Of a stretch of DNA of 64,000 bases, positions 1 to 64,000 are shown in pieces; position 1 is the first letter of the stretch, and each line of letters opens with the position of its first letter. Source of the DNA: Nitrospirota bacterium. GTDB taxonomy: Bacteria; Nitrospirota; Nitrospiria; Nitrospirales; Nitrospiraceae. Under the pieces are notes generated by a model, which was not told the DNA's origin, searched no databases, and saw only the letters and a list, made by a program, of their open reading frames with translations. The translations under genes were made by a program, and so were the position numbers. Location: assembly GCA_963703955.1 (NCBI GenBank), contig CAVPGK010000017.1, positions 288,001-352,000 of the forward strand, given 5' to 3'.

Positions 1-810
1 GTAGCCGGACCGGTCATCGAAGGTCGCGTTCGCACGACCAATCTCCCCTGGATCGTCGACGGAAACGAATTGGCCAAGCGTTTCGAGATCAAGACCGTCC
101 GGCTGCTCAACGATTTGGAATCGACTGCCCATGGTCTGTTGGTATTACGGCCCGATGAGGCGGCCTCGCTCAACGCGGGAACTCCGGTTTCCGACAAACG
201 GGCGTTGGCTCTCATCGCCGCGGGCACTGGCCTCGGTGAAGCGATTCTCATGTGGGACGGTGAGCGCTATCGTCCCCTCTCGTCGGAAGGAGGCCATACC
301 GACTTTGCACCGACCAGCGATCTTGAGATCGAATTGCTCCGATACCTGCGCGCCAGCTATCTCCATGTGAGCTATGAACGAGTCTTATCCGGGGCCGGCC
401 TGTATGCGATCTATGAATTCCTCCGAGACACGAAGAAGAATGAGCCCACCTGGCTGGCGGAACGCTTAAAGGTCGGTGATCCCGCTCCCATCATCGCGGA
501 GGTCGGGCTGGCGAAGCAGGCGGAAATCTGTGTTCAAGCGCTGGATCTCTTCGCCTCGATCTACGGCGCCGAAGCGGGAAACCTGGCGCTCAAAGCGATG
601 GCCCTCGACGGGGTGTATCTCGGGGGAGGCATCGCGCCCAAGCTCCTATCAAAGCTGCAGGACGGCACATTCATGCGGGCGTTTACCAACAAGGGACGCT
701 ACAAGCGCTTGATGAGTTCGATTCCGGTTCGTGTCATCATGAACGATAGGGCCGGGTTGTTAGGAGCGGCGTCGGTGGCGGCGAGGTTAGCTCGCGAAAC
801 AGACCGCTAA
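1..810 (+). CDS. glk: Glucokinase (5'-truncated by window edge)
   Basis: Open frame from base 1 (VAGPV...TNLPW); motifs LLND, GTGLG, SEGGH, ERVLSG, GVYLGGGI. Confidence 0.93.
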   Translation, partial: VAGPVIEGRVRTTNLPWIVDGNELAKRFEIKTVRLLNDLESTAHGLLVLRPDEAASLNAGTPVSDKRALALIAAGTGLGEAILMWDGERYRPLSSEGGHTDFAPTSDLEIELLRYLRASYLHVSYERVLSGAGLYAIYEFLRDTKKNEPTWLAERLKVGDPAPIIAEVGLAKQAEICVQALDLFASIYGAEAGNLALKAMALDGVYLGGGIAPKLLSKLQDGTFMRAFTNKGRYKRLMSSIPVRVIMNDRAGLLGAASVAARLARETDR

Positions 811-919
811 AAAGCCCTCCAGCGGCGTTCTCAGTCGCGAGCCCCCTCAACGTACTCATGCTGTACGCCTCGGGGTCCTCGCTCCTTGCGGCCTTGCTGG
901 CGGCCTTTTTGAGCGGTCT
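801..919. repeat. ~120-bp palindromic intergenic element (REP/MITE-like), similar to a repeat I recall from Nitrospira genomes
   Basis: Terminal inverted repeats AGACCGCTAAAAAG / CTTTTTGAGCGGTCT, nested CCAGC...GCTGG and central CGTAC...GTACG arms; overlaps the glk stop codon. Confidence 0.7.
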
Positions 920-955
920 CTAGGCTAAACAGTTTTTGATGCGTTGGTGTTGTAC

Positions 956-1648
956 ATGTCTGAGAACAAAGATGCGCTGAAGAAGATGGCCGCGGAGGCG
1001 GCCATTGAGTATGTGCGCGACGGAATGGTCGTGGGATTGGGGACCGGCTCGACGGCAAAGCACGTGGTTCTCGGCTTGGGGGAGCGGGTCAGGACAGGAT
1101 TGAACATTCGGGGGGTACCCACTTCCCGTGAGACCGCTGAGTTAGCCAGAAAGAACGGCATTCCCCTCATCGAGACCGACGATGCCTGGGTCATCGACGT
1201 GGGGATCGACGGCGCGGATCAAGTCGATCCTCGGCTCAATCTCATCAAAGGTGGTGGTGGCGCGCTCCTACAAGAAAAGATCGTTGCCGCCGCGGCTCGT
1301 CAACTGATTATCGTCGTGGACCATGCGAAACGGGTTCCGGTGTTAGGTCATCCGTGTCCGCTACCTGTCGAGGTGGTGCCGTTCGGCTGGGGAAGCACCG
1401 CTCGCCAGATCGAAATGCTCAGGATGAAGACCGTGATTCGTCAGCGAGACGGGCATTATTTCAAAACAGACGCAGGTCACTATATCCTAGATTTACAAGT
1501 TGATCGAATCGACGATCCCGCCCGGTTGGAAGCTCGCCTCGCCGCGATTCCCGGCGTGGTGGAGACAGGGCTTTTTGTCGGCAGGACAGATATCCTGATC
1601 GTGGGAACTCCCGGTGGTGTTGAGGTGCAGAAAGCGGCGAAGCGGTGA
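956..1648 (+). CDS. rpiA: Ribose-5-phosphate isomerase A
   Basis: GLGTGST, DGADQVD, KGGGGAL, EK motifs; ATG at 956 preferred. Confidence 0.95.
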   Translation: MSENKDALKKMAAEAAIEYVRDGMVVGLGTGSTAKHVVLGLGERVRTGLNIRGVPTSRETAELARKNGIPLIETDDAWVIDVGIDGADQVDPRLNLIKGGGGALLQEKIVAAAARQLIIVVDHAKRVPVLGHPCPLPVEVVPFGWGSTARQIEMLRMKTVIRQRDGHYFKTDAGHYILDLQVDRIDDPARLEARLAAIPGVVETGLFVGRTDILIVGTPGGVEVQKAAKR

Positions 1649-1857
1649 CCCGACCGGCCGAGGGCGGAAGGATTCAGCGGGTCAGAGAGTTGATGTCCGC
1701 GATTCGGTCGCAGCAGGCCATTAGCCGACGCCGTGCCCTGTCCTTCCTCGTCAGAGTCGCTCACGCCCTGATCGGGCTCCACTGCCTTGGTTCGATCGGC
1801 GAAGCCTGTGTCGGCGGGCGGCCTTTCCTTACAACACGACGACCCCCTGGAGAAGAT

Positions 1858-4470
1858 ATGGAACAGAAACCGGTATCACAACGAGCTATGAACCCGTACC
1901 GATTGCCCCAGCATGTCATTCCCACGCGATATGACTTGCGTCTGGAGCCGGATCTGAAGGCCTTCACGTTTCGCGGGGAAGAAACCGTCACACTGACGAT
2001 CAACGAAGCGACGTCCGAGATCGTGCTGAACGCGGTCGAATTGCAGATTCTCGACGTGGTGATCGAACAGGACGACGCCCGTACTTCACATCGCGCAGTC
2101 ATCGAGCCGGAAGAGTCCACGGAGCGTTGCCGGTTCAGATTTCCCGCAGTGCTGCAACCGGGGACGTGGCGTCTCACCCTGTCGTTCCGAGGGACGCTCA
2201 ACGACAAGCTTCGCGGGTTTTATCGCAGCGTGTATCACGATTCTAATGAGAAAGAACAGCCGCTCGCAGCTACGCAGTTCGAGGCCACCGATGCGCGCCG
2301 GTGCTTTCCGTGTTGGGACGAACCCGCGTTCAAAGCGGTCTTTTCGGCGACACTGGCCATCGACCCTGCGATGACGGCCGTGTCCAATACCGCAGTGGTG
2401 TCTGAACGCCTTGAGGACGGAAAGAAAGTCCTGCGGTTTGCGGAGACGATCCGCATGTCCACGTATCTCGTCGCGTTCGTCGTCGGTGCGCTTGAAGCCA
2501 GTGAGCCGGTCTCGATAGGACGGACACCGCTCAGGATCTGGGGCGTGCCGGGCAAGCGTCATCTCGCATCATTCGGGCAGGAAATCGGGGCCTTCTCTCT
2601 CCGATTCTTTGAAGACTACTACGGCATCCCCTACCCCGGCGACAAGCTCGATCTTCTGGCGATTCCGGATTTTGCCTCCGGCGCGATGGAAAATCTAGGC
2701 GCGATCACGTTTCGCGAGACTGCGTTGCTGGTGGATCAGCGGGCGGCCACACATGCCGAACTGGAGCGAGTAGCCGACGTTGTGGCCCATGAGAATGCCC
2801 ACATGTGGTTCGGCGATCTCGTTACGATGTCCTGGTGGAACGGGCTGTGGCTCAACGAAGCCTTTGCCACCTTCATGGAGATGATGGCCGTCGATGCGTG
2901 GAAGCCGGAGTGGCAACGATGGACAACGTTCGGCGTGTCACGCGCGGCGGCAATGATCGTGGATGGCCTGCACAGCACAAGGCCGATTGAGTACCCGGTC
3001 CAGGCCCCAAAGGACGCCGAGGCCATGTTCGACGTGCTGACCTACGAGAAAGGCGCGTCGGTCTTGCGCATGTTGGAACAGTACATCGGTCCCGCCGTCT
3101 TCCGCCAGGGCGTGCGCGAGTACTTGCGGACCCATGCGTACCACAATGCCGACACCGGCGATTTGTGGATCGCGCTGGGCCAGGCGGCCAAGCAGCCGGT
3201 CCCGAAAGTCATGGATGGCTGGATTTTCAAATCCGGCTATCCGATGCTCACGGCCAAGATTGACCAAGGGCGTCTCGTGGTTGCGCAACAACGCTTCACG
3301 TACCTGCCAAAGTCCCCGAAGGGATTTAAGACCAACGCCAAGCAACGCTGGCAGATCCCCATTCAGGTCCGTATCGTCTCGAAGGGGAAAACGGAGACTC
3401 GGCGCGTGCTGCTCAAGGAAAAAGAGACGTTGATTGACCTACCGAAGAATTTCGACTCGGTCTTGCTGAACGATGGCGGCCATGGCTTCTACCGCATCCA
3501 ATACACACCGGACCTGCTGGAACGCCTTGTGAGGCAGTTGCCCGACGGCTTGGCGCCGATCGACCGGTTCAATCTTGTGAACGATGCCTGGGCGGCGGCC
3601 GTGGCCGGGCTCATGCCCCTCCCGGAGTATCTTGACTTGACGGCGCGGTTCCGCGCAGAGCGCGACAAGAATGTCTGGGTCACGCTCCTCGATTCGTTGC
3701 ATATGTTGAACCGGATCATCACACCGGCCGATCGTCCGAAACTGGAGGCGCTGGTGCGCGATCGCCTTGACCCCGCCGTGGGTGAGCTGGGTTGGGCGCC
3801 TGCCGCCGGCGAGAGCGACCTGACGAAACAATTGCGAGCGGATCTGGTCCGCGCCTTAGGGACGATGGGAAATGACTCTCGGATCCAAACTCGCGCCGTC
3901 GAGCTGTACGCCGCGTACACCCACGACGCGGCTGGTGGCAAGACCATCGATCCGAATATGGTTCCATCCATGATCGCGATCTTGGCCTTTACAGGAGATC
4001 GGCAACGTTACGACGAGTTCTTCCAGAAGTTTCGCTCGGCGGCTACCCCTCAGGAGGAGCGGCGTTATCTTTACTCCCTGGCTGCATTCCGACCGACGGA
4101 ACTCATCGATCAGACGCTGGCCCGCGCGATCAACGGCGATTTCCGGACCCAGGATGCACCGTTCATGGTCAGCGCGCTAATGGGAAGCGTGTACGGGCGC
4201 GAGCGCGCGTGGGGGTTCGTGAAGCAGAATTGGGAGACCATGGACCGACTCTTCCCCAAGAGCGGGTTGCGCCGCATGTGTGGCGGCATCGTCGGCCTGG
4301 TCACCCCCGAGCTCGAACAGGATGTCCGAAGATTTTTCGAAGAGCGAAAAATTGATCTGGGCGGGAAAACGCTAGAGCAGTATTTGGAGCAGTTGCACAT
4401 CGGCGTGACGCTACGGGAACGGGAGACGAAGACACTGAACAAATACTTGGAGAGGTTTAAGACGAAGTAG
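1858..4470 (+). CDS. M1 family aminopeptidase (puromycin-sensitive/ERAP1-like C-terminus)
   Basis: GAMEN, HENAH(x18)E, TQFEATDARR, YEKGA; ATG 1858 with GGAGA RBS preferred over 1645. Confidence 0.93.
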   Translation: MEQKPVSQRAMNPYRLPQHVIPTRYDLRLEPDLKAFTFRGEETVTLTINEATSEIVLNAVELQILDVVIEQDDARTSHRAVIEPEESTERCRFRFPAVLQPGTWRLTLSFRGTLNDKLRGFYRSVYHDSNEKEQPLAATQFEATDARRCFPCWDEPAFKAVFSATLAIDPAMTAVSNTAVVSERLEDGKKVLRFAETIRMSTYLVAFVVGALEASEPVSIGRTPLRIWGVPGKRHLASFGQEIGAFSLRFFEDYYGIPYPGDKLDLLAIPDFASGAMENLGAITFRETALLVDQRAATHAELERVADVVAHENAHMWFGDLVTMSWWNGLWLNEAFATFMEMMAVDAWKPEWQRWTTFGVSRAAAMIVDGLHSTRPIEYPVQAPKDAEAMFDVLTYEKGASVLRMLEQYIGPAVFRQGVREYLRTHAYHNADTGDLWIALGQAAKQPVPKVMDGWIFKSGYPMLTAKIDQGRLVVAQQRFTYLPKSPKGFKTNAKQRWQIPIQVRIVSKGKTETRRVLLKEKETLIDLPKNFDSVLLNDGGHGFYRIQYTPDLLERLVRQLPDGLAPIDRFNLVNDAWAAAVAGLMPLPEYLDLTARFRAERDKNVWVTLLDSLHMLNRIITPADRPKLEALVRDRLDPAVGELGWAPAAGESDLTKQLRADLVRALGTMGNDSRIQTRAVELYAAYTHDAAGGKTIDPNMVPSMIAILAFTGDRQRYDEFFQKFRSAATPQEERRYLYSLAAFRPTELIDQTLARAINGDFRTQDAPFMVSALMGSVYGRERAWGFVKQNWETMDRLFPKSGLRRMCGGIVGLVTPELEQDVRRFFEERKIDLGGKTLEQYLEQLHIGVTLRERETKTLNKYLERFKTK

Positions 4471-4573
4471 CGGGCTCTCAAGATGGTGCATGGCAGACCC
4501 TGCTTCTTCTGCTTTGCCTCTTCCCCTGCTCATCCTGCTCATATGGTGTTCAAGGAAAAGGGGGTTACGAGAG

Positions 4574-5437
4574 ATGGTCAAGTCACTATTGGCTATGCTA
4601 GGGCTAACGAAGGTAGTACGTAAAATCCTCATCAGAATGGGATACTCGTGGTTAGAATGGTACCCTTACATCGGCGTTGACATGGAAGGTCTCATACCTC
4701 CACGCGAATTATGGGAGGGAGCGGGAGCGGAGGAGGACCCACTGAGCAATTATTTGCGATGGACGTATCACTTTCGTGTTTTTTTACTAGTGTTCTGCGA
4801 GATGCGAGAGGACAGTTCAGTTTTAGAGTTAGCCTGCGGTGCCGGGAGAACGATGTTGGGCATCCGACATTATCTGAGGCCTCCAGGCAGGTACGAGGGC
4901 CTCGACATTTCAGCTAAGCAGATCGAATTCGCACAGAGAAACATTCATAGAAGGTCCCACATTTTTAATTTCACACAAGCCGACATATACAACGGGCTCT
5001 ACAATCCAAAGGGACGGCTAAAGGCAGAGAGTTATCAATTCCCGTATCCAGATGACTGTTTTGATATTGTTTACGCGGCTTCGCTTTTCACTCACCTGCT
5101 TCCCGATGAGAGTGTCAATTACTTTAGGCAGAGTAGACGCGTGTTGCGAAAAGGAGGGAAGTGCCTTTTTAGCTTTTTCATTCTGGACTGGTACAGGGGA
5201 GCAGGCGCCTCATTCGGGCCAGGTTTCCAATTTGATCACCCTTTACAAGGCTTTGAGGGTGTCGCGGTTTACGATCCTAAGGTGCCTGAGGCTGTGATCG
5301 CCTACAGGACTTCCCTTATTGAGAAGATGGCTTCGAATAATGGCTTGAAAGTCACACGTGTCATCCCAGGATATTGGTCGCGTAGTCACAAATGGAGTGT
5401 GTTTGAGCAGGATCTCGTACTTCTTGAGGCTGTTTAA
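4574..5437 (+). CDS. Class I SAM-dependent methyltransferase
   Basis: VLELACGAGR, GLDIS, FDIVYAASLFTHL, RVLRKGG; visibly lower GC than the flanks; start uncertain (4490/4574/4637). Confidence 0.85.
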   Translation: MVKSLLAMLGLTKVVRKILIRMGYSWLEWYPYIGVDMEGLIPPRELWEGAGAEEDPLSNYLRWTYHFRVFLLVFCEMREDSSVLELACGAGRTMLGIRHYLRPPGRYEGLDISAKQIEFAQRNIHRRSHIFNFTQADIYNGLYNPKGRLKAESYQFPYPDDCFDIVYAASLFTHLLPDESVNYFRQSRRVLRKGGKCLFSFFILDWYRGAGASFGPGFQFDHPLQGFEGVAVYDPKVPEAVIAYRTSLIEKMASNNGLKVTRVIPGYWSRSHKWSVFEQDLVLLEAV

Positions 5438-5548
5438 GACTCGTCCTCTCTGCAGGTCAAAGGAAGTTGAGGGTTCAAGGAAATAAAGGCGTCAGACTGA
5501 GCTCAAGGAATTTGAGGGGGGGGTCAGACCCAATGCTGTCCAAAATAA

Positions 5549-5755
5549 CTGGGGCTTCCTCCACGGCTCCGAGGGGTGTTCCGCCGAATCCAGAAGAATC
5601 CACTTCAGTTTCCACGGTTGGAAAGTGAAGTTCGTCGTGCGCTTCTTCGCCGCTTCCCTTATGGTGTGTACTTCCTTGAGGAATCAGAGGAGATCAAGGT
5701 TCTGGCAGTTCTGCACCTGCACCGCCAGCCTGACATGTGGAAGAGTCGCAAGTGA
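5549..5755 (+). pseudogene. RelE/ParE-family toxin, C-terminal fragment
   Basis: Translates ...RRIQKNPLQFPRLESEVRRALLRRFPYGVYFLEESEEIKVLAVLHLHRQPDMWKSRK*; in-frame TAA at 5546, no N-terminus, no antitoxin. Confidence 0.8.
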
Positions 5756-5928
5756 CAGGGATCGCGGATTAGGTCAAGCAGAATTGCGGTTGGGTTGGCT
5801 CGCCAGGTGCATCATTGTGAGAACGTGGTTTGAGGAGTGAGGAGAACTGATTGACATTGTAGACGTTCCGACCAGGTTGCTTTTCACATGACGCAAACAA
5901 TCACACCATTTCGGGTGCCTATTCCAAG

Positions 5929-6377
5929 TTGGGCGTCATCAAGGCGCGCCCGCTGAGAGGACCTCAACGACTACGTCGAAAGGAGTGCGACATGATCGGT
6001 GTATTCGTTACATTCCGCTATGGAGACAACTTCGATGAGCGAGCCGTGCGGAAGATCGCTGAGACCGCACGCGTAAGGTTTGAAGGAATGCCGGGGCTAC
6101 GCTCAAAGGCTTTCACGCTCAATTCCGGGAAGCGTGAGGCCGCGAACTTCTACGTTTGGGATTCAGAGGAGGCCGCCAAAGCGTTCTTCACTGATGAGCT
6201 ACTCGAGCGGGTAGCCGGTCTCTACGGTGTGCGCCCTAGCGTCGAGTTCGTGCAGATTGCCACCCTCGTGGAAAATATCCGGCCGTGACGTGGTCCAGGG
6301 ATGACGCCCAACCCGTCGATGCACCGGACCCGCTACAGCGGGCTTCGCCCGCTTTCGCGGGCCGGTGATCTCTAGCG
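5929..6377 (+). mobile_element. Integron gene cassette carrying a YdhR-like gene
   Basis: Starts at core site G^TTGGGCGTCATC (5928-5940), exactly complementary to GATGACGCCCAAC (6300-6312) at the start of the downstream attC. Confidence 0.85.
5992..6288 (+). CDS. YdhR-like putative monooxygenase (dimeric alpha-beta barrel)
   Basis: 98 aa; FEGMPGLRSKAF and NFYVWDSEEAAKAF motifs; AAGGAG RBS. Confidence 0.75.
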   Translation: MIGVFVTFRYGDNFDERAVRKIAETARVRFEGMPGLRSKAFTLNSGKREAANFYVWDSEEAAKAFFTDELLERVAGLYGVRPSVEFVQIATLVENIRP

Positions 6378-6383
6378 TTAGGC
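6306..6383 (+). other. attC recombination site (78 bp)
   Basis: RYYYAAC (GCCCAAC) ... GTTRRRY (GTTAGGC), internal imperfect inverted repeat CACCGGACCCGC / GCGGGCCGGTG with an unpaired base, and a central hairpin AGCGGGC-TTC-GCCCGCT. Confidence 0.88.
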
Positions 6384-6387
6384 GCTG

Positions 6388-6621
6388 ATGACCGCTTCTG
6401 AGGATTGGATGTACGGAGTCGCTGTCCGTCACGAAACGGGCCTATGGCTCCTTTGCCGCATTCGAAGGTCGAGGAAAGGCGATGTTTACTTACTCATTCC
6501 GCGCGATGAACATGGGTGGGACTTGTACAAAGCACGAAGCGAGACATCGTCGAAGCATAGATGCGGGCATAACCGGCAGTTCACCCCACTACTGTCCAAA
6601 GAAAATCTGGCTTGTTCATGA
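6388..6621 (+). CDS. Probable truncated second cassette ORF, unknown function
   Basis: ATG 4 bp after the GTTAGGC core, as is typical for cassette ORFs; no closing attC seen. Confidence 0.45.
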   Translation: MTASEDWMYGVAVRHETGLWLLCRIRRSRKGDVYLLIPRDEHGWDLYKARSETSSKHRCGHNRQFTPLLSKENLACS

Positions 6622-6725
6622 CGGATCCCATGTCGCTATGCGATGAAATAAGAGATCATCATGCGATAGAAACTTTCGTATGCCCTTCCGTCGTCCACAT
6701 TCGATAGACGCAAGGAGGCGCCACG

Positions 6726-7694
6726 ATGAAAACGACTAGGTTCTCCTTAATCGTGACAGGGCTTACTCTCTCAATCCTCTTTGTGTTCAGTGTACAACCG
6801 CTCCGGGCCGAAAGCCTGTACATTAGCAGTGTCGGTACTGATAGCGTTCTCCAGTTCGACGGGATAACAGGGGCATCTATCGGAACCTTTGTCCCCGCCG
6901 GCAGCGGTGGATTGGACAACCCCGGAGGCTTAGCCTTTGGGCCTGACAACAATCTTTATGTCAGCAGCCGAGCGACGAATAATGTGTTGCGATACAACGG
7001 CGTGACCGGTGCATTTGTCGATGTCTTTGTACCCTCAGGCAGTGGAGGTCTCGCGCAGCCTGTCGACCTTGCGTTTGGTCCTGACGGCCACCTCTATGTC
7101 TCGAACTTCGCAGGTATTCCTGACAACATCTTGCGCTATAACGGAATGACGGGGGCATTCATCGACATCTTTGCCACCGAGGCTACATTCAACACTCCCC
7201 GGCATGTCGAATTCGCGAATGGCATCCTGTGGGCTAGCGGTGAAGCGGACAGAATCTGGCGCTTCGATGCGACAACAGGAGCCTTCATCAATAAGCCGCT
7301 ATCCGACAATCCGCGTGGGTTGACCTTAGGGCCCGATGGCCACATGTATGTGAGCACGTCATTTTCAGGGATTTTTCGTCACGATAGCGGGACGGGCCTG
7401 TTGATCGACACCTTTATCCCGGGTCCATTACCACTAGGCGATAATGACTTAGCATTTGGCCCCGACGGACATCTGTATGTGAGCGGTGGTGACCGGGTGA
7501 GGCGCTTTGACGGCACAACCGGCGCGTTTATCGATAACTTCGTCTTGGCCAGCAGTGGTGGGCTGAGTGATGGCCGATATTTCACCTTTAGCTCGCAGGG
7601 GATTATTCCGGAACCCAACACGCTGGTTCTTCTGGGTTCGGGTTTGATAGGGCTGGTTGGCTTCCTTAAGAGGCGACCAAGGCCTGACCTGTAA
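6726..7694 (+). CDS. PEP-CTERM-sorted NHL/Vgb-like beta-propeller surface protein
   Basis: Signal peptide; repeated LAFGPDGHLYVS / RY-G-TGAFID blades; C-terminal IPEPNTLVLLGSGLIGLVGFLKRR. Confidence 0.9.
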   Translation: MKTTRFSLIVTGLTLSILFVFSVQPLRAESLYISSVGTDSVLQFDGITGASIGTFVPAGSGGLDNPGGLAFGPDNNLYVSSRATNNVLRYNGVTGAFVDVFVPSGSGGLAQPVDLAFGPDGHLYVSNFAGIPDNILRYNGMTGAFIDIFATEATFNTPRHVEFANGILWASGEADRIWRFDATTGAFINKPLSDNPRGLTLGPDGHMYVSTSFSGIFRHDSGTGLLIDTFIPGPLPLGDNDLAFGPDGHLYVSGGDRVRRFDGTTGAFIDNFVLASSGGLSDGRYFTFSSQGIIPEPNTLVLLGSGLIGLVGFLKRRPRPDL

Positions 7695-7768
7695 GTTGTC
7701 CCGTGCGTCGATTAGCGCGGCAGGTTCGGGGCTAACCACAGTCTGATGATTCTTGTTCCTGCATTCAG

Positions 7769-8263
7769 GTGAACGCTTTAGAATCCTCTCAGTCTTCCAC
7801 AGGCCTCTGGTTCATCATCATTTTCAAGTATCTACAAACGCTCCTGTTCCTCGCGTTAGGATTCGAGATGTTTCGTTTGTTGCATGAGGATATCGCCGCG
7901 ACCCTGATGTATTGGATTCGCGCTCTGCATGTGGACCCCGATAATCGGTATATCCATGGACTGTTCGTGCAGGTCACGGGAGTTGACCAGAAGATGCTCG
8001 TCGAGATGAGCGTCGGGTCCTTCTTCTACGCGGCGCTGATGTTGACGGAAGGCATTGGGCTCATGCTGGGCGCCCGCTGGGTCTCGTATCTGGTCGTGAT
8101 CGAAACGAGTGGCTTCATCCCCATAGAGCTCTACGAAGTCCTGGAGCAAGCGAGTCTCACGAGAGTGGTTGCGCTCAGTAGTAACATCGCCATCGTCTGG
8201 TACTTGGTCATGAGATTAAGAGAGGATCGTGCCGGCCCAAGGCAGATGTCACTGGCCCAATAG
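7769..8263 (+). CDS. DUF2127-family membrane protein
   Basis: IFKY..., YAALMLTEGIGL...W...L...FIPIELYE...NIAIVWYL pattern. Confidence 0.8.
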   Translation: MNALESSQSSTGLWFIIIFKYLQTLLFLALGFEMFRLLHEDIAATLMYWIRALHVDPDNRYIHGLFVQVTGVDQKMLVEMSVGSFFYAALMLTEGIGLMLGARWVSYLVVIETSGFIPIELYEVLEQASLTRVVALSSNIAIVWYLVMRLREDRAGPRQMSLAQ

Positions 8264-8344
8264 ATTGATCCGAGTCCCTTATCAAGGTCCTTCATGGAAT
8301 TCGGTAATCGCGACGATGGGGCGCCAGTAGTTGACAGGATCAGC

Positions 8345-9676
8345 TTATGGAGAGTTAGGGGCCGATGAAAACGTTCCTTGTCGGCCGACCTTGCGGCTGA
8401 ACCAAACGGAAAAGAGGGCTAAGACAAACAGTACGAGGCCGATGCCGATGACCCCCGCGCGTTCATTGAGTTCTTGAGTGATCCATCCGAAGACCGCCAT
8501 GCCGGCCATGGAGGTGGCGGTGGCAATCGCCGTATAGATTGCCATCGTGCGTCCGACCATGGTGGCCGGCGACACCTCTTGGAGAATCCCCCACGCGATC
8601 GGCGTCAACGTGCCGATCCCCATGCCGATGATCCCCACGAGTACCGTGGCGACCAGGAGATTCTGAGACCAGACCAGTCCGCAGACGGCGGCGCCCGCGA
8701 TCGCACTCGACACCGCGATGGTCTGAACCCGGCTGCTTAGATTCCATTCCGTCAGCCACACAAGCAACACCGAGACGACAAACAGGCCGATGCCGAGCCA
8801 TGACCAGAGATATCCGACCTCGACAGGACCCAGGTCCAACATGGCCCTCCCAAAGACCGGGAACAGCGTGGTGAAGGCGCCGGTGGCGAACGTGTACAGG
8901 GAAGCCATGAGGATGAGGAAGAGAATAGTGCGCTGTGTGACCAGGGCGTACCGGATTACCTCCGCCAGGTCACGGATGGTCATGGCGAGCGCATTGCCTG
9001 TGTATTGGGACGGCGCGACCCGTGGAAGACGAATCGGCAACAGGCAGGCCGCCGATGCCAGATAGGTGAGCGCGTTGAAGCAGAGCACCTCCTGCGAGCC
9101 GGATGCGGCAATGCCAAGGCCGCTGAGGGCCGGCCCCACGGCGATACCGATACTAGTCGTACTCTGCAGCAGGGCGTTGGCAGCCGTAAACTGGGGACGC
9201 GAGACCATAAACGGGACGGACGCGGATAGCGTGGGAACAAACATTGCCGTGGCGGTGCCGTAGAGAAAGACCAGAACGTAGAGATAGTCGACGGTAAAAT
9301 TTTCAACCGAGACCAAGCATGGGATCAAGCCGATCAAGACGGCTCGAGCGATGTCGCTTCCGATCAAGATCGCTTTCTTGGGTAATCGATCGACACACAC
9401 TCCGATCACGGGGCTGAACAGAATCGGCGGGAGCGTCTGCAAGAGGCCGATCACAGTGGTCTTGAGCGCTGAGCCGGTGATCGAATAGACGAACCAGAGC
9501 AGGGCGAGCTTACTGACGCCATCAGCGACCTGTGACAGCATTTGACTCCACCAAACCAGGCCAAAGTCTCGCGTGAGGAGCCATCGCCTTCTCATCACAG
9601 CAGACGATCTCTCAACCTGGACATGAGAGAATCCCTTCTGCTCAACTCCAATAAGCTGATTTTCAATCAACCCCAT
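8345..9676 (-). CDS. MFS transporter (DHA3/MefA-like)
   Basis: About 12 hydrophobic segments; motif A GVCVDRLPKK. Confidence 0.9.
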   Translation of the reverse strand: MGLIENQLIGVEQKGFSHVQVERSSAVMRRRWLLTRDFGLVWWSQMLSQVADGVSKLALLWFVYSITGSALKTTVIGLLQTLPPILFSPVIGVCVDRLPKKAILIGSDIARAVLIGLIPCLVSVENFTVDYLYVLVFLYGTATAMFVPTLSASVPFMVSRPQFTAANALLQSTTSIGIAVGPALSGLGIAASGSQEVLCFNALTYLASAACLLPIRLPRVAPSQYTGNALAMTIRDLAEVIRYALVTQRTILFLILMASLYTFATGAFTTLFPVFGRAMLDLGPVEVGYLWSWLGIGLFVVSVLLVWLTEWNLSSRVQTIAVSSAIAGAAVCGLVWSQNLLVATVLVGIIGMGIGTLTPIAWGILQEVSPATMVGRTMAIYTAIATATSMAGMAVFGWITQELNERAGVIGIGLVLFVLALFSVWFSRKVGRQGTFSSAPNSP

Positions 9677-9815
9677 GACCTCCTACTCCGATCGGAACGG
9701 CGGCTCGTCCCGGTTTGACTTTAGCTTGACTGTCCTGTGATGGCGAGATGAGCCGAGTCGTGGCTGAGCGGATTATGAAGGATGGGAGAGAGAGTTGCCA
9801 CTCCGGAATGCAATA

Positions 9816-11117
9816 CTACGCGTCCGCGGGACTCCTGGTCATGGTCCGCCGGCTGAACTGGGTCGCTACGACGGCCGTCACCAAGAGGACAAGACCCAAT
9901 CCGATCAGGCTGGCCGCGGGACCGATCGCGTCCGCAGCCCACCCGAATCCTGTCATGCCGGCCATAGCGGCGGCCATCGAGCCGGTGCTGAAGGTCGTGA
10001 ACACGCGGCCGGTCATGTGCGCGGGCGTGAGTTCCTGAAGCTGTCCCCAGACCACCGGATAGAAGAGTGCGGTGCTCCCTCCGATCACAATGATCAAGGC
10101 TGCAGCAAAGAGGGTGGTCTCTAACACGCTGAGGCCGCACACGGCCAGGCCACCGACGGTCATCGCGCGCGCAATGATTCGCAACCGATTGTGGACGTCG
10201 CCCTGGCGTATCCAGGCGAGCCACGCCGAGGCGAGCAACATTCCCACACCAAGGGCCGACCAGAGCCACCCCAACTGGACCGGACCTACCTGCAGGAACT
10301 CTTTCGCATAAACCGGGAGAAGGAAGACGAAGGCGCTTGTCCCCAGGTTATATAGGGCCGCGATGACGGCGAGGGAAAAAACGGTCCGGTGACGATCGAA
10401 CACGAATCGGAAGCCGGAAAGGAGCTCTTGCATCACGGTGCCTGAGGATTCCGTCTCCGTCTTCCAGTGCCCGGTCCGGTTTTCATGAACCCGAATTGGC
10501 ATCAGGCACAGGGCGGAAATCAAGAAAGTGGCGGCGTTCACATACAGCACGTTTTGCGCGCCGATGAGCGCGATGCCCAGACCGCTGACCGCCGGACCGA
10601 CCAACATTCCGATGTTATTAGTGCCCTGGATCAGAGCGTTGGCCGAGACAAGTTCCGACCGTCGGACGAGGAGCGGGACGGCCGACACCAATGCCGGGCC
10701 GAATACGGTGGACACGATCGAGGTGAGAAAGACCAGAACGTAGAGCCACTCCAACGTGAGCATGTCGAGCGCATAAAGTGCAGGGATGAGAAACGTCATC
10801 ACGGTGCGTATCAGGTCCACCCAGATCATCACCATCTTTTTCGGCAGCCGATCTAGATAGACCCCGATGAGGGGACCGAAGGCCAATGGGGGGATGGTCT
10901 GCAAGAGCCCGACCATGGTCATCATCATGGCGGATCCGGTGAGTTCATAGACGAACCATAGCAGCGCGACCTTGTTCAGACCTTCGCCGACCTGGGAAGT
11001 CACTTGCCCCCACCAGAGGAAACCAAAGTCCCACGTCTTGACTAGACGCCACCCTCTGCCATGGGGATCACATCCTACATCCGGCGTCATCTCTTCTGCG
11101 GTGATCTCGTGCGTCAC
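9816..11117 (-). CDS. MFS transporter (DHA3/MefA-like), paralog of the neighbour
   Basis: GVYLDRLPKK motif; shares KxALLWFVY...GLLQTxPP with 8345-9676; GTG 11117 with GAGG RBS. Confidence 0.9.
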   Translation of the reverse strand: MTHEITAEEMTPDVGCDPHGRGWRLVKTWDFGFLWWGQVTSQVGEGLNKVALLWFVYELTGSAMMMTMVGLLQTIPPLAFGPLIGVYLDRLPKKMVMIWVDLIRTVMTFLIPALYALDMLTLEWLYVLVFLTSIVSTVFGPALVSAVPLLVRRSELVSANALIQGTNNIGMLVGPAVSGLGIALIGAQNVLYVNAATFLISALCLMPIRVHENRTGHWKTETESSGTVMQELLSGFRFVFDRHRTVFSLAVIAALYNLGTSAFVFLLPVYAKEFLQVGPVQLGWLWSALGVGMLLASAWLAWIRQGDVHNRLRIIARAMTVGGLAVCGLSVLETTLFAAALIIVIGGSTALFYPVVWGQLQELTPAHMTGRVFTTFSTGSMAAAMAGMTGFGWAADAIGPAASLIGLGLVLLVTAVVATQFSRRTMTRSPADA

Positions 11118-11615
11118 GGTTACCTCTCGTCTGCTGGCTGTAGGACACTTGTAGGACACTTCCTGATATTGTCCGGTGTACAAAGTACAGGCCAACCCCT
11201 GGTGCCCTTGGCTTCGAAAATCCAGGACGGCCAGAACTGTCGTTTTTCAGAGAGATCCGTATCGATTGGGATCGGCAGGAAGAGGACAGGAGAGTCACAG
11301 AAATCCAGCTTGTCGGGTATCCGACAGGTCTCATCTTCAACTGTGCATTTTGTTAAGGAATTCCGTTGAAGACAGACTGTCCTGCGCGAAGGCAGTTTGT
11401 CGTGACATTGATCCTACAGGTCGAGAATTCCGCCCTAAAAAAGTTTGCGAAACCGTTTCAGTTGATGAGAGGTCGTTCCACTTCTGAAATTTCGAACCAC
11501 AGTTTCACCATAAGGGTGCCACTATGCATCCCGACGTTGATCGCATGCCTCGCGGCTTTCACACATCGGTTATGCTACTATCCTGCTCTCAGGAAGGAAG
11601 CACGACCATCCTTTC

Positions 11616-12647
11616 ATGGGCCCAGACTATCCTCTAACTCAGCCATCCCGATCGACCCTGTTTGCACGCCACGGGTACCTTCTGATCGCGGTTCCTGGGG
11701 TCTTGGTCCTATCGGTCGCTGTGCTGTTGTTTGAATCCAGTCGGAACATGACGGCGGCAGATTTCACGAACTTGATCCGGTCCCTCATCGGTTCAGCTCA
11801 CCAAATTGGCGCAGCGCAGGTTCTCGCCGAAGTCAGGGCCCGGTATATCTGGATGGCCACGGTCATGTTGAATCTGACAGTGCCGGTCTATGTCACCGTG
11901 ATATGCGGACTGATCATATATCGTGTGCACTCACGGCGACGGCTGCTTCTCGTGGCGACGGTTGGCGTCGTGCTGTGTTCGGTCGGGCTCCTGATCTTGT
12001 GGCAGAGCGCCGCAACCCAAAACGTGCTCTATCGAGTGGTGTTTGGGCTTACCTTCTTGACACTGGAGGCGTCTGGCAGATTCGATCCAGGGTTTCTGTC
12101 GTACGTTCATACCATCGTATCCATTATCAATGTGCTGGCCGTGATTGTACCCGTCATTGCCGTGTTGGCGGCCGCCAGTGCCGTTGCCCCACCCGACGAA
12201 GGGCAGCGTCTTGATCCCGACTACCTCGTGACGCGGATACGGTATCTGAAGGAAGTGCTCAATGCCGGGTCTGCCCTCCTGGTCGCCGGCATTCTCCACA
12301 TGGACGCGTGGCTCCGCTGGCCAGCGTCCCTAGTCGGCGACAAGAGTCTACAAGACGGGGTGCTGGGGGTGTCGCTCGCCATTGCTCTCTTCTGGGGAAC
12401 TACGTTCACGCTCATGTTGGTTGCCACGTACGGTCCGGCCGCCAGCTACCTCGGCATGCGGGCGCGTGAATTGCTCCGGGATAAGGCCTTTGCCGAAAGG
12501 ATCCAAGACCCCGAACAATGGCTCAAAGACCATGGGCTCTTCTTGACGTTCAGCGAGCAGTTGCCGCAGATCGGCGTGATGCTGGCGCCTCTGCTGGCTG
12601 GGCCGCTCGGCTCCTTGCTGATGGCGCCGATCACTCCTCCCGGATAA
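11616..12647 (+). CDS. Uncharacterised polytopic membrane protein
   Basis: 343-aa ORF with about 7-8 hydrophobic segments. Confidence 0.75.
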   Translation: MGPDYPLTQPSRSTLFARHGYLLIAVPGVLVLSVAVLLFESSRNMTAADFTNLIRSLIGSAHQIGAAQVLAEVRARYIWMATVMLNLTVPVYVTVICGLIIYRVHSRRRLLLVATVGVVLCSVGLLILWQSAATQNVLYRVVFGLTFLTLEASGRFDPGFLSYVHTIVSIINVLAVIVPVIAVLAAASAVAPPDEGQRLDPDYLVTRIRYLKEVLNAGSALLVAGILHMDAWLRWPASLVGDKSLQDGVLGVSLAIALFWGTTFTLMLVATYGPAASYLGMRARELLRDKAFAERIQDPEQWLKDHGLFLTFSEQLPQIGVMLAPLLAGPLGSLLMAPITPPG

Positions 12648-12749
12648 AGGGTCCACAGTTCAGCGAATCGGCCACCGACCAGGCAGCGAGCCTGGGTCCT
12701 GATCGCGGATTCACCGTATCAAGCGCCTTGCATTGTCCCATATGGTGTG

Positions 12750-12994
12750 AGTGCGCGATGGGCAACGATGGTACCCAGGCGGTCAATGCCAAGCAGGTGA
12801 AACTCTCCAGAGCCGGCACGGCTTACACCTTTGAACCGGGTCAGTGGCTAAACTTGGACGGGAACCAGGTCATCATCAACGGGGGACCACCGTCGGGGTC
12901 GCACAGTGACATCATTTATCCCCATACGGCATGGACGGCGCTGGCCGCAGCCGGGATCGATAGTTGTCCTGGGGTCCGGAGAACTACGCCCTAG
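12750..12994 (+). pseudogene. C-terminal fragment of an alpha/beta-hydrolase-like protein
   Basis: AMGNDGTQAV...YTFEPGQWLNLDGNQVIINGGPPSGSHSDIIYPHTAW resembles a GxHSDI catalytic-His tail; no N-terminal part present. Confidence 0.55.
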
Positions 12995-13175
12995 ATGACC
13001 ACGGCGTTTGCCCGGCTTCATTGGTACGTTGTCTTGGTTGGCTATCAATGACTGCGCGAATCGAGTAGTGACGCCCAGATGAAGGTATTGGATTCGCCAT
13101 CCTGAGGCATGGTGAAATCCTGCGTCGTGTTCAGCAAAGAATGGTGAGAAGGCTTTTGATTTCTTTTCTTCTCGC

Positions 13176-16100
13176 CTATCCGCTGGCAGTCGCTGCCTTC
13201 TTGTCTCCTTTGAACCCGCTGAATACTTGAGAAAGTGCAGCCAAGACGCCAGGCAAGATCGCGATGAACCCAAGCATGATCGCCTTGTATTCTTCCTGAG
13301 TTGAGATAAGAAACACGGCAATAACGACTAGGCCGACCCCAACGGGACGCCAGATCTGACTCCACGCACTCCGTGTCACTTGGTACTCCCATGCAGTAAG
13401 TTGCTCCTTTTCCGAGGCCGAGAGAACGAACCGCCGAAAACTCTCGTTCATCACTCGTAAGTCGGGATCGAGAACAATGAGTCCCTTCTGTAGCAGTCGG
13501 CGAAGTTCAGGATTCTCCGCATGCAGAAAGCGGTTCTTGGCCAGATGGAAGAGGGCTAGCTTCTCAGTCTGAGAGCAGGATTTCCACCTCGTCACGTAAT
13601 GCTCTTCGACCGCCGCAAGCACTTCCATCAGGACTTCCTCGACTGCCACACCGCCATCGTCTATCTGCTTGAGGGCGGACATCTTCGCGGTATCGTCAAG
13701 TAGCTTTTCGCCAATACCCTGCAATTCAGGCGTGAGATCGGTTTCGCGAATAAAGGCCTCTTGAACGATTGGGTCCAACGCCTCTAGCTTGCGCCGCACG
13801 CTATTGGTGTAATCGCTTCTTGACGACTCAGCCCCATGATATCCTGAACTTCCCGAGAGCGGAGTCGGAAAATCGAGGAGGAACACGCGAGAGGCAATAA
13901 AGCGCGACATCCCGTACAGCAGCCAGGCAAATAGCACGAGGCCGATGCCCAACACAATAGTTTGCAGCGCGATTCTTGGCCAAAAAACAAGGCCGCCTGC
14001 GAGTAAGAGAAGACCAAATAAACCGATGATGTTCCCAACCCTTCTGCCCTTGGCTTTGACAATCTGGGCAATCTTCACGGCCATGAAGCCACAGGCCGTT
14101 CCAATGAGCCCACCAAAGGCCAGCATCCAGTAGAGCAATCCGGGCACTCCCGGGAGTGAAGACGCGATGGCCGATTCACTTTTGAGGTCTGTTCCAGATC
14201 GGGCTTGGTATGTCCGCGATTCTATCAACCAAGGTTGCTCACAGCCTCTCTTTCCGATGAAGCCGCCCGTCTCAATGGAGACAGGATGGTGGAGGGAAGC
14301 TCGCAGGAATGTGTGGACCCAAGCAAAATCCAACCATGATGGCTCCGCTCCCTCCTTCCCGTTGCAGAGGTAGCTGTCAAAGTCCGATAGAGCATTTCCA
14401 TAGAAGTTTCCGTAAACGTCTCGAGACCCTTCACATTCCGACGCTTGACCCCCGTGATCCTTGCCAACCGTTCTGCTTTGGCAGTAGACCTCCATGTGAT
14501 CCCTCCGCCACTGACCGTCTTGGATAAGATCAACCTGGGCGTACTTGACCAGCAGTCCGATCTCTGCCTCGAAGGCGACTTTCGAGAAGCCAAATGCCGG
14601 AAGCATGCCGTACACGAGCAGGAACGTCATGATCATGAGCGTATAGGTCCACCGATAGCCGAGAGGAACGCGGTTCCTGGAAGCTTCCGTGTTGGCTGCA
14701 TGAGATTTCTTCAGCGTTACGATCATGATCCACACTCCCCACAGCGGAATGATCAGAGTAAGGAGGACTTTGGTCATGGCCGGGAGTGCAGGTTGTAACA
14801 TCACAAGGCCGAACAGACAGAGAAGCAAGACGTTCCAGAGGACGATAAGCTGATAGTCACGATTGCGCGAAGCGCGCGGCCACATCCAGTCCGCTCGCCC
14901 GTTCTTGAGGCATGGATAGACCAACAACCGAAACAAGCCCAGGATTAACGCCGCGTACACCAAGAACAGAGACGCGGCAATAGTGAGCGTTTGCAGGTTC
15001 GCGATGCGCAAGAGATCCTTGTCTCGATAGACGACTAACGACCAGGCCGTGTCATGGCGGAAGATATCCGGAATGCCTGTCACGTAAAATCGACGGTCAG
15101 TTCCCCAGTATTGACCGTCGGCAAAGTCTTGGGCGCGGGCGAACACGAGCGACCGCAATCGCTCGTTCTGGTCGGTTTCCTCAAAGAAGTTTTCTCGCAG
15201 ATTCCGGCGAGAGTCCGAGTGGAACAACACGGTGCCCGATCGGTCGATGACCGCAAAACCGAATCCTGGAAGCACAACGGGGTCCATCACTGAGGGCATC
15301 TTCATTTCCAGCGCCGCAACCGTGGGATGACTGCGATCAGCCTCCTTGTCAGGGCTCACCGTACTTCGCTGCGATACGATCGCGTAGTTCTGTCCGCTAG
15401 TCCATGAGTAGATTGCCTGAAGCCAAAACTGGCCGTCCGGGCTATCCAACGCCGAGCCTGCCCAAATCCTCTTCACATACTCTCGTTCGCGCAGTTGGAC
15501 GACAGCCCATTCCGCCTCTCCTCCAGACCAGTCCACATTATTGAACCCATCTGGCCACACCCAGAACATATCGTTCACATAGTAATAGGACAGCTCAAGA
15601 GGCCTCTTGAGTGTCGGACACACGCCATTAACGTCCTTTGGCTTTGCGAATCCCTTCCCTTCTCGGAAGACAATCTCCAGGCTCGTCTGCCACGGCGTAT
15701 TCTTTCCAACATTGATAGTCCCACACGAAGCCAACGCGGTATCAAAACGTTTGAGCTGTTCACGTGCCTTATCTAGGTCCTTGTGAAAATTCTCGCGAAG
15801 ATCCTCGGCAGCCAGTCGGAGCCGTTCGTCGAAGACCCTCTCAGCCTTCTGATATGTGAAAAAATCCACAAAGCCAAGGGTCAGTAAGGCGGTGCCCAGG
15901 AGGGAGGCGATCAGGAGCATGAGCACATCGGTAAAAGATAGTCGATCAGTCGGGCCCATAGATTTCAGTTTTAGAAAGGGAAGGGCGGAGAACGCGAGAA
16001 GGATGACACCAATCATGAGCAGAAGCAGATTGCCGGAAATCGTTTGCGCTTCGACAGCGAATTTTTGAGATGGGACGATCCCGACCAGGATAAAGTCGGC

Positions 16101-17003
16101 GGCGATTTCCAGAATCTCTGACGCCATCGCTTTGCGAGGAAGACAGCCTACCTCCCTGAGCAAAGACAAGATAGCGGGCCTCACCAAGCTCAATCTCGTT
16201 GACAGCCGGGAGCCTATCCACAATTCTCGTCGTCTTGGCTGGCTCTTTTTGCTTTTTGTCATCCTCTTGCTTTTTATCACCCTCCTCTTTTTTCTGATCC
16301 GCTTTTCCGGACTCCTGGAAGAGGGCATGCAGGATGGCAAATTGAAAATCAGACACATTTTGCTGGGACTTTTTCTGATAGAACACCTTGCCGTCACTGT
16401 CCGCGAGAAGGGTTTCTGCAAAGATATCCTCGGACAGCAACTTCTGCATCAGCCGAGCGACATCAATCTCTGCTTGAATGCGCCAGACAGAGCCGGTTTG
16501 ATCTTTACTCGTGAAGTCCAACGACGAACCCCGACTGTTTGCCTTCAGGCTTCAGGCTGACCTCAAACTTGGGCGTCTGCTCTGTGGATTTGGCGTCAAG
16601 ATTGTCGAAGAGTCACCCGCTTGAGCGTCGAAAGATCGCACAACTTCGCCCCGAATGCCCGCTTCTTGTACTCATCGTCACCGTGGCAGATCTTGCAAGG
16701 CAACGCAAGTCTTCATCCATGGTGCGTCTACCCTGCGCTTCCACCCTCTCTGATAGTCCATTCAGGACGGATTGAAGGATCTTCTCATGGTTAGCAATCT
16801 CTTCCACCAGCCCTCGACTTGCGAGCCCTAAAAGACGAAAATTGCGCTCGGTCAGATAGGCTTTCTGGGAGGACACGTGGGAGTAATACGAGATAGCCAA
16901 AGGCTCCCAGCACTGCGGCGACCGCGACAAATGGGATCACCATGAGTCGACGCTTTGGCATCCAGGCGCGTACAGATGGTTCATTGCGCTGTTCGTTTGG
17001 CAT
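13176..17003 (-). CDS. Large Cache-domain polytopic membrane protein, split by about 3 frameshifts
   Basis: ATG 17003 with GGAGGA RBS; ORFs 16791-17114, 16613-16930, 15946-16521 and 13176-16421 join into one protein; Cache-like motifs LLADSDGKVFYQ and FAVIDRSGTVLFHSD. Confidence 0.72.
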
Positions 17004-17542
17004 TAGTTTGTGTTCCTCCAGATGAAGCGCTTTTCGCGTGACACCGGCAGGCATCGTCCTGCTCATCTCCTCAGCGAAGGGAAGGAGTCGCTCCTTAGCA
17101 AAGGCGATAGGCACCTCACGTTCTTGGCCCCTATATTAATCTTGCGCGTGAACTGGAATTCCATCCGGTAACTTCAATGCTCCAAGCAGATTAACTCCAG
17201 AAACTCTGCGCGCACTAACCAGGGGCGACCCTTCAATACACTGTCGCCTTTCCGGGTTGCCGTGTTGGCTGCATGCTCCAGGAGGAGTGTTTGCAATTGC
17301 AGGCGGAGCAAGCAGGATGCCGTTTGGATCTTCGTTGTGCTGACGCCTACGATGGAGTACAAGCCATTGATCTGGTTCCAGATGATGCGCAAGGATGCCA
17401 CAAAACTGCTTAGGACTAAGGAATTTCGTTGTATCTGATCGTGCCAGAAAGGTATCTGTTTGGATAACGTTTCTATCTACGCGCATAGGCAAGTCTTTCA
17501 AAGAGCACCTCACGAGCAACAGATGCAGAGGCTACGGGGCGC

Positions 17543-18823
17543 TCACTTAAGACGGGCCGTAGACTTTGCACCATCCGTAACGAGGTAGCCGAATCGCTCG
17601 CGGAAGGCTTCCGGCGAGAGCTTGAGGGTGGCGGCGTATTGCGCGACTTCGTTCGCGTCCTCCAGGTCCTCGTGAGAGAGGCGAATCATGTACCGCCGAG
17701 CGATTTGATAAGACTCAGACTGAACGTCCACCATGCGAATGCGAGTTCGGCCGGTGGCGGGATCCAAAATCTGAGCAAACGGGATAGGCGTCAAGCGGCC
17801 ATTCTGGATCGACACCATAGCCGCGTTGCCGCCTTCCAGAAGAAACTGCGCGGCACAATAGCCGAGGTCCCGTGTGTACTCCATGTCGTAGGGAATCGGG
17901 TCTGCGCAACGGAGCTCATAGCCGATATTCTTGGATACGATCGTGGTCTTGATGCCAAACGTCTTGAGGTGCTTCTCGACCTCATGTTTGAGGAGGTCGC
18001 CCAGGTTGACCTCCGCGAGACGCAGATTCCCGTGCTGATCCCGCTCCACGTCCGCCAGTCCCCTGAGGTCCTGCTGGTCCACACTTTCTACTAAACCTTC
18101 CGCCAGGATGGCGACCCCATCCGGCCGGCCCATTTTAAGCCGCTTCAGAATAGCCCCAATGAGGATGTCAACCAGCTTGGTGAGACGCACCGGCCGCTCT
18201 GGGAACTCTTCGGGAATGAGCGTGAGTGTCACGCCGGCGGCTTTCCCGATGCCGAGGGCCAGATGACCGGCCTTCCGCCCCATGGTGACGACGAAGTACC
18301 AACGCGAGGTGGTCTGCGCGTCCACCATGAGATTCTTGACGAGATGGACGCCGACGTGGCGAGCCGTTTGAAAGCCGAACGTGGGGATGCCGTGCGGGAG
18401 ATCCAGGTCATTGTCGATGGTCTTCGGCACGTGGACGACACGCAAGCGCCCGCCTGCCATCCGCTCCAGGTTGAGGGCGGAAAAGGCGGTGTCGTCACCC
18501 CCAATCGTGATCAACCCGGACAGGTTCAGCTTCAACAAGACCGCGAGGGCATTGTCTAAATGCGCCGCATTCTTGGTCGGGTTGGCCCGCGCGATCCCGA
18601 GATAGGATCCCCCATGGAAATGGATCCGGCTCACTTCCTCGATGGAAAGCGGTTTCACTTTGGAGGAGTCGCCTTCCATGATCCATTTGAAGCCGTCCAA
18701 GATACCCACGACCGCCGCGCCGCCTAAAATGCTTCGGATCGTGGCCGCTCCGATCACGCTGTTGATCCCCGGCGCAGGTCCTCCACCCACAAGGATTCCA
18801 ACGCCATTATGTGTGTGGTTCAT
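17543..18823 (-). CDS. pfp: Pyrophosphate-dependent phosphofructokinase
   Basis: GGGPAPGIN, GGDD (PPi-type), PKTIDND, MGR, GYELRC. Confidence 0.93.
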   Translation of the reverse strand: MNHTHNGVGILVGGGPAPGINSVIGAATIRSILGGAAVVGILDGFKWIMEGDSSKVKPLSIEEVSRIHFHGGSYLGIARANPTKNAAHLDNALAVLLKLNLSGLITIGGDDTAFSALNLERMAGGRLRVVHVPKTIDNDLDLPHGIPTFGFQTARHVGVHLVKNLMVDAQTTSRWYFVVTMGRKAGHLALGIGKAAGVTLTLIPEEFPERPVRLTKLVDILIGAILKRLKMGRPDGVAILAEGLVESVDQQDLRGLADVERDQHGNLRLAEVNLGDLLKHEVEKHLKTFGIKTTIVSKNIGYELRCADPIPYDMEYTRDLGYCAAQFLLEGGNAAMVSIQNGRLTPIPFAQILDPATGRTRIRMVDVQSESYQIARRYMIRLSHEDLEDANEVAQYAATLKLSPEAFRERFGYLVTDGAKSTARLK

Positions 18824-19035
18824 GGCACCTGTGCCCCCTTGGTCGCTTTGAACAGCGCTCGGCCGCTATCTAACTACAAACCCTGTGCGAGGAGCAATAC
18901 GAACCGCAAGAAGCCTGCCCCAGGGTCTGGCGGCGGTACAGGAGCGCCACCGCCGAGTGGTACGAACCGAGTTGCTGGTGGGGCACGTGTTCTCCTCGTT
19001 TGAAGAATACCTACCATCTGGTCTATGATTCCCCC

Positions 19036-22000
19036 ATGGATTCGCCAACTACCTCCAAAAAACCCTTCTTTCGGAGGAAATGGTTCCTCATCGCGTGCGC
19101 GCTGGTGCTGTTCTATACGCTGGGCGGGTTCTTGGTGGCGCCGGCTGTGCTCAAGTCACAGCTTGAAAGCAAGCTTCCCGCAGCGCTCCACCGCAACGTG
19201 TCGATCGACGAGGTCCGGATCAATCCGTATGTCCTGTCGCTCAGGATTAAGGGCTTTCAGGTCACCGAGCCTGACGGGCAACCGTTCGCGTCGCTGGATG
19301 AGCTGTTCGTCAACCTGCAACTGTCTTCACTGTTCCAGGCTGCTTTGAACTTCAAAGAAATCAGCCTCAAGAAGCCCGATCTGACAATCGTGTTACGCCA
19401 GGGAGGGCGCACCAATTTTGATGATCTGCTCCGCGGCTCATCCGAGCCGCAGCCCCCTGCAGAACCCTCCAAGCCTATGCAGGTGAACATTGAAGAGTTA
19501 CTGATTGACGACGCAGGCGTGACATTCACGGATTTCAACCGGAAGCCGAAATTTGAGTACCGCGTGTTTCCCATTCAGCTCAACTTGACCGATTTTAGTA
19601 CGCATCCGGACGCGAAGAGTCCCTACTCCTTTGTGGCCAACACAGGACGAGGCTCGACTGTGTCCTGGTCCGGATCATTTTCGGTCAACCCGCTGCGCTC
19701 CAACGGGTCACTGGCCATTAGTGGCATGCAGTTAGTCAACTATGCGCCGTATTATGCCGACTTTATCGCGTTCAACGTGGCAGACGGCGAAGCGGCGTTT
19801 CGTGCAGAATATCGACTGGATACCTCGAGCGGGCCCCTGGATCTCCAAATCAACCATGCGGCCTTCGACTTGAAAAATCTGAAGCTGACTCCGCCCGATA
19901 CGCAAGAAGGGGTGGTGACGCTTGCGTCGTTGGCCGTAAGGGAAGCCAACGCCGACCTTGTGAAGCAGGTCGTTACCGTGGACGCAGTGACACTGGACGA
20001 GGGTGTGATCCTCGCGCGCAGAGAGCGGGACGGGACGGTGAATCTGCAGACGTGGCTAAGCCCGCGATCCACTGAGACCGGGTCGACGTCACCGCCAAAG
20101 AGTGACGATGCCAAGAAGACCCAGGGGGAGAAGAAGAAAGATCCCTGGAAACTGGCCGTACGAGACGTGGCGTTGACCAACTTCAGCGTGACGGCCGAGG
20201 ATGCTGTGCCTGCGGCGCCGGCGAAGCTGGTCCTCGACCAAATCAACCTGAAACTCAATGGACTGGCGTTTCCTGATCGCACACCTATTGCGACAGAGGC
20301 CTCGCTCCGCTGGAACCAAGCAGGGACGTTGGCAGCGACCGGACGCTTCGCCATTCCCCTCTGTTGGCCGACCTGCAGGTGGCCGTGAACGAGTTCGACC
20401 TTCGTCCGTTTCAGCCGTATATTGACGAGCAGGCCAATGTCCACCTGACCGACGGAGCCGCGAATCTCCAAGGTCATGTTGTCTATGGATCTCCTGAGGG
20501 TGGCGGGCCGATGGCCAGGTTCATCGGGCAGTTCGCGCTCGATCACGTGGCCGTGATGGACACCATTTCCACCAAGAATGTGGTCGGGTGGAATTCGCTC
20601 GCGTTCAAAGGTATTCATGCCGATGTGTCCCCGACCGCGATTGCCGTCGATGAAATTCGACTGAAGAACCTGAAGTCGTCCGTGATCGTCGCGCCAGATG
20701 GCCGGCTGAACGTCGCGAACCTGATGCGGACGTCGCCGGGAAAGGATGCCGAAAAGCCTCACGAGACTCCCAAAGCCGAACCCACAAAGTCCGCCCCAAC
20801 TCCCATTTCGGTCAAGACCGTCGTTCTGGAAGACTCAACCCTGGTCTTTCTCGATCAATCCATCCAGCCGAATTATTCGGCCGACATTCGAAAGCTCAGC
20901 GGCCGCATTCAGGGCTTATCGTCACAGACCAGCGCAAAGGCCAAGGTTGACTTGACGGGGAAATTGGACAACCACGCTCCGTTGCAGATTTCCGGTCAGC
21001 TCAATCCTCTGAGCAAAGACCTGTTCGCCGATCTGGTGTTTTCTCTGAAGAGCTTCGATCTGCCGCCGCTTTCTTCCTACACGGGGAAGTTCGCCGGGTA
21101 TCCCTTACAAAAAGGAAAACTCTCTGCCGACCTGCGGTACAAAGTGGCCGAACGGAAGATGGACGCAGAAAATGTGGTCCTGGTGGATCAACTCACATTG
21201 GGTCCGCCCACCGATAGCCCGGACGCCACGTCGCTCCCGGTCAAGTTGGCAATTGCGATTCTTCAGGATCGCCAGGGGAAAATTCATTTGGACGTGCCGG
21301 TCAGCGGCGACCTGGATGATCCTGAGTTCCGGGTTGGCAGAGTCGTCTGGAGGGCCTTTGTCAATATTCTTGAGAAAGTCGCGACGTCACCCTTTGCCCT
21401 CGTGGGGGCCATCGCCGGCGGAGGCGGCGAGGAGTTGAGCGTCATCACCTTTGTCGCCGGCAGTGCTGAACTGGGCGGAGTCGGAGACACAAAAACTTGA
21501 CAAGCTGGCCAAGGTTTTGGTCGAACGACCCGGGCTGAACCTTGAGATCACCGGGCTGGCGGACCCCAAGAATGACCGTGTCGCGCTGGCCAAAGAAAAA
21601 TTGAACCATACCCTGACACAACGAAAGATGAAGACACTCAGAGAAAAAAATCCGGCGCTAGTAGAAAACATTCCGCTCGGTGAACGGGAATACGAACGAA
21701 TGGTCCAGCTTGCCTATGCCGAGAGCATGAAGCTGGGTGGGCTCTCGCCGAACGCCGCCGAGTCAGGTCTATCCATGTCTCTTGAGGAGGCCTCAGAAAA
21801 ACCGGAAAAGAAGTCCGGGTTCTGGGAGTTTTTCTCTCGTTTGAATCCGTTTAAATCCAGTCGGCAGGAAAAAAAGGAGTCCTCTCTGGATATGGTCCTC
21901 GATTCCAGCGGTGCCAGCTCCCCCCAGAGACCGGGAGGTCTCGCGGTCCCCTCGCTTGATGAAATGGAACGCCGCCTCATCGAGAAACAGCAGGTTACCC

Positions 22001-22161
22001 CGGACGACATGAACATGCTGAGGCAAGAGCGCGCGAAGAGCGTTCAAGGCTACTTGTTGAAGGCTGGACAACTCGGAGAGGATCGACTCTTCATTGCCGC
22101 GCCGGAGCCTGCCGATGGAAAGCCCAGCGGCGAAAGCCAGGTCACGCTCGCGCTGAAGTGA
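19036..22161 (+). CDS. DUF748 repeat protein (AsmA-like) with OmpA-like C-terminus; 2 frameshifts
   Basis: N-terminal TM anchor, repeated DUF748-type blocks, LPVKLAIAILQDRQGKIHLDVPVSGDLDDPEF; breaks at about 20343 and about 21480. Confidence 0.85.
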
Positions 22162-22267
22162 ATACGCCAACAGGCAATGCCGGACGCTGGGTCCTCGGGT
22201 GTTCACAACCTCGCTCAAAAAGCCAATAGGTTACGATGGTGTAAGACGTGGGGCTCCGCGACAGGGA

Positions 22268-25002
22268 TCACTCGTGCCGGAGAATCGCCAGCGGTCGCTG
22301 GCCCAGGATGCGGAAGGTGCTCAGGAAGCCGACGAGGAGAGTAAGAATTATGGTGAGGACAAATGCGATCGCCAGGACTTCTGGGTGAAAAGTCCAGGTC
22401 AGGTCCATGAAGAAATGAAGGACCGCCCACGATAGTGCGCTCGCCAGCGCGATACCAATGATTCCGGACACGATGCCCATGATGGCGTATTCCACTGCAA
22501 ATGATCCGGCGATGAGGTGACGGGTGGCGCCCAGCGCTTTGAAAACGACCGATTCATAGAGTCGACGATAGCGGCTCGTGGCCAGCGCTGCCGCCATGAC
22601 GATCGCGCCGGCTAGAATGCAAAATAGCGCCACCGTTCTGATGGCGAACGAGAGGTGCTCAAGAATGCGGGCAAAACTGTCCATGACCTCCCCGATGTTG
22701 ATGGCCGTCACATTGGGAAAGGCTGCGACGACCGCTTGCTGTAAGGGCACCTCTTCTTCAGGTTTCACCCGCACCGTGGCCACGTAGGTAAAGGGCGCTC
22801 CGTCCAGTGACCCCGGGGACAGGATCATATAAAAATTTGTAGAAAAATTGTTCCATTCCACCTTTCTGATGCTGCTCACCTCCGCGGACAATATCGTCCC
22901 TTGAATATCGAACTCCACGGTCGACCCCACGTCTAGTCCCATGTTCTTGGCCGCCTCTTCTTCGACGGACACAAGCGCGCGCGGAACCTTCTCCCCATGG
23001 AACCACCACTGCCCTTTCATGATGGTGTTGTCTTTCGGCAGACGGTCCAGAAACGTCAGCACATACTCGCGGGTGAAGTACCAGGATTTCCCCCGTTCGC
23101 CCTGTTCACGCTCTTGCCCGCCTCGATCAGGCCGTTCGTCCTCGTTCAGGGCGATGGCCTGGCCGTTGACGGCGTGCAATCGCGATCGGACCAGCGGCGT
23201 CATCTCCGGTCGGACACCAACCAAGCGATCCTGGACCAGGCGCTGGAACCCGCCCTTCTGGTCAGGCTGAATATCGATGAAAAAAAAGGTCGGTGCGTCA
23301 ACCGGACGGCTCTCTCCGATCTGATGGACTAGCGACCGCTCGAGCAGGGAGACTGCGACAATGATCATGACCCCAATGCCGACGGAGACCATCACACTTG
23401 CGGCCTGACTGCCGGGTCGATGTAGGTTTCCCATCGCGTGGCGGACGGCGAGAGACCGCGGACTGGGGGCGCGCATCAGCAGAGCCATCAGCAGCCTCGC
23501 CGTGACTTGCAGAAGAAGAACCGCGGCCGCCAATGCGCCCATGAACAGCAATCCGATGCTCAGCGATCCGGCCTGCCAGATGGCGAGGCCTGCCAATCCG
23601 AGCACGATGGCCAGAGCGGTGATCCAGCGCAAGGGGTCGGCGGCCAGTTGGGTCCACACATCGCACCGCCAGCCTGTCTTTTCGGAAACGACCACCGGCG
23701 TGACGTTTTCTCGAAAGACCAAGGCGGGGCGAATTTCTCGGATCCGCTAGCAAGGGCCACAAGGTAAACAAGAGCGTTGTGGCACTGCCGAGCGCGAGGC
23801 CCTTGATCACCGGAAGTATGGGAAATGCCGTGTGGCTGATGGTGACTTCGAGCAGATCGTGGGGAACGAAGCCGGCCAGGAGTTCTCGGTATCAATCCTT
23901 GAAGTGAGAGGCCAAGGACGGCACCCGCTAGACTCCCGAGAAGCCCAAGCCCGAGAGCCTGAACTAAATAAGTCCGCACCACTGTCCCCGAATCGGCTCC
24001 CAAGGTTTTCAAGATCGCAATGGTCTTGAGCTTGTCTTTGAGAAAGGCGTGCACCGTGCTGGCGACGCCGATTCCGCCGACGAAGAGCGCGGTTAACCCG
24101 ACCAAGCCGAGATAGCGCGTGAGTTGATCCAGGAAACGCCGGAGTTGGGGTTGGGCCTCTCGATAGGAAGAGACCCGAGCCGAATCCGCGGCGAGCTGGC
24201 CTCGTAGCTCAACGAGCACCGGCTGTGGCGGCACAGCCGGCGGTAGACGTAAGAGATACCGTTCGCGCACACGACTCCCCGGTTTGATCAGATCGGCGGC
24301 AGCCAACCCTTCTTGCGAAATCATCACGCGCGGCCCAAGACTGAAGGCGCTAGCCGCGCGGTCCGGTTCCTGGCGAACCACGGCGGTGATCGTGAACGTT
24401 GCCTGCCCGATTTTCAGGTGATCGCCGACCGAAAGCCCCATCTTGATCAGCAGGGATTCCTGAACTATCGCCCCATGACAGAAGATCCTCTCTTTTCCCT
24501 CTCTCCCCTCGCGGGAGAGGGTCTGGGGGAGCAGGTCTTGAAGTGAATGACAGGTTTCCGTGGGTGAAGTCAGCAGGTCGCGCAGCGAACGGTCCGAGGT
24601 GGTCTTTACCACGCCGTAGAACGGATAGCCCGCCTCGACCGCCTTGAGTTCGACAATCTGTGTCGGGCGGGCAATGGTACCCCCGCCGCGATCAGGGGCG
24701 CGCTCCGCCTGTGAACCCATCGCGATCAGCTCGCTGACGTGGGTGGTCTCGATCCCACGGGCGCCGAGTGTGGCAAGGAAGGATTTCCCATGTTCACTGA
24801 TGGGGCGAGTCAGACGGACTTCCAGATCGCCTCCCATGAGGGAACGGGCCTCCCGCGTCACCGTTCGCTCGACATTCGACGCGAACGTGCCGACGCCGAC
24901 CAAGGCCCCTACGCCAAGCGTGATGCAGACGAAGAAATACAGAAAATGCCGCCACGCCGCCCGCGTCTCCCGCCAGGCCATGTTCACGATGAAAGATCTC
25001 AC
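22268..25002 (-). CDS. ybbP: ABC transporter permease, YbbP-like (FtsX family); frameshifted near 23750-23890
   Basis: MAWRETR, ELKAV..GYPFYG, KTLGA, PTFFFIDIQPDQ, REYVLT, KALGA; adjacent to ybbA and tesA. Confidence 0.85.
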
Positions 25003-25096
25003 GTTCCCCTTCTATTTCTCAGGGACAGATAGATTCAGCCGGTCCTCGCATGCCGCGCGCGACAAGGATGTATTCCCTCGACGCGCGTAAGCAGAA

Positions 25097-25780
25097 TCAA
25101 CCCGTCTCCCGCCCCAATTCATCGGATTCGATTCGGCCGTCGCGTAGCGTGATGATGCGCTCGGCGAACGAGGCGAGGGCCGTATCATGGGTAACCAGCA
25201 CGAGCGTGCTGCCGTAATCTCGGTTCAAACCGAGCAACAGATCAATCACCTGCTCGCCGGTCGTCGAGTCGAGATTGCCGGTCGGCTCATCCGCGAGCAA
25301 GATCGGTGGCTGGCAGGCGAACGCTCGAGCGACTGCCACACGCTGCTGCTCACCGCCAGAAAGTTGCACGGGATAGTGCTCTTGGCGGTCCTTCAACCCG
25401 ACGGCGATCAAGAGTTCGGCGGAGCGAGTCCGCGCGAGACGGTTGCCGTTGAGCTCCAACGGTACCATGACATTCTCAATCGCCGTGAGTGTGGGGATTA
25501 AATGAAAGGACTGAAAAATGTACCCGATCTTCTGCCGGCGATAGCGCGCCATCTCGTTCTCATGAAGCGTCGTGATTTCAACACCGTCGAGGGAAATCGA
25601 TCCTGACGTGGGTTTATCGAGCCCGGCGATCAGTCCCAACAGCGTCGATTTGCCGCTCCCGGACGGCCCCACGATGGCCACCATTTGCTTCTCCGGAATC
25701 TCCAGCGTCACATCGTCCAAGATAGTGACGGCGTGGCCGCCGCCGGTGAGACGCATCGTCACATTCTTAACAGCAATCAT
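25097..25780 (-). CDS. ybbA: ABC ATP-binding protein, YbbA-like
   Basis: Walker A GPSGSGKS, LSGGEQQRV, ILLADEPTGNLD, H-loop VTHD. Confidence 0.9.
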   Translation of the reverse strand: MIAVKNVTMRLTGGGHAVTILDDVTLEIPEKQMVAIVGPSGSGKSTLLGLIAGLDKPTSGSISLDGVEITTLHENEMARYRRQKIGYIFQSFHLIPTLTAIENVMVPLELNGNRLARTRSAELLIAVGLKDRQEHYPVQLSGGEQQRVAVARAFACQPPILLADEPTGNLDSTTGEQVIDLLLGLNRDYGSTLVLVTHDTALASFAERIITLRDGRIESDELGRETG

Positions 25781-25884
25781 GCCGTCTTTCCGTGATCGCG
25801 ATGAAGTGTGGTACCTTCGATATGAAGGCTCTATTATACTGTATGGTAGGTCTCGTTGAGACGCTGACGCAGACAGAGATTGAC

Positions 25885-26706
25885 ATGGCGACATTGTGGT
25901 CATGGTTCCATGCGCGACGGCTTCTGGTCGTTTTCTGGGCATTGATGGGGCTGACAGTCGCGGCCTGTGAGCCGTCATCTGAGCCGCCGCCGTCCCCGAC
26001 CTCGCCGGGCGTAGGGTCCCCTGCTCCTCATGATGGGTTTGGCCCTCGATTCGGGACGGACGTCACGGGCCAGCCGGCTCGCGGCGCTGAACTGACACGC
26101 GACGATGTTCCCAAGATCGTCGCGTTCGGTGACAGCCTCACGGCTGGACTCGGCGTCTCACCGGATGAGTCCTACCCGGCGCAGCTTCAGCGAAAGCTGA
26201 ATGAGGCCGGCTATCGTTACCGCGTGATCAATGCGGGCGTCAGCGGAGATACGACGGCCGGCGGGATCCGTCGGGTGGATTGGGTGCTCAAGAGCCGGCC
26301 TGACATTGTGATCCTGGAGTTGGGCGCCAACGACGGCCTTCGCGGGCTTTCGATCGATCAGGTGCGAGCCAACCTCGAGCGGATCATTCAACGATTGCAA
26401 GCCGCCGGCGTGAAGGTGGTTCTGGCAGGGATGAAGCTGCCCCCGAATTACGGAGCCGACTACACAGCGCGCTTCGCCGCTCTGTACGAGGAACTGGCTC
26501 GTCGCTACCGCGTGACGACGATGCCGTTCTTTCTTGAGGGGGTTGGCGCGCAGACTGCGCTGAATCAAGCCGACGGCATTCATCCGACGGGCGCGGGCTA
26601 CCGTGTGATCGTGGACCACCTCTTGCCTGTCTTGGAGCCGCTCTTGTCGAAGGCTCCGCGGGCCAAGCTGGAAGAAAAATCTATCCCTACCCGCGCGATG
26701 GTGTGA
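25885..26706 (+). CDS. tesA: Arylesterase/acyl-CoA thioesterase I (SGNH), lipoprotein
   Basis: GDSL, NAGVSGDTT, ELGANDG, QADGIHP; lipobox VAAC; divergent from ybbA. Confidence 0.9.
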   Translation: MATLWSWFHARRLLVVFWALMGLTVAACEPSSEPPPSPTSPGVGSPAPHDGFGPRFGTDVTGQPARGAELTRDDVPKIVAFGDSLTAGLGVSPDESYPAQLQRKLNEAGYRYRVINAGVSGDTTAGGIRRVDWVLKSRPDIVILELGANDGLRGLSIDQVRANLERIIQRLQAAGVKVVLAGMKLPPNYGADYTARFAALYEELARRYRVTTMPFFLEGVGAQTALNQADGIHPTGAGYRVIVDHLLPVLEPLLSKAPRAKLEEKSIPTRAMV

Positions 26707-26715
26707 TCATCCGGG

Positions 26716-26901
26716 TCAGGACTTTTTGAAGAAGGTGTCGTACACGCCGTAGACCAGGATCACGCCGATCAGTGTGTAATACATATATGAAACGCCGCTA
26801 TAATCCGCCGACCCGCCTTTCGCCTCGTTGGCCAGCGCAAGAGACCCGCTCAGAACAACCGACGCACACGCCTCCAACATTCCCGACCAAGCTCTTCTCA
26901 T
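26716..26901 (-). CDS. Small (61 aa) membrane-anchored protein
   Basis: AGGAGG RBS; signal-like N-terminus ending ALA; C-terminal TM YMYYTLIGVILVYGVY followed by FFKKS. Confidence 0.7.
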   Translation of the reverse strand: MRRAWSGMLEACASVVLSGSLALANEAKGGSADYSGVSYMYYTLIGVILVYGVYDTFFKKS

Positions 26902-27061
26902 GAGAGACTCCTCCTTTGTTACAGGCACTATTATTAATAGAGAGCAGGCAAACGGGGGCAGATTCTACGGAACTTCCCAAGCCGGACGCAAGCATGAAGG
27001 CAGGCTTCCTACTGGTGCCGGATTGTCCATCCGAGTACACTCCTGGCTTGTCTGATTCATA

Positions 27062-27715
27062 ATGGAGAGCGCGCTGATGCAGGAATGGATTGCCACATGG
27101 TTTCAATGGGTTCACGACTGGGGATATCCGGGAATTATCTTGCTGATGGCGCTTGAGAGTTCCGTGTTTCCGATTCCAAGCGAAATCGTGATCCCGCCGG
27201 CGGCTTATTGGGCCGCGCAAGGTCGATACAGCTTCACGGGCGTGGTGCTTGCCGGGACCTTTGGCAGCTACCTCGGGGCGGCCGCGACCTACTGGGCAGC
27301 TCGTTTGACGGGACGCCCCCTATTGCTTCGATACGGCAAATTCGCCTTTTGTCCCGAGGCAAAACTGCTTCGAGCCGAACGATGGCTCGCGCGTTACGAA
27401 GCAGGCGGCGTCTTTTTTGCCAGACTCGTTCCCGTCGTCCGCCATCTGATTGGCATTCCAGCCGGCATTGTTCGCATGCCGTTCGGCTTATACAGCCTCA
27501 TGACGGTCGTGGGCGCAGGATTGTGGTGCTGGGTCTTGGCTTGGTTCGGCGGGGATCTGCTCGGGAGCCAACCGGATTTGGTAAAGAATCCAACCCTGCT
27601 TGTGCGGGTGGTGCAGGAGCGTTCGTATCTCGTCGGCGGCTTTGCGGTCGCCCTATGCGCACTCTACCTGTTTGTAATGCGAGTGACAGGCAAGCCTGCC
27701 TCCTCACGGTCATGA
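27062..27715 (+). CDS. dedA: DedA family membrane protein
   Basis: LMALESSVFPIPSE, RYGK, FFARLVPVVRHLIGIPAG. Confidence 0.92.
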   Translation: MESALMQEWIATWFQWVHDWGYPGIILLMALESSVFPIPSEIVIPPAAYWAAQGRYSFTGVVLAGTFGSYLGAAATYWAARLTGRPLLLRYGKFAFCPEAKLLRAERWLARYEAGGVFFARLVPVVRHLIGIPAGIVRMPFGLYSLMTVVGAGLWCWVLAWFGGDLLGSQPDLVKNPTLLVRVVQERSYLVGGFAVALCALYLFVMRVTGKPASSRS

Positions 27716-27748
27716 TCACGGAGCCGGATGGGCGCGCGAACTCGACGG

Positions 27749-28633
27749 TTAGCGCGAATGCGGCTTGGCGAGGCCCTGAAGGGCTGTGGATATTTCTTTA
27801 CACGAGGTGCCGAGTCGGTCAAGTTGGGAGGCTTTCTGGAGCAGTTCGGTCGCCAGGACCTTGACCTGTCCGTCGAAACGATCGATGTCTTTGGCCAGCT
27901 CGGCCAATCTCGTGAGTACCGCGGTGTGGCCGGCGATCTCACGTTCCAGGTTTTCGACCTTGGCTCGGGCTTCTTCGCCCTCCTGCGTCGTCGTCTGCAA
28001 TTGCTGATTCAGTCGCGATAGCTGATCGTCGCGATCGCGGAGATCGGTTTCAAGAGACCGCTGTTTCTCTTCCCCGAACCGACGGCGATCATCGAGTCGC
28101 TGAATCGCAGTGATCCAGCCAAACACTTCGCCAGTTTTGATATTAGGCCCGGCCGGCAACACGTGTCCGCCTTCCAACGCCTTCACCACGGCCTGAAGCC
28201 ACTCGATGAAGGCAGTGATCTCACCGAGTTTGATATCCAACGTCGGTATCGAAGGCGCAGGTTTGGTTGCCGGAGGGCCGTTGGCCGGTCGATCCGGAGT
28301 TCGAGAGACGCTTTTCGGGCTGACCCATCGATGATATTCGAGCAGGGCAGCCACCGAATGCCGGCAGAAGGGCTGCTCGTTCAGCGTACAGGTGCATTTG
28401 ATGCCCAAAGTGCCATCCTTCAAGCGAACGGTTTGGTCATACACACCGGAATTCCCGATGACCACCGAGGAGATTTGGCATTCATCGGCCTCGACGATCC
28501 GGACCCGATTCTCGGCTAAGTATTGGTTTGCAATCTGAAAAGCCGGAGGTTCGACGACTGATTGAATCATGGACGGCTCCAGCAAGCTCAACCGCTGGGC
28601 AGAACAGGAAATCTTCCCGCGCATCGTGACCAT
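27749..28633 (-). CDS. SWIM zinc-finger protein with C-terminal coiled coil
   Basis: CTC-x6-CRH SWIM motif; heptad-rich C-terminus. Confidence 0.82.
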   Translation of the reverse strand: MVTMRGKISCSAQRLSLLEPSMIQSVVEPPAFQIANQYLAENRVRIVEADECQISSVVIGNSGVYDQTVRLKDGTLGIKCTCTLNEQPFCRHSVAALLEYHRWVSPKSVSRTPDRPANGPPATKPAPSIPTLDIKLGEITAFIEWLQAVVKALEGGHVLPAGPNIKTGEVFGWITAIQRLDDRRRFGEEKQRSLETDLRDRDDQLSRLNQQLQTTTQEGEEARAKVENLEREIAGHTAVLTRLAELAKDIDRFDGQVKVLATELLQKASQLDRLGTSCKEISTALQGLAKPHSR

Positions 28634-28927
28634 CTCCTGTGAAGGTTCAGAGCGATCATACGTACTACCTGCTACAGTCTACCTCCTGGCGCGCAGGATC
28701 AATGCTACAAAAGGATATTCGCTCTATTCGTCCGTGCTGAATGGATCGATGGTTCAGGAGCGGAACGCTATGAAGCGTCAACTACTTAGGCTTACTTAGT
28801 CGAGAGACTGAGAGGTTGAGGCTCTGCCACGAACGCCAGCGTGCCTGCCCTCGCAGGGGTGCCAAGATTTGCCAAAGGCGAGGATTTCCTTCGTTTGGGA
28901 AAAGCCGGGAGGTCGTAGCAGACGTTA

Positions 28928-29899
28928 TCAGCGGCATCGCTTGGCTGGGCCGTGAGCGCCTACCGGCGTGAGCCAGACATAGTCGGCAATTGATTCCTGC
29001 AAAAGACTCTTCACTTCTTCCACGGAACCGGAGTCGAGCGAGGTCATATAGACCGTCGTTTGTTTTACCTCGCCGTTGGTTTTCAGCAGCACACGATCCG
29101 GCACCGGCAAGTGATATTGGATATGTCCCCCTCCCGTGTAGCTGACCAGGGGGCCGATTCTTCCGTCGGTCTCTGTCTTGGTCCGAGCCAGATAGTCGGC
29201 AATGGTTTTGGCCATGCTTTCGTCCCGAAACAGAGAGGCTTCATACATGCGCTGATACCCGTCGTCCGACATGCCGCCATGACAGAGTCGCAGTTGCCTC
29301 ACGATCATATCCCGGTAGACGGCAGTATCGACGAAGATGTGATCCTGCATGCCCCAGCGACCCATCTCCGCATCGCTCAAGGCCCGCGCGAGTCCCTGCG
29401 AAGCGACACGGCGAACCAGCGGTCTGGGCGGATTCAGAGCAAGTATGGGCAAGCGGTGTTCCCGGGCGAAGCTGATCAGCGGAGCATACTCGTCGAACGG
29501 TCCGCCCCAATTTTGCTCCCATCGTGACGCCTCCAAAAAATGGTCCCGAGATGTCTCGCTTTCCGAGAGGTATTGGTCCAGCCCCGATTGTCCATCCCAC
29601 CCGAACATTTCCACCGCGAGCGCCGGTTCGCGCTTGTACTCGAGCAACGCTCGGAGAATCTTGAGCGCCGCATCAATGTGCCAATTATTTCGATGCTCTT
29701 CACCAAGGTAGATCACATCCTTCTCGTTCAGGAGAGCCACCCACGCCTCGAATGCGATGGCGTGACCGGACTTAACCTCGATTACTTGCCATTCGATGAA
29801 AGGATGGGAAAGTGGGTTGTCCGCCGACCGAGAGGCCGGAGTGTGAAGGAGCAACAGGAACGCCGGAGGAATAAGGAGAAACAAGAAAGGATGGCGCAT
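28928..29899 (-). CDS. ChaN/DUF399 family (heme/iron-uptake-associated) periplasmic protein
   Basis: DVIYLGEEH, LAVEMF, Y.PL..FARE, RDESMA, GGGH; signal peptide from MRHPFLF. Confidence 0.85.
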   Translation of the reverse strand: MRHPFLFLLIPPAFLLLLHTPASRSADNPLSHPFIEWQVIEVKSGHAIAFEAWVALLNEKDVIYLGEEHRNNWHIDAALKILRALLEYKREPALAVEMFGWDGQSGLDQYLSESETSRDHFLEASRWEQNWGGPFDEYAPLISFAREHRLPILALNPPRPLVRRVASQGLARALSDAEMGRWGMQDHIFVDTAVYRDMIVRQLRLCHGGMSDDGYQRMYEASLFRDESMAKTIADYLARTKTETDGRIGPLVSYTGGGHIQYHLPVPDRVLLKTNGEVKQTTVYMTSLDSGSVEEVKSLLQESIADYVWLTPVGAHGPAKRCR

Positions 29900-30026
29900 T
29901 TGGGGTGTGTCGTAGCACAAGCATCTTCTAGCGGCAAGCCCCACCTTGACGGGATACTGGCAGGTGGCTATTCTGCGTCCATTGTTCAATTGATTCCTTC
30001 CGAGACCTCCGGCATGCCTTGTCCTC

Positions 30027-31207
30027 ATGATCCTTGAACCGCAGCTCCTCATCCAGTTGAAGGAACAATTGAGGCGATCGCGCGAAGTCGACGAGGAAGC
30101 CTGGGGTCTGTCACGTAAACTGGTGACACGGGCATCCCCTGCCCTCAACGCTCACGAAGCTGAGCGAGGCGATCCAGGCGTCTTCCCTCCCCGGGGCGCT
30201 CCGGGATGCGTTGGTCAGCGGGTTGCGCCGTGGAGCGATTGATCACGATCCTCCTGGTGACCCACTCAAGCAGCTGACCGGCCTTCCCCACACGAAGGCG
30301 GTCCGTGCGCTGTGCGTGTTGTTCGGGCTGGCGGCGGGAGTCCGGGAGCCCGTCCCGGTTTCTCACTTGCGGCCGGCTGAAATCGAGCAATTCCTCCGGA
30401 CCCACAACAATCCGTTTGATCTGCTGCTCCACGCCGACGTGGCCTCGACCCTCGACTTGGGAACGGGCGATCCAGGCGGATCCGGTTCTGATCGAGAGGC
30501 TACACACACATTCCCCGGGTCTTCGTTTCCGGTTTTGGGGGAATCAAGACATGTTTGAACTGGAGCACGTGAAGGGGCTCTGGCCGCGGTACACGATCGC
30601 AACCTGCAATGCGCCGGCGACACCGACCTTTGCCTATGATCCGACCCGGGTTTCCCCGCTTCTCATCGAGCAACATCTTCGAAACACGAAAGGCGAATTC
30701 AAGAAGGTTCGGTGTGACGGAGAAGAGGCGCTCGAAGTCCGCCATCAAGGCCGCATGCTGCTCTTCCCACCTTGGAAGTTCGACATCCACGGCCCGTTGG
30801 CCCTTTTGGATCTGCTATCCAGACAAGGCAAGGTGTGCGTGCTGGCCTCGGTAGATTCACAGGTCTTTTGGGAAATGCTCTCCCAACTCCTCGCAGACCC
30901 AGCTCTTCGTCCGCCGGACAGGATCTTCGATCGGTCCATGATCCCTGATCTGTTCGGTCCTCTGCATGCCCAACTGACTACACTGTCCATCGGGGGTTCC
31001 CTTGTCCTCTCCGACATGGCTGAACCCAGACCGGCTATACCCCGTGTGCTTGGGGAGGCAGCCGGCTCGGACTACGCCTTTCGATATCTGGAAATTCGTC
31101 GCGGCGCGCTGTTCGAAGGCATCCCTTGCAGCCGAACGGCGCGTTTGTTCCGCACGATGACCGAGGAAGAACCACCGTGGTTTGTGATCCTCGTGCCCGA
31201 TGAATAG
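30027..31207 (+). CDS. Hypothetical protein with a SAM-binding-like motif, broken across three frames
   Basis: ORFs 30027-30242, 30211-30558 and 30305-31207 appear to join; STLDLGTGD motif-I-like sequence. Confidence 0.6.
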
Positions 31208-31281
31208 CAAAATTGACGCTCTGCAGGTCGTTTGCTAGACTTTTTTCATCCCCCCGCACTGCAACCGCCGGTATTCAATTC

Positions 31282-32223
31282 ATGACCATGACGAAGAAAA
31301 TCCAACTCTTGCAATCCAATATTGAGCAGGTCATTAAGGGAAAGGACGAGGTCATCACATGGGCGGTGGTCTGTCTCCTGGCCCGCGGCCATCTCTTGAT
31401 CGAAGATGTCCCCGGAGTCGGGAAGACCACCTTGGCGCAGGCCCTGGCTCGGTCCATTGATTGCTCCTTTCGGCGCATTCAATTCACCAGTGATCTCTTG
31501 CCGTCCGACATTCTCGGCGTTTCCATCTTTAATCGGCAGAAGCAGGCGTTTGAGTTCATGCCTGGTCCCATTTTTTCTCATATCGTGCTGGCGGATGAAA
31601 TCAATCGGACGACCCCAAAGACACAGAGTAGCCTGCTCGAGGCGATGAATGAGTCCCAAGTCTCGATGGATAACGAAACCCGTGACCTCCCCCAACCGTT
31701 CATGGTGATCGCCACGCAAAATCCTTCCGAGCACCACGGCACCTTTCCGTTACCGGAATCGCAATTGGATCGATTTCTCATGCAGATTCGGATCGGGTAT
31801 CCCGACGTCTCGGCGGAAAAAAAGATTCTAGACCGGCCGGGCGCCCTGCATCCGTCCGATGAACTGTCGCCGGTGCTCACCGCTGAAGACGTGATCGAGT
31901 TGCAACAGACAGTTGATAGAATTAGCCTCGACGAGACACTGTTGGACTACTTGCTCGCCATCGTGGCCGAGACGCGCCGAAGCGAATTGCTGGCTCTTGG
32001 TGTCAGCACCCGCGGCGCGGTCTCGCTCTCCCGAGCGGCCAAGGCGCTTGCCTTGGTCAGGGATCGATCCTACTGCCTTCCCGACGATATCAAGGAATTG
32101 GCGCCGATCGTCCTGCCCCATCGAGTCACACTCACCAGTGGCGCTGGTTTTCGAGGGCGTCGCATTGAAGATGCCGAGCAGGTTATCCGGAACATTCTCG
32201 AATGCGTCCCTGTCCCGCTTTGA
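31282..32223 (+). CDS. moxR: MoxR family AAA+ ATPase
   Basis: HLLIEDVPGVGKT, RIQFTSDLLPSD, LADEINR, ATQNP, LPESQLDRF. Confidence 0.95.
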   Translation: MTMTKKIQLLQSNIEQVIKGKDEVITWAVVCLLARGHLLIEDVPGVGKTTLAQALARSIDCSFRRIQFTSDLLPSDILGVSIFNRQKQAFEFMPGPIFSHIVLADEINRTTPKTQSSLLEAMNESQVSMDNETRDLPQPFMVIATQNPSEHHGTFPLPESQLDRFLMQIRIGYPDVSAEKKILDRPGALHPSDELSPVLTAEDVIELQQTVDRISLDETLLDYLLAIVAETRRSELLALGVSTRGAVSLSRAAKALALVRDRSYCLPDDIKELAPIVLPHRVTLTSGAGFRGRRIEDAEQVIRNILECVPVPL

Positions 32224-32306
32224 AGCACGCTGTCAGAACTGCGACTTTCCTCATAATGACTACGCCACGTTCCTGTGCGGATCGTTGCTAATAGCTGAGA
32301 GGTGGT

Positions 32307-33434
32307 GTGCGAATCAAACAGGTCCGACAATTTCTTCGTAGACTCTCCCGCAATCGCTCTCTCCGCGTGACCCCGGAAGGCACCCGTTTTCTGTTGTTGA
32401 CGCTGGGCGTCGGCGGGGCCGCTATCAATACGGGTCACAACCTGCTCTATCTGTTTTTTGCGATGATGCTGAGTCTGATCGTGATCTCCGGGATTCTCTC
32501 GGAGCAGTGCCTCAGGCAACTCGATATCCGAAGGTATCTGCCCACACACCTCTTTGCGAACCGTCCGGCGACGGCCAGCTTTGTGATTACTAACCGGAAG
32601 ACCCGCCTCTCCACGTTTTCCCTGCATGTCATGGATATCATCTCGGAGACGGCCGTGGATCGAGGCGTTCGTCTGCTCCATCTGGCCCCAGGCGGCACGG
32701 TACGGCAGGCGTACTCCCTGCTTGTCTCACGGCGGGGCCTTTTTCGTCTGGACGGAATCAAGCTGTTGACTCGCTTTCCATTCGGTTTCTTCGTCAAGGC
32801 GGCGGCCCTGCCGCTCCAATCCGAGATCTTGGTCTATCCGGAGATCCAAGCCCTGCCTACCACCCTCATACATGAATTAGCGGCTCATGGGCAGGGTGAC
32901 ACGATCCTCGAGCGAGGCCAAGGAGCAGGCCTGCATAACCTACGGCTCTATCAACCGGGAGACGATTCGCGCACCATTCACTGGAAAACAACGGCACGGA
33001 AAACCCAATTGATCGTTCGTGAAACCGAAGCGGAGCATCAGCAGCGCGTCACGCTCGCCTTGTACAATGCCGTGCCCGGTCAGAAAACACGAGCGAAATC
33101 CGATGCCACGGCTGCCGAGTTGGCGTTTGAACAGGCCGTCACCCTGACGGCCTCACTCGCGCATTTCTTTCGCCAGCGTGGCTATCACATTCGCTTATTG
33201 GTCGGAGAACGTGACCTGCCCTACGGTGTAGGAGAAAATCATTTCTACCGGCTCCTCACGCTTCTCGCACTGTGCGAGTCGACGGAGGAGCCGTCGCCAC
33301 GGGTCTTGCAGTCTCTGGGCGGTCTGACCGTTGAGTCTGCGTATACCATCGCCGTACTCCCCGCCTCGGATCCGCTTGCGCTGGATCTGTGCCGCGGAGT
33401 CAGCCGAGTCTTTATCGCATCGGATCTCACGTGA
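32307..33434 (+). CDS. DUF58 family protein
   Basis: N-terminal TM pair; TRFPFGF; LRLYQPGDDSRTIHWKTTAR. Confidence 0.92.
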   Translation: MRIKQVRQFLRRLSRNRSLRVTPEGTRFLLLTLGVGGAAINTGHNLLYLFFAMMLSLIVISGILSEQCLRQLDIRRYLPTHLFANRPATASFVITNRKTRLSTFSLHVMDIISETAVDRGVRLLHLAPGGTVRQAYSLLVSRRGLFRLDGIKLLTRFPFGFFVKAAALPLQSEILVYPEIQALPTTLIHELAAHGQGDTILERGQGAGLHNLRLYQPGDDSRTIHWKTTARKTQLIVRETEAEHQQRVTLALYNAVPGQKTRAKSDATAAELAFEQAVTLTASLAHFFRQRGYHIRLLVGERDLPYGVGENHFYRLLTLLALCESTEEPSPRVLQSLGGLTVESAYTIAVLPASDPLALDLCRGVSRVFIASDLT

Positions 33435-35653
33435 CCAGTATGAACATTCAACGCGGGTTACAGTACAGCGCGACCCTGCAAGCTGCCGTGGGTTTTGTCG
33501 CCCTCACAGGAACTGGGAAGCTGCCTGCCGCCTTGATCCTGATCGGATGTCTCACCCTGGTCGCTTGCCTCGTTCGGTTCGTCGGCTACGGCGCCGGTTC
33601 TATCGTCTTTCGACTGTCGCCCATAATTTGGAATGTGATCATGGTCACCGCATTCATCGCTTCCGGAGCGGATCTTGCCTGGGGAACGCAGGACTTGCTT
33701 CAAGCGAGCATGTATGTGCTCATTCTTCTGATGGTGCATAAGCTGTGGACGGCTCAGCGTCACGGCGATTTCATGCATCTGTATGTCATCAGTTTCCTGG
33801 AGTTCTTGTCTGCGGCTGTTCTGACGATCGAGCTGTGGTATGCGATCGTTTTTGTGCTGTACTTACTCACGGCAATCTGGGCTCTCCTTCTCTGGCATCT
33901 GACCCGCGAAGCAGAGGAGGTCACAACGAGCCAAGGAACTGAGCAGGCGTTAGCGCGTGTCCCCTTGTCGGCCCGGTTTTTCTGGACGACCAACGCGATT
34001 GCCATGGGGGCCCTGTCGTTGACGTTGGCTATTTTCTTTACGATGCCGAGAACAGGGTTTGGATTTTTCCAGAAGACGGGCGGGACGCTGATTCGAACGA
34101 CGGGATTCTCTGAACAGGTTGACTTGGGCGGGATCGGCGCGGTCAAGCAGGATCAAAGCCTCGTCATGCGGGTGCAATTCCCCGACATGGAAGGTCCTCC
34201 GTCCGAGGACCTCTATTTTCGCGGTGTGGCGTTTGATCGATATAACGGACGATCGTGGACGAATACCTTCGCGCGCCGACGGCTGGTTGTCAGGAATGAT
34301 GAGGGAATCTTTACCGGGCAGAATGAAAAATACGAGGAAAGAGGCCCCCCAGGAGTTCGCCAACAGATTCTGATTGAGGCGCTGGACACATCCGTTCTGT
34401 TCGGCATGCCGTTGGTGGATGAAATCCGAGGGGCTTTTCCGGCTGTCCAAACAGACGGCATGGACGGCTGGTCTCTGCCCGTACCAATGGCAGCTCGATT
34501 TCAATACGACGCCGTTTCGTCCGTCCCCAAAATAGAAGATGCAGAACGAGTTGCGTCCTCATTCGAGTACCCCCCGGATATCAGGGAGCATTTTCTCGAC
34601 GTACCGCCGTTGAGCCCGGAGGTTGCGGATCTGGCCATGTCTGTGACGCGCCACGCGAAGTCGCCGTTTGAACGGATAGTTTCCGTCCAACGACATCTCA
34701 TGACGAACTATCGTTACAGCCTCGATGTGGACATGGATGAAACTCGTAATCCGCTGGAGGACTTTCTGTTCAGACGGAAGAGCGGGTACTGTGAGCACTA
34801 TGCGACTGCGATGGTGGTGATGCTTCGCACATTGGGCATTCCTGCCCGGTTGGTGACGGGTTTCCTGCCCGGTGAGTGGAACGAATACGGAAATTATTAT
34901 CGGGTCCGTCAGCGAGACGCCCATGCCTGGGTTGAAGTCTTTTTCCCCCAGTCGGGGTGGATTACCTTTGATCCAACCCCAACTGTCGGCACAGGCGTCC
35001 CCGATCCGATATGGCGAAAGCTCGGCAGCCTCATTGATTCAGTCCGACTGAAATGGGACCGGTTCGTCATTCAATACAGCTTTCGGGATCAGATCGCGAT
35101 TGTCCAAGCGATTCGTGAACGAAGTGAACGGGTGCGCGCAAACGGCGCGCATCTCCTGGAAACTGTCCGCCGCTGGGCAAGCACGTCGACGGCGTGGTTT
35201 GCCCACCAGGCCCGCCCGCTCGTCGGGCTGTTCGTCATCGTGGCTGTCCTTGGACTCAGCGCGTTCGTCGCACTCGCCATCAAGATGTACAAAGGCCGTC
35301 GGGCTGCTGCCCTCCATGCGGTCCGAGAGCAAGTTGCTGTGAAGATGTACGCTCGCATGCTGCGACTTCTGTCATCGCGAGGCCTGAGAAAGGCCGGAGG
35401 ATGCACGCCGTTGGAGTTTTCACGGCGGATTGCCGAGGAGTGGGCGGACGCCGGTCCTTTTGTGACGCCACTAACCGAACTCTACTGTCGGGTTCGGTAC
35501 GGCCATGAACCCTTCGAAGATCATGACCGGCAGCGGGCAGAGGAGCTGCTTCAAGGTCTTCGCGCCGCGGCTCCGTCTGTTCAGAGGCGGAAACGACTGG
35601 CTCTCACGAACCTCAGAGAAAAGTGGAAGATGTTCACAAAGCGAGAGGTCTGA
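33431..35653 (+). CDS. tgpA: Transglutaminase-like TgpA (DUF3488-TGase-DUF4129)
   Basis: GYCEHYA, GIPARLVTG, HAWVEV, FDPTP; N-terminal TMs; GTGA overlap with DUF58. Confidence 0.92.
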   Translation: MTSMNIQRGLQYSATLQAAVGFVALTGTGKLPAALILIGCLTLVACLVRFVGYGAGSIVFRLSPIIWNVIMVTAFIASGADLAWGTQDLLQASMYVLILLMVHKLWTAQRHGDFMHLYVISFLEFLSAAVLTIELWYAIVFVLYLLTAIWALLLWHLTREAEEVTTSQGTEQALARVPLSARFFWTTNAIAMGALSLTLAIFFTMPRTGFGFFQKTGGTLIRTTGFSEQVDLGGIGAVKQDQSLVMRVQFPDMEGPPSEDLYFRGVAFDRYNGRSWTNTFARRRLVVRNDEGIFTGQNEKYEERGPPGVRQQILIEALDTSVLFGMPLVDEIRGAFPAVQTDGMDGWSLPVPMAARFQYDAVSSVPKIEDAERVASSFEYPPDIREHFLDVPPLSPEVADLAMSVTRHAKSPFERIVSVQRHLMTNYRYSLDVDMDETRNPLEDFLFRRKSGYCEHYATAMVVMLRTLGIPARLVTGFLPGEWNEYGNYYRVRQRDAHAWVEVFFPQSGWITFDPTPTVGTGVPDPIWRKLGSLIDSVRLKWDRFVIQYSFRDQIAIVQAIRERSERVRANGAHLLETVRRWASTSTAWFAHQARPLVGLFVIVAVLGLSAFVALAIKMYKGRRAAALHAVREQVAVKMYARMLRLLSSRGLRKAGGCTPLEFSRRIAEEWADAGPFVTPLTELYCRVRYGHEPFEDHDRQRAEELLQGLRAAAPSVQRRKRLALTNLREKWKMFTKREV

Positions 35654-35696
35654 TCCTATCGGAAAGGAGCAGGTTTCAGGAGAGATTTTAAGAGGT

Positions 35697-35771
35697 TGGA
35701 GCGGGAAATGGGATTTGAACCCACGACCCTCGCCTTGGCAAGGCGATGCTCTACCACTGAGCTATTCCCGC
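35697..35771 (-). tRNA. tRNA-Gly (GCC)
   Basis: Reverse complement GCGGGAATAGCTCAGTGGTAGAGCATCGCCTTGCCAAGGCGAGGGTCGTGGGTTCAAATCCCATTTCCCGCTCCA folds as a cloverleaf with encoded CCA. Confidence 0.98.
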
Positions 35772-35930
35772 TCACGATTTCTTTTCAAAGGGTTATGTCA
35801 CTGTATCCTTTTGCTGTACCATCGAGTGGCAGTGAAAGTGGCACTTGCGACCAATAACCAGCCAGTTTATCGAGTGCCTGACATAGCCTTCTATCATACT
35901 CCGGTGTGTCATGACTATACGTTTCTACAA

Positions 35931-36065
35931 CGGACGATCCGGATCGTGAAGAGCCGCGGGAGCGCGCACGATCAGCATGAACACCTGCTCACCATCTCGA
36001 AGAAGGGAGTTGCCGTGGGCAAGCCCAGATCGGGCAAGCGTGGTCAGAACTCGCCAAAGAAATAG
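35931..36065 (+). pseudogene. C-terminal remnant of a KaiC/RAD55-like ATPase
   Basis: RTIRIVKSRGSAHDQHEHLLTISKKGVAVG matches the K-x-RG-x-x-H tail of KaiC-type domains. Confidence 0.55.
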
Positions 36066-36189
36066 GGTTCGGTTCACATTTTCGGATCGCAGTCAAGTAA
36101 CTGGTTTCGGATTGTGGATCAGCAGTGACTCCGCAGCACAGTCGAGCTAAGCTGTGACGAATGAACGATCTGCGGCTTAGGAATTGTTG

Positions 36190-36345
36190 ACCAGCATACG
36201 AGGGAGGCGGAAGCCAGATGAGGTTGAAGCGTCCTTCCCGGATACGAGCGGCTTGTTGCCTCACAATCTGGTACCAACGCTTCTTACCATGATTCGCAAA
36301 CTGCTGGGGGTGACCTGTGGCGGTAGGATTCCTAGTAGAATCGGG
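36190..36345 (-). pseudogene. N-terminal remnant of a GH13 alpha-amylase
   Basis: FY*ESYRH...KRWYQIVRQQAARIREGRFNLIWLPPPSYAG, with a stop and a frameshift. Confidence 0.6.
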
Positions 36346-36536
36346 CGGCCAAAAGAAGCGTCTCTACCGCTTTGCATCCCTCCCGCGTGTCTCCCGAGAC
36401 GAATTGTTGAATTAGGGTTTCCATGTACCGGCAGAATTCTGACCGATGCAGGAAATGTTGGAAGCCGATGAGACTATGCTCGTCGAAGAATAGTAAGCGG
36501 GTATTACGTGATCTAAAAGACCAATCTTCCTCAATG

Positions 36537-37448
36537 TTAATATGAGGACTGTCGCATCAATCGATCTAACTTGCCATCCAAGGCGGCAAAGTCTTCCACG
36601 ATCTCAATCTTAGATTTCGCGAAGAGATCCCGCATGGCGAGCGCGCCATCTCCGCCGACAGTCAGATTGGAAACGGGGCTCACTTCATGAGCAAGGGCGT
36701 AGACCAGCTCCGCGGCCTTGGCCTCGGAAAGTGCGAGAGGAAAGGAAATGATCGTCAGGTCTGGCTCAACCTTGCTGCAGAGGTTGGTCACAGAAGCAAT
36801 GGGCACGTTGGCTCCCAAATAGTAGACACGGCAGCCGCGAACACGACATCGATACGCAACCGCCAACGCGGCAATGTCGTGTTCCTCACCGGGTGGGCAA
36901 GCTACGACCACTTTAGCGCCGAACTCAGCCACAGGGAGCTGATTCATGGCCGCGAAAATCCTTTGCTGGATTTGCTTCGTGACGTAATGTTCGATGGCAA
37001 TGTTTACATGACCCTCGTGCCACAGCCGTCCTACCTGTTCCTGGAGTGGGAGCAGGATCCCATGAAGCGCTTCTTCAAATGGAACTACTGCAACGGCCCC
37101 GTTTAAGCGTTTCTCGAACGTCACACGATCGAAGGGATCGAGTGAGGACAGAAGTTCCCGCAGGAGCCGGCTGAATGTATTGTCGACGAATGACACTTGA
37201 GGCGCACTGGCTCGGGCTCGTCTCAACAACTCCTCACGCCCCAATTTCGACAGCTCTCCTATCGAACCTCCAGCATCAAGCTGTCCTTTGAGATATCTCA
37301 GCAGCGCAACATCCTCATCAGAATAATTGCGATAACGATTGGCTCCACGGGTCGGTTTTACGAGGCCAAACCGGCGCTCCCATATCCGAATGACGTCTCG
37401 TGAGAGCCCAGTTAGTTTTGCAACCCTATGAATTCTATGCGTATTCAT
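36537..37448 (-). CDS. CarH/LitR-type MerR regulator with AdoB12-binding domain (photoreceptor)
   Basis: MerR HTH (IRIWERRFGL..P.R...YR.YS); W-x9-EH (WHEGHVNIAIEH); ExH B12 ligand (PPGEEH); YLGANVP. Confidence 0.9.
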   Translation of the reverse strand: MNTHRIHRVAKLTGLSRDVIRIWERRFGLVKPTRGANRYRNYSDEDVALLRYLKGQLDAGGSIGELSKLGREELLRRARASAPQVSFVDNTFSRLLRELLSSLDPFDRVTFEKRLNGAVAVVPFEEALHGILLPLQEQVGRLWHEGHVNIAIEHYVTKQIQQRIFAAMNQLPVAEFGAKVVVACPPGEEHDIAALAVAYRCRVRGCRVYYLGANVPIASVTNLCSKVEPDLTIISFPLALSEAKAAELVYALAHEVSPVSNLTVGGDGALAMRDLFAKSKIEIVEDFAALDGKLDRLMRQSSY

Positions 37449-37479
37449 TCTTTGTGGCTGATTATTGATTATATTGAAA

Positions 37480-37573
37480 TGTCAAATGTTTGTCAAATAT
37501 TATTTATAATAACACTTGACACATTGGACAATGTAGTTTATACATTAGACATACTTGCTACAAACATTGAACA
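37480..37573. promoter_or_regulatory. Candidate CarH/LitR operator (11-bp direct repeats) in a divergent promoter
   Basis: TGTCAAATGTT TGTCAAATATT tandem (37480-37501); ACA cores at 37549, 37560 and 37571 (11-bp period); TTGACA at 37516. Confidence 0.7.
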
Positions 37574-37593
37574 ACAAACCTATGGAGGTGATC

Positions 37594-37890
37594 ATGGCAA
37601 CAGCGTCGGCGGACAGAACGAGAGTGGATCAGCTACGGAACCGCGCAATCTCTTCTGCTGTCTCGCATGACTCGATGTGCACGAGGTGCGGCGGACTCAT
37701 GGTGAGTGACTTCAGCATGGATCTATTGAACAGCACCGGCGAGCCGGAGTTGGCCGCGAAACGTTGCGTGCAATGTGGAGAAGTCGTCGATGCGGTCATC
37801 CAGCGCAATCGGCAGCTCCGGCAAGAATCGATCACAGTTAGGCAAACAGAGAGGATGTTCCCAGAGATGATGAGCAAACAGAATCTCTAA
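37594..37890 (+). CDS. Small CxxC...CxxC zinc-ribbon-like protein
   Basis: CTRCGGLM...CVQCGEVVD; GGAGG RBS. Confidence 0.8.
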   Translation: MATASADRTRVDQLRNRAISSAVSHDSMCTRCGGLMVSDFSMDLLNSTGEPELAAKRCVQCGEVVDAVIQRNRQLRQESITVRQTERMFPEMMSKQNL

Positions 37891-37909
37891 CCGGGAAGGA
37901 GTAGACGCC

Positions 37910-38263
37910 ATGAGAGCAAGAGCATTGATATATGGGCTCACCATAGTTGTCGCGGCAACGATGGCGGGATGTGCAGCCGATGGAGGATCCCGAATGAACG
38001 TGGCCTCCGGGGAGGCCGTGAAACCCGTGACTGCGCGAGAGGCAGTGGATCGAGCCTTCGAGTATGGCCAGCAGGTGGCCGTGTTGCGTGATGAGGCCAG
38101 AAGGCTGGAACTCGAAGGCCGGGTGGCCATGCACCGGGCGGCTGAGAAGGAAGAGGCCACGCGTATCCTGGAGAAGGCTCGAGCCATGTGGACGGCGGCC
38201 GACACGGCCGAGGACACGGCCCGGGAATATCGGCGCCAGGTGCCACATAATCAAGTGAACTGA
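37910..38263 (+). CDS. Hypothetical helical lipoprotein
   Basis: Lipobox MAGC; AAGGAG RBS; Ala/Glu/Arg-rich helices. Confidence 0.78.
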   Translation: MRARALIYGLTIVVAATMAGCAADGGSRMNVASGEAVKPVTAREAVDRAFEYGQQVAVLRDEARRLELEGRVAMHRAAEKEEATRILEKARAMWTAADTAEDTAREYRRQVPHNQVN

Positions 38264-38341
38264 CTATGTCACGGAAGGTCTTTAGGAATGTTTTCAACCA
38301 ACCAGGGTCGTCCTGGTGTTCCCAAACCAAGGAGGTTTCCA

Positions 38342-39307
38342 ATGCGGAGTCAAACGGTTCTTCAGGTCGGATTGGGAGTGGTGTTGATGGCAGGAGCCAT
38401 CTCCATCGCAACAGCGGCAGATCAGCCGAGTAGCGACAAGGACATGGTGCTGATCCCCAAAGGTGAGTTCACCATGGGGAGCAACGAGCATTGGGATGAA
38501 GCGAAGCATCAGGTTGTGCTCGATGCGTATCTCATCGACAAGTATGAGACGTCGAACGCGCGGTACAAGGAATTTATGAAAGCCACCGGTCATCCGGCTC
38601 CGGCCTATTGGGACGATCCTCGGCTCAGCAAGGCTAATCAGCCGGTCGTCGGCGTGAGCTGGACTGACGCGGGTGCCTTCTGCAAGTGGGAAGGCAAGCG
38701 GCTTCCGACGGAAGGGGAATGGGAGCGCGCGGCCAAAGGTCCGGAAGGCGACAATCATTACCCATGGGGTCACAAGCTTGATCCCAAGAAAGCCAACTAT
38801 GGGCAGAATGTTGGCCATACCACGCCGGTGGATTCCTACCCCGAAGGAGTGAGCGGGTTCGGGGTCTACAACATGGCAGGGAACGTTTTTGAATGGGTCG
38901 AGGATTGGTATGACCCGAAACACTATAAGGAGAGCCTTGCCCTGAATCCACGCGGTGCCGAGAAAGGCTACAACTTTGCCAATCAGGGCCCGGTCAAGGT
39001 GCTGCGCGGTGGGTCCTGGCTCGCTCCGGAAACTTCGTTGCACACAAGTCACCGGTTCTGGAATCAGCCGGACAATAACTCCTATGGGGTCGGGCTCGGA
39101 TTCCGTTGCGCGAAGTCTGCGCAGACGATTTCTGACGAAGCCATGCAAGCAGGACGCGATGCATTCATTGCAGCGTTAGTCGCGATGGGAGCGGAAAAGA
39201 ACGCCGATGCGATGGCCTCCATCGAGAAGGCGCTGGCTGCGGAGCCGGCCAACAAGGAATACCTGGCCACCCGCGACCTGATCAAGAAGAGCATGAAGAA
39301 GAAATAG
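38342..39307 (+). CDS. Secreted FGE-sulfatase-fold (SUMF1/EgtB/PvdO family) protein 1 with TPR-like tail
   Basis: Signal peptide; GEFTMG, RLPTEGEWERAA, MAGNVFEW, RGGSW, GFRC. Confidence 0.9.
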   Translation: MRSQTVLQVGLGVVLMAGAISIATAADQPSSDKDMVLIPKGEFTMGSNEHWDEAKHQVVLDAYLIDKYETSNARYKEFMKATGHPAPAYWDDPRLSKANQPVVGVSWTDAGAFCKWEGKRLPTEGEWERAAKGPEGDNHYPWGHKLDPKKANYGQNVGHTTPVDSYPEGVSGFGVYNMAGNVFEWVEDWYDPKHYKESLALNPRGAEKGYNFANQGPVKVLRGGSWLAPETSLHTSHRFWNQPDNNSYGVGLGFRCAKSAQTISDEAMQAGRDAFIAALVAMGAEKNADAMASIEKALAAEPANKEYLATRDLIKKSMKKK

Positions 39308-39376
39308 CCGACAGACCGGTTGGGGGGCGGTGATCCCGTCCCCCTCCGGGTCAGACTTTGGGACGGGAGGATTGTG

Positions 39377-40435
39377 ATGAATGTGTCTAAAACCATAATG
39401 CTGGTGGTCCTGGTGATGGGCATGACGATGCTGACCGGAACAAGCCATGCGGAGGAATCATTGATTCCCAAAGAGATGGTGTACATCGGGCATGGGCCGT
39501 CGGTGATGGGGATTGATAAGGAAGCGCCTGCGGACTCAGGCAAAAAGCCGACGGCGTACGAGCGACGGATGAAGACGCCCTGGTCGGCCGACGCGTTGAA
39601 CGACGAGGGTCCGGCACATATGGTGTTTCTGGATTCGTACCTCATGGATAAGTACGAAGTCTCGAACAAAGATTATGGCGAGTTCATCAGAGCAAAAGGT
39701 CATGCGGCCCCAGCCTATTGGGATGATCCTCGCTTAAATAAGCCCGAAGACCCGGTGGTCGGAGTGAACTGGGAGGACGCCAAAACCTTCTGTGAATATC
39801 GCGGGAAGCGCCTTCCAACGGAAGCTGAATGGGAAAAAGCGGCTCGTGGTCCCAAGGCCAACCTCTACCCCTGGGGCAATTACTTTGATCCAGCCAAAGC
39901 GAACTACGGCAAGAATCACGACGCGACTATGCCGGTGGATTCCTATCCAGAGGGCGCGAGTTACTATGGCGTCTACAACATGGCGGGTAATGTCTTCGAG
40001 TGGGTCTCTGATTGGTATGACCCCCGTTACTATGGACGGCTTGAAACGATGGTGAATCCAACCGGTCCGGCAAAACCCATATGGATGGGCGGAACCGGCA
40101 CCTATGTTGACCGGCTGACGGTCGGGGAAAAGCGAGTCATTCGTGGAGGATCGTGGATCGCACCGGAAGGCACAGTCAGGGCAACCCACCGGTTCTGGAA
40201 TCACCCGCTTAACAACAGTTATGGCGTGGGCCTGGGCTTCCGTTGCGCCAAGACCGCCCCGCCCGAGATCGAACAGCAGATCAGGGACAGCTACATTTCT
40301 GCCTTAGTGGGGATGGGCAGAGAACGATTTGCGGACGCTCAACAGGCGGTGGCTCGTGGCCTGGCCATTGATCCCAAGAACGTTGAACTGTTGGAGCTCC
40401 ACCCGCTGATTGAGCAGTCGATGAAGAAGCTGTGA
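39377..40435 (+). CDS. Secreted FGE-sulfatase-fold protein 2 with TPR-like tail
   Basis: Signal peptide; RLPTEAEWEKAARG, MAGNVFEW, RGGSW, GFRC; close paralog of protein 1. Confidence 0.9.
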   Translation: MNVSKTIMLVVLVMGMTMLTGTSHAEESLIPKEMVYIGHGPSVMGIDKEAPADSGKKPTAYERRMKTPWSADALNDEGPAHMVFLDSYLMDKYEVSNKDYGEFIRAKGHAAPAYWDDPRLNKPEDPVVGVNWEDAKTFCEYRGKRLPTEAEWEKAARGPKANLYPWGNYFDPAKANYGKNHDATMPVDSYPEGASYYGVYNMAGNVFEWVSDWYDPRYYGRLETMVNPTGPAKPIWMGGTGTYVDRLTVGEKRVIRGGSWIAPEGTVRATHRFWNHPLNNSYGVGLGFRCAKTAPPEIEQQIRDSYISALVGMGRERFADAQQAVARGLAIDPKNVELLELHPLIEQSMKKL

Positions 40436-40488
40436 GGGAATCTTGCACCGTTCTTATGAACGGTGTGATCGTGATGGAGGCGTTACCG

Positions 40489-40857
40489 ATGAAACGTTAC
40501 ACAACTCTTGTATTCGGGATTTCATTCAGCGCGCTCCTGGGGATTACCGCCGTCCTGGCTGGACCCATAGATCCGGCCGGCCATCCGCATCCGGAGCACG
40601 GCAAGGCGGTCCATGAGGCCGAACATGACGTGGATCATGCGTGGGAGGTCTATCATCGCGCGGCGTTAGGGGGAACCGTCGCCGCCCCTGCTCTGCAGGC
40701 CGACATCGAGCAGCACCTGCACGAAGCCAGAACCCTCATTGATCAGGCGCAGGAGGCAGCCGAGCGGGGGGACAAGCGTCAGGTGCAGCGTCTTGTTGGT
40801 CAAATCAAAATCCATACGTCCCATGCCATCGAAGGGAGCAAGGAGCAGAAGAAATGA
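40489..40857 (+). CDS. His-rich periplasmic helical protein (SmbP-like, metal binding inferred)
   Basis: Signal peptide ending VLA; many His residues (HPHPEH, HEAEHDVDH, HLHEA, HTSH); GGAGG RBS. Confidence 0.7.
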   Translation: MKRYTTLVFGISFSALLGITAVLAGPIDPAGHPHPEHGKAVHEAEHDVDHAWEVYHRAALGGTVAAPALQADIEQHLHEARTLIDQAQEAAERGDKRQVQRLVGQIKIHTSHAIEGSKEQKK

Positions 40858-41699
40858 CACTAGGTCTGCGGAGGAGAACAACTCGCTGGAGAATGATTGC
40901 GGCGATTGTAGTGGCAGTCTGTGCCGTCGCGCAGTCGCCGGTTGTGGTGGCGGTGCCGGTTTCGAAGGAGCTTGCCCCGGTTCCTATGGTGACGATTCCA
41001 GCAGGAGAATTCTTGATGGGCAATCCAGAAGGAAAAGGCCGGGCCGACGAGTGGCCACAGCGATCCGTCTACCTCGATGCATTCGCGATCGATCAAGTCG
41101 AGGTGACGAATGAACGATATATGAGGTTCGTCATGTCCACCGGCCATCGAAATCCTCCCAATCCGTATGGCACCGGCCCGCTCCTGTCCGTGAAAGGGAT
41201 TGAGCAACTCCCTGTCGCGCAGACGACGTGGTACGACGCCAAGGCTTATTGCAGTTGGGCCAAGAAGCGGCTGCCGACGGAAGCGGAATGGGAAAAGGCC
41301 GCTCGCGGCACGGATGGTCGCCTGTTTCCCTGGGGCAATGAACCAGCGACATTGAAGCGGGCGAACTTTGACCGCGAATGGGAGGACGAAAAGACGTTAT
41401 ACCCGGTCGGGTCATTGCCTGGTGGAGACTCACCCTATGGGGTGAAGGACATGGCCGGCAATGCCAGGGAGTGGGTCTCTGACTGGTACGACCCGGAGTA
41501 CTACAAGCATGCGCCGGATCGGAATCCGCAGGGTCCTGACAAAAAAGGAGTGGTCCGATCGATTCGCGGCGGGTCATGGCATAGCCCGGTGGCCGATATC
41601 ACGACATCAGCAAGAGGTCGCGGCGGGTTTGCCCTGCAGACTCACGGCACCGGGTTCCGCTGTGCCCGTGGTCTCGAGGGGGAGATTCAGCAGAAGTAG
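40854..41699 (+). CDS. Secreted FGE-sulfatase-fold protein 3
   Basis: GEFLMG, RLPTEAEWEKAARG, MAGNAREW, RGGSW, GFRC; ATGA overlap with the upstream gene. Confidence 0.9.
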   Translation: MTLGLRRRTTRWRMIAAIVVAVCAVAQSPVVVAVPVSKELAPVPMVTIPAGEFLMGNPEGKGRADEWPQRSVYLDAFAIDQVEVTNERYMRFVMSTGHRNPPNPYGTGPLLSVKGIEQLPVAQTTWYDAKAYCSWAKKRLPTEAEWEKAARGTDGRLFPWGNEPATLKRANFDREWEDEKTLYPVGSLPGGDSPYGVKDMAGNAREWVSDWYDPEYYKHAPDRNPQGPDKKGVVRSIRGGSWHSPVADITTSARGRGGFALQTHGTGFRCARGLEGEIQQK

Positions 41700-41915
41700 C
41701 GGGCCGAGGTGGGATGTGAGGGAACTCAATAACAACGGCAGAAATCCGGAGGTCGGTTCTCTTTTACCGACCAGGTGGCGCCGCGACTCCGCACGGCGTC
41801 TTCCGCTGAGGCAGACGGGTCTCTCCCTCGGGAGGACCTCGTCCCCTCGGTGGGCAACTGGAGCGGCTCATATAAAGGTAGGCGCAGTACTGTCGGCAAT
41901 CACGAGGAGGACAGC

Positions 41916-42041
41916 ATGACCACGTTAATTGTGTTGGCAATGGTGGTGGCGGCTTTGAGCTGTTTGACGAGTGCTGCGCAATGGAGACCCGCTGTCGCGT
42001 TGCCGCGGCAGGCCGGATTGAGCAGCCCTTGTGTCAAGTAA
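41916..42041 (+). CDS. 41-aa small hydrophobic protein
   Basis: GAGGAGG RBS; MTTLIVLAMVVAALSCLTSAAQWRPAV... Confidence 0.55.
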   Translation: MTTLIVLAMVVAALSCLTSAAQWRPAVALPRQAGLSSPCVK

Positions 42042-42082
42042 GGAGGTTCGGTTGTCCTTCTTTATAGCCGTCGAGGGTTCCC

Positions 42083-42408
42083 GTGGAATCAAATGGGAGA
42101 CCAGACAATCCTGCTGTCTCTGCCCCGCACATCGACGACATCTGCGCGCGTTGTGGTGGACTGATGGTTTTGGCGCACTACATGGATCTGCAGGACGATA
42201 CAGGTCAGATCGGGATGACGGCGTACGATGCACGAGTTGCGGAGAGGTCGTCGACCCGGTCATTCTTCAGAACCGAGTCAAGCCGGCGCCGAATCTCTTG
42301 TACGGCACAAAGCAGCGCAAGTAGGTACAGCGAGTGGATGACGGTGAGTCGGATGGTTCAGTCAATCTGGACAGCAATGGCAGCGGAGAGGGCCATGGCC
42401 ATAGTTGA
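42083..42408 (+). pseudogene. Second CxxC...CxxC zinc-ribbon paralog, frameshifted
   Basis: CARCGGLM in one frame and RCTSCGEVVDPVILQNR in another; TAG at 42322. Confidence 0.7.
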
Positions 42409-42453
42409 CCAGGCCAGTGCCGCGTCGTAGCTCTCTGATAAGGAGATAACGCC

Positions 42454-43371
42454 ATGCACATCGTCGTGACCGGAGGGACGGGGTTCATCGGTCGGGCCCT
42501 GTGCGCTTCGTTGTTCCAGGATGGCCACCGAGTCACCATCCTCACGAGAGATGCGAGAGAAGCATCGCAGCTGTTGGGGGCGATCGTGACGGCGATCGAG
42601 TGGAATGGCCGAGAGGCGGGAGCCTGGGAGCAGTGTCTCGAAGGTGCCGATGCCGTCATCAACCTCGCTGGTGCGCCGATTGCCGATGCTCGCTGGACCA
42701 ATGCGAGGAAGCGACTCCTCACCGAGAGTCGAGTACTTACCACTCGCCTACTCGTCGAGGCCATGTCCAGCCGGTCGTCGAAACCTCGGACACTCATCAG
42801 CGCTTCCGGCATCGGCTACTACGGGGCCAGTGACGATCATGTGCTCGATGAGGGCGCGGCGCGCGGTCAGGGTTTTCTTGCCGACCTGTGCCTCGCATGG
42901 GAAGCAGACGCGCTGCGGGCGGCGGAGTTCGGTACGCGTGTCGTGCTGGTACGAACCGGAATGGTGCTCGAACATGATGGCGGCGCGCTGCCGAAGATGC
43001 TGTTGCCGTTTAGGCTTTTCGCGGGCGGCCCGATCATGCCGGGAACTCAGTGGGTCTCCTGGATCCATCGGCGCGATCACATCGGGTTGATTCAGTGGGC
43101 GATTACGACTCCCAACGTCTCCGGTCCCGTCAATGCCGTGGCACCTGGTCCTGTGACGATGAACACGTTCTGTGAAGATCTCGGGCGCGTCCTCCACCGG
43201 CCCTCCTGGCTTCCGGTACCGGGTTTGGCGCTGAAAGTTGTGCTGGGGGAACTGGGAACGCTCATGACGACCGGTCAACGGGTCAATCCTACGAAGGCGC
43301 TGGCCGGCGGCTATGTCTTTCGGTATCCGACGCTGGAACCCGCACTACGAGCAATTCTCACGAAAGGATAG
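42454..43371 (+). CDS. TIGR01777 family NAD-dependent epimerase/oxidoreductase (YfcH-like)
   Basis: TGGTGFIG, INLAG..I...RW, SASGIGYYG, WIHRRD, PVNAVAP. Confidence 0.93.
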   Translation: MHIVVTGGTGFIGRALCASLFQDGHRVTILTRDAREASQLLGAIVTAIEWNGREAGAWEQCLEGADAVINLAGAPIADARWTNARKRLLTESRVLTTRLLVEAMSSRSSKPRTLISASGIGYYGASDDHVLDEGAARGQGFLADLCLAWEADALRAAEFGTRVVLVRTGMVLEHDGGALPKMLLPFRLFAGGPIMPGTQWVSWIHRRDHIGLIQWAITTPNVSGPVNAVAPGPVTMNTFCEDLGRVLHRPSWLPVPGLALKVVLGELGTLMTTGQRVNPTKALAGGYVFRYPTLEPALRAILTKG

Positions 43372-43384
43372 AGGAGCGTCTGAA

Positions 43385-43855
43385 ATGGTGTCGCTGATCG
43401 AATATCTTCACTTGCTGGCCGCCGCCGTTCTTGTCGGCAAGGTCGTGCTCTTGTCTTTCGTGGTGGCGCCTATTCTTGCGAAGAATCTGGAGCGAGAGCC
43501 GTTCGGCAAAGTCGTGCGCCAACTGTTTCCGGCTTATTATGCATTGGGAATGGGGACGGCGATGGTGGGACTAATCTCCGTGGCAGGGCTGGGGCTGATC
43601 CGCGGCATGAGTGGGGCTCTGCTTGTCGCCGGTGGGACTTGGCTCCTCATTTTCGTGGCCGAAGCCTATTGCCGATGGCCGCTGACGCCGCAGAGTAATG
43701 CGATGAGGGATCGGCTCAAGGAGCAGGAATCACGGGGAGCTGTCGATCCCGCTTTGCAGGCCGCGTGGAATCAATTGCATCAACGGTCAGTCTATCTGAA
43801 CTCACTCGTGCTACTCGCGGGACTGTGTTTACTCGGTCTGGCAAGTCGATTGTAG
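43385..43855 (+). CDS. DUF4149/TMEM205-like membrane protein
   Basis: 4 TM; SFVVAP..., LFPAYY, LHQRSVYLN. Confidence 0.82.
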   Translation: MVSLIEYLHLLAAAVLVGKVVLLSFVVAPILAKNLEREPFGKVVRQLFPAYYALGMGTAMVGLISVAGLGLIRGMSGALLVAGGTWLLIFVAEAYCRWPLTPQSNAMRDRLKEQESRGAVDPALQAAWNQLHQRSVYLNSLVLLAGLCLLGLASRL

Positions 43856-43874
43856 GTCACAAGGAGGAACGCAC

Positions 43875-44328
43875 ATGAGGATCAAGGGAATCCATATCGG
43901 CGGCAGGTGTGATGATGGGCCTTCTGTTGACCGGTGCGGCCGGGGCTGCTGACCAGCCCGTGAGCCTGGCTCCGTATGCGAATGGAGATGATGCCAAGCT
44001 GCCGATCGGCGTGATCGGCGTGTCGCTCCAGGTCGGGGCTGAGCGTATCGGTGATCCAGCGGTGCTGTATGTCGGGATGGTGCATCCGGAGGGACCAGCT
44101 CACCAAGCAGGGCTCAGACATGGAGATGAGGTCGTGACCGTGGATGGGACGACGGTGACGGGGAAGAGTTATGAGCAGGTGGTCAAGATGATCCGGGGAG
44201 AAGCGGGAACCATCGTGAAGTTGGGGGTCAAAGGTGACGGAGGAAATCGGGAACTTTCCATCACACGTGTGGCCAGCGATAAACTCCCGAAGGATCCGAC
44301 GGGATCGCACGGTGGTCCTTCTAGATAG
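43875..44328 (+). CDS. Secreted single-PDZ protein (frameshift in signal peptide)
   Basis: GVIGV, GPAHQAGLRHGDEVVTVDG, IRGEAGT; the ATG at 43875 with AGGAGG RBS is out of frame with the PDZ ORF at 43909. Confidence 0.8.
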
Positions 44329-44337
44329 GAGTTCATC

Positions 44338-45123
44338 GTGGTGAGTCACATCAAAATCGTAGCGTTGTTCGGGCTGCTCATCCTGTTGGGCGGAGGGTCG
44401 GCATTCGCTGAACCAAGCCGTCCACTGTCCGGCCAGATTCATTCGAACGTCACTAGGATGGATCTGTATCTGGCTGCCGGCGACTACCGGCGTGCGCTCG
44501 AGACCTGCCAGCGCGAGATCGACGACGCGCCGTCGGCTGCAAGCTACATCCACCTCACCTATGTGTATCAGGCGATCGATGCCTATTTAGAACATCTATC
44601 GCAGGAAGAGCGGTGGATGGCCGTTGAGCACCTGTATCTCAATCTTGCGTACCGCGACACCGAAGACTTCGTCGATCCTCCGGGAGGACTTGCCCGCATG
44701 GCCAAGGAAATGATCCAGGCGAGCGGGGATATCAAATTGTTGGGCGGGTTGTTCCTGATCGTGGGGGCCGTGGACCTCGTCATCATCGTATTGTTCCCCT
44801 TCTACGCCTTGAAACTCTTCGGGACAGCCGTGACCGGTTCTTTGTCGTTTCTGGTTAAACTTCACTCCCCCGCCGTGCATTTATTGATCGGGTACGGATT
44901 TCTTGCGTCCCTGGGCCCTGGGGCCTCAGCCTGGGGCGTATGCGGGATTCGGGATAGTGAGCGAAGCGATGAATCAACTCGCCCTCGGATTCCACATGGT
45001 CCGTTCAAAATTCATCGCGACCACCGCTTTGTTCGTCATCTATTTGTTCTGGCGCCGGCAACTCTTCACTGATCAGCCGGCTATGACGACCACCAGGCCG
45101 TCTGTTCGGAAGGATCGCACTGA
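44338..45123 (+). CDS. Apparent chimera: secreted helical protein N-part fused to a small membrane protein, with further frameshifts
   Basis: Abrupt switch from soluble TPR-like sequence to TM segments at MIQAS|GDIKLLGGLF (about 44725); the hydrophobic frame continues in ORF 44903. Confidence 0.55.
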
Positions 45124-46568
45124 TGCACGGTATTGTGTGGCTCAGACGGGACCTCAGGCTCTCCGACCAGCCGGCCCTGACGGCGGCCTGTGAGGCATGC
45201 AGCGAAGTGATTCCTCTCTTTGTGTTCGACGAGCCGCTCTTGCAGTCCCATGTCTTCGGCTCCGCCTGCGTGAACTTCATGCTCGGCTGCCTACAAGATT
45301 TGGCTGCGTCGTTGGCCGGTCGAGGCGTCCCGCTCCAATGGCGTCGCGGAGAACCAGTGCAAGAAGTTGTTCAAGCCGCACGTGAATGGAAGGCGGACGT
45401 CGTCTATTGGAATCGCGACTACGAGCCGGGGGCGATCGAGCGAGACCGCGCGGTCCAACACCGACTCGCAAAGATGGGCGTGGTGGTCCGCACGTTCAAG
45501 GACCACGTCGTGTTTGAAGGGGAAGAAGTCGTCGGGGTAACCGGTGATCCGATGCAGCGCTACGGCGCCTATCGCGCACGCTGGTGGGTCAAGTGGCAGG
45601 CGACGAAACCGCCGGTGCTGCCCATTCCCAAAACGTTAACGGCTGAAAAAGCTTCGTTCCTGCCCTCCCCTCGTCCAATCCCCACGGCTGGTGAGCTGGG
45701 GTACGAGCTGGTCACGCCCTGGATCGAGGCTGGCGAGCGAAGCGCCCGGAAGCGGCTGGGCTGGTTCATCGAAGGGCCGATTCATACCTATGTCAACGGC
45801 AGGAACCTGCCGGCTATCGATGGGAGTTCACAACTCTCTCCCCACTTTCGATTCGGAACGCTTTCGCCTCGTGCCGCGATCCATGCCGCCTTGGCCGCTC
45901 TCGCGAAGGGTGGTCGGGTTTCGAGAGCCGACGTCCTGACGTGGATTGATGAACTGGTGTGGAGAGAATTCTTCCAGCAAGTATTGTCGGCGTTTCCGCG
46001 CGTCGTTGACGGTCCATTCCGTCACGTTGCAGTCCCTCCTGCCCGTGTTCCAGGGTTGGAACGGGACCGGCTGTTTCAGGCCTGGTGTGATGGGAAGACC
46101 GGCTATCCGATCGTGGATGCGGGCATGCGCCAACTCAACAGGACGGGCTGGATGCATAACCGTGTACGAATGATCGCGGCGTCATTTCTAATCAAGGACC
46201 TTCGGATTGACTGGCAGAGCGGTGAACGCTATTTCATGCAGCACCTCATTGATGCTGATGTCGCGGCCAACAACGGTAACTGGCAGTGGTGTGCCTCGAC
46301 CGGCACGGACGCGATGCGAGGGCATCGTATTTTCAACCCGGTTCTGCAAAGCAAGAAGTTCGATCCGGACGGAATCTACATCCGTGAGTACGTGCCGGAA
46401 CTGGCGAAGGTCGCGAGCAAATGGATTCATGCGCCGCATCTGATAACCCCGAACGAACAAGTTCGATATGGTTGTCGTATCGGGGTCGACTACCCTGCGG
46501 CCATCGTGGATCATCGGCAAGCCCGCCAGGAATATTTGGATCTCGGCAAGCAACAGGTGACGAGATGA
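45123..46568 (+). CDS. phrB: Deoxyribodipyrimidine photolyase (class I-like)
   Basis: WLRRDLRL.D.PAL, SQLSPHFRFG, WREFF, GWMHNRVRM, NNGNWQW, RIFNP. Confidence 0.95.
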   Translation: MHGIVWLRRDLRLSDQPALTAACEACSEVIPLFVFDEPLLQSHVFGSACVNFMLGCLQDLAASLAGRGVPLQWRRGEPVQEVVQAAREWKADVVYWNRDYEPGAIERDRAVQHRLAKMGVVVRTFKDHVVFEGEEVVGVTGDPMQRYGAYRARWWVKWQATKPPVLPIPKTLTAEKASFLPSPRPIPTAGELGYELVTPWIEAGERSARKRLGWFIEGPIHTYVNGRNLPAIDGSSQLSPHFRFGTLSPRAAIHAALAALAKGGRVSRADVLTWIDELVWREFFQQVLSAFPRVVDGPFRHVAVPPARVPGLERDRLFQAWCDGKTGYPIVDAGMRQLNRTGWMHNRVRMIAASFLIKDLRIDWQSGERYFMQHLIDADVAANNGNWQWCASTGTDAMRGHRIFNPVLQSKKFDPDGIYIREYVPELAKVASKWIHAPHLITPNEQVRYGCRIGVDYPAAIVDHRQARQEYLDLGKQQVTR

Positions 46569-47518
46569 CGACCGCGACGCTTCGTCTTGGGATCAGCCGT
46601 TGTCTCCTCGGAGACGAAGTCCGGTTCGACGGGGGACATAAGCGGGACAATTTTCTGACGGACGTGTTCGGTCGCTATGTGGAATGGGTCCCCGTCTGTC
46701 CTGAAGTCGAAGCCGGACTCGGTACTCCTCGGGAAGCGATGCGGTTGGTTGGTGATCCCCGCCATCCCCGTCTCGTGACAATCAGAAGCGGAAACGATCA
46801 CACGCAGGTGTTGGTGACGATGACTGCAAAGCGCATCGAAGAACTCAAGGAGCTGGACCTCTCCGGGTATGTGTTCAAGAAGGATTCACCGAGCTGCGGC
46901 GTCGAACGAGTCCGTCTCTACAATGAGCAAGGGATGCCTAGCCGGAACGGGGTCGGGGTATTCGCGCGGGCCTTTATCGAGCAATTCCCGCTGATTCCCG
47001 TTGAGGAGGAAGGGCGGCTCTGTGATCCTCCGCTCAGGGAGAATTTTATCGAGAGGGTCTTCTGCTACCGTCGATTCCAGGGTCTTGTGCAGAACGGGAT
47101 CACGAGACAGGCTGTGGTGCGGTTTCACACGATCCACAAGTATCTGCTCCTCTCCCATAGCCAGCAGCACTACCAAGTCCTCGGGCGGCTAGTCGGTCAA
47201 GCGGAGCACCACCGTCCCAAGGAGCTGGCCTTAAGGTATGGGGAACTCTTCATGAAGACGTTGGCCGTGAAGGCGACGGTGCGCAAGCACGTAAATGTGT
47301 TGCAGCACATTCTGGGCTACTTCAAGGACCGATTGGGCGATCAAGAGAAAGCGGAACTGTTGGGCGTGATCGGCGATTATCATCGAGGGCTCACGCCCTT
47401 GATTGTCCCTCTCACACTGATCAAGCACTACGTTCAGGTCTTCGATGTCGGCTACATTCGCGACCAGGTGTATCTCAATCCTCACCCGAAAGAACTCATG
47501 TTGCGAAACCATGTGTAA
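46565..47518 (+). CDS. ybgA: DUF523-DUF1722 protein (YbgA/RudS-type thiouracil/4-thiouridine desulfidase)
   Basis: SRCLLG..VRFDGGHK, VCPEVE.GLGTPRE, SPSCG (three Fe-S Cys), FH..HKYLL, NVLQHILGYFK, YLNPHP; ATGA overlap with phrB. Confidence 0.92.
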   Translation: MTTATLRLGISRCLLGDEVRFDGGHKRDNFLTDVFGRYVEWVPVCPEVEAGLGTPREAMRLVGDPRHPRLVTIRSGNDHTQVLVTMTAKRIEELKELDLSGYVFKKDSPSCGVERVRLYNEQGMPSRNGVGVFARAFIEQFPLIPVEEEGRLCDPPLRENFIERVFCYRRFQGLVQNGITRQAVVRFHTIHKYLLLSHSQQHYQVLGRLVGQAEHHRPKELALRYGELFMKTLAVKATVRKHVNVLQHILGYFKDRLGDQEKAELLGVIGDYHRGLTPLIVPLTLIKHYVQVFDVGYIRDQVYLNPHPKELMLRNHV

Positions 47519-47921
47519 GTGTTGAAAGGAGTCGGATGATGGGGAAGGAAGTCAAAGCACAAACATCTACTCCCTCCTTGTTTGGTTATTTGGGACTCGG
47601 TGATAAGGGAGGGATAGCCAAAAGACTGCGATAGGGCAACTGAGGAAGTGGTTCCAATGCTCGACATGTTATGGAGAGCGCGGGAGGGACAGGATCGTGT
47701 CTAGGGAGTTTCGGGCAAGCGTCGGGCTGTCGCTAAGCCAATTGCGGACCGCATCGTCTTTGTCTCCATGACCCATCGTCGGGCGGTAGAGAGCAGGACC
47801 GACGATTCAGGTGCCACTAGTGGCACTGGCTTTGTAACTACGCGATACTAAAAGGGACGAAAAAGCACTAAAACGAGGCTGATTCTACCTAAGTGATTGA
47901 TATAAAGATGCTTTTTATTGT

Positions 47922-47959
47922 CTTGGCAAGGCGATGCTCTACCACTGAGCTATTCCCGC
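47922..47959 (-). repeat. att site: displaced 5' half of tRNA-Gly
   Basis: CTTGGCAAGGCGATGCTCTACCACTGAGCTATTCCCGC is identical to 35734-35771. Confidence 0.95.
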
Positions 47960-47983
47960 CCCTAAGTTCCCTGAAGAGCAGCG

Positions 47984-48012
47984 ATTCTACCGAGCGGGTC
48001 ACTTCAAGTCAA
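47984..48012 (-). promoter_or_regulatory. Sigma70 promoter in front of the tRNA 5' fragment
   Basis: Minus strand TTGACT-17 bp-TAGAAT, 24 bp upstream of the fragment's 5' G. Confidence 0.75.
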
Positions 48013-48517
48013 GCCGTGATGGCACTGTCTAGTCCCCCACATCAAACTTGAAGAAGAGAGCTGTTTCGTATGTACGAACCATGTATGTTTCCAGAAAGTA
48101 ACAGGAGGATTCTTTTATAAGCATCGTAAATCGTTTGATAATTTCAAGAAGACCCATTATGCACCGGGTCGTGTGGCACCTCATCTACTCAATGCCCCAT
48201 TCTACAGGTTAGCGGCCTCCGAGTATCTCATCGTTTTATCTAATCCATTCAGTGTCTTACGAATATTATCCGTTACGGCTCGTTATGGTTCTCATATTGC
48301 TTCCATTTCTTGTTCTTGTACGCCGCGTTTTTGTTCGGCTCTTACAAGTCAGAAGGCACGAGGAAGGCATAAGGATGGATGTGATGAAAGAACAGAGGCT
48401 TGGAAGGGTCGGAATCGGCAAATCCTTAGGAGCAAGGGAGGTGATAGGACACGCAGAGCGGTTGTTTCGTCAGATCGTTAGGCTGGAAAGCCGGCGTTCA
48501 ACTCAGGAGGTGTCACG

Positions 48518-51500
48518 ATGTTTTTGTCACGGCGGCAATTCTTAAAGGTATCGGCGGGAACGATGGCGGCAGCGGCGATTGCCGATCAGGCATTGGCGTT
48601 GACGGCGCTGCAGCCGGTCATCGAGGTGGGCAACCCGCTCGGCGAGTACCCGGACCGGTCCTGGGAGCGGGTCTATCACGATCAGTACCGGTATGACTCG
48701 TCGTTTACGTAGTGCTGCTCGCCGAATGACACGCACGCCTGTCGCGTTCGCGCCTTTGTGCGCAACGGCGTGGTGATGCGGGTGGAGCAGAACTACGATC
48801 ACCAGACGTATGAAGACCTGTACGGGAACCGCGGCACCTTCGCGTGGAATCCCGCGCATGTGCTTGAAGGGCTACACGTTTCATCGGCGGGTGTACGGGC
48901 CGTACCGGTTGAAGGGCCCGATGATGCGGCAAGGCCTGGAAGGAGTGGGTCGATGACGGGCTGCCGGAGCTGTCTCCGGAAGTGAAGACGCAAGTACAAG
49001 TTTGAGCCGCGGCACTGGACGACATGCTGCGGGTGTCCTGGGATACGGCGTTTACGTACCTGGCCAAGGCGCCAGGTGAAGATCGCCGAGCGCTACAGCG
49101 GGGAAGCCGGGCGCGCGGCGGCTGCGCGAGCAGGGGTATCCGCCGGAGATGATCGAGATCCATGAAGGGCGGCGGGCGTCCGGACGCTTCAAGTATCGGC
49201 CGGGCATGGCGGTGTTGGGCATCGTCGGCAAGATCGGGATCGGCCGCATGTCGGATGCGAATGCTCGCCCTGTTGGATGCCTAGATTCGCAAGGTTGGAC
49301 CGGACCAAGCGCAGTCGGCGGCCGGTACTGGTCCAGCTATACCTGGCACGGCGATCAAGACTCCGTCGCATCCTTTCTGGAACGGGATGCAGAACTCCGA
49401 CATCGACCTCGTCCGACATGCGTTTCTCCAAGCTGCACACGAGCTGGGGCAAGAACTTCGTCGAGCACAAGATGCCGGAAGCGCACTGGATGATCGAGTG
49501 CATGGAGCGCGGGGGCCGGCTCGTCGGTCATCACGCCGGAGTACAATCCGACGGCCTCGAAGGCGGACTACTGGATTCCGGTCCGGCCCGGAGTCGGATG
49601 GCGCCCTCTTCCTGGGGACCTGCAAGATCATCATCGACGAGAACTTGTACGACGCGGACTTCTGCAAGCAGTTCACGGACATGCCGATCCTGGTCCGGAC
49701 GGACACGTTGCAGTATCTGGACCCGCGGGACGTGATTAAGGACTACAAGCCTTCCGGATCTGTCCGAAGCGCTATTCGGGAAGGTGCAGGCATCAAGCGG
49801 AGCGATTACCGCGAGCGGCTGGGCGACTTCATGGTGTGGGACACGGCGAAGAACCAGGCGGTGCCGCTGGATCGGGAGCAGGTGGGCTGGCACTATGATG
49901 AAGGCCGGGATCGATCCGGCGCTGGACGGGCACGTACCGGGTCAAGCTGCTGGATGGCAACGAAGTGGACGTGATGCCGATCTTCCAGATGTATCAAGAT
50001 CCACGTGCAGGACTTCGACCTGGACACGACGCATCAGATCACGAACTCGCCGAAGGACCTGATTGTGCGCTGGGCCCGGGATTCCGGGACGATCAAGCCG
50101 GCCGCGATTCACAACGGCGAGGGCGTCTGCCACTGGTTCCACATGACCGCGAACGGCCGCGGGGCGGCCATGGTGCTGATCATCACCGGCAATGTGGGCA
50201 AGTTCGGCCCGGCAGCCATACCTGGTCCGGCAACTACAAGACCGGAGCGCTGCATGGCGACGCCGTGGTCCGGGTACGGCATTAACGCCGTGCAACGGGC
50301 GAGGATCCGTTCGAGTTGAACCTTGATCCGAACGCGCACGGCAAGGAAATCCACACCAAGTACGTACGACTATGGCGAAGAGTCGGCGTACTGGAACCAT
50401 GGCGATCACGGCGCTGATCGTGAACACCCCGAAGTACGGGCGCAAGGTGTTTACCGGCAAGACCCACATGCCGTCGCCGACGCAAGTGCCGATGGATGGT
50501 CAACGTGAACGTGCTCAACAACTCGAAGTACCACTACGACATGGTCAAGAACGTCGACCCGAATATCGAGTGCATCGTGGTCCAGGACCTTGAGATGACG
50601 TCCGACGTGAACTATGCGGACGTGGCCTTCGCGATCAATTCCTGGATGGAGTTTACCTATCCGGAGATGACGATCACGTGCTCCAATCCCTGGGTGCAGA
50701 TCTGGAAGGGCGGCATCAGGCCGCTGTACGACACCCGCAACGACCTGGATACCGCATGCGGGCGTGGCGCAGAAGTGGACGGAGATGACCGGCGATCAAG
50801 CGGATTCAGCAGACTACTTGCAAGTTCGTGATACAGAACCAGGTGGACGTGTACGTGCAGCGGATGTTGGATGCCTCCAGCACGTTCTACGGCTACAACG
50901 CGAAGACGATGCTGAAGTCGGAGAAGGGCTGGATGGTGATGACGCGGACCTATCCGCGCGTGCCGTTCTGGGAAGAGATCAACGAGAGCAAGCCGCAGTG
51001 GACGCGATCGGGCCGGTTCGAGAATTACCGGGTCGAGCCGGAGGCGATCGAGTACGGGGAGAACTTCATCGTGCACCGGGAAGGACCGGAGGGCACGCCG
51101 TACCTGCCGAATGCGATTTTCCGACCAACCCGTACATTCGGCCGGATGACTACGGGATTCCGATCACGGCGCAGCATCATGACGACAAGCACGTGCGCAA
51201 TACTCAAGCTGCCGTGGCAGGAAATCCGGCGCACATGCCAACCCGTTGTGGGAGAAGGGGTATCAGTTCTACTGCGTGACCCCGAAGACCCGGCACCGGG
51301 TGCACAGCCAGTGGTCGGTCAACGACTGGATGCAGATGTATCGAGTCGAACTTCGGCGATCGCGTACCGGATGGACAAGCGGACGCCGGGGGTCGGCGAG
51401 CATCAGATGCATGTCAATCCGAGGCCGCGAAGGACCGGGGCATCAACGACGGCGACTACGTCTATGTGGACGCCAATCCGGTCGACCGGCCGTATCGCGG

Positions 51501-51998
51501 GCTGGAAGCCGAGCGATCCGTTCTACAAGGTGAGCCGGTTGATGATCCGGGCAAGTACAATCCGGCGTTCCCGTACCACGTGACGATGATGAAGCACGCG
51601 CCGTACGTGGCGACGGCGAAGTCGGTGAAGGGGCACGAGACCCGGCCGGACGGGCGGGCGATCGCGGCGGATACCGGCTATCAGAGCAACTTCCGGTACG
51701 GGGCGCAGCAGTCGTTCACGCGGTCCTGGCTGATGCCGATGCACCAGCTGGACTCGCTTGCCGGAAGAAGAACACGCCGTGGCGCTGGAAGTTCAAGTGG
51801 GGTTTCAGATCGGATCAACCACGCGCGTCAATACGACGCCGAAGTCGAATGCTTGGTCCGCATCACAGAAGGCGGAGGACGGGGGCATCGGGGCACGGGG
51901 CCGCTGGGAGCCGGTGCGGACCGGGTTCACGCCGTCGCAGGAGAATGAGTTGGATGCTCAAGTGGCTGAAGGGGGAGCACATTAAGATCAAGGTCTAA
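48518..51998 (+). CDS. nxrA: Nitrite oxidoreductase alpha subunit (Nitrospira periplasmic type); heavily frameshifted as given
   Basis: Tat signal MFLSRRQFLK; CSPNDTHAC FeS motif; YTWHGDQ, TPKTRHRVHSQW, YGAQQSFTR, ...KGEHIKIKV* found across frames; in-frame TAG at 48710. Confidence 0.95.
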
Positions 51999-52075
51999 GG
52001 ACTGAGTCACGAGGACTGGCGCAGAGAGCCGCCACGGCAGCACCAGTCCTCGCATACGGTAACGGAGGAGAAACC

Positions 52076-53374
52076 ATGCCGGAAGTCTATAACTGGCAAC
52101 TCAGGCCGCAAGATGCTCTATCCCTACGAGGAGCGGCATCCGAAGTGGCAGTTTACGTTTGCGTTTAACATCAATCGGTGTCTCGCGTGTCAGACCTGTT
52201 CGATGGCGGACAAGTCGACCTGGCTGTTCTAGCAAGGGCCAGGAGTACATGTGGTGGAACAATGTGGAGACCAAGCCGTACGGCGGGTATCCGCAGTTCT
52301 ACGACGTGAAGATGACGCAGTCGATGGAGCAAGTGAATCCGGGCGGGCAGGTGTGGAACATGCGGGTGGGCCGCAAGCACCATGCGCCGTACGGGGTGTT
52401 CGAAGGGATGACGATCTTTCGATGCGGGGGCCAAGATCGGGCAGGCGGCGATCGGGTACATCCCGACGGACCAGGAGTGGCGGTTCGTGAACATCTACGA
52501 GGATACGGCGACCCGTATGCGGGGGCTGGTGGAGGGCAACGACAAGACGGGGTTCTCGGCGGCGATGAGCCGTGGAGGAGCCAGGGCTCCAGTTCCCTGC
52601 CGGAGCACGAGACGTTCTTCTTCTACCTGCAGCGGATTTGCAATCACTGCACGTATCCGGGGTGTTTGGCGGCGTGTCCGCGCAAGGCGATCTACAAGCG
52701 GCCGGAGGACGGGATCGTGCTGATCGACCAGAACCGGTGCCGGGGGTACAAGAAGTGTGTGGAGCAGTGCCCGTATAAGAAGCCGATGTACCGGGGCACG
52801 ACGCGGGTGAGCGAGAAGTGCATTGCGTGCTATCCGCGGGTGGAGGGCAAGGATCCGCTGACGGGCGGCGAGCCGATGGAGACGCGGTGCATGGCGGCGT
52901 GCGTGGGCAAGATTCGCATGCAGGGGCTGGAACAGATCGGCGACGATGGGCTGTGGGCGGAGGATCGGTGGCATCCGCTGTACTACGCGATTCGCGTGGA
53001 GCAGGTGGCCCTGCCGCTTGTACCCGCAGTGGGGGACGGAGCCCAACGGCTTCTACTTCCCGCCGCGGCATGCGCCGCGCGGCTATATCCGGCAGATGTT
53101 CGGGCCGGGGGTGGACAACGCGATCGAGAGGTACTGGTGCCGAGCCGGGAGTTGTTGGCGGTGCTGCAGTTGTGGCGGGCCAGCCAGCAGATCCTGTTCC
53201 GGTACGACGTGATTCCGGGGCCGAAGGTGTTTGAGACCCAGATTCACGGGCAGCGCTTTGAGATGTACAACGACACGGTGCTCGGGTTCAACAAGTCGGG
53301 CAAGGAGGTCGTGCGGCATCCAGGTCGAAGAGCCGATCTATATTCGGCCGGCCGAGCGGGTCAATTGGCTCTAA
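52076..53374 (+). CDS. nxrB: Nitrite oxidoreductase beta subunit; heavily frameshifted as given
   Basis: MPEVYNWQL, NRCLACQTC, YMWWNNVETKPYGGYP, ICNHCTYPGCLAACP, CRGYKKCVEQCPY, ...RPAERVNWL*. Confidence 0.95.
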
Positions 53375-53516
53375 CCCTGAGGCGGGGGAGGGGCGGCACC
53401 CCTCCCCCAACAGGGAAGGCAGGGTCTCCCGTCGTCCCCATCTCGCGCGCGGGCTCACGTCCGCGGGGGGAGGGCCGCGTCGGAAGGTGAACCGGCTGTC
53501 ACTCCACGCCGGTTGC

Positions 53517-53567
53517 AGAGGAGCGGGAGAGGGGTTCTGCAGGAGGAAACTCCCTACTCGCTCCTCT
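53517..53567. terminator. GC-rich stem-loop downstream of nxrB
   Basis: AGAGGAGCGGGAGAGGGGTT ... AACTCCCTACTCGCTCCTCT imperfect inverted repeat; U-tract weak. Confidence 0.45.
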
Positions 53568-53790
53568 TCTCATTTCCGAGTAGCGATCTCTTCGAGAGTT
53601 CGCACAGGCAGGCTTGAAAATCCAATTTGGCCCCACCGATTGGCTAGGCTCAGACTGCGATGAGCCTCTTCATGAGCGCTTCTGTTCGCCTTCGCGCCTC
53701 CCTCATAGCAACCGCCTTCAAACGGACTACTACAGCGAGGCTTACAACGTCGCTTGGGTTCGGCTTCATGAGGCCGGAAGACCACACGAG

Positions 53791-54918
53791 CTAATGACCG
53801 GTATAGCCGGGAAGAAATGATACGGTGATAGAAACCGCAATCAGAATAATGATGATCCACTCAAGGACTTCCATTCGTCGGGTGGCGGCCCGATCCGCCA
53901 TTTTCCCGTAGATGCTGTCGAGAGTGTCAAGTTTGCGGAGGATGCCGGCATCCCAGGCATCAAGATGAAAACGCTCGGACGCCATGCGGTGCACGCGGGC
54001 CAGGTATTGATCGCCGATCAGTTTAAGCGTGTTGGTCACACGTTCAAAGATGATGGCGCTGTCGACTTGGAGTTGCCCGATTCGACGCAGGTCGGCTTCG
54101 AGTGACCCCGGCGCTCTGAAGCGGCTTCCCATACGCTTGGAGAGCACTTCGTACGCCTGGTCCAAGGCGTCATCCAGTTGTTGGTCCAGATAGCGCATTT
54201 CCAACAGTTCGACGTTGGCGAACTCCAACACAGCCTGTACATCTTCCATGTCTCGTCCGACCATCAGTGAGGCATTCCAGTCGATGATCGTGGCATCATC
54301 CGTCCCGAATGAGATCCAACACGAAGTCGCTTCCTGGACCTGCTGTTTAGATAGACTGCCTTCTTCGGACCTGAGGAGACGTGCGATGTCCTCTGAGGAA
54401 AACAGAGCGTCAACCGGCAGATCAGCGTCAAATTTAAAGATGACGTAGTCCTCTACGTGGCTTGAGATCGTGGGTCTCTCAACGGCCATTCCGATCGCGA
54501 CCTGCAAGTCCTCTACTCGCTGTCGAGAATCAGCTAAGAGAAGGGCGTTTTCATACAGCACCCGGCTTAACGCTAGAAGGTGAGGGAAGTCGCCTTTGAA
54601 AGGGATGCTGTACATGACGGAGACTGCGCCGAAATCGTAGACCACCACGTCAACGCTCGCACTGGTCCGAAAATCGGAGAGCGTTAACGACTCGACCCCC
54701 TGGGTCACGCGCAACGGAGCAGGCCGATAGTCGAAGTAGTTCGGGGCGCGGCGCTTATGGTGGATGCGACTTCGTTGCTTCGTCGCAGTGATATGACGTT
54801 CAGCCTCATCCAAATTGATTGAAAGGCCGATGTCGTACGCAAACAAGGCATGACACAATCCCGTCGTCACGCTCTGCATCGAAGTGCGCTCCATGGCTCC
54901 TGTTTCGAAGCGGATCAT
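53791..54918 (-). CDS. RMD1/YagE (DUF155)-like protein with C-terminal TM
   Basis: YDFGAVSV, LEFANVELLEMRYLD..LD, GDQYLARV, RRMEVLEWIIIILIAV; start uncertain. Confidence 0.78.
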   Translation of the reverse strand: MIRFETGAMERTSMQSVTTGLCHALFAYDIGLSINLDEAERHITATKQRSRIHHKRRAPNYFDYRPAPLRVTQGVESLTLSDFRTSASVDVVVYDFGAVSVMYSIPFKGDFPHLLALSRVLYENALLLADSRQRVEDLQVAIGMAVERPTISSHVEDYVIFKFDADLPVDALFSSEDIARLLRSEEGSLSKQQVQEATSCWISFGTDDATIIDWNASLMVGRDMEDVQAVLEFANVELLEMRYLDQQLDDALDQAYEVLSKRMGSRFRAPGSLEADLRRIGQLQVDSAIIFERVTNTLKLIGDQYLARVHRMASERFHLDAWDAGILRKLDTLDSIYGKMADRAATRRMEVLEWIIIILIAVSITVSFLPGYTGH

Positions 54919-54998
54919 CGTGGTTCATGATATGGGTTGAGTGACGGCCGAGACGTTTTGATCAAAATCCTTTTGAGATTGAGTGAGACGGAAGAATG

Positions 54999-55015
54999 TA
55001 TGACTTCAATGTTAT
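54999..55015 (-). promoter_or_regulatory. Candidate pho box upstream of the RMD1-like gene
   Basis: Minus strand ATAACA-N5-GTCATA (11-bp period). Confidence 0.45.
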
Positions 55016-55364
55016 AGACGCCTAATCTCACTCAGTACGCAAAGATCGTCATAAGGCTCATTACGATAAATTAGATTCGGGACCGCGACCGACCATCTCT
55101 ACATAGCTCGCTCGATACGCTCCTGGGCAGTTCTACCGGTGACTGTGATCCCTTCCCCCTACTGAGCCCTCAAGGCAAATCAAAAAACCGGCGGTGAGCA
55201 TTACTGGCCCTGATCTTCATACCCCTCCGGCAAGAATCGGTTGATGTGGAGGAACGCCACCTTTCGATCACCCAACGCCGCTTGAACCTGTGCACGAACA
55301 TGTGATGCATGCCGCTTGCGATCGGTCGCTACCGTACCTGCGGCGGCCCTGACATTGCAAGGGA

Positions 55365-56817
55365 TTATTGGCTTGTCGAGCGGTAGACAGAAAAGGTGTG
55401 CTCGAAGCGAATCGTTCCTTCGCCGTCGACAATGGCCAGGTGCAACGTGAGGTCAGTCACCGTGACCGTGCCGAAGTTGGAAAAGCCCCCTCGCTGTACA
55501 AGGTGGTCGGTTTCAGATCAGGGGTGGGCGGGACCGGTTGGCCATACGCGGCGGAAAGAGGTCCGCAGATGAACTCATGGAAGTCGGTGACGCCGTCTCC
55601 ATCCGGATCGTACGCGTTGACCTGCGCGTAATGCACATCCCCCGCTAACCAGATCACATTCCGAATACGACGCTCCAGGATTCTGTTCACGATCACCCCG
55701 AGCTCGCTGCGAAATCCCGTGCCGTCCTTGCCACGGGCCCAGCTATCGTTACCGGGAACCAGAAGCGTTCCACTTTTCTCATTCGAGAGCGGCACGCTGG
55801 TCACGATGACCTTCCACGTCGCTGTTGAGTGAGTCAATCCTTCCAGCAGCCAGTCTCGCTGCGCTGATCCCAGCATCGTCTTGTGAGGGCCGTCTTTTTC
55901 CGCATTGGCGCTCCGATACTGCCGGGTATCGAGCAGGAACACTTCGAGATTTTGGCCGCGCCGGAACTTCCGATAGAGGCGGAACGGCTCCTCCGGGGGC
56001 GTTCTGATCGGCCAATATTCAAGCAGGGCCTGGCGCCCGGCGGCCATCAACGGTTCATGGGGGCCGGAGAAATTATTCCGCACCTCATGGTCATCCCACA
56101 TGGCATAGACGGGAACTGCGGCCAAGAACCGTTGGAGCGAGGGATCCTCTCGCTGATAGCGGTGCTTGGCCCGATACCCATCCAGCGAGGAGGCAATAAA
56201 ATCACTGCCGAACAGATTGGGGGGCGAGGGACACCGATTATCGCCATAGATCAGATCTCCTAGCAGCACCGCAAACGACGGGGCTCGACGAAGCATGCGA
56301 TCAAAGATCGCATACCCGGAGGCCGGACGACGACATCGTTCTTGTCCCCCAAGATCGCCGCTCCAGAGAAAGGTTTGAACCTCGGATCGGTCATCCGGCG
56401 GCGCAGTAACAAATCGACCGCTCGCAGATTCGATCGGAAGGAGGTTGCGGACATCATCAGCACCTGTGAGGATCCGATACTGGTAGCTGGTCCCGGGAGT
56501 CAGTCCTTCTACAGCAACCGTCGCGGTGAAGTCCTGTTCCTTCGCCGTGCGCACAATCGTCGATCGAGAGGCTTCGCCACCTTCTCCAACCCATTCGACT
56601 TGAGCCGTTGATGGCCCGGCCGTGCGAAACCAGACGGAGGTGGACTGGCTGGTCACATCACCTGTCGCGACACCATGGAGAATGACCCTGTCGCCCGGAC
56701 TCCTTCAGTTGCGAAGGGACTGCCGGGGGGAAGACCTGGTTTGGAAGTGGGCGTGCAGTGTGTCAGAGCGACGGCAAGAAGAATGATCGAAGGCCACTGA
56801 CAGATTCGGATTCGCAT
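55365..56817 (-). CDS. phoD: Alkaline phosphatase D (PhoD) lipoprotein; frameshifts near both ends
   Basis: MRIRICQW...ALTHC lipobox, HGVATGDVT, LGDLIYGD, WDDHEVRNN, LDTRQYR, GDVHYA; G-run frameshift at about 55490. Confidence 0.9.
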
Positions 56818-57401
56818 CTGTGGCCTTTTCCTTACCGGAAGGGAAAGGGTTCCGTCAAGTCGGTGCGATCAGATATATCTCCGTTCTGTGGCACTTGCAT
56901 CTGTATGATGCGGAAACGAGCGTTTCAGTCCAATCGTGCAATGTCAAACATGACATCATGTTTGACTATAAAGTCAAGTGTTGATGTCCTTGGAAGGACA
57001 TGCCTGTCTCATTCCTCCGAGGGGGCAGTTAACCAGAAAGGCGCCGAGCGGTTGTGCATTGATTGCGTGCCGATTTATGCATGGGATCTCCTCGTGCGTC
57101 CAGATTTGCTTCAGCTGGCTTATTAGGTCGCGTCCATAATCGGGTGCAGGAGACGAGGACGCATAGCAAACCCTAATTCCAGGACTCCGTGCACATATAC
57201 ACGTTCTGGATCCACGGAGACTGTCGCCGTATGACCGCAGCGTGGCCGTTCCAACAGGTCACCCGGCAGGATGCTCGTGACGGTCCATGGCCGCTCGCTT
57301 GTCAGAAAGGAGAACGCTATGATAAGAGGACTAGAGAGAAGTAGTGAATTGCGAATCTTTTCCAATGCTAAGGCTGTTCCCCTTCGCGTCTTGAGGGAAA
57401 A

Positions 57402-57968
57402 GTGAAGTGGCCCGCTAGGCTTACTCGTAGTTCCTACACTGCCTTCCTAACTCTGTCGATGGCGGCATGTGCCAACCCGATGTTCCCTTCTGCCGCAATC
57501 AAGGATCTGGACCCCAATGTGCAAATGGGAATCTTTGACTCAGAAGCCGACGTCTACTTCAAAGGCCATTTGGCTCAGGTAGGCGGACGGATCCTTGCTG
57601 TTGAACAGGTGAAAGATTTTGAAATGGCGCACGAAGGAATGTTAGTGAAGGCGGCTGAGTTGCCGCTCAACGAGGAACGGACGGGCGTTATCGAGGACGG
57701 CAAATCAGGGGGCTGGTTTTTCTTTTCGTATCGTGGCCAGATAGACCCGACGGGGCTCCAGCATGGAAATAAGTTTATCCTGCTTGGGTTTATGGAAGGA
57801 AACCAAAGAATTGCCGTCCAGGGGGTTGAACGGGATGCTCCCTATTTGATTGCCCGGTGCCTGTATGTCTGGGAAACCGGCCGCTATCGTATCGTGGAAT
57901 TCCCCAATTTGCCTGACGGATATCAGCCATTGAAACGGCAAACGTACTGTCTGCCGTCGTTCAGATAA
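57402..57968 (+). CDS. Slp-family outer-membrane lipoprotein
   Basis: Lipobox MAAC; GGRILAV, ELPL, G.F, IDP, PYL.....WE pattern. Confidence 0.72.
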   Translation: MKWPARLTRSSYTAFLTLSMAACANPMFPSAAIKDLDPNVQMGIFDSEADVYFKGHLAQVGGRILAVEQVKDFEMAHEGMLVKAAELPLNEERTGVIEDGKSGGWFFFSYRGQIDPTGLQHGNKFILLGFMEGNQRIAVQGVERDAPYLIARCLYVWETGRYRIVEFPNLPDGYQPLKRQTYCLPSFR

Positions 57969-57998
57969 CGCAACACAGGAGATGTATTTGATCGGTGT

Positions 57999-60197
57999 TT
58001 ATGCTCGCCTGACGCTGCGCGAAGTGGATACGGGTCCTGTGACCCGCGGGATCGCCGTCTGCTCGATCCTTACCTGCTTCCACCGGTTCAAAAACCATTC
58101 CTGAGAATCAATGGCTGGGCCGTCAGGCGGGGTTTGCACGCGTTCATAAGTTCCATCTGAGCGCAGACGCCTCGCGCGCACGTTATCTTGCAATGCGATG
58201 CCTAAAATGTCGTTGATGATCAGTTCGCGCCATCGCGCATGCTGCACGGGAAAGAGCACTTCAACCCGGCGGTCAAGGTTACGCGGCATGAGATCGGCGC
58301 TTCCCAGCAAGACCTCCTCCTGCCCGCCATTGCGAAAGTAGTAAACCCGCGCATGTTCCAAGAAACGGCCCACGATGGACGTGACGGTGATCGTCTCGCT
58401 CACCCCGGGCACACCTGGGCGCAAACAGCAGATCCCACGGATCTGCAGATCGATTCTGACGCCCGCTTGCGAAGCCCGATACAAAGCCTGAATACAGGGC
58501 TTATCGACCAAGGCGTTCATTTTGAAAGACAAATATCCATCACCCTGTTGACGGTGGCAGTCAATTTCGCGCTCAATGCGACTCAGAATTTGCTGACGCA
58601 ATGCGACAGGAGCCACCAGCAATTTGCGATAGGCGCTGTGGCGTGAGTACCCTGTCAGCGCATTGAATAAGTCTGAAACATCGGCGCCGACCGCGGAGTC
58701 GCAAGTAAAATAACTTAAGTCGGTATAGATTCGACTCGTGATCACGTTGTAATTGCCGGTGCCGAGATGGATGTAGCGACGGATGCCGTCAGGGTCTCGC
58801 CGGACGACCAGACAGACTTTCGCATGAGTTTTCAGTCCCAAGACTCCATACACCACATGCACTCCCTCATCTTCAAGCGCTCGGGCCCATGCGATGTTGT
58901 TTTCTTCATCAAAGCGGGCCTTGAGCTCGACCACCACAGCCACCTGCTTGCCGTTGACGCGCGCTTCCATTAAGGCATCGACGATGGGAGATTTCGGGTT
59001 GACCCGATACAGCGTCTGTTTGATCGCAAGGACGTTCGGATCATTCGCAGCCTCACGCACGAAGTCGACGACCGGTATGAAGCTGTCGTACGGATGATAC
59101 AGCAGATGGTCTTCCTGCCGGATGGCGTCGAACAGACCGCGTGGCGTGCTGAGCTGATCCGGAACGGTGGGCTGAAAAGGAGGATCTTTCAGATCCGGAC
59201 GATCTATCCGGGTTAGTTCCATGACGCTGGCTATTCCGATCGCTCCATCGATCGTGTAGACCTGGTGCGGAGCCAAATTCAAGTTCCGCGCGAGGATCGC
59301 CCGCAGATAGTCAGGCATGGTGCCATCGACCTCCAGGCGAACCGTCGATCCGAAGTGACGCAAATCGACCTGCTCCTCCACGGCTGTGATGAGATCCGAT
59401 GCTTCGTCTTCTTCAATGGCGAGGTCAGCATCTCGCGTCACCCGAAAGGGATGGGATGCGATGACGTCCACTCCGGGAAAGAGTCGTTCCAAATTCGCTG
59501 CGACGATCTCTTCGCACCAGACAAAACGCTGAATCCTACGACCCGTTATCCCCTGTCGGTCCTCGACCCCATTTTCGTCATCGGGAACCGGAATAAGACG
59601 TGGAAAGCTATCAGGCAACTTGACCCGGGCGAAGCAATCCCCCCGCTGGCAATCTTTCACGATCACCGCCAAATTGAAGCTCAGATTGGAAATATGTGGA
59701 AACGGATGGGCAGGATCGAAAGCCATCGGGGTCAATGTCGGAAACATTTCTTGCAGGAAGTACGGGCGCAGGCGATCCCGCTGGGATTGCTCCAAATCGG
59801 CATAGTGCAGAATATGGATGCCGGCATCGCGCAACTTGGGCAGCACATCCTGACTCCAGCAGGCACTGTGGCGGGCCAGTTGAGCGGTCAGCTCTTGGCG
59901 GATCGCCAACACCTGATCAGACGGCGTCATGCCGTCGGGCGGTGCTTCGCCGCTTCCGCCGGCGACTTGGCGGCTCAGGCCGGATACGCGGATCATGAAG
60001 AATTCATCGAGGTTCGTGGCGAAGATGGCGAGGAATTTGACCCGTTCCAATAGCGGGTGCCGCTGATCCTCGGCTTCCTCTAGGACACGGAGGTTGAACT
60101 GTAACCAACTGAGTTCCCGATTCAGGAACAGATGCCGACTATCGAGATCCGCCACGGGCTCAGCTACCGGCTTGAGAGGCTCTCCTGAAACGATCAC
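57999..60197 (-). CDS. ppk1: Polyphosphate kinase 1
   Basis: NRELSWL.FN.RVL, HPFPHISN, YHPYDSF, ELKARFDE, KTHAK, GTGNYN, GRFLEH, SADLMPRNL. Confidence 0.97.
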   Translation of the reverse strand: MIVSGEPLKPVAEPVADLDSRHLFLNRELSWLQFNLRVLEEAEDQRHPLLERVKFLAIFATNLDEFFMIRVSGLSRQVAGGSGEAPPDGMTPSDQVLAIRQELTAQLARHSACWSQDVLPKLRDAGIHILHYADLEQSQRDRLRPYFLQEMFPTLTPMAFDPAHPFPHISNLSFNLAVIVKDCQRGDCFARVKLPDSFPRLIPVPDDENGVEDRQGITGRRIQRFVWCEEIVAANLERLFPGVDVIASHPFRVTRDADLAIEEDEASDLITAVEEQVDLRHFGSTVRLEVDGTMPDYLRAILARNLNLAPHQVYTIDGAIGIASVMELTRIDRPDLKDPPFQPTVPDQLSTPRGLFDAIRQEDHLLYHPYDSFIPVVDFVREAANDPNVLAIKQTLYRVNPKSPIVDALMEARVNGKQVAVVVELKARFDEENNIAWARALEDEGVHVVYGVLGLKTHAKVCLVVRRDPDGIRRYIHLGTGNYNVITSRIYTDLSYFTCDSAVGADVSDLFNALTGYSRHSAYRKLLVAPVALRQQILSRIEREIDCHRQQGDGYLSFKMNALVDKPCIQALYRASQAGVRIDLQIRGICCLRPGVPGVSETITVTSIVGRFLEHARVYYFRNGGQEEVLLGSADLMPRNLDRRVEVLFPVQHARWRELIINDILGIALQDNVRARRLRSDGTYERVQTPPDGPAIDSQEWFLNRWKQVRIEQTAIPRVTGPVSTSRSVRRA

Positions 60198-60213
60198 GTG
60201 TGGTCCTCCGCCT

Positions 60214-61179
60214 TCAACCCAACCAGCCCTTCCTCTTGAAATACCAATAGGGTGCGATGCTGGCGATGACCATGAGAAGAAGCGCCAGCGGATAGCCGAA
60301 GGTCCACTTTAGTTCCGGCATAAAGTCAAAGTTCATGCCGTAGATGCTGGCGACCAGCGTCGGCGGCAGGAACACGACGGCGGCGATGGAGAAAATCTTG
60401 ATGATCTTATTTTGCCCCAGTGTGATCATGCCGAGCAAGGCATCCATCAAGAAGTTGATCTTATCGAACAGGAACGCCGTATGTCCGTTTAACGACTCCA
60501 TGTCGCGGAGGATTTCCCGCACATCCTGGGTCTGAGCCGGTGACAACGTTCGAGTCCGCAGCAAAAACGACAGCGCGCGCCGGTTGTCCATTAAATCCAG
60601 TCGGACCTTTCCATTGAGGTCCTCTTGGCCGGCAATGCGCTCCAGGTTCTGTCGCATCACCTGGTCCGTGATGTCTTCATCCCTGTTCAAGACCAAGGTG
60701 CTCACCTCATCCAGGATTCTATAGATCTCTTCCAAGACATCGGCATCCTGCTCCGCGGCCAGCGTGTAACACCACAGCACAATATCGACGGCATCGTCAA
60801 CCATCCCGGTCATCGCACGGGATCTCATCCTGAACAGCCGCAAGACGGCCAAATCTTCATCGTGGATCGTGAGAAGGCGTCCTTCGTGAAGCGTGAATGA
60901 GAGCGTGACGTTGGACGCGGCTTCCGCACTACTTTGCAAGAATGTGGACTGCAGATGAATGCCCCATTCGTCTTGATAATAGCGCGCGCTGGCTTCCAGA
61001 TCCTTCAATTCGTCATCGTCCGGCAACTCCAACCGAAATACAGACTGGACGAGCGTCCGCTCCTCTTCCGTGGGCAACTCAAGGTCGATCCAAATGGTGT
61101 CCTTTCGCGTCAAATCGTCTTGAGAATCCACGCGGATTTGCATCAGCCTTCCGTCGTTCAATGTAAACGCGGTCAACAT
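60214..61179 (-). CDS. corA: Mg2+/Co2+ transporter CorA
   Basis: LEASARYY, FLPPTLVASIYGMNF..MPEL.W..GYP, FKRKGWL; GGAG RBS before MLTAF. Confidence 0.95.
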   Translation of the reverse strand: MLTAFTLNDGRLMQIRVDSQDDLTRKDTIWIDLELPTEEERTLVQSVFRLELPDDDELKDLEASARYYQDEWGIHLQSTFLQSSAEAASNVTLSFTLHEGRLLTIHDEDLAVLRLFRMRSRAMTGMVDDAVDIVLWCYTLAAEQDADVLEEIYRILDEVSTLVLNRDEDITDQVMRQNLERIAGQEDLNGKVRLDLMDNRRALSFLLRTRTLSPAQTQDVREILRDMESLNGHTAFLFDKINFLMDALLGMITLGQNKIIKIFSIAAVVFLPPTLVASIYGMNFDFMPELKWTFGYPLALLLMVIASIAPYWYFKRKGWLG

Positions 61180-61311
61180 CATCACTCCATGGCTGTCAGA
61201 TGCACCTAGCCACGACGTCGCGAATGAATAATCACGTTTAGACAGGATTGCGCCTGCCTCGTCTCTCATTGCTGTTCAGCAGCCTAAGCGGCGCGAGTCT
61301 GATTCCTGCGA

Positions 61312-61328
61312 GGTTATGGTGGCGTTAC
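61312..61328 (-). promoter_or_regulatory. Candidate pho box upstream of corA-ppk1
   Basis: Minus strand GTAACG-N5-ATAACC (11-bp period). Confidence 0.4.
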
Positions 61329-61448
61329 ATCTCTGTTCCCCCAGGTGCGTCCAGAGAAAAGCAAGAGAACAGTATCATATGCACCTTTCGGTTGAGATAG
61401 CGCATCATACTCCTTTATAGTGCGTATCCCTGCCGTTTGATCTGCATG

Positions 61449-61480
61449 TTAACACGCCTGTAACATGCCTCCTGTATAAA
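61449..61480 (+). promoter_or_regulatory. Candidate pho box plus -10 element upstream of pit
   Basis: TTAACACGCCT GTAACATGCCT 11-bp tandem repeat followed by TATAAA at 61475. Confidence 0.65.
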
Positions 61481-61540
61481 GGAAGCTTTGCAGCGGCATG
61501 TGATCGGCACCTTTCCATTGTATCTATTCTAAGAGGAAAC

Positions 61541-63130
61541 ATGAATCAGGACCACGTACTCACACCTCGCATGATTTCAAACGGCACCCGCACATCCTTC
61601 TCGATGCTCTTTATTCTCGTGTTGAGCATCGGAATCCTGTACGCCGGCAGTGAACTCCTGAAAGATCTGGCTAACGTGCGTCTCACTTCAACGTGGCCGT
61701 ATGTCCTTCTGGGAGTGGCGCTCCTCATTGCGCTCGGATTTGAATTTGTGAATGGCTTTCACGATACGGCGAACGCGGTTGCGACCGTCATCTACACCAA
61801 TTCATTGAAGCCCTATCCCGCCGTCATCTGGTCAGGCGTCTGGAACCTGATTGGTGTGTTGGTCTCCACCGGAGCCGTCGCTTTTGGAATTATCGCCCTG
61901 CTTCCCGTGGAACTGATTCTCCAGGTGGGCAGCCGTGCGGGCTTTGCCATGGTCTTTGCATTGCTCTTCGCAGCCATCATTTGGAATCTCGGCACCTGGT
62001 ACCTCGGTTTGCCCTCGTCAAGCTCCCACACGCTGATCGGATCGATCGTTGGGGTGGGGTTGATGAACCAGATCCTGCAGGGGGACGCCAACACCAGTGG
62101 CGTCGACTGGAGTCAAACGGCGAAAGTGGGGTATTCTCTCCTGCTCTCACCATTGATTGGGTTTGGTTGCGCCGCGCTGCTGTTGCTGGTTGCCAAGATC
62201 ATTCTCACAAACCCTTCCCTTTATCAAACACCGAAGAACGACGAGCCCCCACCGCTCTGGATCCGCGGACTGCTTATCCTGACATGCACGGGTGTGAGTT
62301 TTGCCCATGGCTCCAACGACGGCCAAAAGGGTATGGGCCTCATCATGTTGATCCTCATCGGCACGGTGCCGACGGCCTACGCGCTCAACCGTGCAATGCC
62401 GCCTTCCCTAACGGAGAGTTTTGTGACGATCTCCCGCGACGCTTCCCAGGTACTTGGCAAGCATGTAGACGGCACGGAGTCAAAGACACTCAACCCACGT
62501 CAGGAGGTGGGACAGTTCCTGAAAACCCGTCGCCCGAGCCAGACGACAATGGGCAGTCTGAGCATGCTCACCGAGGAAATTTCTCAAGAGGTTTCTCGTT
62601 ACGGTTCATATGCCAAGATGCCCGACGACCTGGTAGGTAATATTCGAAACGACATGTACATGGTTTCCGAATCGCTCCGACACCTAGCCAAACTTAGTAC
62701 CCCGGCGTTCAGCGTACAAGAGAAAGACGTCCTGAAGCGGTATAAATCCGAGCTTGATCATGCGACCAAATACATCCCGGCATGGGTCAAGGTTGCCGTT
62801 GCGATCGCACTGGGGTTAGGCACGATGGTTGGCTGGAAGCGTATAGTCGTGACCGTGGGTGAACGAATCGGCAAGACCCATTTGACCTATGCCCAAGGCG
62901 CGTCCGCCGAATCGGTCGCGATGGCCACCATTAGCGCGGCGGATGCGTTCGGTCTTCCGGTCAGTACAACCCAGGTCTTGTCGTCGGGGGTAGCTGGGAC
63001 CATGGCCGCGAACCGGTCCGGCCTCCAGTGGAGTACGGTTCGCAACATCCTCATGGCGTGGGTGTTGACGTTGCCCATGTCCATTGCGCTGGCGGGGGGA
63101 CTCTATTGGTTCTTTCGACTCATGTTGTGA
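61541..63130 (+). CDS. pitA: Inorganic phosphate transporter (PiT family)
   Basis: NGFHDTANAVAT, PSSSSH, HGSNDGQKGMG, GLPVSTT signature motifs. Confidence 0.95.
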   Translation: MNQDHVLTPRMISNGTRTSFSMLFILVLSIGILYAGSELLKDLANVRLTSTWPYVLLGVALLIALGFEFVNGFHDTANAVATVIYTNSLKPYPAVIWSGVWNLIGVLVSTGAVAFGIIALLPVELILQVGSRAGFAMVFALLFAAIIWNLGTWYLGLPSSSSHTLIGSIVGVGLMNQILQGDANTSGVDWSQTAKVGYSLLLSPLIGFGCAALLLLVAKIILTNPSLYQTPKNDEPPPLWIRGLLILTCTGVSFAHGSNDGQKGMGLIMLILIGTVPTAYALNRAMPPSLTESFVTISRDASQVLGKHVDGTESKTLNPRQEVGQFLKTRRPSQTTMGSLSMLTEEISQEVSRYGSYAKMPDDLVGNIRNDMYMVSESLRHLAKLSTPAFSVQEKDVLKRYKSELDHATKYIPAWVKVAVAIALGLGTMVGWKRIVVTVGERIGKTHLTYAQGASAESVAMATISAADAFGLPVSTTQVLSSGVAGTMAANRSGLQWSTVRNILMAWVLTLPMSIALAGGLYWFFRLML

Positions 63131-63617
63131 CGCCGAAATTGATCACTATCTCTATCGATTGAGCCCATCTCTCAGGACGATCCCAAGACGAACGGCCGGT
63201 GGCGTTGAAGGCGACGACACCGATAATGACGCTTTAAGAATCGGAACAGATACCGGCATGTATCCGCAAGTCCACGATATGTGCCGGGGACTGGCCTTCT
63301 TTAAATGCGTTATCGATCCTTTGATTGTCTTCCCAGTTGGGTGTCCAGACGCGGTCCTGCCAGAGTGGTGCAAACATCCGACACACTGCTGCTGCCGCGA
63401 TGAGCCCCACGTCTCCCCGGAACTAAATCATAACGAATTTGTCGGTAATTTACGCATCCTTAACAGCCCAATTAGAAGACGATAATACTTCATTCCTATA
63501 CTCATGGCCGGTTTATTGCCCCTAAGTGAACCATGCGCTGAAACATGGCTCAGGCCCTGGAAAGCGTTCAGCTCAGTCGGTTCAAGAGCTTCGTTTCGAG
63601 GGTCAAAGCATTCATTC

Positions 63618-63935
63618 ATGAAACAATCAAAAATTGTCGTCGGACCGCTGGTGATTGATAGACTACGCCGGTTGGTCCAGGTAGGAGGTCGCTCCATTCA
63701 CCTAACGCCTAAAGAATTTGCTTTGCTGGTTGCCTTATCAACCCAGCCAGGGAAGCTCTACCGACGTGAGGAACTGTTACGCAGGGTCTGGGGGGAAGGA
63801 GTCTTTGTGGACGTGCGAACCGTAGACGTTCATATGTCAAAGTTGCGGCACAAACTGCGGAAGAACAAAGACGAGCCCATTCTAGCAGAAACAGTCTGGG
63901 GTATTGGTTATCGCCTGCGAGATTCTTCCACTTGA
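63618..63935 (+). CDS. Stand-alone OmpR/PhoB-type winged-helix DNA-binding protein (no receiver domain)
   Basis: LTPKEFALL, REELL..VWG, RTVDVHMSKLR, ETVWGIGY; 105 aa, no recognisable REC domain upstream. Confidence 0.82.
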   Translation: MKQSKIVVGPLVIDRLRRLVQVGGRSIHLTPKEFALLVALSTQPGKLYRREELLRRVWGEGVFVDVRTVDVHMSKLRHKLRKNKDEPILAETVWGIGYRLRDSST

Positions 63936-64000
63936 ATTCTTCCACTGAACTTGCCTCATCACTTGCGCGGCGGCCCTCCAGACGATGTGCTGAATTAATC

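Follow-up and report, generated by a model that had tools for sequence, protein, structure and literature searches.

The 64-kb window (the whole 64,000-nucleotide stretch of DNA analyzed here) carries a single tRNA gene, a tRNA-Gly(GCC) called by ARAGORN, which is also the only copy of this gene found in the assembly. Its first 38 nucleotides recur as a 100% identical direct repeat 12,188 bp upstream, placing the intervening island on the 5′ side of the intact gene, as the preliminary description of this locus had also recognized (Table 1). The repeat corresponds to tRNA nt 1 to 38 and comprises the 5′ acceptor strand, the D arm, the 5′ strand of the anticodon stem, the 7-nt anticodon loop (nt 31 to 37), and one further base; there is no identity upstream of nt 1. 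The expectation for a 38-nt repeat pair by chance in 64 kb is approximately 1e-13. GC content does not mark the island, which ranges from 50 to 61% per kb, the same as its flanks. Beyond the displaced fragment lies the start of a gene that we take to be nxrA (nitrite oxidoreductase alpha), a name based in part on the NarH-like beta gene downstream. The empty site that had been suggested as a check was found in relatives: at 15 of 20 selected loci the distance from the 5′ end of tRNA-Gly to the start of nxrA is 493 to 989 nt, and at 11 of those 15 tgpA also occupies the other side of the tRNA gene.

Table 1. Features of the island, its junctions, and its flanks, with positions in the window
Feature	Position	Strand	Basis or remark
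tgpA-like transglutaminase gene closing the moxR-DUF58-tgpA set; flanking chromosome 3′ of the tRNA	33389..35653	+	Pfam, relatives' flank
Intact (reconstituted) tRNA-Gly(GCC)	35697..35771	-	nt 1 to 38 probably element derived
att junction 1, element copy of tRNA nt 1 to 38	35734..35771	-	Loop as putative 7-bp overlap, 35735-35741
67-aa open frame with tyrosine integrase C-terminal remnant	35788..35988	-	Remnant: codons 20 to 61 (∼35806-35931)
Two direct TGCCAC repeats in the integrase tail	35825..35844	-	Putative arm-type sites
27-bp block in the integrase tail	35893..35919	-	Candidate replacement promoter or binding site
MerR/B12-binding regulator, CarH/LitR-like, same direction as tRNA	36537..37448	-	Pfam
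Small ORFs and three FGE-sulfatase-domain genes (38288-39307, 39320-40435, 40854-41699)	37555..42324	+	
TIGR01777-family oxidoreductase, DUF4149, PDZ protein, 244-aa ORF	42454..45072	+	
DNA photolyase-family gene	45123..46568	+	Only copy found in the assembly
2-thiouracil desulfurase (DUF523)-DUF1722 gene, last cargo gene	46421..47518	+	Pfam
Far arm with palindrome GTGCCACTAGTGGCAC (47811-47826)	47805..47839	-	96 nt from the loop
att junction 2, displaced native 5′ half of tRNA-Gly (nt 1 to 38)	47922..47959	-	
Native tRNA promoter TTGACT-17-TAGAAT	47984..48012	-	24 nt upstream of displaced fragment; now reads into island
Start of presumed nxrA; chromosomal flank on the tRNA 5′ side	48518..48710	+	558 nt from fragment

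The repeat could instead reflect an assembly join of two DNA pieces at a conserved tRNA gene. The adjoining nxr genes appear as a series of short reading frames, and at position 48711, where the window has a stop codon, three runs have a G, which points to consensus errors near the island; the public contigs, which are shallow, break at the tRNA gene, and none of those listed bridges either junction. However, both flanks agree with the empty site of the relatives, and runs X1 and X3, which may be the source samples, hold contigs 99 to 100% identical to the island interior and flanks. A join would also yield neither a half-tRNA ending at the loop nor family-typical arms at the right spacing, and it would not place an integrase tail in the right position and direction. 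We consider such an artifact very unlikely.

The regulator gene next to the integrase tail encodes PF13411, PF02607, and PF02310, that is, a MerR helix-turn-helix together with B12-binding domains. Its score against the NCBIfam CarH model is 121 bits, below the cutoff of 400, and it is not assigned as a CarH equivalog; its translation shows a W-x9-EH motif, presumably of the CarH/LitR type. CarH/LitR proteins are B12-dependent light-sensing regulators that occur with photolyase genes, and the island resembles these systems in combining MerR and B12-binding domains and in having the regulator divergent from an operon with photolyase and DUF523-DUF1722 genes. It differs from them in having no carotenoid genes, three FGE-sulfatase-domain genes, and a CarH score below the cutoff, and AdoB12- and light-dependent repression by its regulator is a prediction. 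The cargo was matched in 102 of 120 family genomes, at other locations there, and is a family-wide CarH-like/photolyase block of predicted light-stress genes.

The preliminary description had reported that no integrase was recognizable. This holds for PF00589 and for the genome's own 21 integrase frames, none of which matched the island, but a C-terminal remnant of ∼42 codons lies just upstream of tRNA-Gly and includes a tyrosine aligned with the putative catalytic tyrosine. The remnant shares 52% identity over 42 aa with the intact tyrosine integrase of a relative, genome G212 (E 4.8e-7 per genome). Its best three matches among 94 clade sequences are three 5′-type tails (44.7, 42.0, and 35.8 bits versus at most 31.2), and it is the top, though weak, island match to a clade profile built without 5′-type members (E 0.021). 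No NCBIfam model matched it, and none of 95 candidates from a large protein database reached E≤1, weak evidence given the shortness of the query. From these alignments, the remnant identifies the element family as the Nitrospiraceae Phe/Glu/Lys-targeting tyrosine integrase clade. No integrase piece was found at the far end of the island, where a split (suicidal) int(N)/int(C) gene of the pTN3/SSV type, which has the att site inside it, would leave one.

The remnant first appeared only via the integrase of a Phe-type relative, and a viral scan with that type of integrase gave no confirmed match. Four of the eight non-self rows of the remnant search (L135 to L138) were spurious, a "Lys(CTT) 5′" label at L232 was dropped as a 21-nt chance match, and the best full-length match of L133, an unrelated 28% integrase, does not figure in the tree.

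The far arm is common to tRNA-Phe 3′-type elements, in which it lies 97 to 99 nt from the loop. It was found at 19 loci in 16 of 370 family genomes, with 15 of the 19 adjoining a 3′ fragment of tRNA-Phe, and the spacing agrees in all 13 loci measured; the island has the TGCCAC/GTGGCA-type repeat 96 to 99 nt inside the distal att site that defines the clade. In the viral scan the 16-bp palindrome matched 26 loci, which were rejected as unrelated; no tRNA or integrase match lay close to any of them. Genome G212 carries a complete 5′-type element at tRNA-Lys(TTT), with a fragment of Lys(TTT) nt 1 to 41 located 13,776 bp upstream. This element resembles the island in its 5′ orientation, integrase tail, identical anticodon stem, size (13.8 kb), and a related repeat ∼98 nt from the loop by hand count, whereas it differs in its intact integrase, its target tRNA, and the absence of all of the island's cargo genes. 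In a quick tree its integrase groups with the Phe clade, with a long branch and an unstarred SH of 92. A single clade thereby targets Phe, Glu(CTC), Lys(TTT), and Gly(GCC), the last three of them in both orientations.

Insertion by a serine recombinase, as in tycheposons, or host recombination at a partial tRNA duplication would be another route to this layout. The genome has a large serine recombinase locus (C11), and tycheposons are flanked by partial tRNAs of ∼40 nt (bioRxiv 2020.12.28.424599). That locus sits on another contig, however, and both the remnant and the arms are those of a tyrosine integrase clade. No tycheposon hallmarks (integrase, excisionase, or replication genes) appeared among the scanned ORFs of the island, and PF07508 had no match in it. 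An origin of this kind is extremely unlikely.

The duplication of the 5′ half had been presented as a departure from the usual 3′ end. Zhao and Williams reportedly described in 2002 a bacterial element that recombines with the 5′ portion of a tRNA gene; beside that case, the host, target tRNA, and integrase clade are identified here, and only a remnant of the integrase is present. The layout forms a known minority class, with 159 of 3,919 islands in Islander (Hudson, Lau and Williams, PMC4383910), and appears common in this genome and family. There are six 5′-type sites in this genome, and five complete relatives have 6 confirmed 5′-type versus 14 conventional sites; searches upstream of the two remnants in genome G206 (10 and 20 kb) and of the G212 tRNA-Thr site (60 kb) revealed no 5′ fragment. 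The layout looks common in this family, and the counts suggest that 5′-type islands are far commoner in Nitrospiraceae than the 4% average of the Islander database. At the Gly(GCC) 5′ site itself, no intact element was found in 370 family genomes or in the viral scan. Genome and metagenome scans for the Gly(GCC) 5′ fragment gave four matches, of which one is a true fragment with different arm repeats and three are intact tRNA variants; the pattern required 37 exact bases and misses about a quarter of true fragments by design.

The island has the Islander membership features of an intact tDNA with a same-orientation end fragment, a 5′ fragment upstream, and an interval within 2 to 200 kb. With the 5′-fragment, anticodon-centered (A) site class it shares a fragment displaced upstream in the orientation of the gene, a length in that range, and the tyrosine integrase family, and its crossover would likewise lie in the anticodon loop. 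Unlike members of that class, it has neither an intact integrase nor a PF00589 match, and Islander's integrase filter would therefore likely reject it; the island is a decayed member of the class, not an Islander call. For the pTN3-like integrases of Thermococcales, a review (PMC8371274) gives the tRNA 5′ half as attB and places the rebuilt tRNA downstream of the integrase sequence, both as in the island, and states that the tRNA is expressed from the integrase promoter. Those systems are archaeal, and integration splits their integrase into int(N) and int(C), whereas the G212 relative keeps a whole integrase gene on one side, ending at the tRNA 5′ end.

We conclude that a tyrosine integrase of its own likely inserted this 12.2-kb island at the anticodon loop, with the reversed (5′) orientation, and that the island has by now probably lost its mobility. 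The element would belong to a 5′-oriented sub-lineage of a Nitrospiraceae integrase clade whose members mostly insert at tRNA-Phe, Glu(CTC), and Lys(TTT) in the conventional 3′ orientation, and Gly(GCC) was probably reached from Lys(TTT), whose anticodon stem is identical. The circular form would have had the order integrase gene, tRNA 5′ half, loop, and far arm. Recombination in the 7-nt loop, with attP giving the 5′ half as previously proposed, would have reconstituted the tRNA just after the integrase gene, displacing the native 5′ half and its promoter by 12 kb; the repeat, whose identity covers the loop and ends one base later, is consistent with this crossover. Most of the integrase gene would later have been lost or replaced by the CarH-like/photolyase block. 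Immobility is likely, since the gene is reduced to its final ∼42 codons and no cognate integrase was found in the 82%-complete assembly.

Mobilization in trans, which the preliminary description had left as an option, would require that a cognate integrase be encoded at another locus of the genome or brought in by an incoming element. The att copies are identical at 38 of 38 positions, the arm-like repeats are intact at both ends, and the assembly is only 82% complete. Related elements do exist, since soil runs X2 and X6 contain short contigs that match the far arm (70 nt with 4 differences and 43 nt with 5, respectively). However, nothing in this genome matches the G212 integrase at E≤1e-25, the best match to a Phe-type integrase is at 27%, and the top clade-profile score is 121 bits versus ∼385 to 415 for the lowest-scoring full-length members. 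A genome search found the TGCCAC arm patterns once, at the island's own far arm. We therefore regard continued mobility as unlikely.

Insertion in this orientation has left the tRNA gene separated from its native promoter, whose equivalent lies upstream of tRNA-Gly at all 20 of the relatives' loci. No canonical sigma-70 promoter upstream of the intact tRNA-Gly passes our scan or rises above background, the score of 7.1 bits being reached by 11% of 400 random windows. The matrix was trained mostly on one promoter type and also gave background-level scores to most other 5′-type sites. Interpretation of the TGGCAC repeats as a sigma-54 promoter was rejected by eye, as no GG-N10-GC points at the tRNA. 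Transcription of the tRNA would now come from island DNA, most likely from the integrase tail and otherwise by read-through from the carH-like gene. The 27-bp block, which is 93 to 100% identical across four 5′-type integrase tails, had no match in the viral scan, and contains a TATGAT hexamer ∼120 nt upstream of the tRNA, is possibly the replacement promoter. All three decayed copies end within ∼30 nt of this block. We tentatively raise a broader scenario, which we hold to be somewhat less probable than its negation, in which tRNA-targeting integrases of Nitrospiraceae change target orientation frequently and a 5′-type sub-lineage hides a non-canonical tRNA promoter among the codons surrounding its catalytic tyrosine, locking tail and cargo into the chromosome; if true, decay would stop at the 27 bp because the host's only tRNA-Gly(GCC) depends on them. 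A literature search, with most subscription papers outside its coverage, returned nothing specific on the 5′ layout in Nitrospira or on an element-supplied promoter.

Taken singly, the island is an ordinary member of a described minority class. What is added here is the apparent commonness of the 5′ type in the family and the 27-bp block shared by four integrase tails. The value of the system lies in a traceable change of integrase target, with rules of site choice that are testable with a few att pairs. If 5′-type islands are commoner in Nitrospiraceae, as the counts suggest, many islands would escape searches that consider only 3′ fragments or intact integrases. Should the 27-bp block be a promoter, an essential tRNA would depend on a dead element, which would explain the fixation of such islands, and the cargo fixed in this case includes the sole photolyase detected in this assembly, that of a probable nitrite oxidizer.

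The sole tRNA gene in the window, tRNA-Gly(GCC), is the one gene for this tRNA among the 38 tRNA genes called in the source genome assembly (3.3 Mb, 28 contigs, 82% complete). The adjacent nxr-like genes point to a relative of Nitrospira as the probable host. An exact second copy of its first 38 nt lies 12,188 bp upstream, a repeat pair with a chance expectation of ~1e-13. Identity extends from tRNA nt 1 to one base past the anticodon loop (nt 31 to 37), which bears out the preliminary description of a 5'-half repeat with the island on the 5' side of the gene. A promoter (TTGACT-17-TAGAAT) is located 24 nt upstream of the displaced fragment, and nxrA starts 558 nt beyond it. Among 20 loci of relatives, a comparable promoter precedes tRNA-Gly in all 20, the nxrA start lies 493 to 989 nt from the tRNA 5' end in 15, and tgpA is on the 3' side, as in the source genome, in 11 of these 15. 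None of the 20 carries the island cargo at tRNA-Gly; most were picked for tRNA and nxrA matches close together, and they show the existence of the empty site that relatives were expected to show, not its frequency. Collectively, the promoter, the nxrA spacing, and the tgpA flank in relatives indicate that the displaced fragment is the native 5' half and that the 5' half of the intact gene derives from the element, as had been proposed. In the locus with the closest tgpA relative (68%; L057, G006:C310), tRNA-Gly is reversed relative to tgpA, with a native-type promoter in between.

Features of the island, its surroundings, and related tRNA fragments in the source genome and fetched loci
Feature	Position	Remarks
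Island	window 35734-47959	upstream of intact tRNA-Gly(GCC)
tRNA-Gly(GCC)	window 35697-35771	minus strand
27-bp block	window 35893-35919	minus strand
39-bp stretch	window 36375-36412	95% identical to inverted copy at C17:376567-376605
AT-rich segment	window 37480-37570	repeated GACA/TACA words, between carH-like gene and operon
Displaced 5' fragment	window 47922-47959	tRNA nt 1-38
nxrA and nxrB	window 48518-53500	split into many short frames
5' fragments of tRNA-Ser(TGA) (within Cys island), tRNA-Thr(CGT), tRNA-Arg(ACG)	C21:48687, C21:5641, C6:182561, 184255	source genome
Fragments followed by hairpin	C6:62676, C11:74181, C15:177622, C6:182561; L246, L253, L085	source genome; fetched loci
ARAGORN tmRNA call	C11:276838-277152	overlaps tRNA-Ser(CGA)

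The Pfam domain PF00589 has 22 matches across the source genome and none in the island, and searching the island with 21 integrase frames of this genome gave no match. Across 370 family genomes, the far arm (152 bp), a repeat region with a palindrome near the displaced fragment, has matches at 19 loci, distributed over 16 genomes. Fifteen of these 19 loci adjoin a 3' fragment of tRNA-Phe(GAA) in the usual orientation, and the palindrome-to-loop distance is 97 to 99 nt in the 13 loci measured versus 96 nt in the Gly island. The integrase at one site of this type (L103) aligns weakly with a minus-strand frame just upstream of tRNA-Gly. Against 371 genomes, this 67-aa frame matched one intact integrase, in the family genome G212 at E 4.8e-7, and a pair of remnants in G206, and the earlier statement that no integrase is recognizable does not hold. 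All three are directly upstream of a tRNA in the same direction, two at Lys(TTT) and one at Glu(CTC). The frame is also the best, weak, island match of a clade profile built without 5'-type members (E 0.021, or E 0.003 when G212 is added). In G212 the whole element is present: nt 1-41 of Lys(TTT) recur 13,776 bp upstream of the tRNA, and a repeat related to that of the Gly island lies ~98 nt from the loop by hand count. The D-arm end and the whole anticodon stem are common to Lys(TTT) and Gly(GCC).

Matches to the G212 integrase at E<=1e-25 were found in 91 of 370 family genomes. We typed 93 clade loci (the best 30, 60 further from the same list, and 3 from the remnant-frame search). The 3' type was assigned at Phe (35), Glu(CTC) (25, one by a weak fragment), Lys(TTT) (17), and Glu(TTC) (1); one further locus adjoins a Gly(GCC) 3' fragment that has been displaced, two are of the 5' type, 11 are without a tRNA (one after discarding a chance match), and one was set aside because its best match was an unrelated integrase. 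These counts indicate a largely conventional (3') clade that enters Lys(TTT), Glu(CTC), and Gly(GCC) each in both orientations. The view of the 5' form as derived rests on numbers of loci, not on a tree root; in a quick tree (90 clade rows, 3 outgroups) the G212 protein groups with Phe on a long branch (SH 92, unstarred). In nearly all tRNA-linked cases the 3' end of the integrase gene faces the intact tRNA or its att site, and the 5' type is thus the same layout with the tRNA reversed. The closest integrase pair in the source genome by bit score, at Cys (5' type) and His (3' type), is 52% identical. In many 3'-type members (L148-L233) the integrase frame continues through the antisense of the tRNA 3' half, so recombination would alter the protein tail. 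At L133 (G206:C122) and G023:C1:2789094, a single tRNA sits between integrase sequences, 5'-type upstream and 3'-type downstream.

Six source-genome tRNAs (Gly-GCC, Pro-GGG, Pro-TGG, Ser-CGA, Leu-CAA, and Cys-GCA) share a contig with a 5' fragment lying upstream of them, and four more 5' fragments are present; no intact Thr(CGT) or Arg(ACG) gene was called in this 82% complete assembly. In five complete relatives, integrases with the 3' end no more than ~350 bp from a tRNA were counted by hand among 150 of 225 tRNA rows listed, with five Xer-like genes in a conserved position excluded by judgement. Fourteen were convergent with the tRNA, classed by integrase direction and not by tRNA fragments, and seven were upstream and codirectional, six of them with a 40- to 42-nt 5' fragment 7 to 33 kb upstream. 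With the unconfirmed site dropped, 6 of 20 among these integrase sites compares with 159 of 3,919 islands with a 5' fragment in Islander (PMC4383910), at a p of 1e-4 that overstates the enrichment because related genomes do not count as independent samples. The 5' form is rare at the Gly(GCC) gene: it occurs in none of the 370 family genomes, and metagenomes yielded one true fragment, on a 2.8-kb contig with different arm repeats. The five 3' fragments of tRNA-Lys(CTT) over four contigs of the source genome (C19:15817 and five other places) suggest a tandem island array. The tmRNA call is probably false.

Within the island, a MerR/B12-binding regulator is divergent from the remaining cargo, which comprises three FGE-sulfatase-domain genes, a TIGR01777 oxidoreductase, DUF4149, PDZ, photolyase, and DUF523-DUF1722. 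The photolyase-DUF523 stretch is matched in 102 of 120 family genomes (best 80%). Gene order is kept in most of 20 cargo loci fetched, several of which instead have a tRNA-Leu(CAG), Glu, or Pro gene nearby, and DNA similarity to them goes no further than the limits of carH and DUF523. The carH-like, photolyase, and DUF523 genes were each found only once in the assembly (82% complete). The cargo is thus family DNA moved to a new place. The gene families point to a putative light-stress role. From its motif, we take the AT-rich segment to be a candidate CarH-type operator.

No consensus promoter was found in 35400-36600, and the best promoter-matrix score upstream of the intact tRNA-Gly is at background level. 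The 27-bp block, with limits set after viewing the alignment, shows 93 to 100% DNA identity across four 5'-type tails, which were identified from their protein sequences by similarity, against 23 to 63% before it and 41 to 82% after it. The source genome and G212 use the same codon at 9 of 11 conserved residues in or just after the block versus 0 of 4 beyond (hand count, Fisher p 0.011), and similarity of the three decayed copies to the intact protein ends within ~30 nt upstream of the block. Such identity could possibly mark a site bound by a protein or stem from recent shared ancestry. In each of the four tails a TATGAT hexamer in the block precedes the tRNA by 121 to 131 nt, with no clear -35. 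Transcripts of tRNA-Gly could also arise by read-through from the carH-like gene, which is codirectional, and no minus-strand terminator was found between the two. We favor the block as a candidate promoter for the rebuilt tRNA. Many displaced 5' fragments run directly into a hairpin of the form GGGGATTAC...GTAATCCCC, which perhaps ends the transcript of the orphaned promoter. It is absent after the displaced fragment of the Gly island, and the native promoter may therefore read antisense into DUF523-photolyase.

Both att sites and arms of the island are intact, and no cognate integrase was found in the 82% complete source assembly (G212 integrase query, E<=1e-25). Public soil contigs matching the island interior and flanks at 99 to 100% come from runs X1 and X3, possibly the source samples; none among the contigs listed bridges either junction. 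Three public runs have a G at 48711, changing a stop codon to Trp, and three have a 1-base deletion at 49107; the nxr frame breaks probably reflect errors in the consensus of a multi-copy operon, not pseudogenes.

Recombination at the 5' part of tRNA genes is called considerably rarer in a passage crediting Zhao and Williams 2002 (PMC6563490). An excerpt on pTN3-like integrases describes use of the 5' half and expression of the rebuilt tRNA from the integrase promoter, seldom met in bacteria (PMC8371274). The island lists of Islander may already include Nitrospira cases. The Gly island is a real, decayed, 5'-type tyrosine-integrase island of an already described class, to which it makes modest additions: enrichment at the level of the family, kinship between the Lys and Gly targets, and an integrase tail that has been retained.

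Follow-up and report, generated by a model that had tools for sequence, protein, structure and literature searches.

Which functions would a CarH-type, B12-binding regulator control in Nitrospira, where light has long been seen to inhibit nitrite oxidation but little is explained at the molecular level? Such inhibition affects how nitrite accumulates in sunlit waters, and it bears on the suppression of nitrite oxidisers in wastewater treatment. In a 64,000-nucleotide stretch of DNA from a Nitrospirota bacterium (hereafter the window), a preliminary description had placed a regulator of this kind divergent from a co-oriented gene run in which exported FGE-fold proteins precede photoprotection genes, and had proposed that the FGE-fold proteins serve a light-induced protection or repair function. 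All the genes it named are found in the claimed order and orientation (Table 1), and our literature search found no description of the Nitrospira operon.

Table 1. Features of the carH locus; positions are counted from the first nucleotide of the window.
Position	Strand	Feature	Basis
35734–35771	-	5' 38 bp of tRNA-Gly(GCC) (gene 35697–35771), att-like exact direct repeat arm	repeat match
36537–37448	-	carH, CarH-type MerR regulator with adenosylcobalamin-binding domain	Pfam, similarity to 5c8d, motifs
37468–37501	-	carH promoter, 12/12 sigma-70 match; two TnnACA repeats, spaced by 11 bp, lie across it	sequence motifs
37516–37574	+	operon promoter (-35 TTGACA) and candidate operator; TnnACA boxes near 37525, 37546, 37557 (degenerate) and 37568	motif, conservation
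37594–37890	+	small Zn-ribbon protein with CxxC...CxxC, first in the operon	Pfam, conservation
37910–38263	+	lipoprotein, lipobox Cys21, lineage-specific insertion	locus comparison
38342–39307	+	FGE1, exported protein of FGE fold lacking the catalytic cysteines, C-terminal helical hairpin	Pfam, alignment
39377–40435	+	FGE2, optional sister paralogue of FGE1	Pfam, paralogue comparison
40489–40857	+	exported three-helix-bundle protein	model, homologue alignment
40854–41699	+	FGE3, exported FGE-fold protein of a second type, catalytic cysteines absent	Pfam, paralogue comparison
41772–41862	+	conserved two-hairpin RNA at the head/tail boundary, absent from Rfam	covariation, conservation
41916–42041	+	41-aa hydrophobic peptide ORF	ORF call; similar stretch in 8 related loci
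42083–42324	+	second Zn-ribbon gene, interrupted by a frameshift in the window	relatives compared
42454–43371	+	TIGR01777 (YfcH/ThyD-like) NAD-dependent epimerase-family protein	338.7 bits vs cut-off 207
43385–43855	+	DUF4149 membrane protein	Pfam
43909–44328	+	single-PDZ protein, start uncertain in the window	Pfam; annotated as exported in N. moscoviensis
44338–45072	+	chimera: fusion of an exported helical protein's N-terminal part with a small membrane-protein gene, frameshift	relatives compared
45123–46568	+	class I-type CPD photolyase	Pfam, NCBIfam
46565–47518	+	RudS/YbgA (DUF523-DUF1722)	Pfam, cysteine spacing
47922–47959	-	38-bp tRNA-Gly repeat, second copy	repeat match

Pfam recognises MerR, B12-binding_2 (four-helix) and B12-binding (Rossmann) domains in the regulator, the set found in class I CarH proteins, and its similarity to T. 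thermophilus CarH (5c8d) has an E value of 7.2e-26. It carries W143-x9-E153-H154, E188-x-H190, S235 and G265-G266. Among 99 close orthologues, W143, H144, E153 and H154 of the Wx9EH motif are kept in 99, 97, 99 and 99, respectively, while E188, H190, S235 and G265-266 of the D/ExHx2G/Px41SxT/Vx22-27GG motif are invariant in all 99; the variable positions of the latter are A193 and P237 in the window, with G in 63/99 and T in 72/99 of the orthologues. These motifs agree with those of photoactive CarH as far as the excerpted text of PMC9304148 defines them. The score against the NCBIfam CarH equivalog NF052513 is 121.4 bits, under the cut-off of 400, and on its sequence the regulator is CarH-like and not the curated equivalog.

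As in class I CarH operators, tandem 11-bp TnnACA repeats lie over the promoter: the operon-side boxes are spaced by 21, 11 and 11 bp, one box being degenerate, and the carH-side pair by 11 bp. Across 82 intergenic regions TnnACA was observed 397 times, whereas shuffles gave 73 on average and 98 at most. A genome-wide PWM scan of the 82%-complete assembly found no second operator, the predicted site being unique with a score of 63 vs -0.7 for the next. The candidate operator is kept in both families and outside the order, and it overlaps the sole promoter-like site seen before the first genes of the operon. Domains, motifs and operator bear out the claim of a CarH-type B12 regulator, which is predicted to bind the cofactor and may respond to light, and which may regulate its own gene through the TnnACA pair over the carH promoter. 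With the class I CarH/LitR regulons of Thermus thermophilus, Bacillus megaterium and Myxococcus the locus shares the domain order, Wx9EH followed by His, the ExH lower ligand, the RxWERR[YF] helix, tandem TnnACA over a -35 TTGACA and the divergent, putatively autoregulated layout. It differs in that no carotenoid genes occur among the conserved cargo, in that the cargo consists of an exported FGE-fold head and nitrification subunits, in its substantial expression in dark-kept cells, and in the regulator's score below the NCBIfam CarH cut-off.

The head of the operon comprises, in order, the genes for the Zn-ribbon protein, FGE1, FGE2 (in 36 of the 53 long loci), the three-helix protein and FGE3, the last two being present in all 53; FGE1, FGE2, the three-helix protein and FGE3 are predicted to be exported. 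FGE1 is the most conserved and most expressed gene of the operon, and the start of FGE3 is overlapped by the stop of the three-helix gene, with ATGA at that stop in 87/87 loci. The Zn-ribbon gene has about 10 paralogues in the genome. All three FGE proteins match the FGE-sulfatase domain (E 2e-47 to 6.5e-54). With FGE proper (SUMF1; Streptomyces FGE 6muj) they share the domain (E 1.4e-34) and an RLPTEAEWE and RGGS...GFRC core; however the two copper-binding active-site cysteines are missing, in FGE1 by alignment to 6muj and in all three by motif, and the operon holds no sulfatase. An invariant His/aromatic patch occupies the position of the FGE active site in FGE1 and FGE2. NirV, PvdO, GldK/PorK, EgtB/OvoA/SenA and Tsi3 likewise have the FGE scaffold without the catalytic cysteines, but the Nitrospira proteins score far under the respective NCBIfam cut-offs, lack DinB and have distinct conserved pocket motifs. 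NirV, implicated in nitrite reduction, is the nearest functional analogy. In the FGE paralogue tree 3/17 branches are starred and most of the topology is unresolved; the FGE3 alignment omits two references with internal stops (L060, L042). Other FGE paralogues of the genome adjoin genes for a bd-like oxidase/cytochrome, hemD, multicopper and thioredoxin proteins, and several have unrelated neighbours (L123, L124).

The protein described earlier as His-rich is encoded where claimed; among its 32 homologues, only one histidine is invariant and one near-invariant. It resembles SmbP in being a small exported helical bundle and in an Atlas language-model score of 0.85 to the SMBP cluster, a likeness of features only, but it has no Pfam match to PF16785 (SmbP), its model has three helices and most of its histidines are unconserved. 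Generic bundles were all that fold searches with the model returned (best Z 10.6, rmsd 4.0), with no Foldseek match of E <0.001 and a weak row for 3u8v (E 0.46, TM 0.21), and we neither assign nor exclude a family on this basis. Genuine SmbP genes exist near some operons as separate genes. The lack of histidine conservation led us to drop the idea that the three-helix protein and FGE form a split EgtB, with a helical His domain beside an FGE domain; no DinB domain was matched in the operon, and the genome's EgtB-like gene lies elsewhere. A complex prediction for FGE3 and the three-helix protein scored 0.01, which we count neither for nor against binding, and the AlphaFold model of FGE1 (pLDDT 41) is too low for use. 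As FGE-like type VI immunity proteins free of catalytic cysteines exist (excerpted text of bioRxiv 10.1101/2021.05.21.445229), the FGE-fold proteins could be binding scaffolds for defence, akin to Tsi3 or to lectin-like sensors; however the homologues are 62-96% identical and neither an effector nor vgrG was found among the conserved neighbours, and we disfavour this reading as highly improbable.

Between FGE3 and the remaining genes lies an RNA element that the earlier description overlooked. In an alignment of 54 rows, from which duplicates, near-identical rows and the 2/69 hits that lack the loop motif had been removed, 12/21 pairs change on both sides, which none of 500 shuffles equalled, and pairing is 96% vs 45-48% in slid controls. 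The element is single copy, with 12/12 hits inside the operon; a search of Rfam gave two chance snoRNA rows only (E 2.8 and 4.5), neither covering it. In N. moscoviensis, where the operon is NITMOv2_0130-0146, transcript levels (PMC6606698 Table S1) drop 45-fold across the element: FGE1 ranks 8 of about 4,390 CDS with 6,821 RPKM and FGE3 reaches 2,312, vs 51 for TIGR01777 and 60 for phrA. RNA contigs from one study span the head, end at L054 13431-13453 within the first hairpin and restart at about 13500; such contigs reveal neither ends nor levels, and their missing tail cover proves nothing. We propose that the element acts as a 3' end, processing site or attenuator, so that tail mRNA would be far scarcer.

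In dark-kept N. moscoviensis most operon products, of head and tail alike, are detected, and in protein abundance FGE1 and the PDZ protein rank about 29th and 30th (PMC9381531 Table S1). 'Off in the dark' is therefore not supported, and tight dark repression is doubtful because this strain, well expressing the operon, also encodes and expresses a de novo cobalamin pathway (PMC9381531). Could the regulator then be mainly a B12 gauge, whose apo-protein would derepress a module scavenging cobalt/corrinoids or tetrapyrroles, with the photolyase as passenger? In the excerpted text of PMC9304148 light-form CarH is monomeric, as is apo-CarH of Thermus and Myxococcus; cbiC/cbiD are missing in several operon carriers, N. 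marina requires added B12 (PMC8115632), neither of the N. moscoviensis studies lists vitamins in its media, and a CbiX gene usually stands in the tail. Yet FGE1 is high in N. moscoviensis despite its cobalamin enzymes and shifts only 1.4-fold in starvation as these fall 4- to 25-fold, and no B12 transporter is seen among the conserved operon genes; we consider the gauge quite unlikely.

The tail consists of TIGR01777, DUF4149, PDZ, photolyase, RudS and usually CbiX, a chelatase gene present in 41 of the 53 long loci. RudS (TudS-DUF1722) activity is predicted from the DUF523 and DUF1722 domains, three cluster cysteines and a Cys spacing as listed for RudS. The gene list given earlier stands for the photolyase, DUF523-DUF1722, TIGR01777, DUF4149, PDZ and three FGE genes; the lipoprotein gene, present in 1/53 long loci, is a lineage-specific insertion, and the second Zn-ribbon gene and the chimera are broken in the window, the latter by a deletion that fused two genes which are normally separate, and by a frameshift. 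The 38-bp tRNA-Gly repeat, also overlooked before, brackets the whole gene run. An nxrA fragment downstream was excluded as an operon member because it lies outside this repeat and lacks the sigma-54 signature of the rewired loci described below. Tails of some relatives add furan/cyclopropane fatty-acid genes, TspO and CryB. Class II LitR operons of Pseudomonas (phrB, rudS, ufaM, cryB, fol; excerpts of PMC9758184 and PMC11417400) share photolyase and RudS and, with Nitrospira relatives, DUF1365, cyclopropane synthase, desaturase and CryB; their regulator lacks one B12 domain and works with a LOV protein, whereas the Nitrospira regulator has both domains, and these excerpts mention no FGE head.

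Gene order is conserved far beyond chance, and the operon occurs in about 70% of sampled genomes in the two main families. Among the best 80 FGE1 loci, a divergent carH adjoins FGE1 in 69 of the 71 Nitrospira loci with at least 1.4 kb upstream, and across the Nitrospirales the FGE-fold genes stay linked to carH, photolyase and ybgA/rudS. The head is dispensable, for none was found in two genomes of a single contig each or in one of 70 contigs; locus L005 keeps carH and tail without FGE genes. Operons of relatives have taken in a spare amoC, an amoD-like gene, a cytochrome (NapC/NirT) or nxrC: co-oriented amoC matches stand directly 3' of the RNA in 8/115 loci (full length in 3/5 read) and a PmoD-like (amoD-like) gene in 9/115. 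Only a minority of loci hold such cargo, and the window's own operon has none. In 18 loci, of close kin that may amount to one event, a sigma-54 cassette stands in place of carH and the head is kept; photolyase is missing from 17/18 of these loci, and 14/18 hold an NxrC homologue, a second copy in 3/4 such genomes checked. The cassette's sensor kinase has a sub-threshold PilJ match (23.6 vs 26.6 bits) and no structure match; given that score, nitrate/nitrite sensing is not claimed.

With the head persisting under the sigma-54 cassette, and FGE1 and the PDZ protein abundant in the dark, the earlier proposal of a light-induced emergency function is not supported in the form given. The same observations bear on the hypothesis of light-switched periplasmic photoprotection, in which the FGE-fold proteins would quench or export photosensitising porphyrins or mature a protective metabolite like PvdO/EgtB. 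Tetrapyrrole links argue for it: the tail's CbiX; locus L120, where TspO lies between the operon and a divergent hemE-hemH-hemY; and the genome's second TIGR01777 gene, divergent from the same haem genes. The conserved patch at the FGE1/2 active-site position also fits. Given the levels in dark-kept cultures, the retention of the head without photolyase, a three-helix protein lacking a DinB-like His triad, and PvdO and EgtB cut-offs missed by far, we nevertheless judge it unlikely. Very high levels without reported light, a replaceable regulator and the head-tail step could instead indicate a near-constitutive envelope or housekeeping head, beside which the carH cassette and light-stress tail were acquired as neighbours, light only fine-tuning it. 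We think this very unlikely, as the operator, conserved in both families and outside the order, overlaps the only promoter-like site seen before the head, and some complete genomes in which no head was found also lack carH.

We tentatively prefer, as a reading that falls a little short of likely, a light- and B12-tuned module for the upkeep of the periplasmic redox proteins of nitrification, to which a generic light-stress tail is joined. A tetrameric, adenosylcobalamin-loaded CarH-type repressor would sit on the 11-bp-spaced TnnACA repeats over both divergent promoters, its repression, leaky or partial in laboratory cultures, being lifted by light (cofactor photolysis) or cofactor shortage. 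A single transcript beginning before the Zn-ribbon gene would then yield FGE1, FGE2, the three-helix protein and FGE3 in very large amounts for export, with the two-hairpin RNA after FGE3 setting a 3' end, processing site or attenuator ahead of what would be a familiar light-stress kit (photolyase, RudS, TIGR01777, CbiX-type chelatase). The head would most likely serve the upkeep of periplasmic haem/metal redox proteins of nitrification, its FGE-fold members acting as non-catalytic partners that bind, protect, re-metallate or turn over damaged subunits, and lineages would park spare enzyme subunits (amoC, amoD-like, NapC/NirT cytochrome, nxrC) in the same operon. That the FGE-fold trio and three-helix protein form a new periplasmic chaperone or repair class for photodamaged NXR, AMO and cytochromes, within a B12-photoreceptor-gated repair and spare-parts system whose new RNA gates a tail of DNA/tRNA-repair and amoC/amoD/nxrC genes and which has undergone sigma-54 two-component rewiring, is possible, if on the unlikely side.

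Light of wavelengths below 550 nm inhibits N. inopinata, with the strongest effect on nitrite oxidation (excerpted text of PMC9797979). The locus offers a candidate sensor, operator and targets in cultured strains, together with a new structured RNA and a case of regulators exchanged in nature. Its conserved string, found in most nitrifying Nitrospira, of very abundant exported proteins, light-damage repair genes and, lineage by lineage, spare nitrification subunits behind a putative B12 light sensor gives a testable handle on how these bacteria cope with light; presence or absence of the operon would predict light tolerance among strains, and a repair and spare-parts system, if real, would count among the molecular determinants of how nitrite oxidisers and comammox tolerate light.

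The regulator of the operon lies nearest, among solved structures, to Thermus CarH (E 7.2e-26), and scores 121 bits against the CarH equivalog, below the 400-bit cut-off. We observed that W143, E153, H154, E188, H190, S235 and G265-266 are invariant in 99/99 close orthologues. The first five form the Wx9EH and ExH motifs, and the CarH-type regulator proposed from the sequence alone stands; in PMC9304148, Wx9EH and D/ExH mark photoreceptor CarH, and operators are tandem 11-bp nnnnTnnACAn repeats covering the -35 or -10. The 145-bp region between carH and the operon contains a carH promoter (sigma-70 match 12/12) as well as repeated boxes. We counted 397 copies of TnnACA on the operon strand of 82 distinct intergenic regions, against a mean of 73 and a maximum of 98 in shuffles. 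The opposite strand has 145 copies, most of them spaced 11 bp apart (shuffle mean 56, maximum 74). Because the loci are related, these counts are not independent. A PWM scan of the window's own assembly (G000) found no second operator. We consider it very probable that the regulator controls the carH-linked operon. In the distant end-of-operon CarH paralogue found in some relatives (table), W, E and the lower-ligand His are kept, and the His of EH is present in only 8/14.

ORF listing and family scans of the window bore out the gene list of the preliminary description. Its proposed neighbourhood, FGE-fold genes beside CarH and photolyase, recurs among the best 80 of 264 confirmed FGE1 loci: divergent carH adjoins FGE1 in 69 of the 71 with at least 1.4 kb upstream and, where 9 kb or more is available downstream (53 loci), every locus has the three-helix gene and FGE3, with TIGR01777 and rudS each in 48, photolyase in 47, PDZ in 45, cbiX in 41, FGE2 in 36, DUF4149 in 26 and the lipoprotein in 1. 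An ATGA lies at the three-helix stop in 87/87 loci, overlapping the FGE3 start in the window. One relative, L005, keeps carH and the tail with the FGE genes absent. With only nine candidates scored per genome, FGE1 was found in 158 of 251 genomes belonging to the order, which is a minimum; the relatives fetched with it carry the titles Nitrospira, Nitrospiraceae, Nitrospirales, Nitrospirae or Nitrospirota, bar one nitrite-oxidiser bin. The three-helix profile matches 45/64 and 25/36 genomes of two main families and 3/6 in two sister families, and no genome of any other family among the 301 searched; scoring every candidate in two single-contig genomes and in a 70-contig one did not turn up the protein, which forms 58 clusters at E <1e-10 among 1.84 billion representatives.

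FGE1-3 give strong PF03781 matches and, like the three-helix protein and the lipoprotein, have signal-like hydrophobic N-terminal stretches in a hydropathy scan, for which we predict export. Alignment with Streptomyces FGE showed that FGE1 is missing both catalytic cysteines; these are missing from all three FGE pocket motifs, and a single conserved Cys pair is left. In this assembly neither the second Zn-ribbon gene nor the chimera is intact. The nxrA-like pieces beyond the operon may reflect assembly errors, possibly the same ones that produced the operon's frameshifts. The tRNA-Gly repeat suggests integration at that tRNA, and no integrase was seen between its two copies; in relatives the operon lies more often between tRNA-Leu and pyrE.

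Features of the operon and of related loci (L numbers, fetched relatives or paralogues)
Feature	Position or loci	Remark
carH and divergent operon	window 36537-47518	
Two-hairpin RNA	window 41772-41862	downstream of FGE3; folding and covariation
RNA directly upstream of photolyase, not after FGE3	L001, L002, L005, L009, L117, L118, L151	deeper-branching relatives
tRNA-Gly 5' part, exact 38-bp repeat	window 35734-35771 and 47922-47959	brackets the 12-kb operon
nxrA-like gene with Tat signal	window 48518 onwards	split by frameshifts into several pieces
Second, distant CarH paralogue (~30% identity)	L014-L017, L103, L106-L108, L112, L113, L115, L119, L121, L018	at operon end
Regulator swap to sigma-54	L015-L017, L100, L101, L103, L104, L114-L116, L139-L145, L149	
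Second cassette: NapC/NirT cytochrome, extra FGE paralogue, SmbP	L050, L053, L055, L056, L087, L090, L091, L093, L095, L099	near operon; mostly headed by another carH
Two-domain multicopper oxidase-cytochrome c fusion	L012:4317-5636, L018:188-1435	inside or adjoining carH-linked genes
Desaturase, DUF1365 and cyclopropane-synthase genes	L009:10870-16585, L120	extend the tail; furan fatty-acid type cluster
Two other FGE-fold genes	L125 (G000:C12:98500-108500)	between two cytochrome bd-like subunit I genes and a dihaem cytochrome

The two-hairpin RNA has no Rfam match. With flanks it folds at z -4.1, and pairing holds in 95.8% of cells over 54 sequences, against 45-48% in slid controls, a comparison that favours the structure because it was derived from the same sequences. 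Two-sided changes at 12/21 pairs, mostly in the second hairpin, were matched by 0/500 shuffles; the first loop has a conserved sequence. The covariance model finds one copy per genome in 12/61 genomes, all of family f1 and all within this operon.

In a glass-reactor chemostat of N. moscoviensis (PMC6606698, whose main text is without the words "light" and "dark"), its Table S1 places FGE1 mRNA at rank 8 (6,821 RPKM), FGE3 at 42 (2,312), the three-helix gene at 65 (1,647) and carH at 275; after the head come the second Zn-ribbon (180 RPKM), TIGR01777 (51), PDZ (84), phrA (60), rudS (46) and cbiX (69). The drop from FGE3 to TIGR01777, across the RNA element, is 45-fold. In PMC9381531, where cultures were kept dark unless otherwise stated and vitamins are not among the medium components, the abundance-ordered Table S1 has FGE1 in its 29th data row and PDZ in its 30th, and also includes FGE3, the three-helix protein, TIGR01777, CbiX, PhrA, RudS and de novo cobalamin enzymes; Table S1 of PMC8407350 likewise has FGE1 protein, at rank 359. 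The PDZ protein NITMOv2_0141, about 30th in one proteome, has mRNA rank 2,350 in another study. Loaded with AdoCbl, CarH forms tetramers that act as repressors in the dark; the Thermus protein is a monomer in its apo form or after exposure to light (PMC9304148). The presence of these proteins in dark-kept cultures is the chief finding that speaks against a module induced strictly by light; a short exposure while a slow grower is handled, or incomplete loading with the cofactor, could account for such expression.

Eighteen hand-picked loci, all of family f2, lack divergent carH and its boxes. In their place stand a PAS histidine kinase, a receiver-sigma-54 activator, a lone receiver and/or a -24/-12 promoter with a conserved palindrome; no locus has both inputs. 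Photolyase is found in 1/18 of them and in 12/17 loci of a carH-type comparison set. Within the fetched spans, 14/18 sigma-54-type loci and 0/17 of the comparison set have a homologue of NxrC (E 3.5e-30 to 7b04_C). The homologue is a second copy in 3/4 sigma-54-type genomes tested. These loci are kin, and the swap may count as one event. The neighbour in swapped locus L100 is a formate/nitrite transporter, and L101 has a similar gene.

Of 115 FGE1 loci, 8 have an amoC match in the operon's orientation downstream of the RNA; among the five read, it is 266 aa long in L035, L077 and L078, and L032 and L071 have it with a frameshift. We regard amoC as cargo that recurs, outside the core of the operon. 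Nine of the 115 have a PmoD-like gene (E 1.8e-7 to 6cpd), 16 have NapC/NirT cytochromes within or close by, and 37 have an SDR-DUF2867 gene. FGE paralogues elsewhere in the assembly (21 matches) have bd-like oxidase, hemD, multicopper and thioredoxin genes among their neighbours; those of two are unrelated.

We found no description of this operon in the mostly open-access literature covered on Nitrospira light response, FGE or CarH/LitR; term look-ups returned no MerR in PMC12342949 and no CarH/LitR in PMC9239080. Light operons commonly include RudS, an enzyme that removes the photosensitive s4U (PMC11417400). The observations show that a CarH-like regulator and its operator are conserved, that a head, probably exported, is coupled to them, that an RNA lies where expression steps down, that there is a light-stress tail, and that the regulation is exchangeable. 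That light modulates the operon seems to us reasonably likely. The exported head would contribute to the upkeep of periplasmic redox proteins; that it serves nitrification metalloproteins we propose tentatively, at somewhat less than even chances. The boldest reading, a B12-photoreceptor-gated repair and spare-parts system for the nitrification machinery, we regard as rather unlikely. The operon is a real variant of the CarH/LitR regulon, whose periplasmic head is very abundant and uncharacterised.
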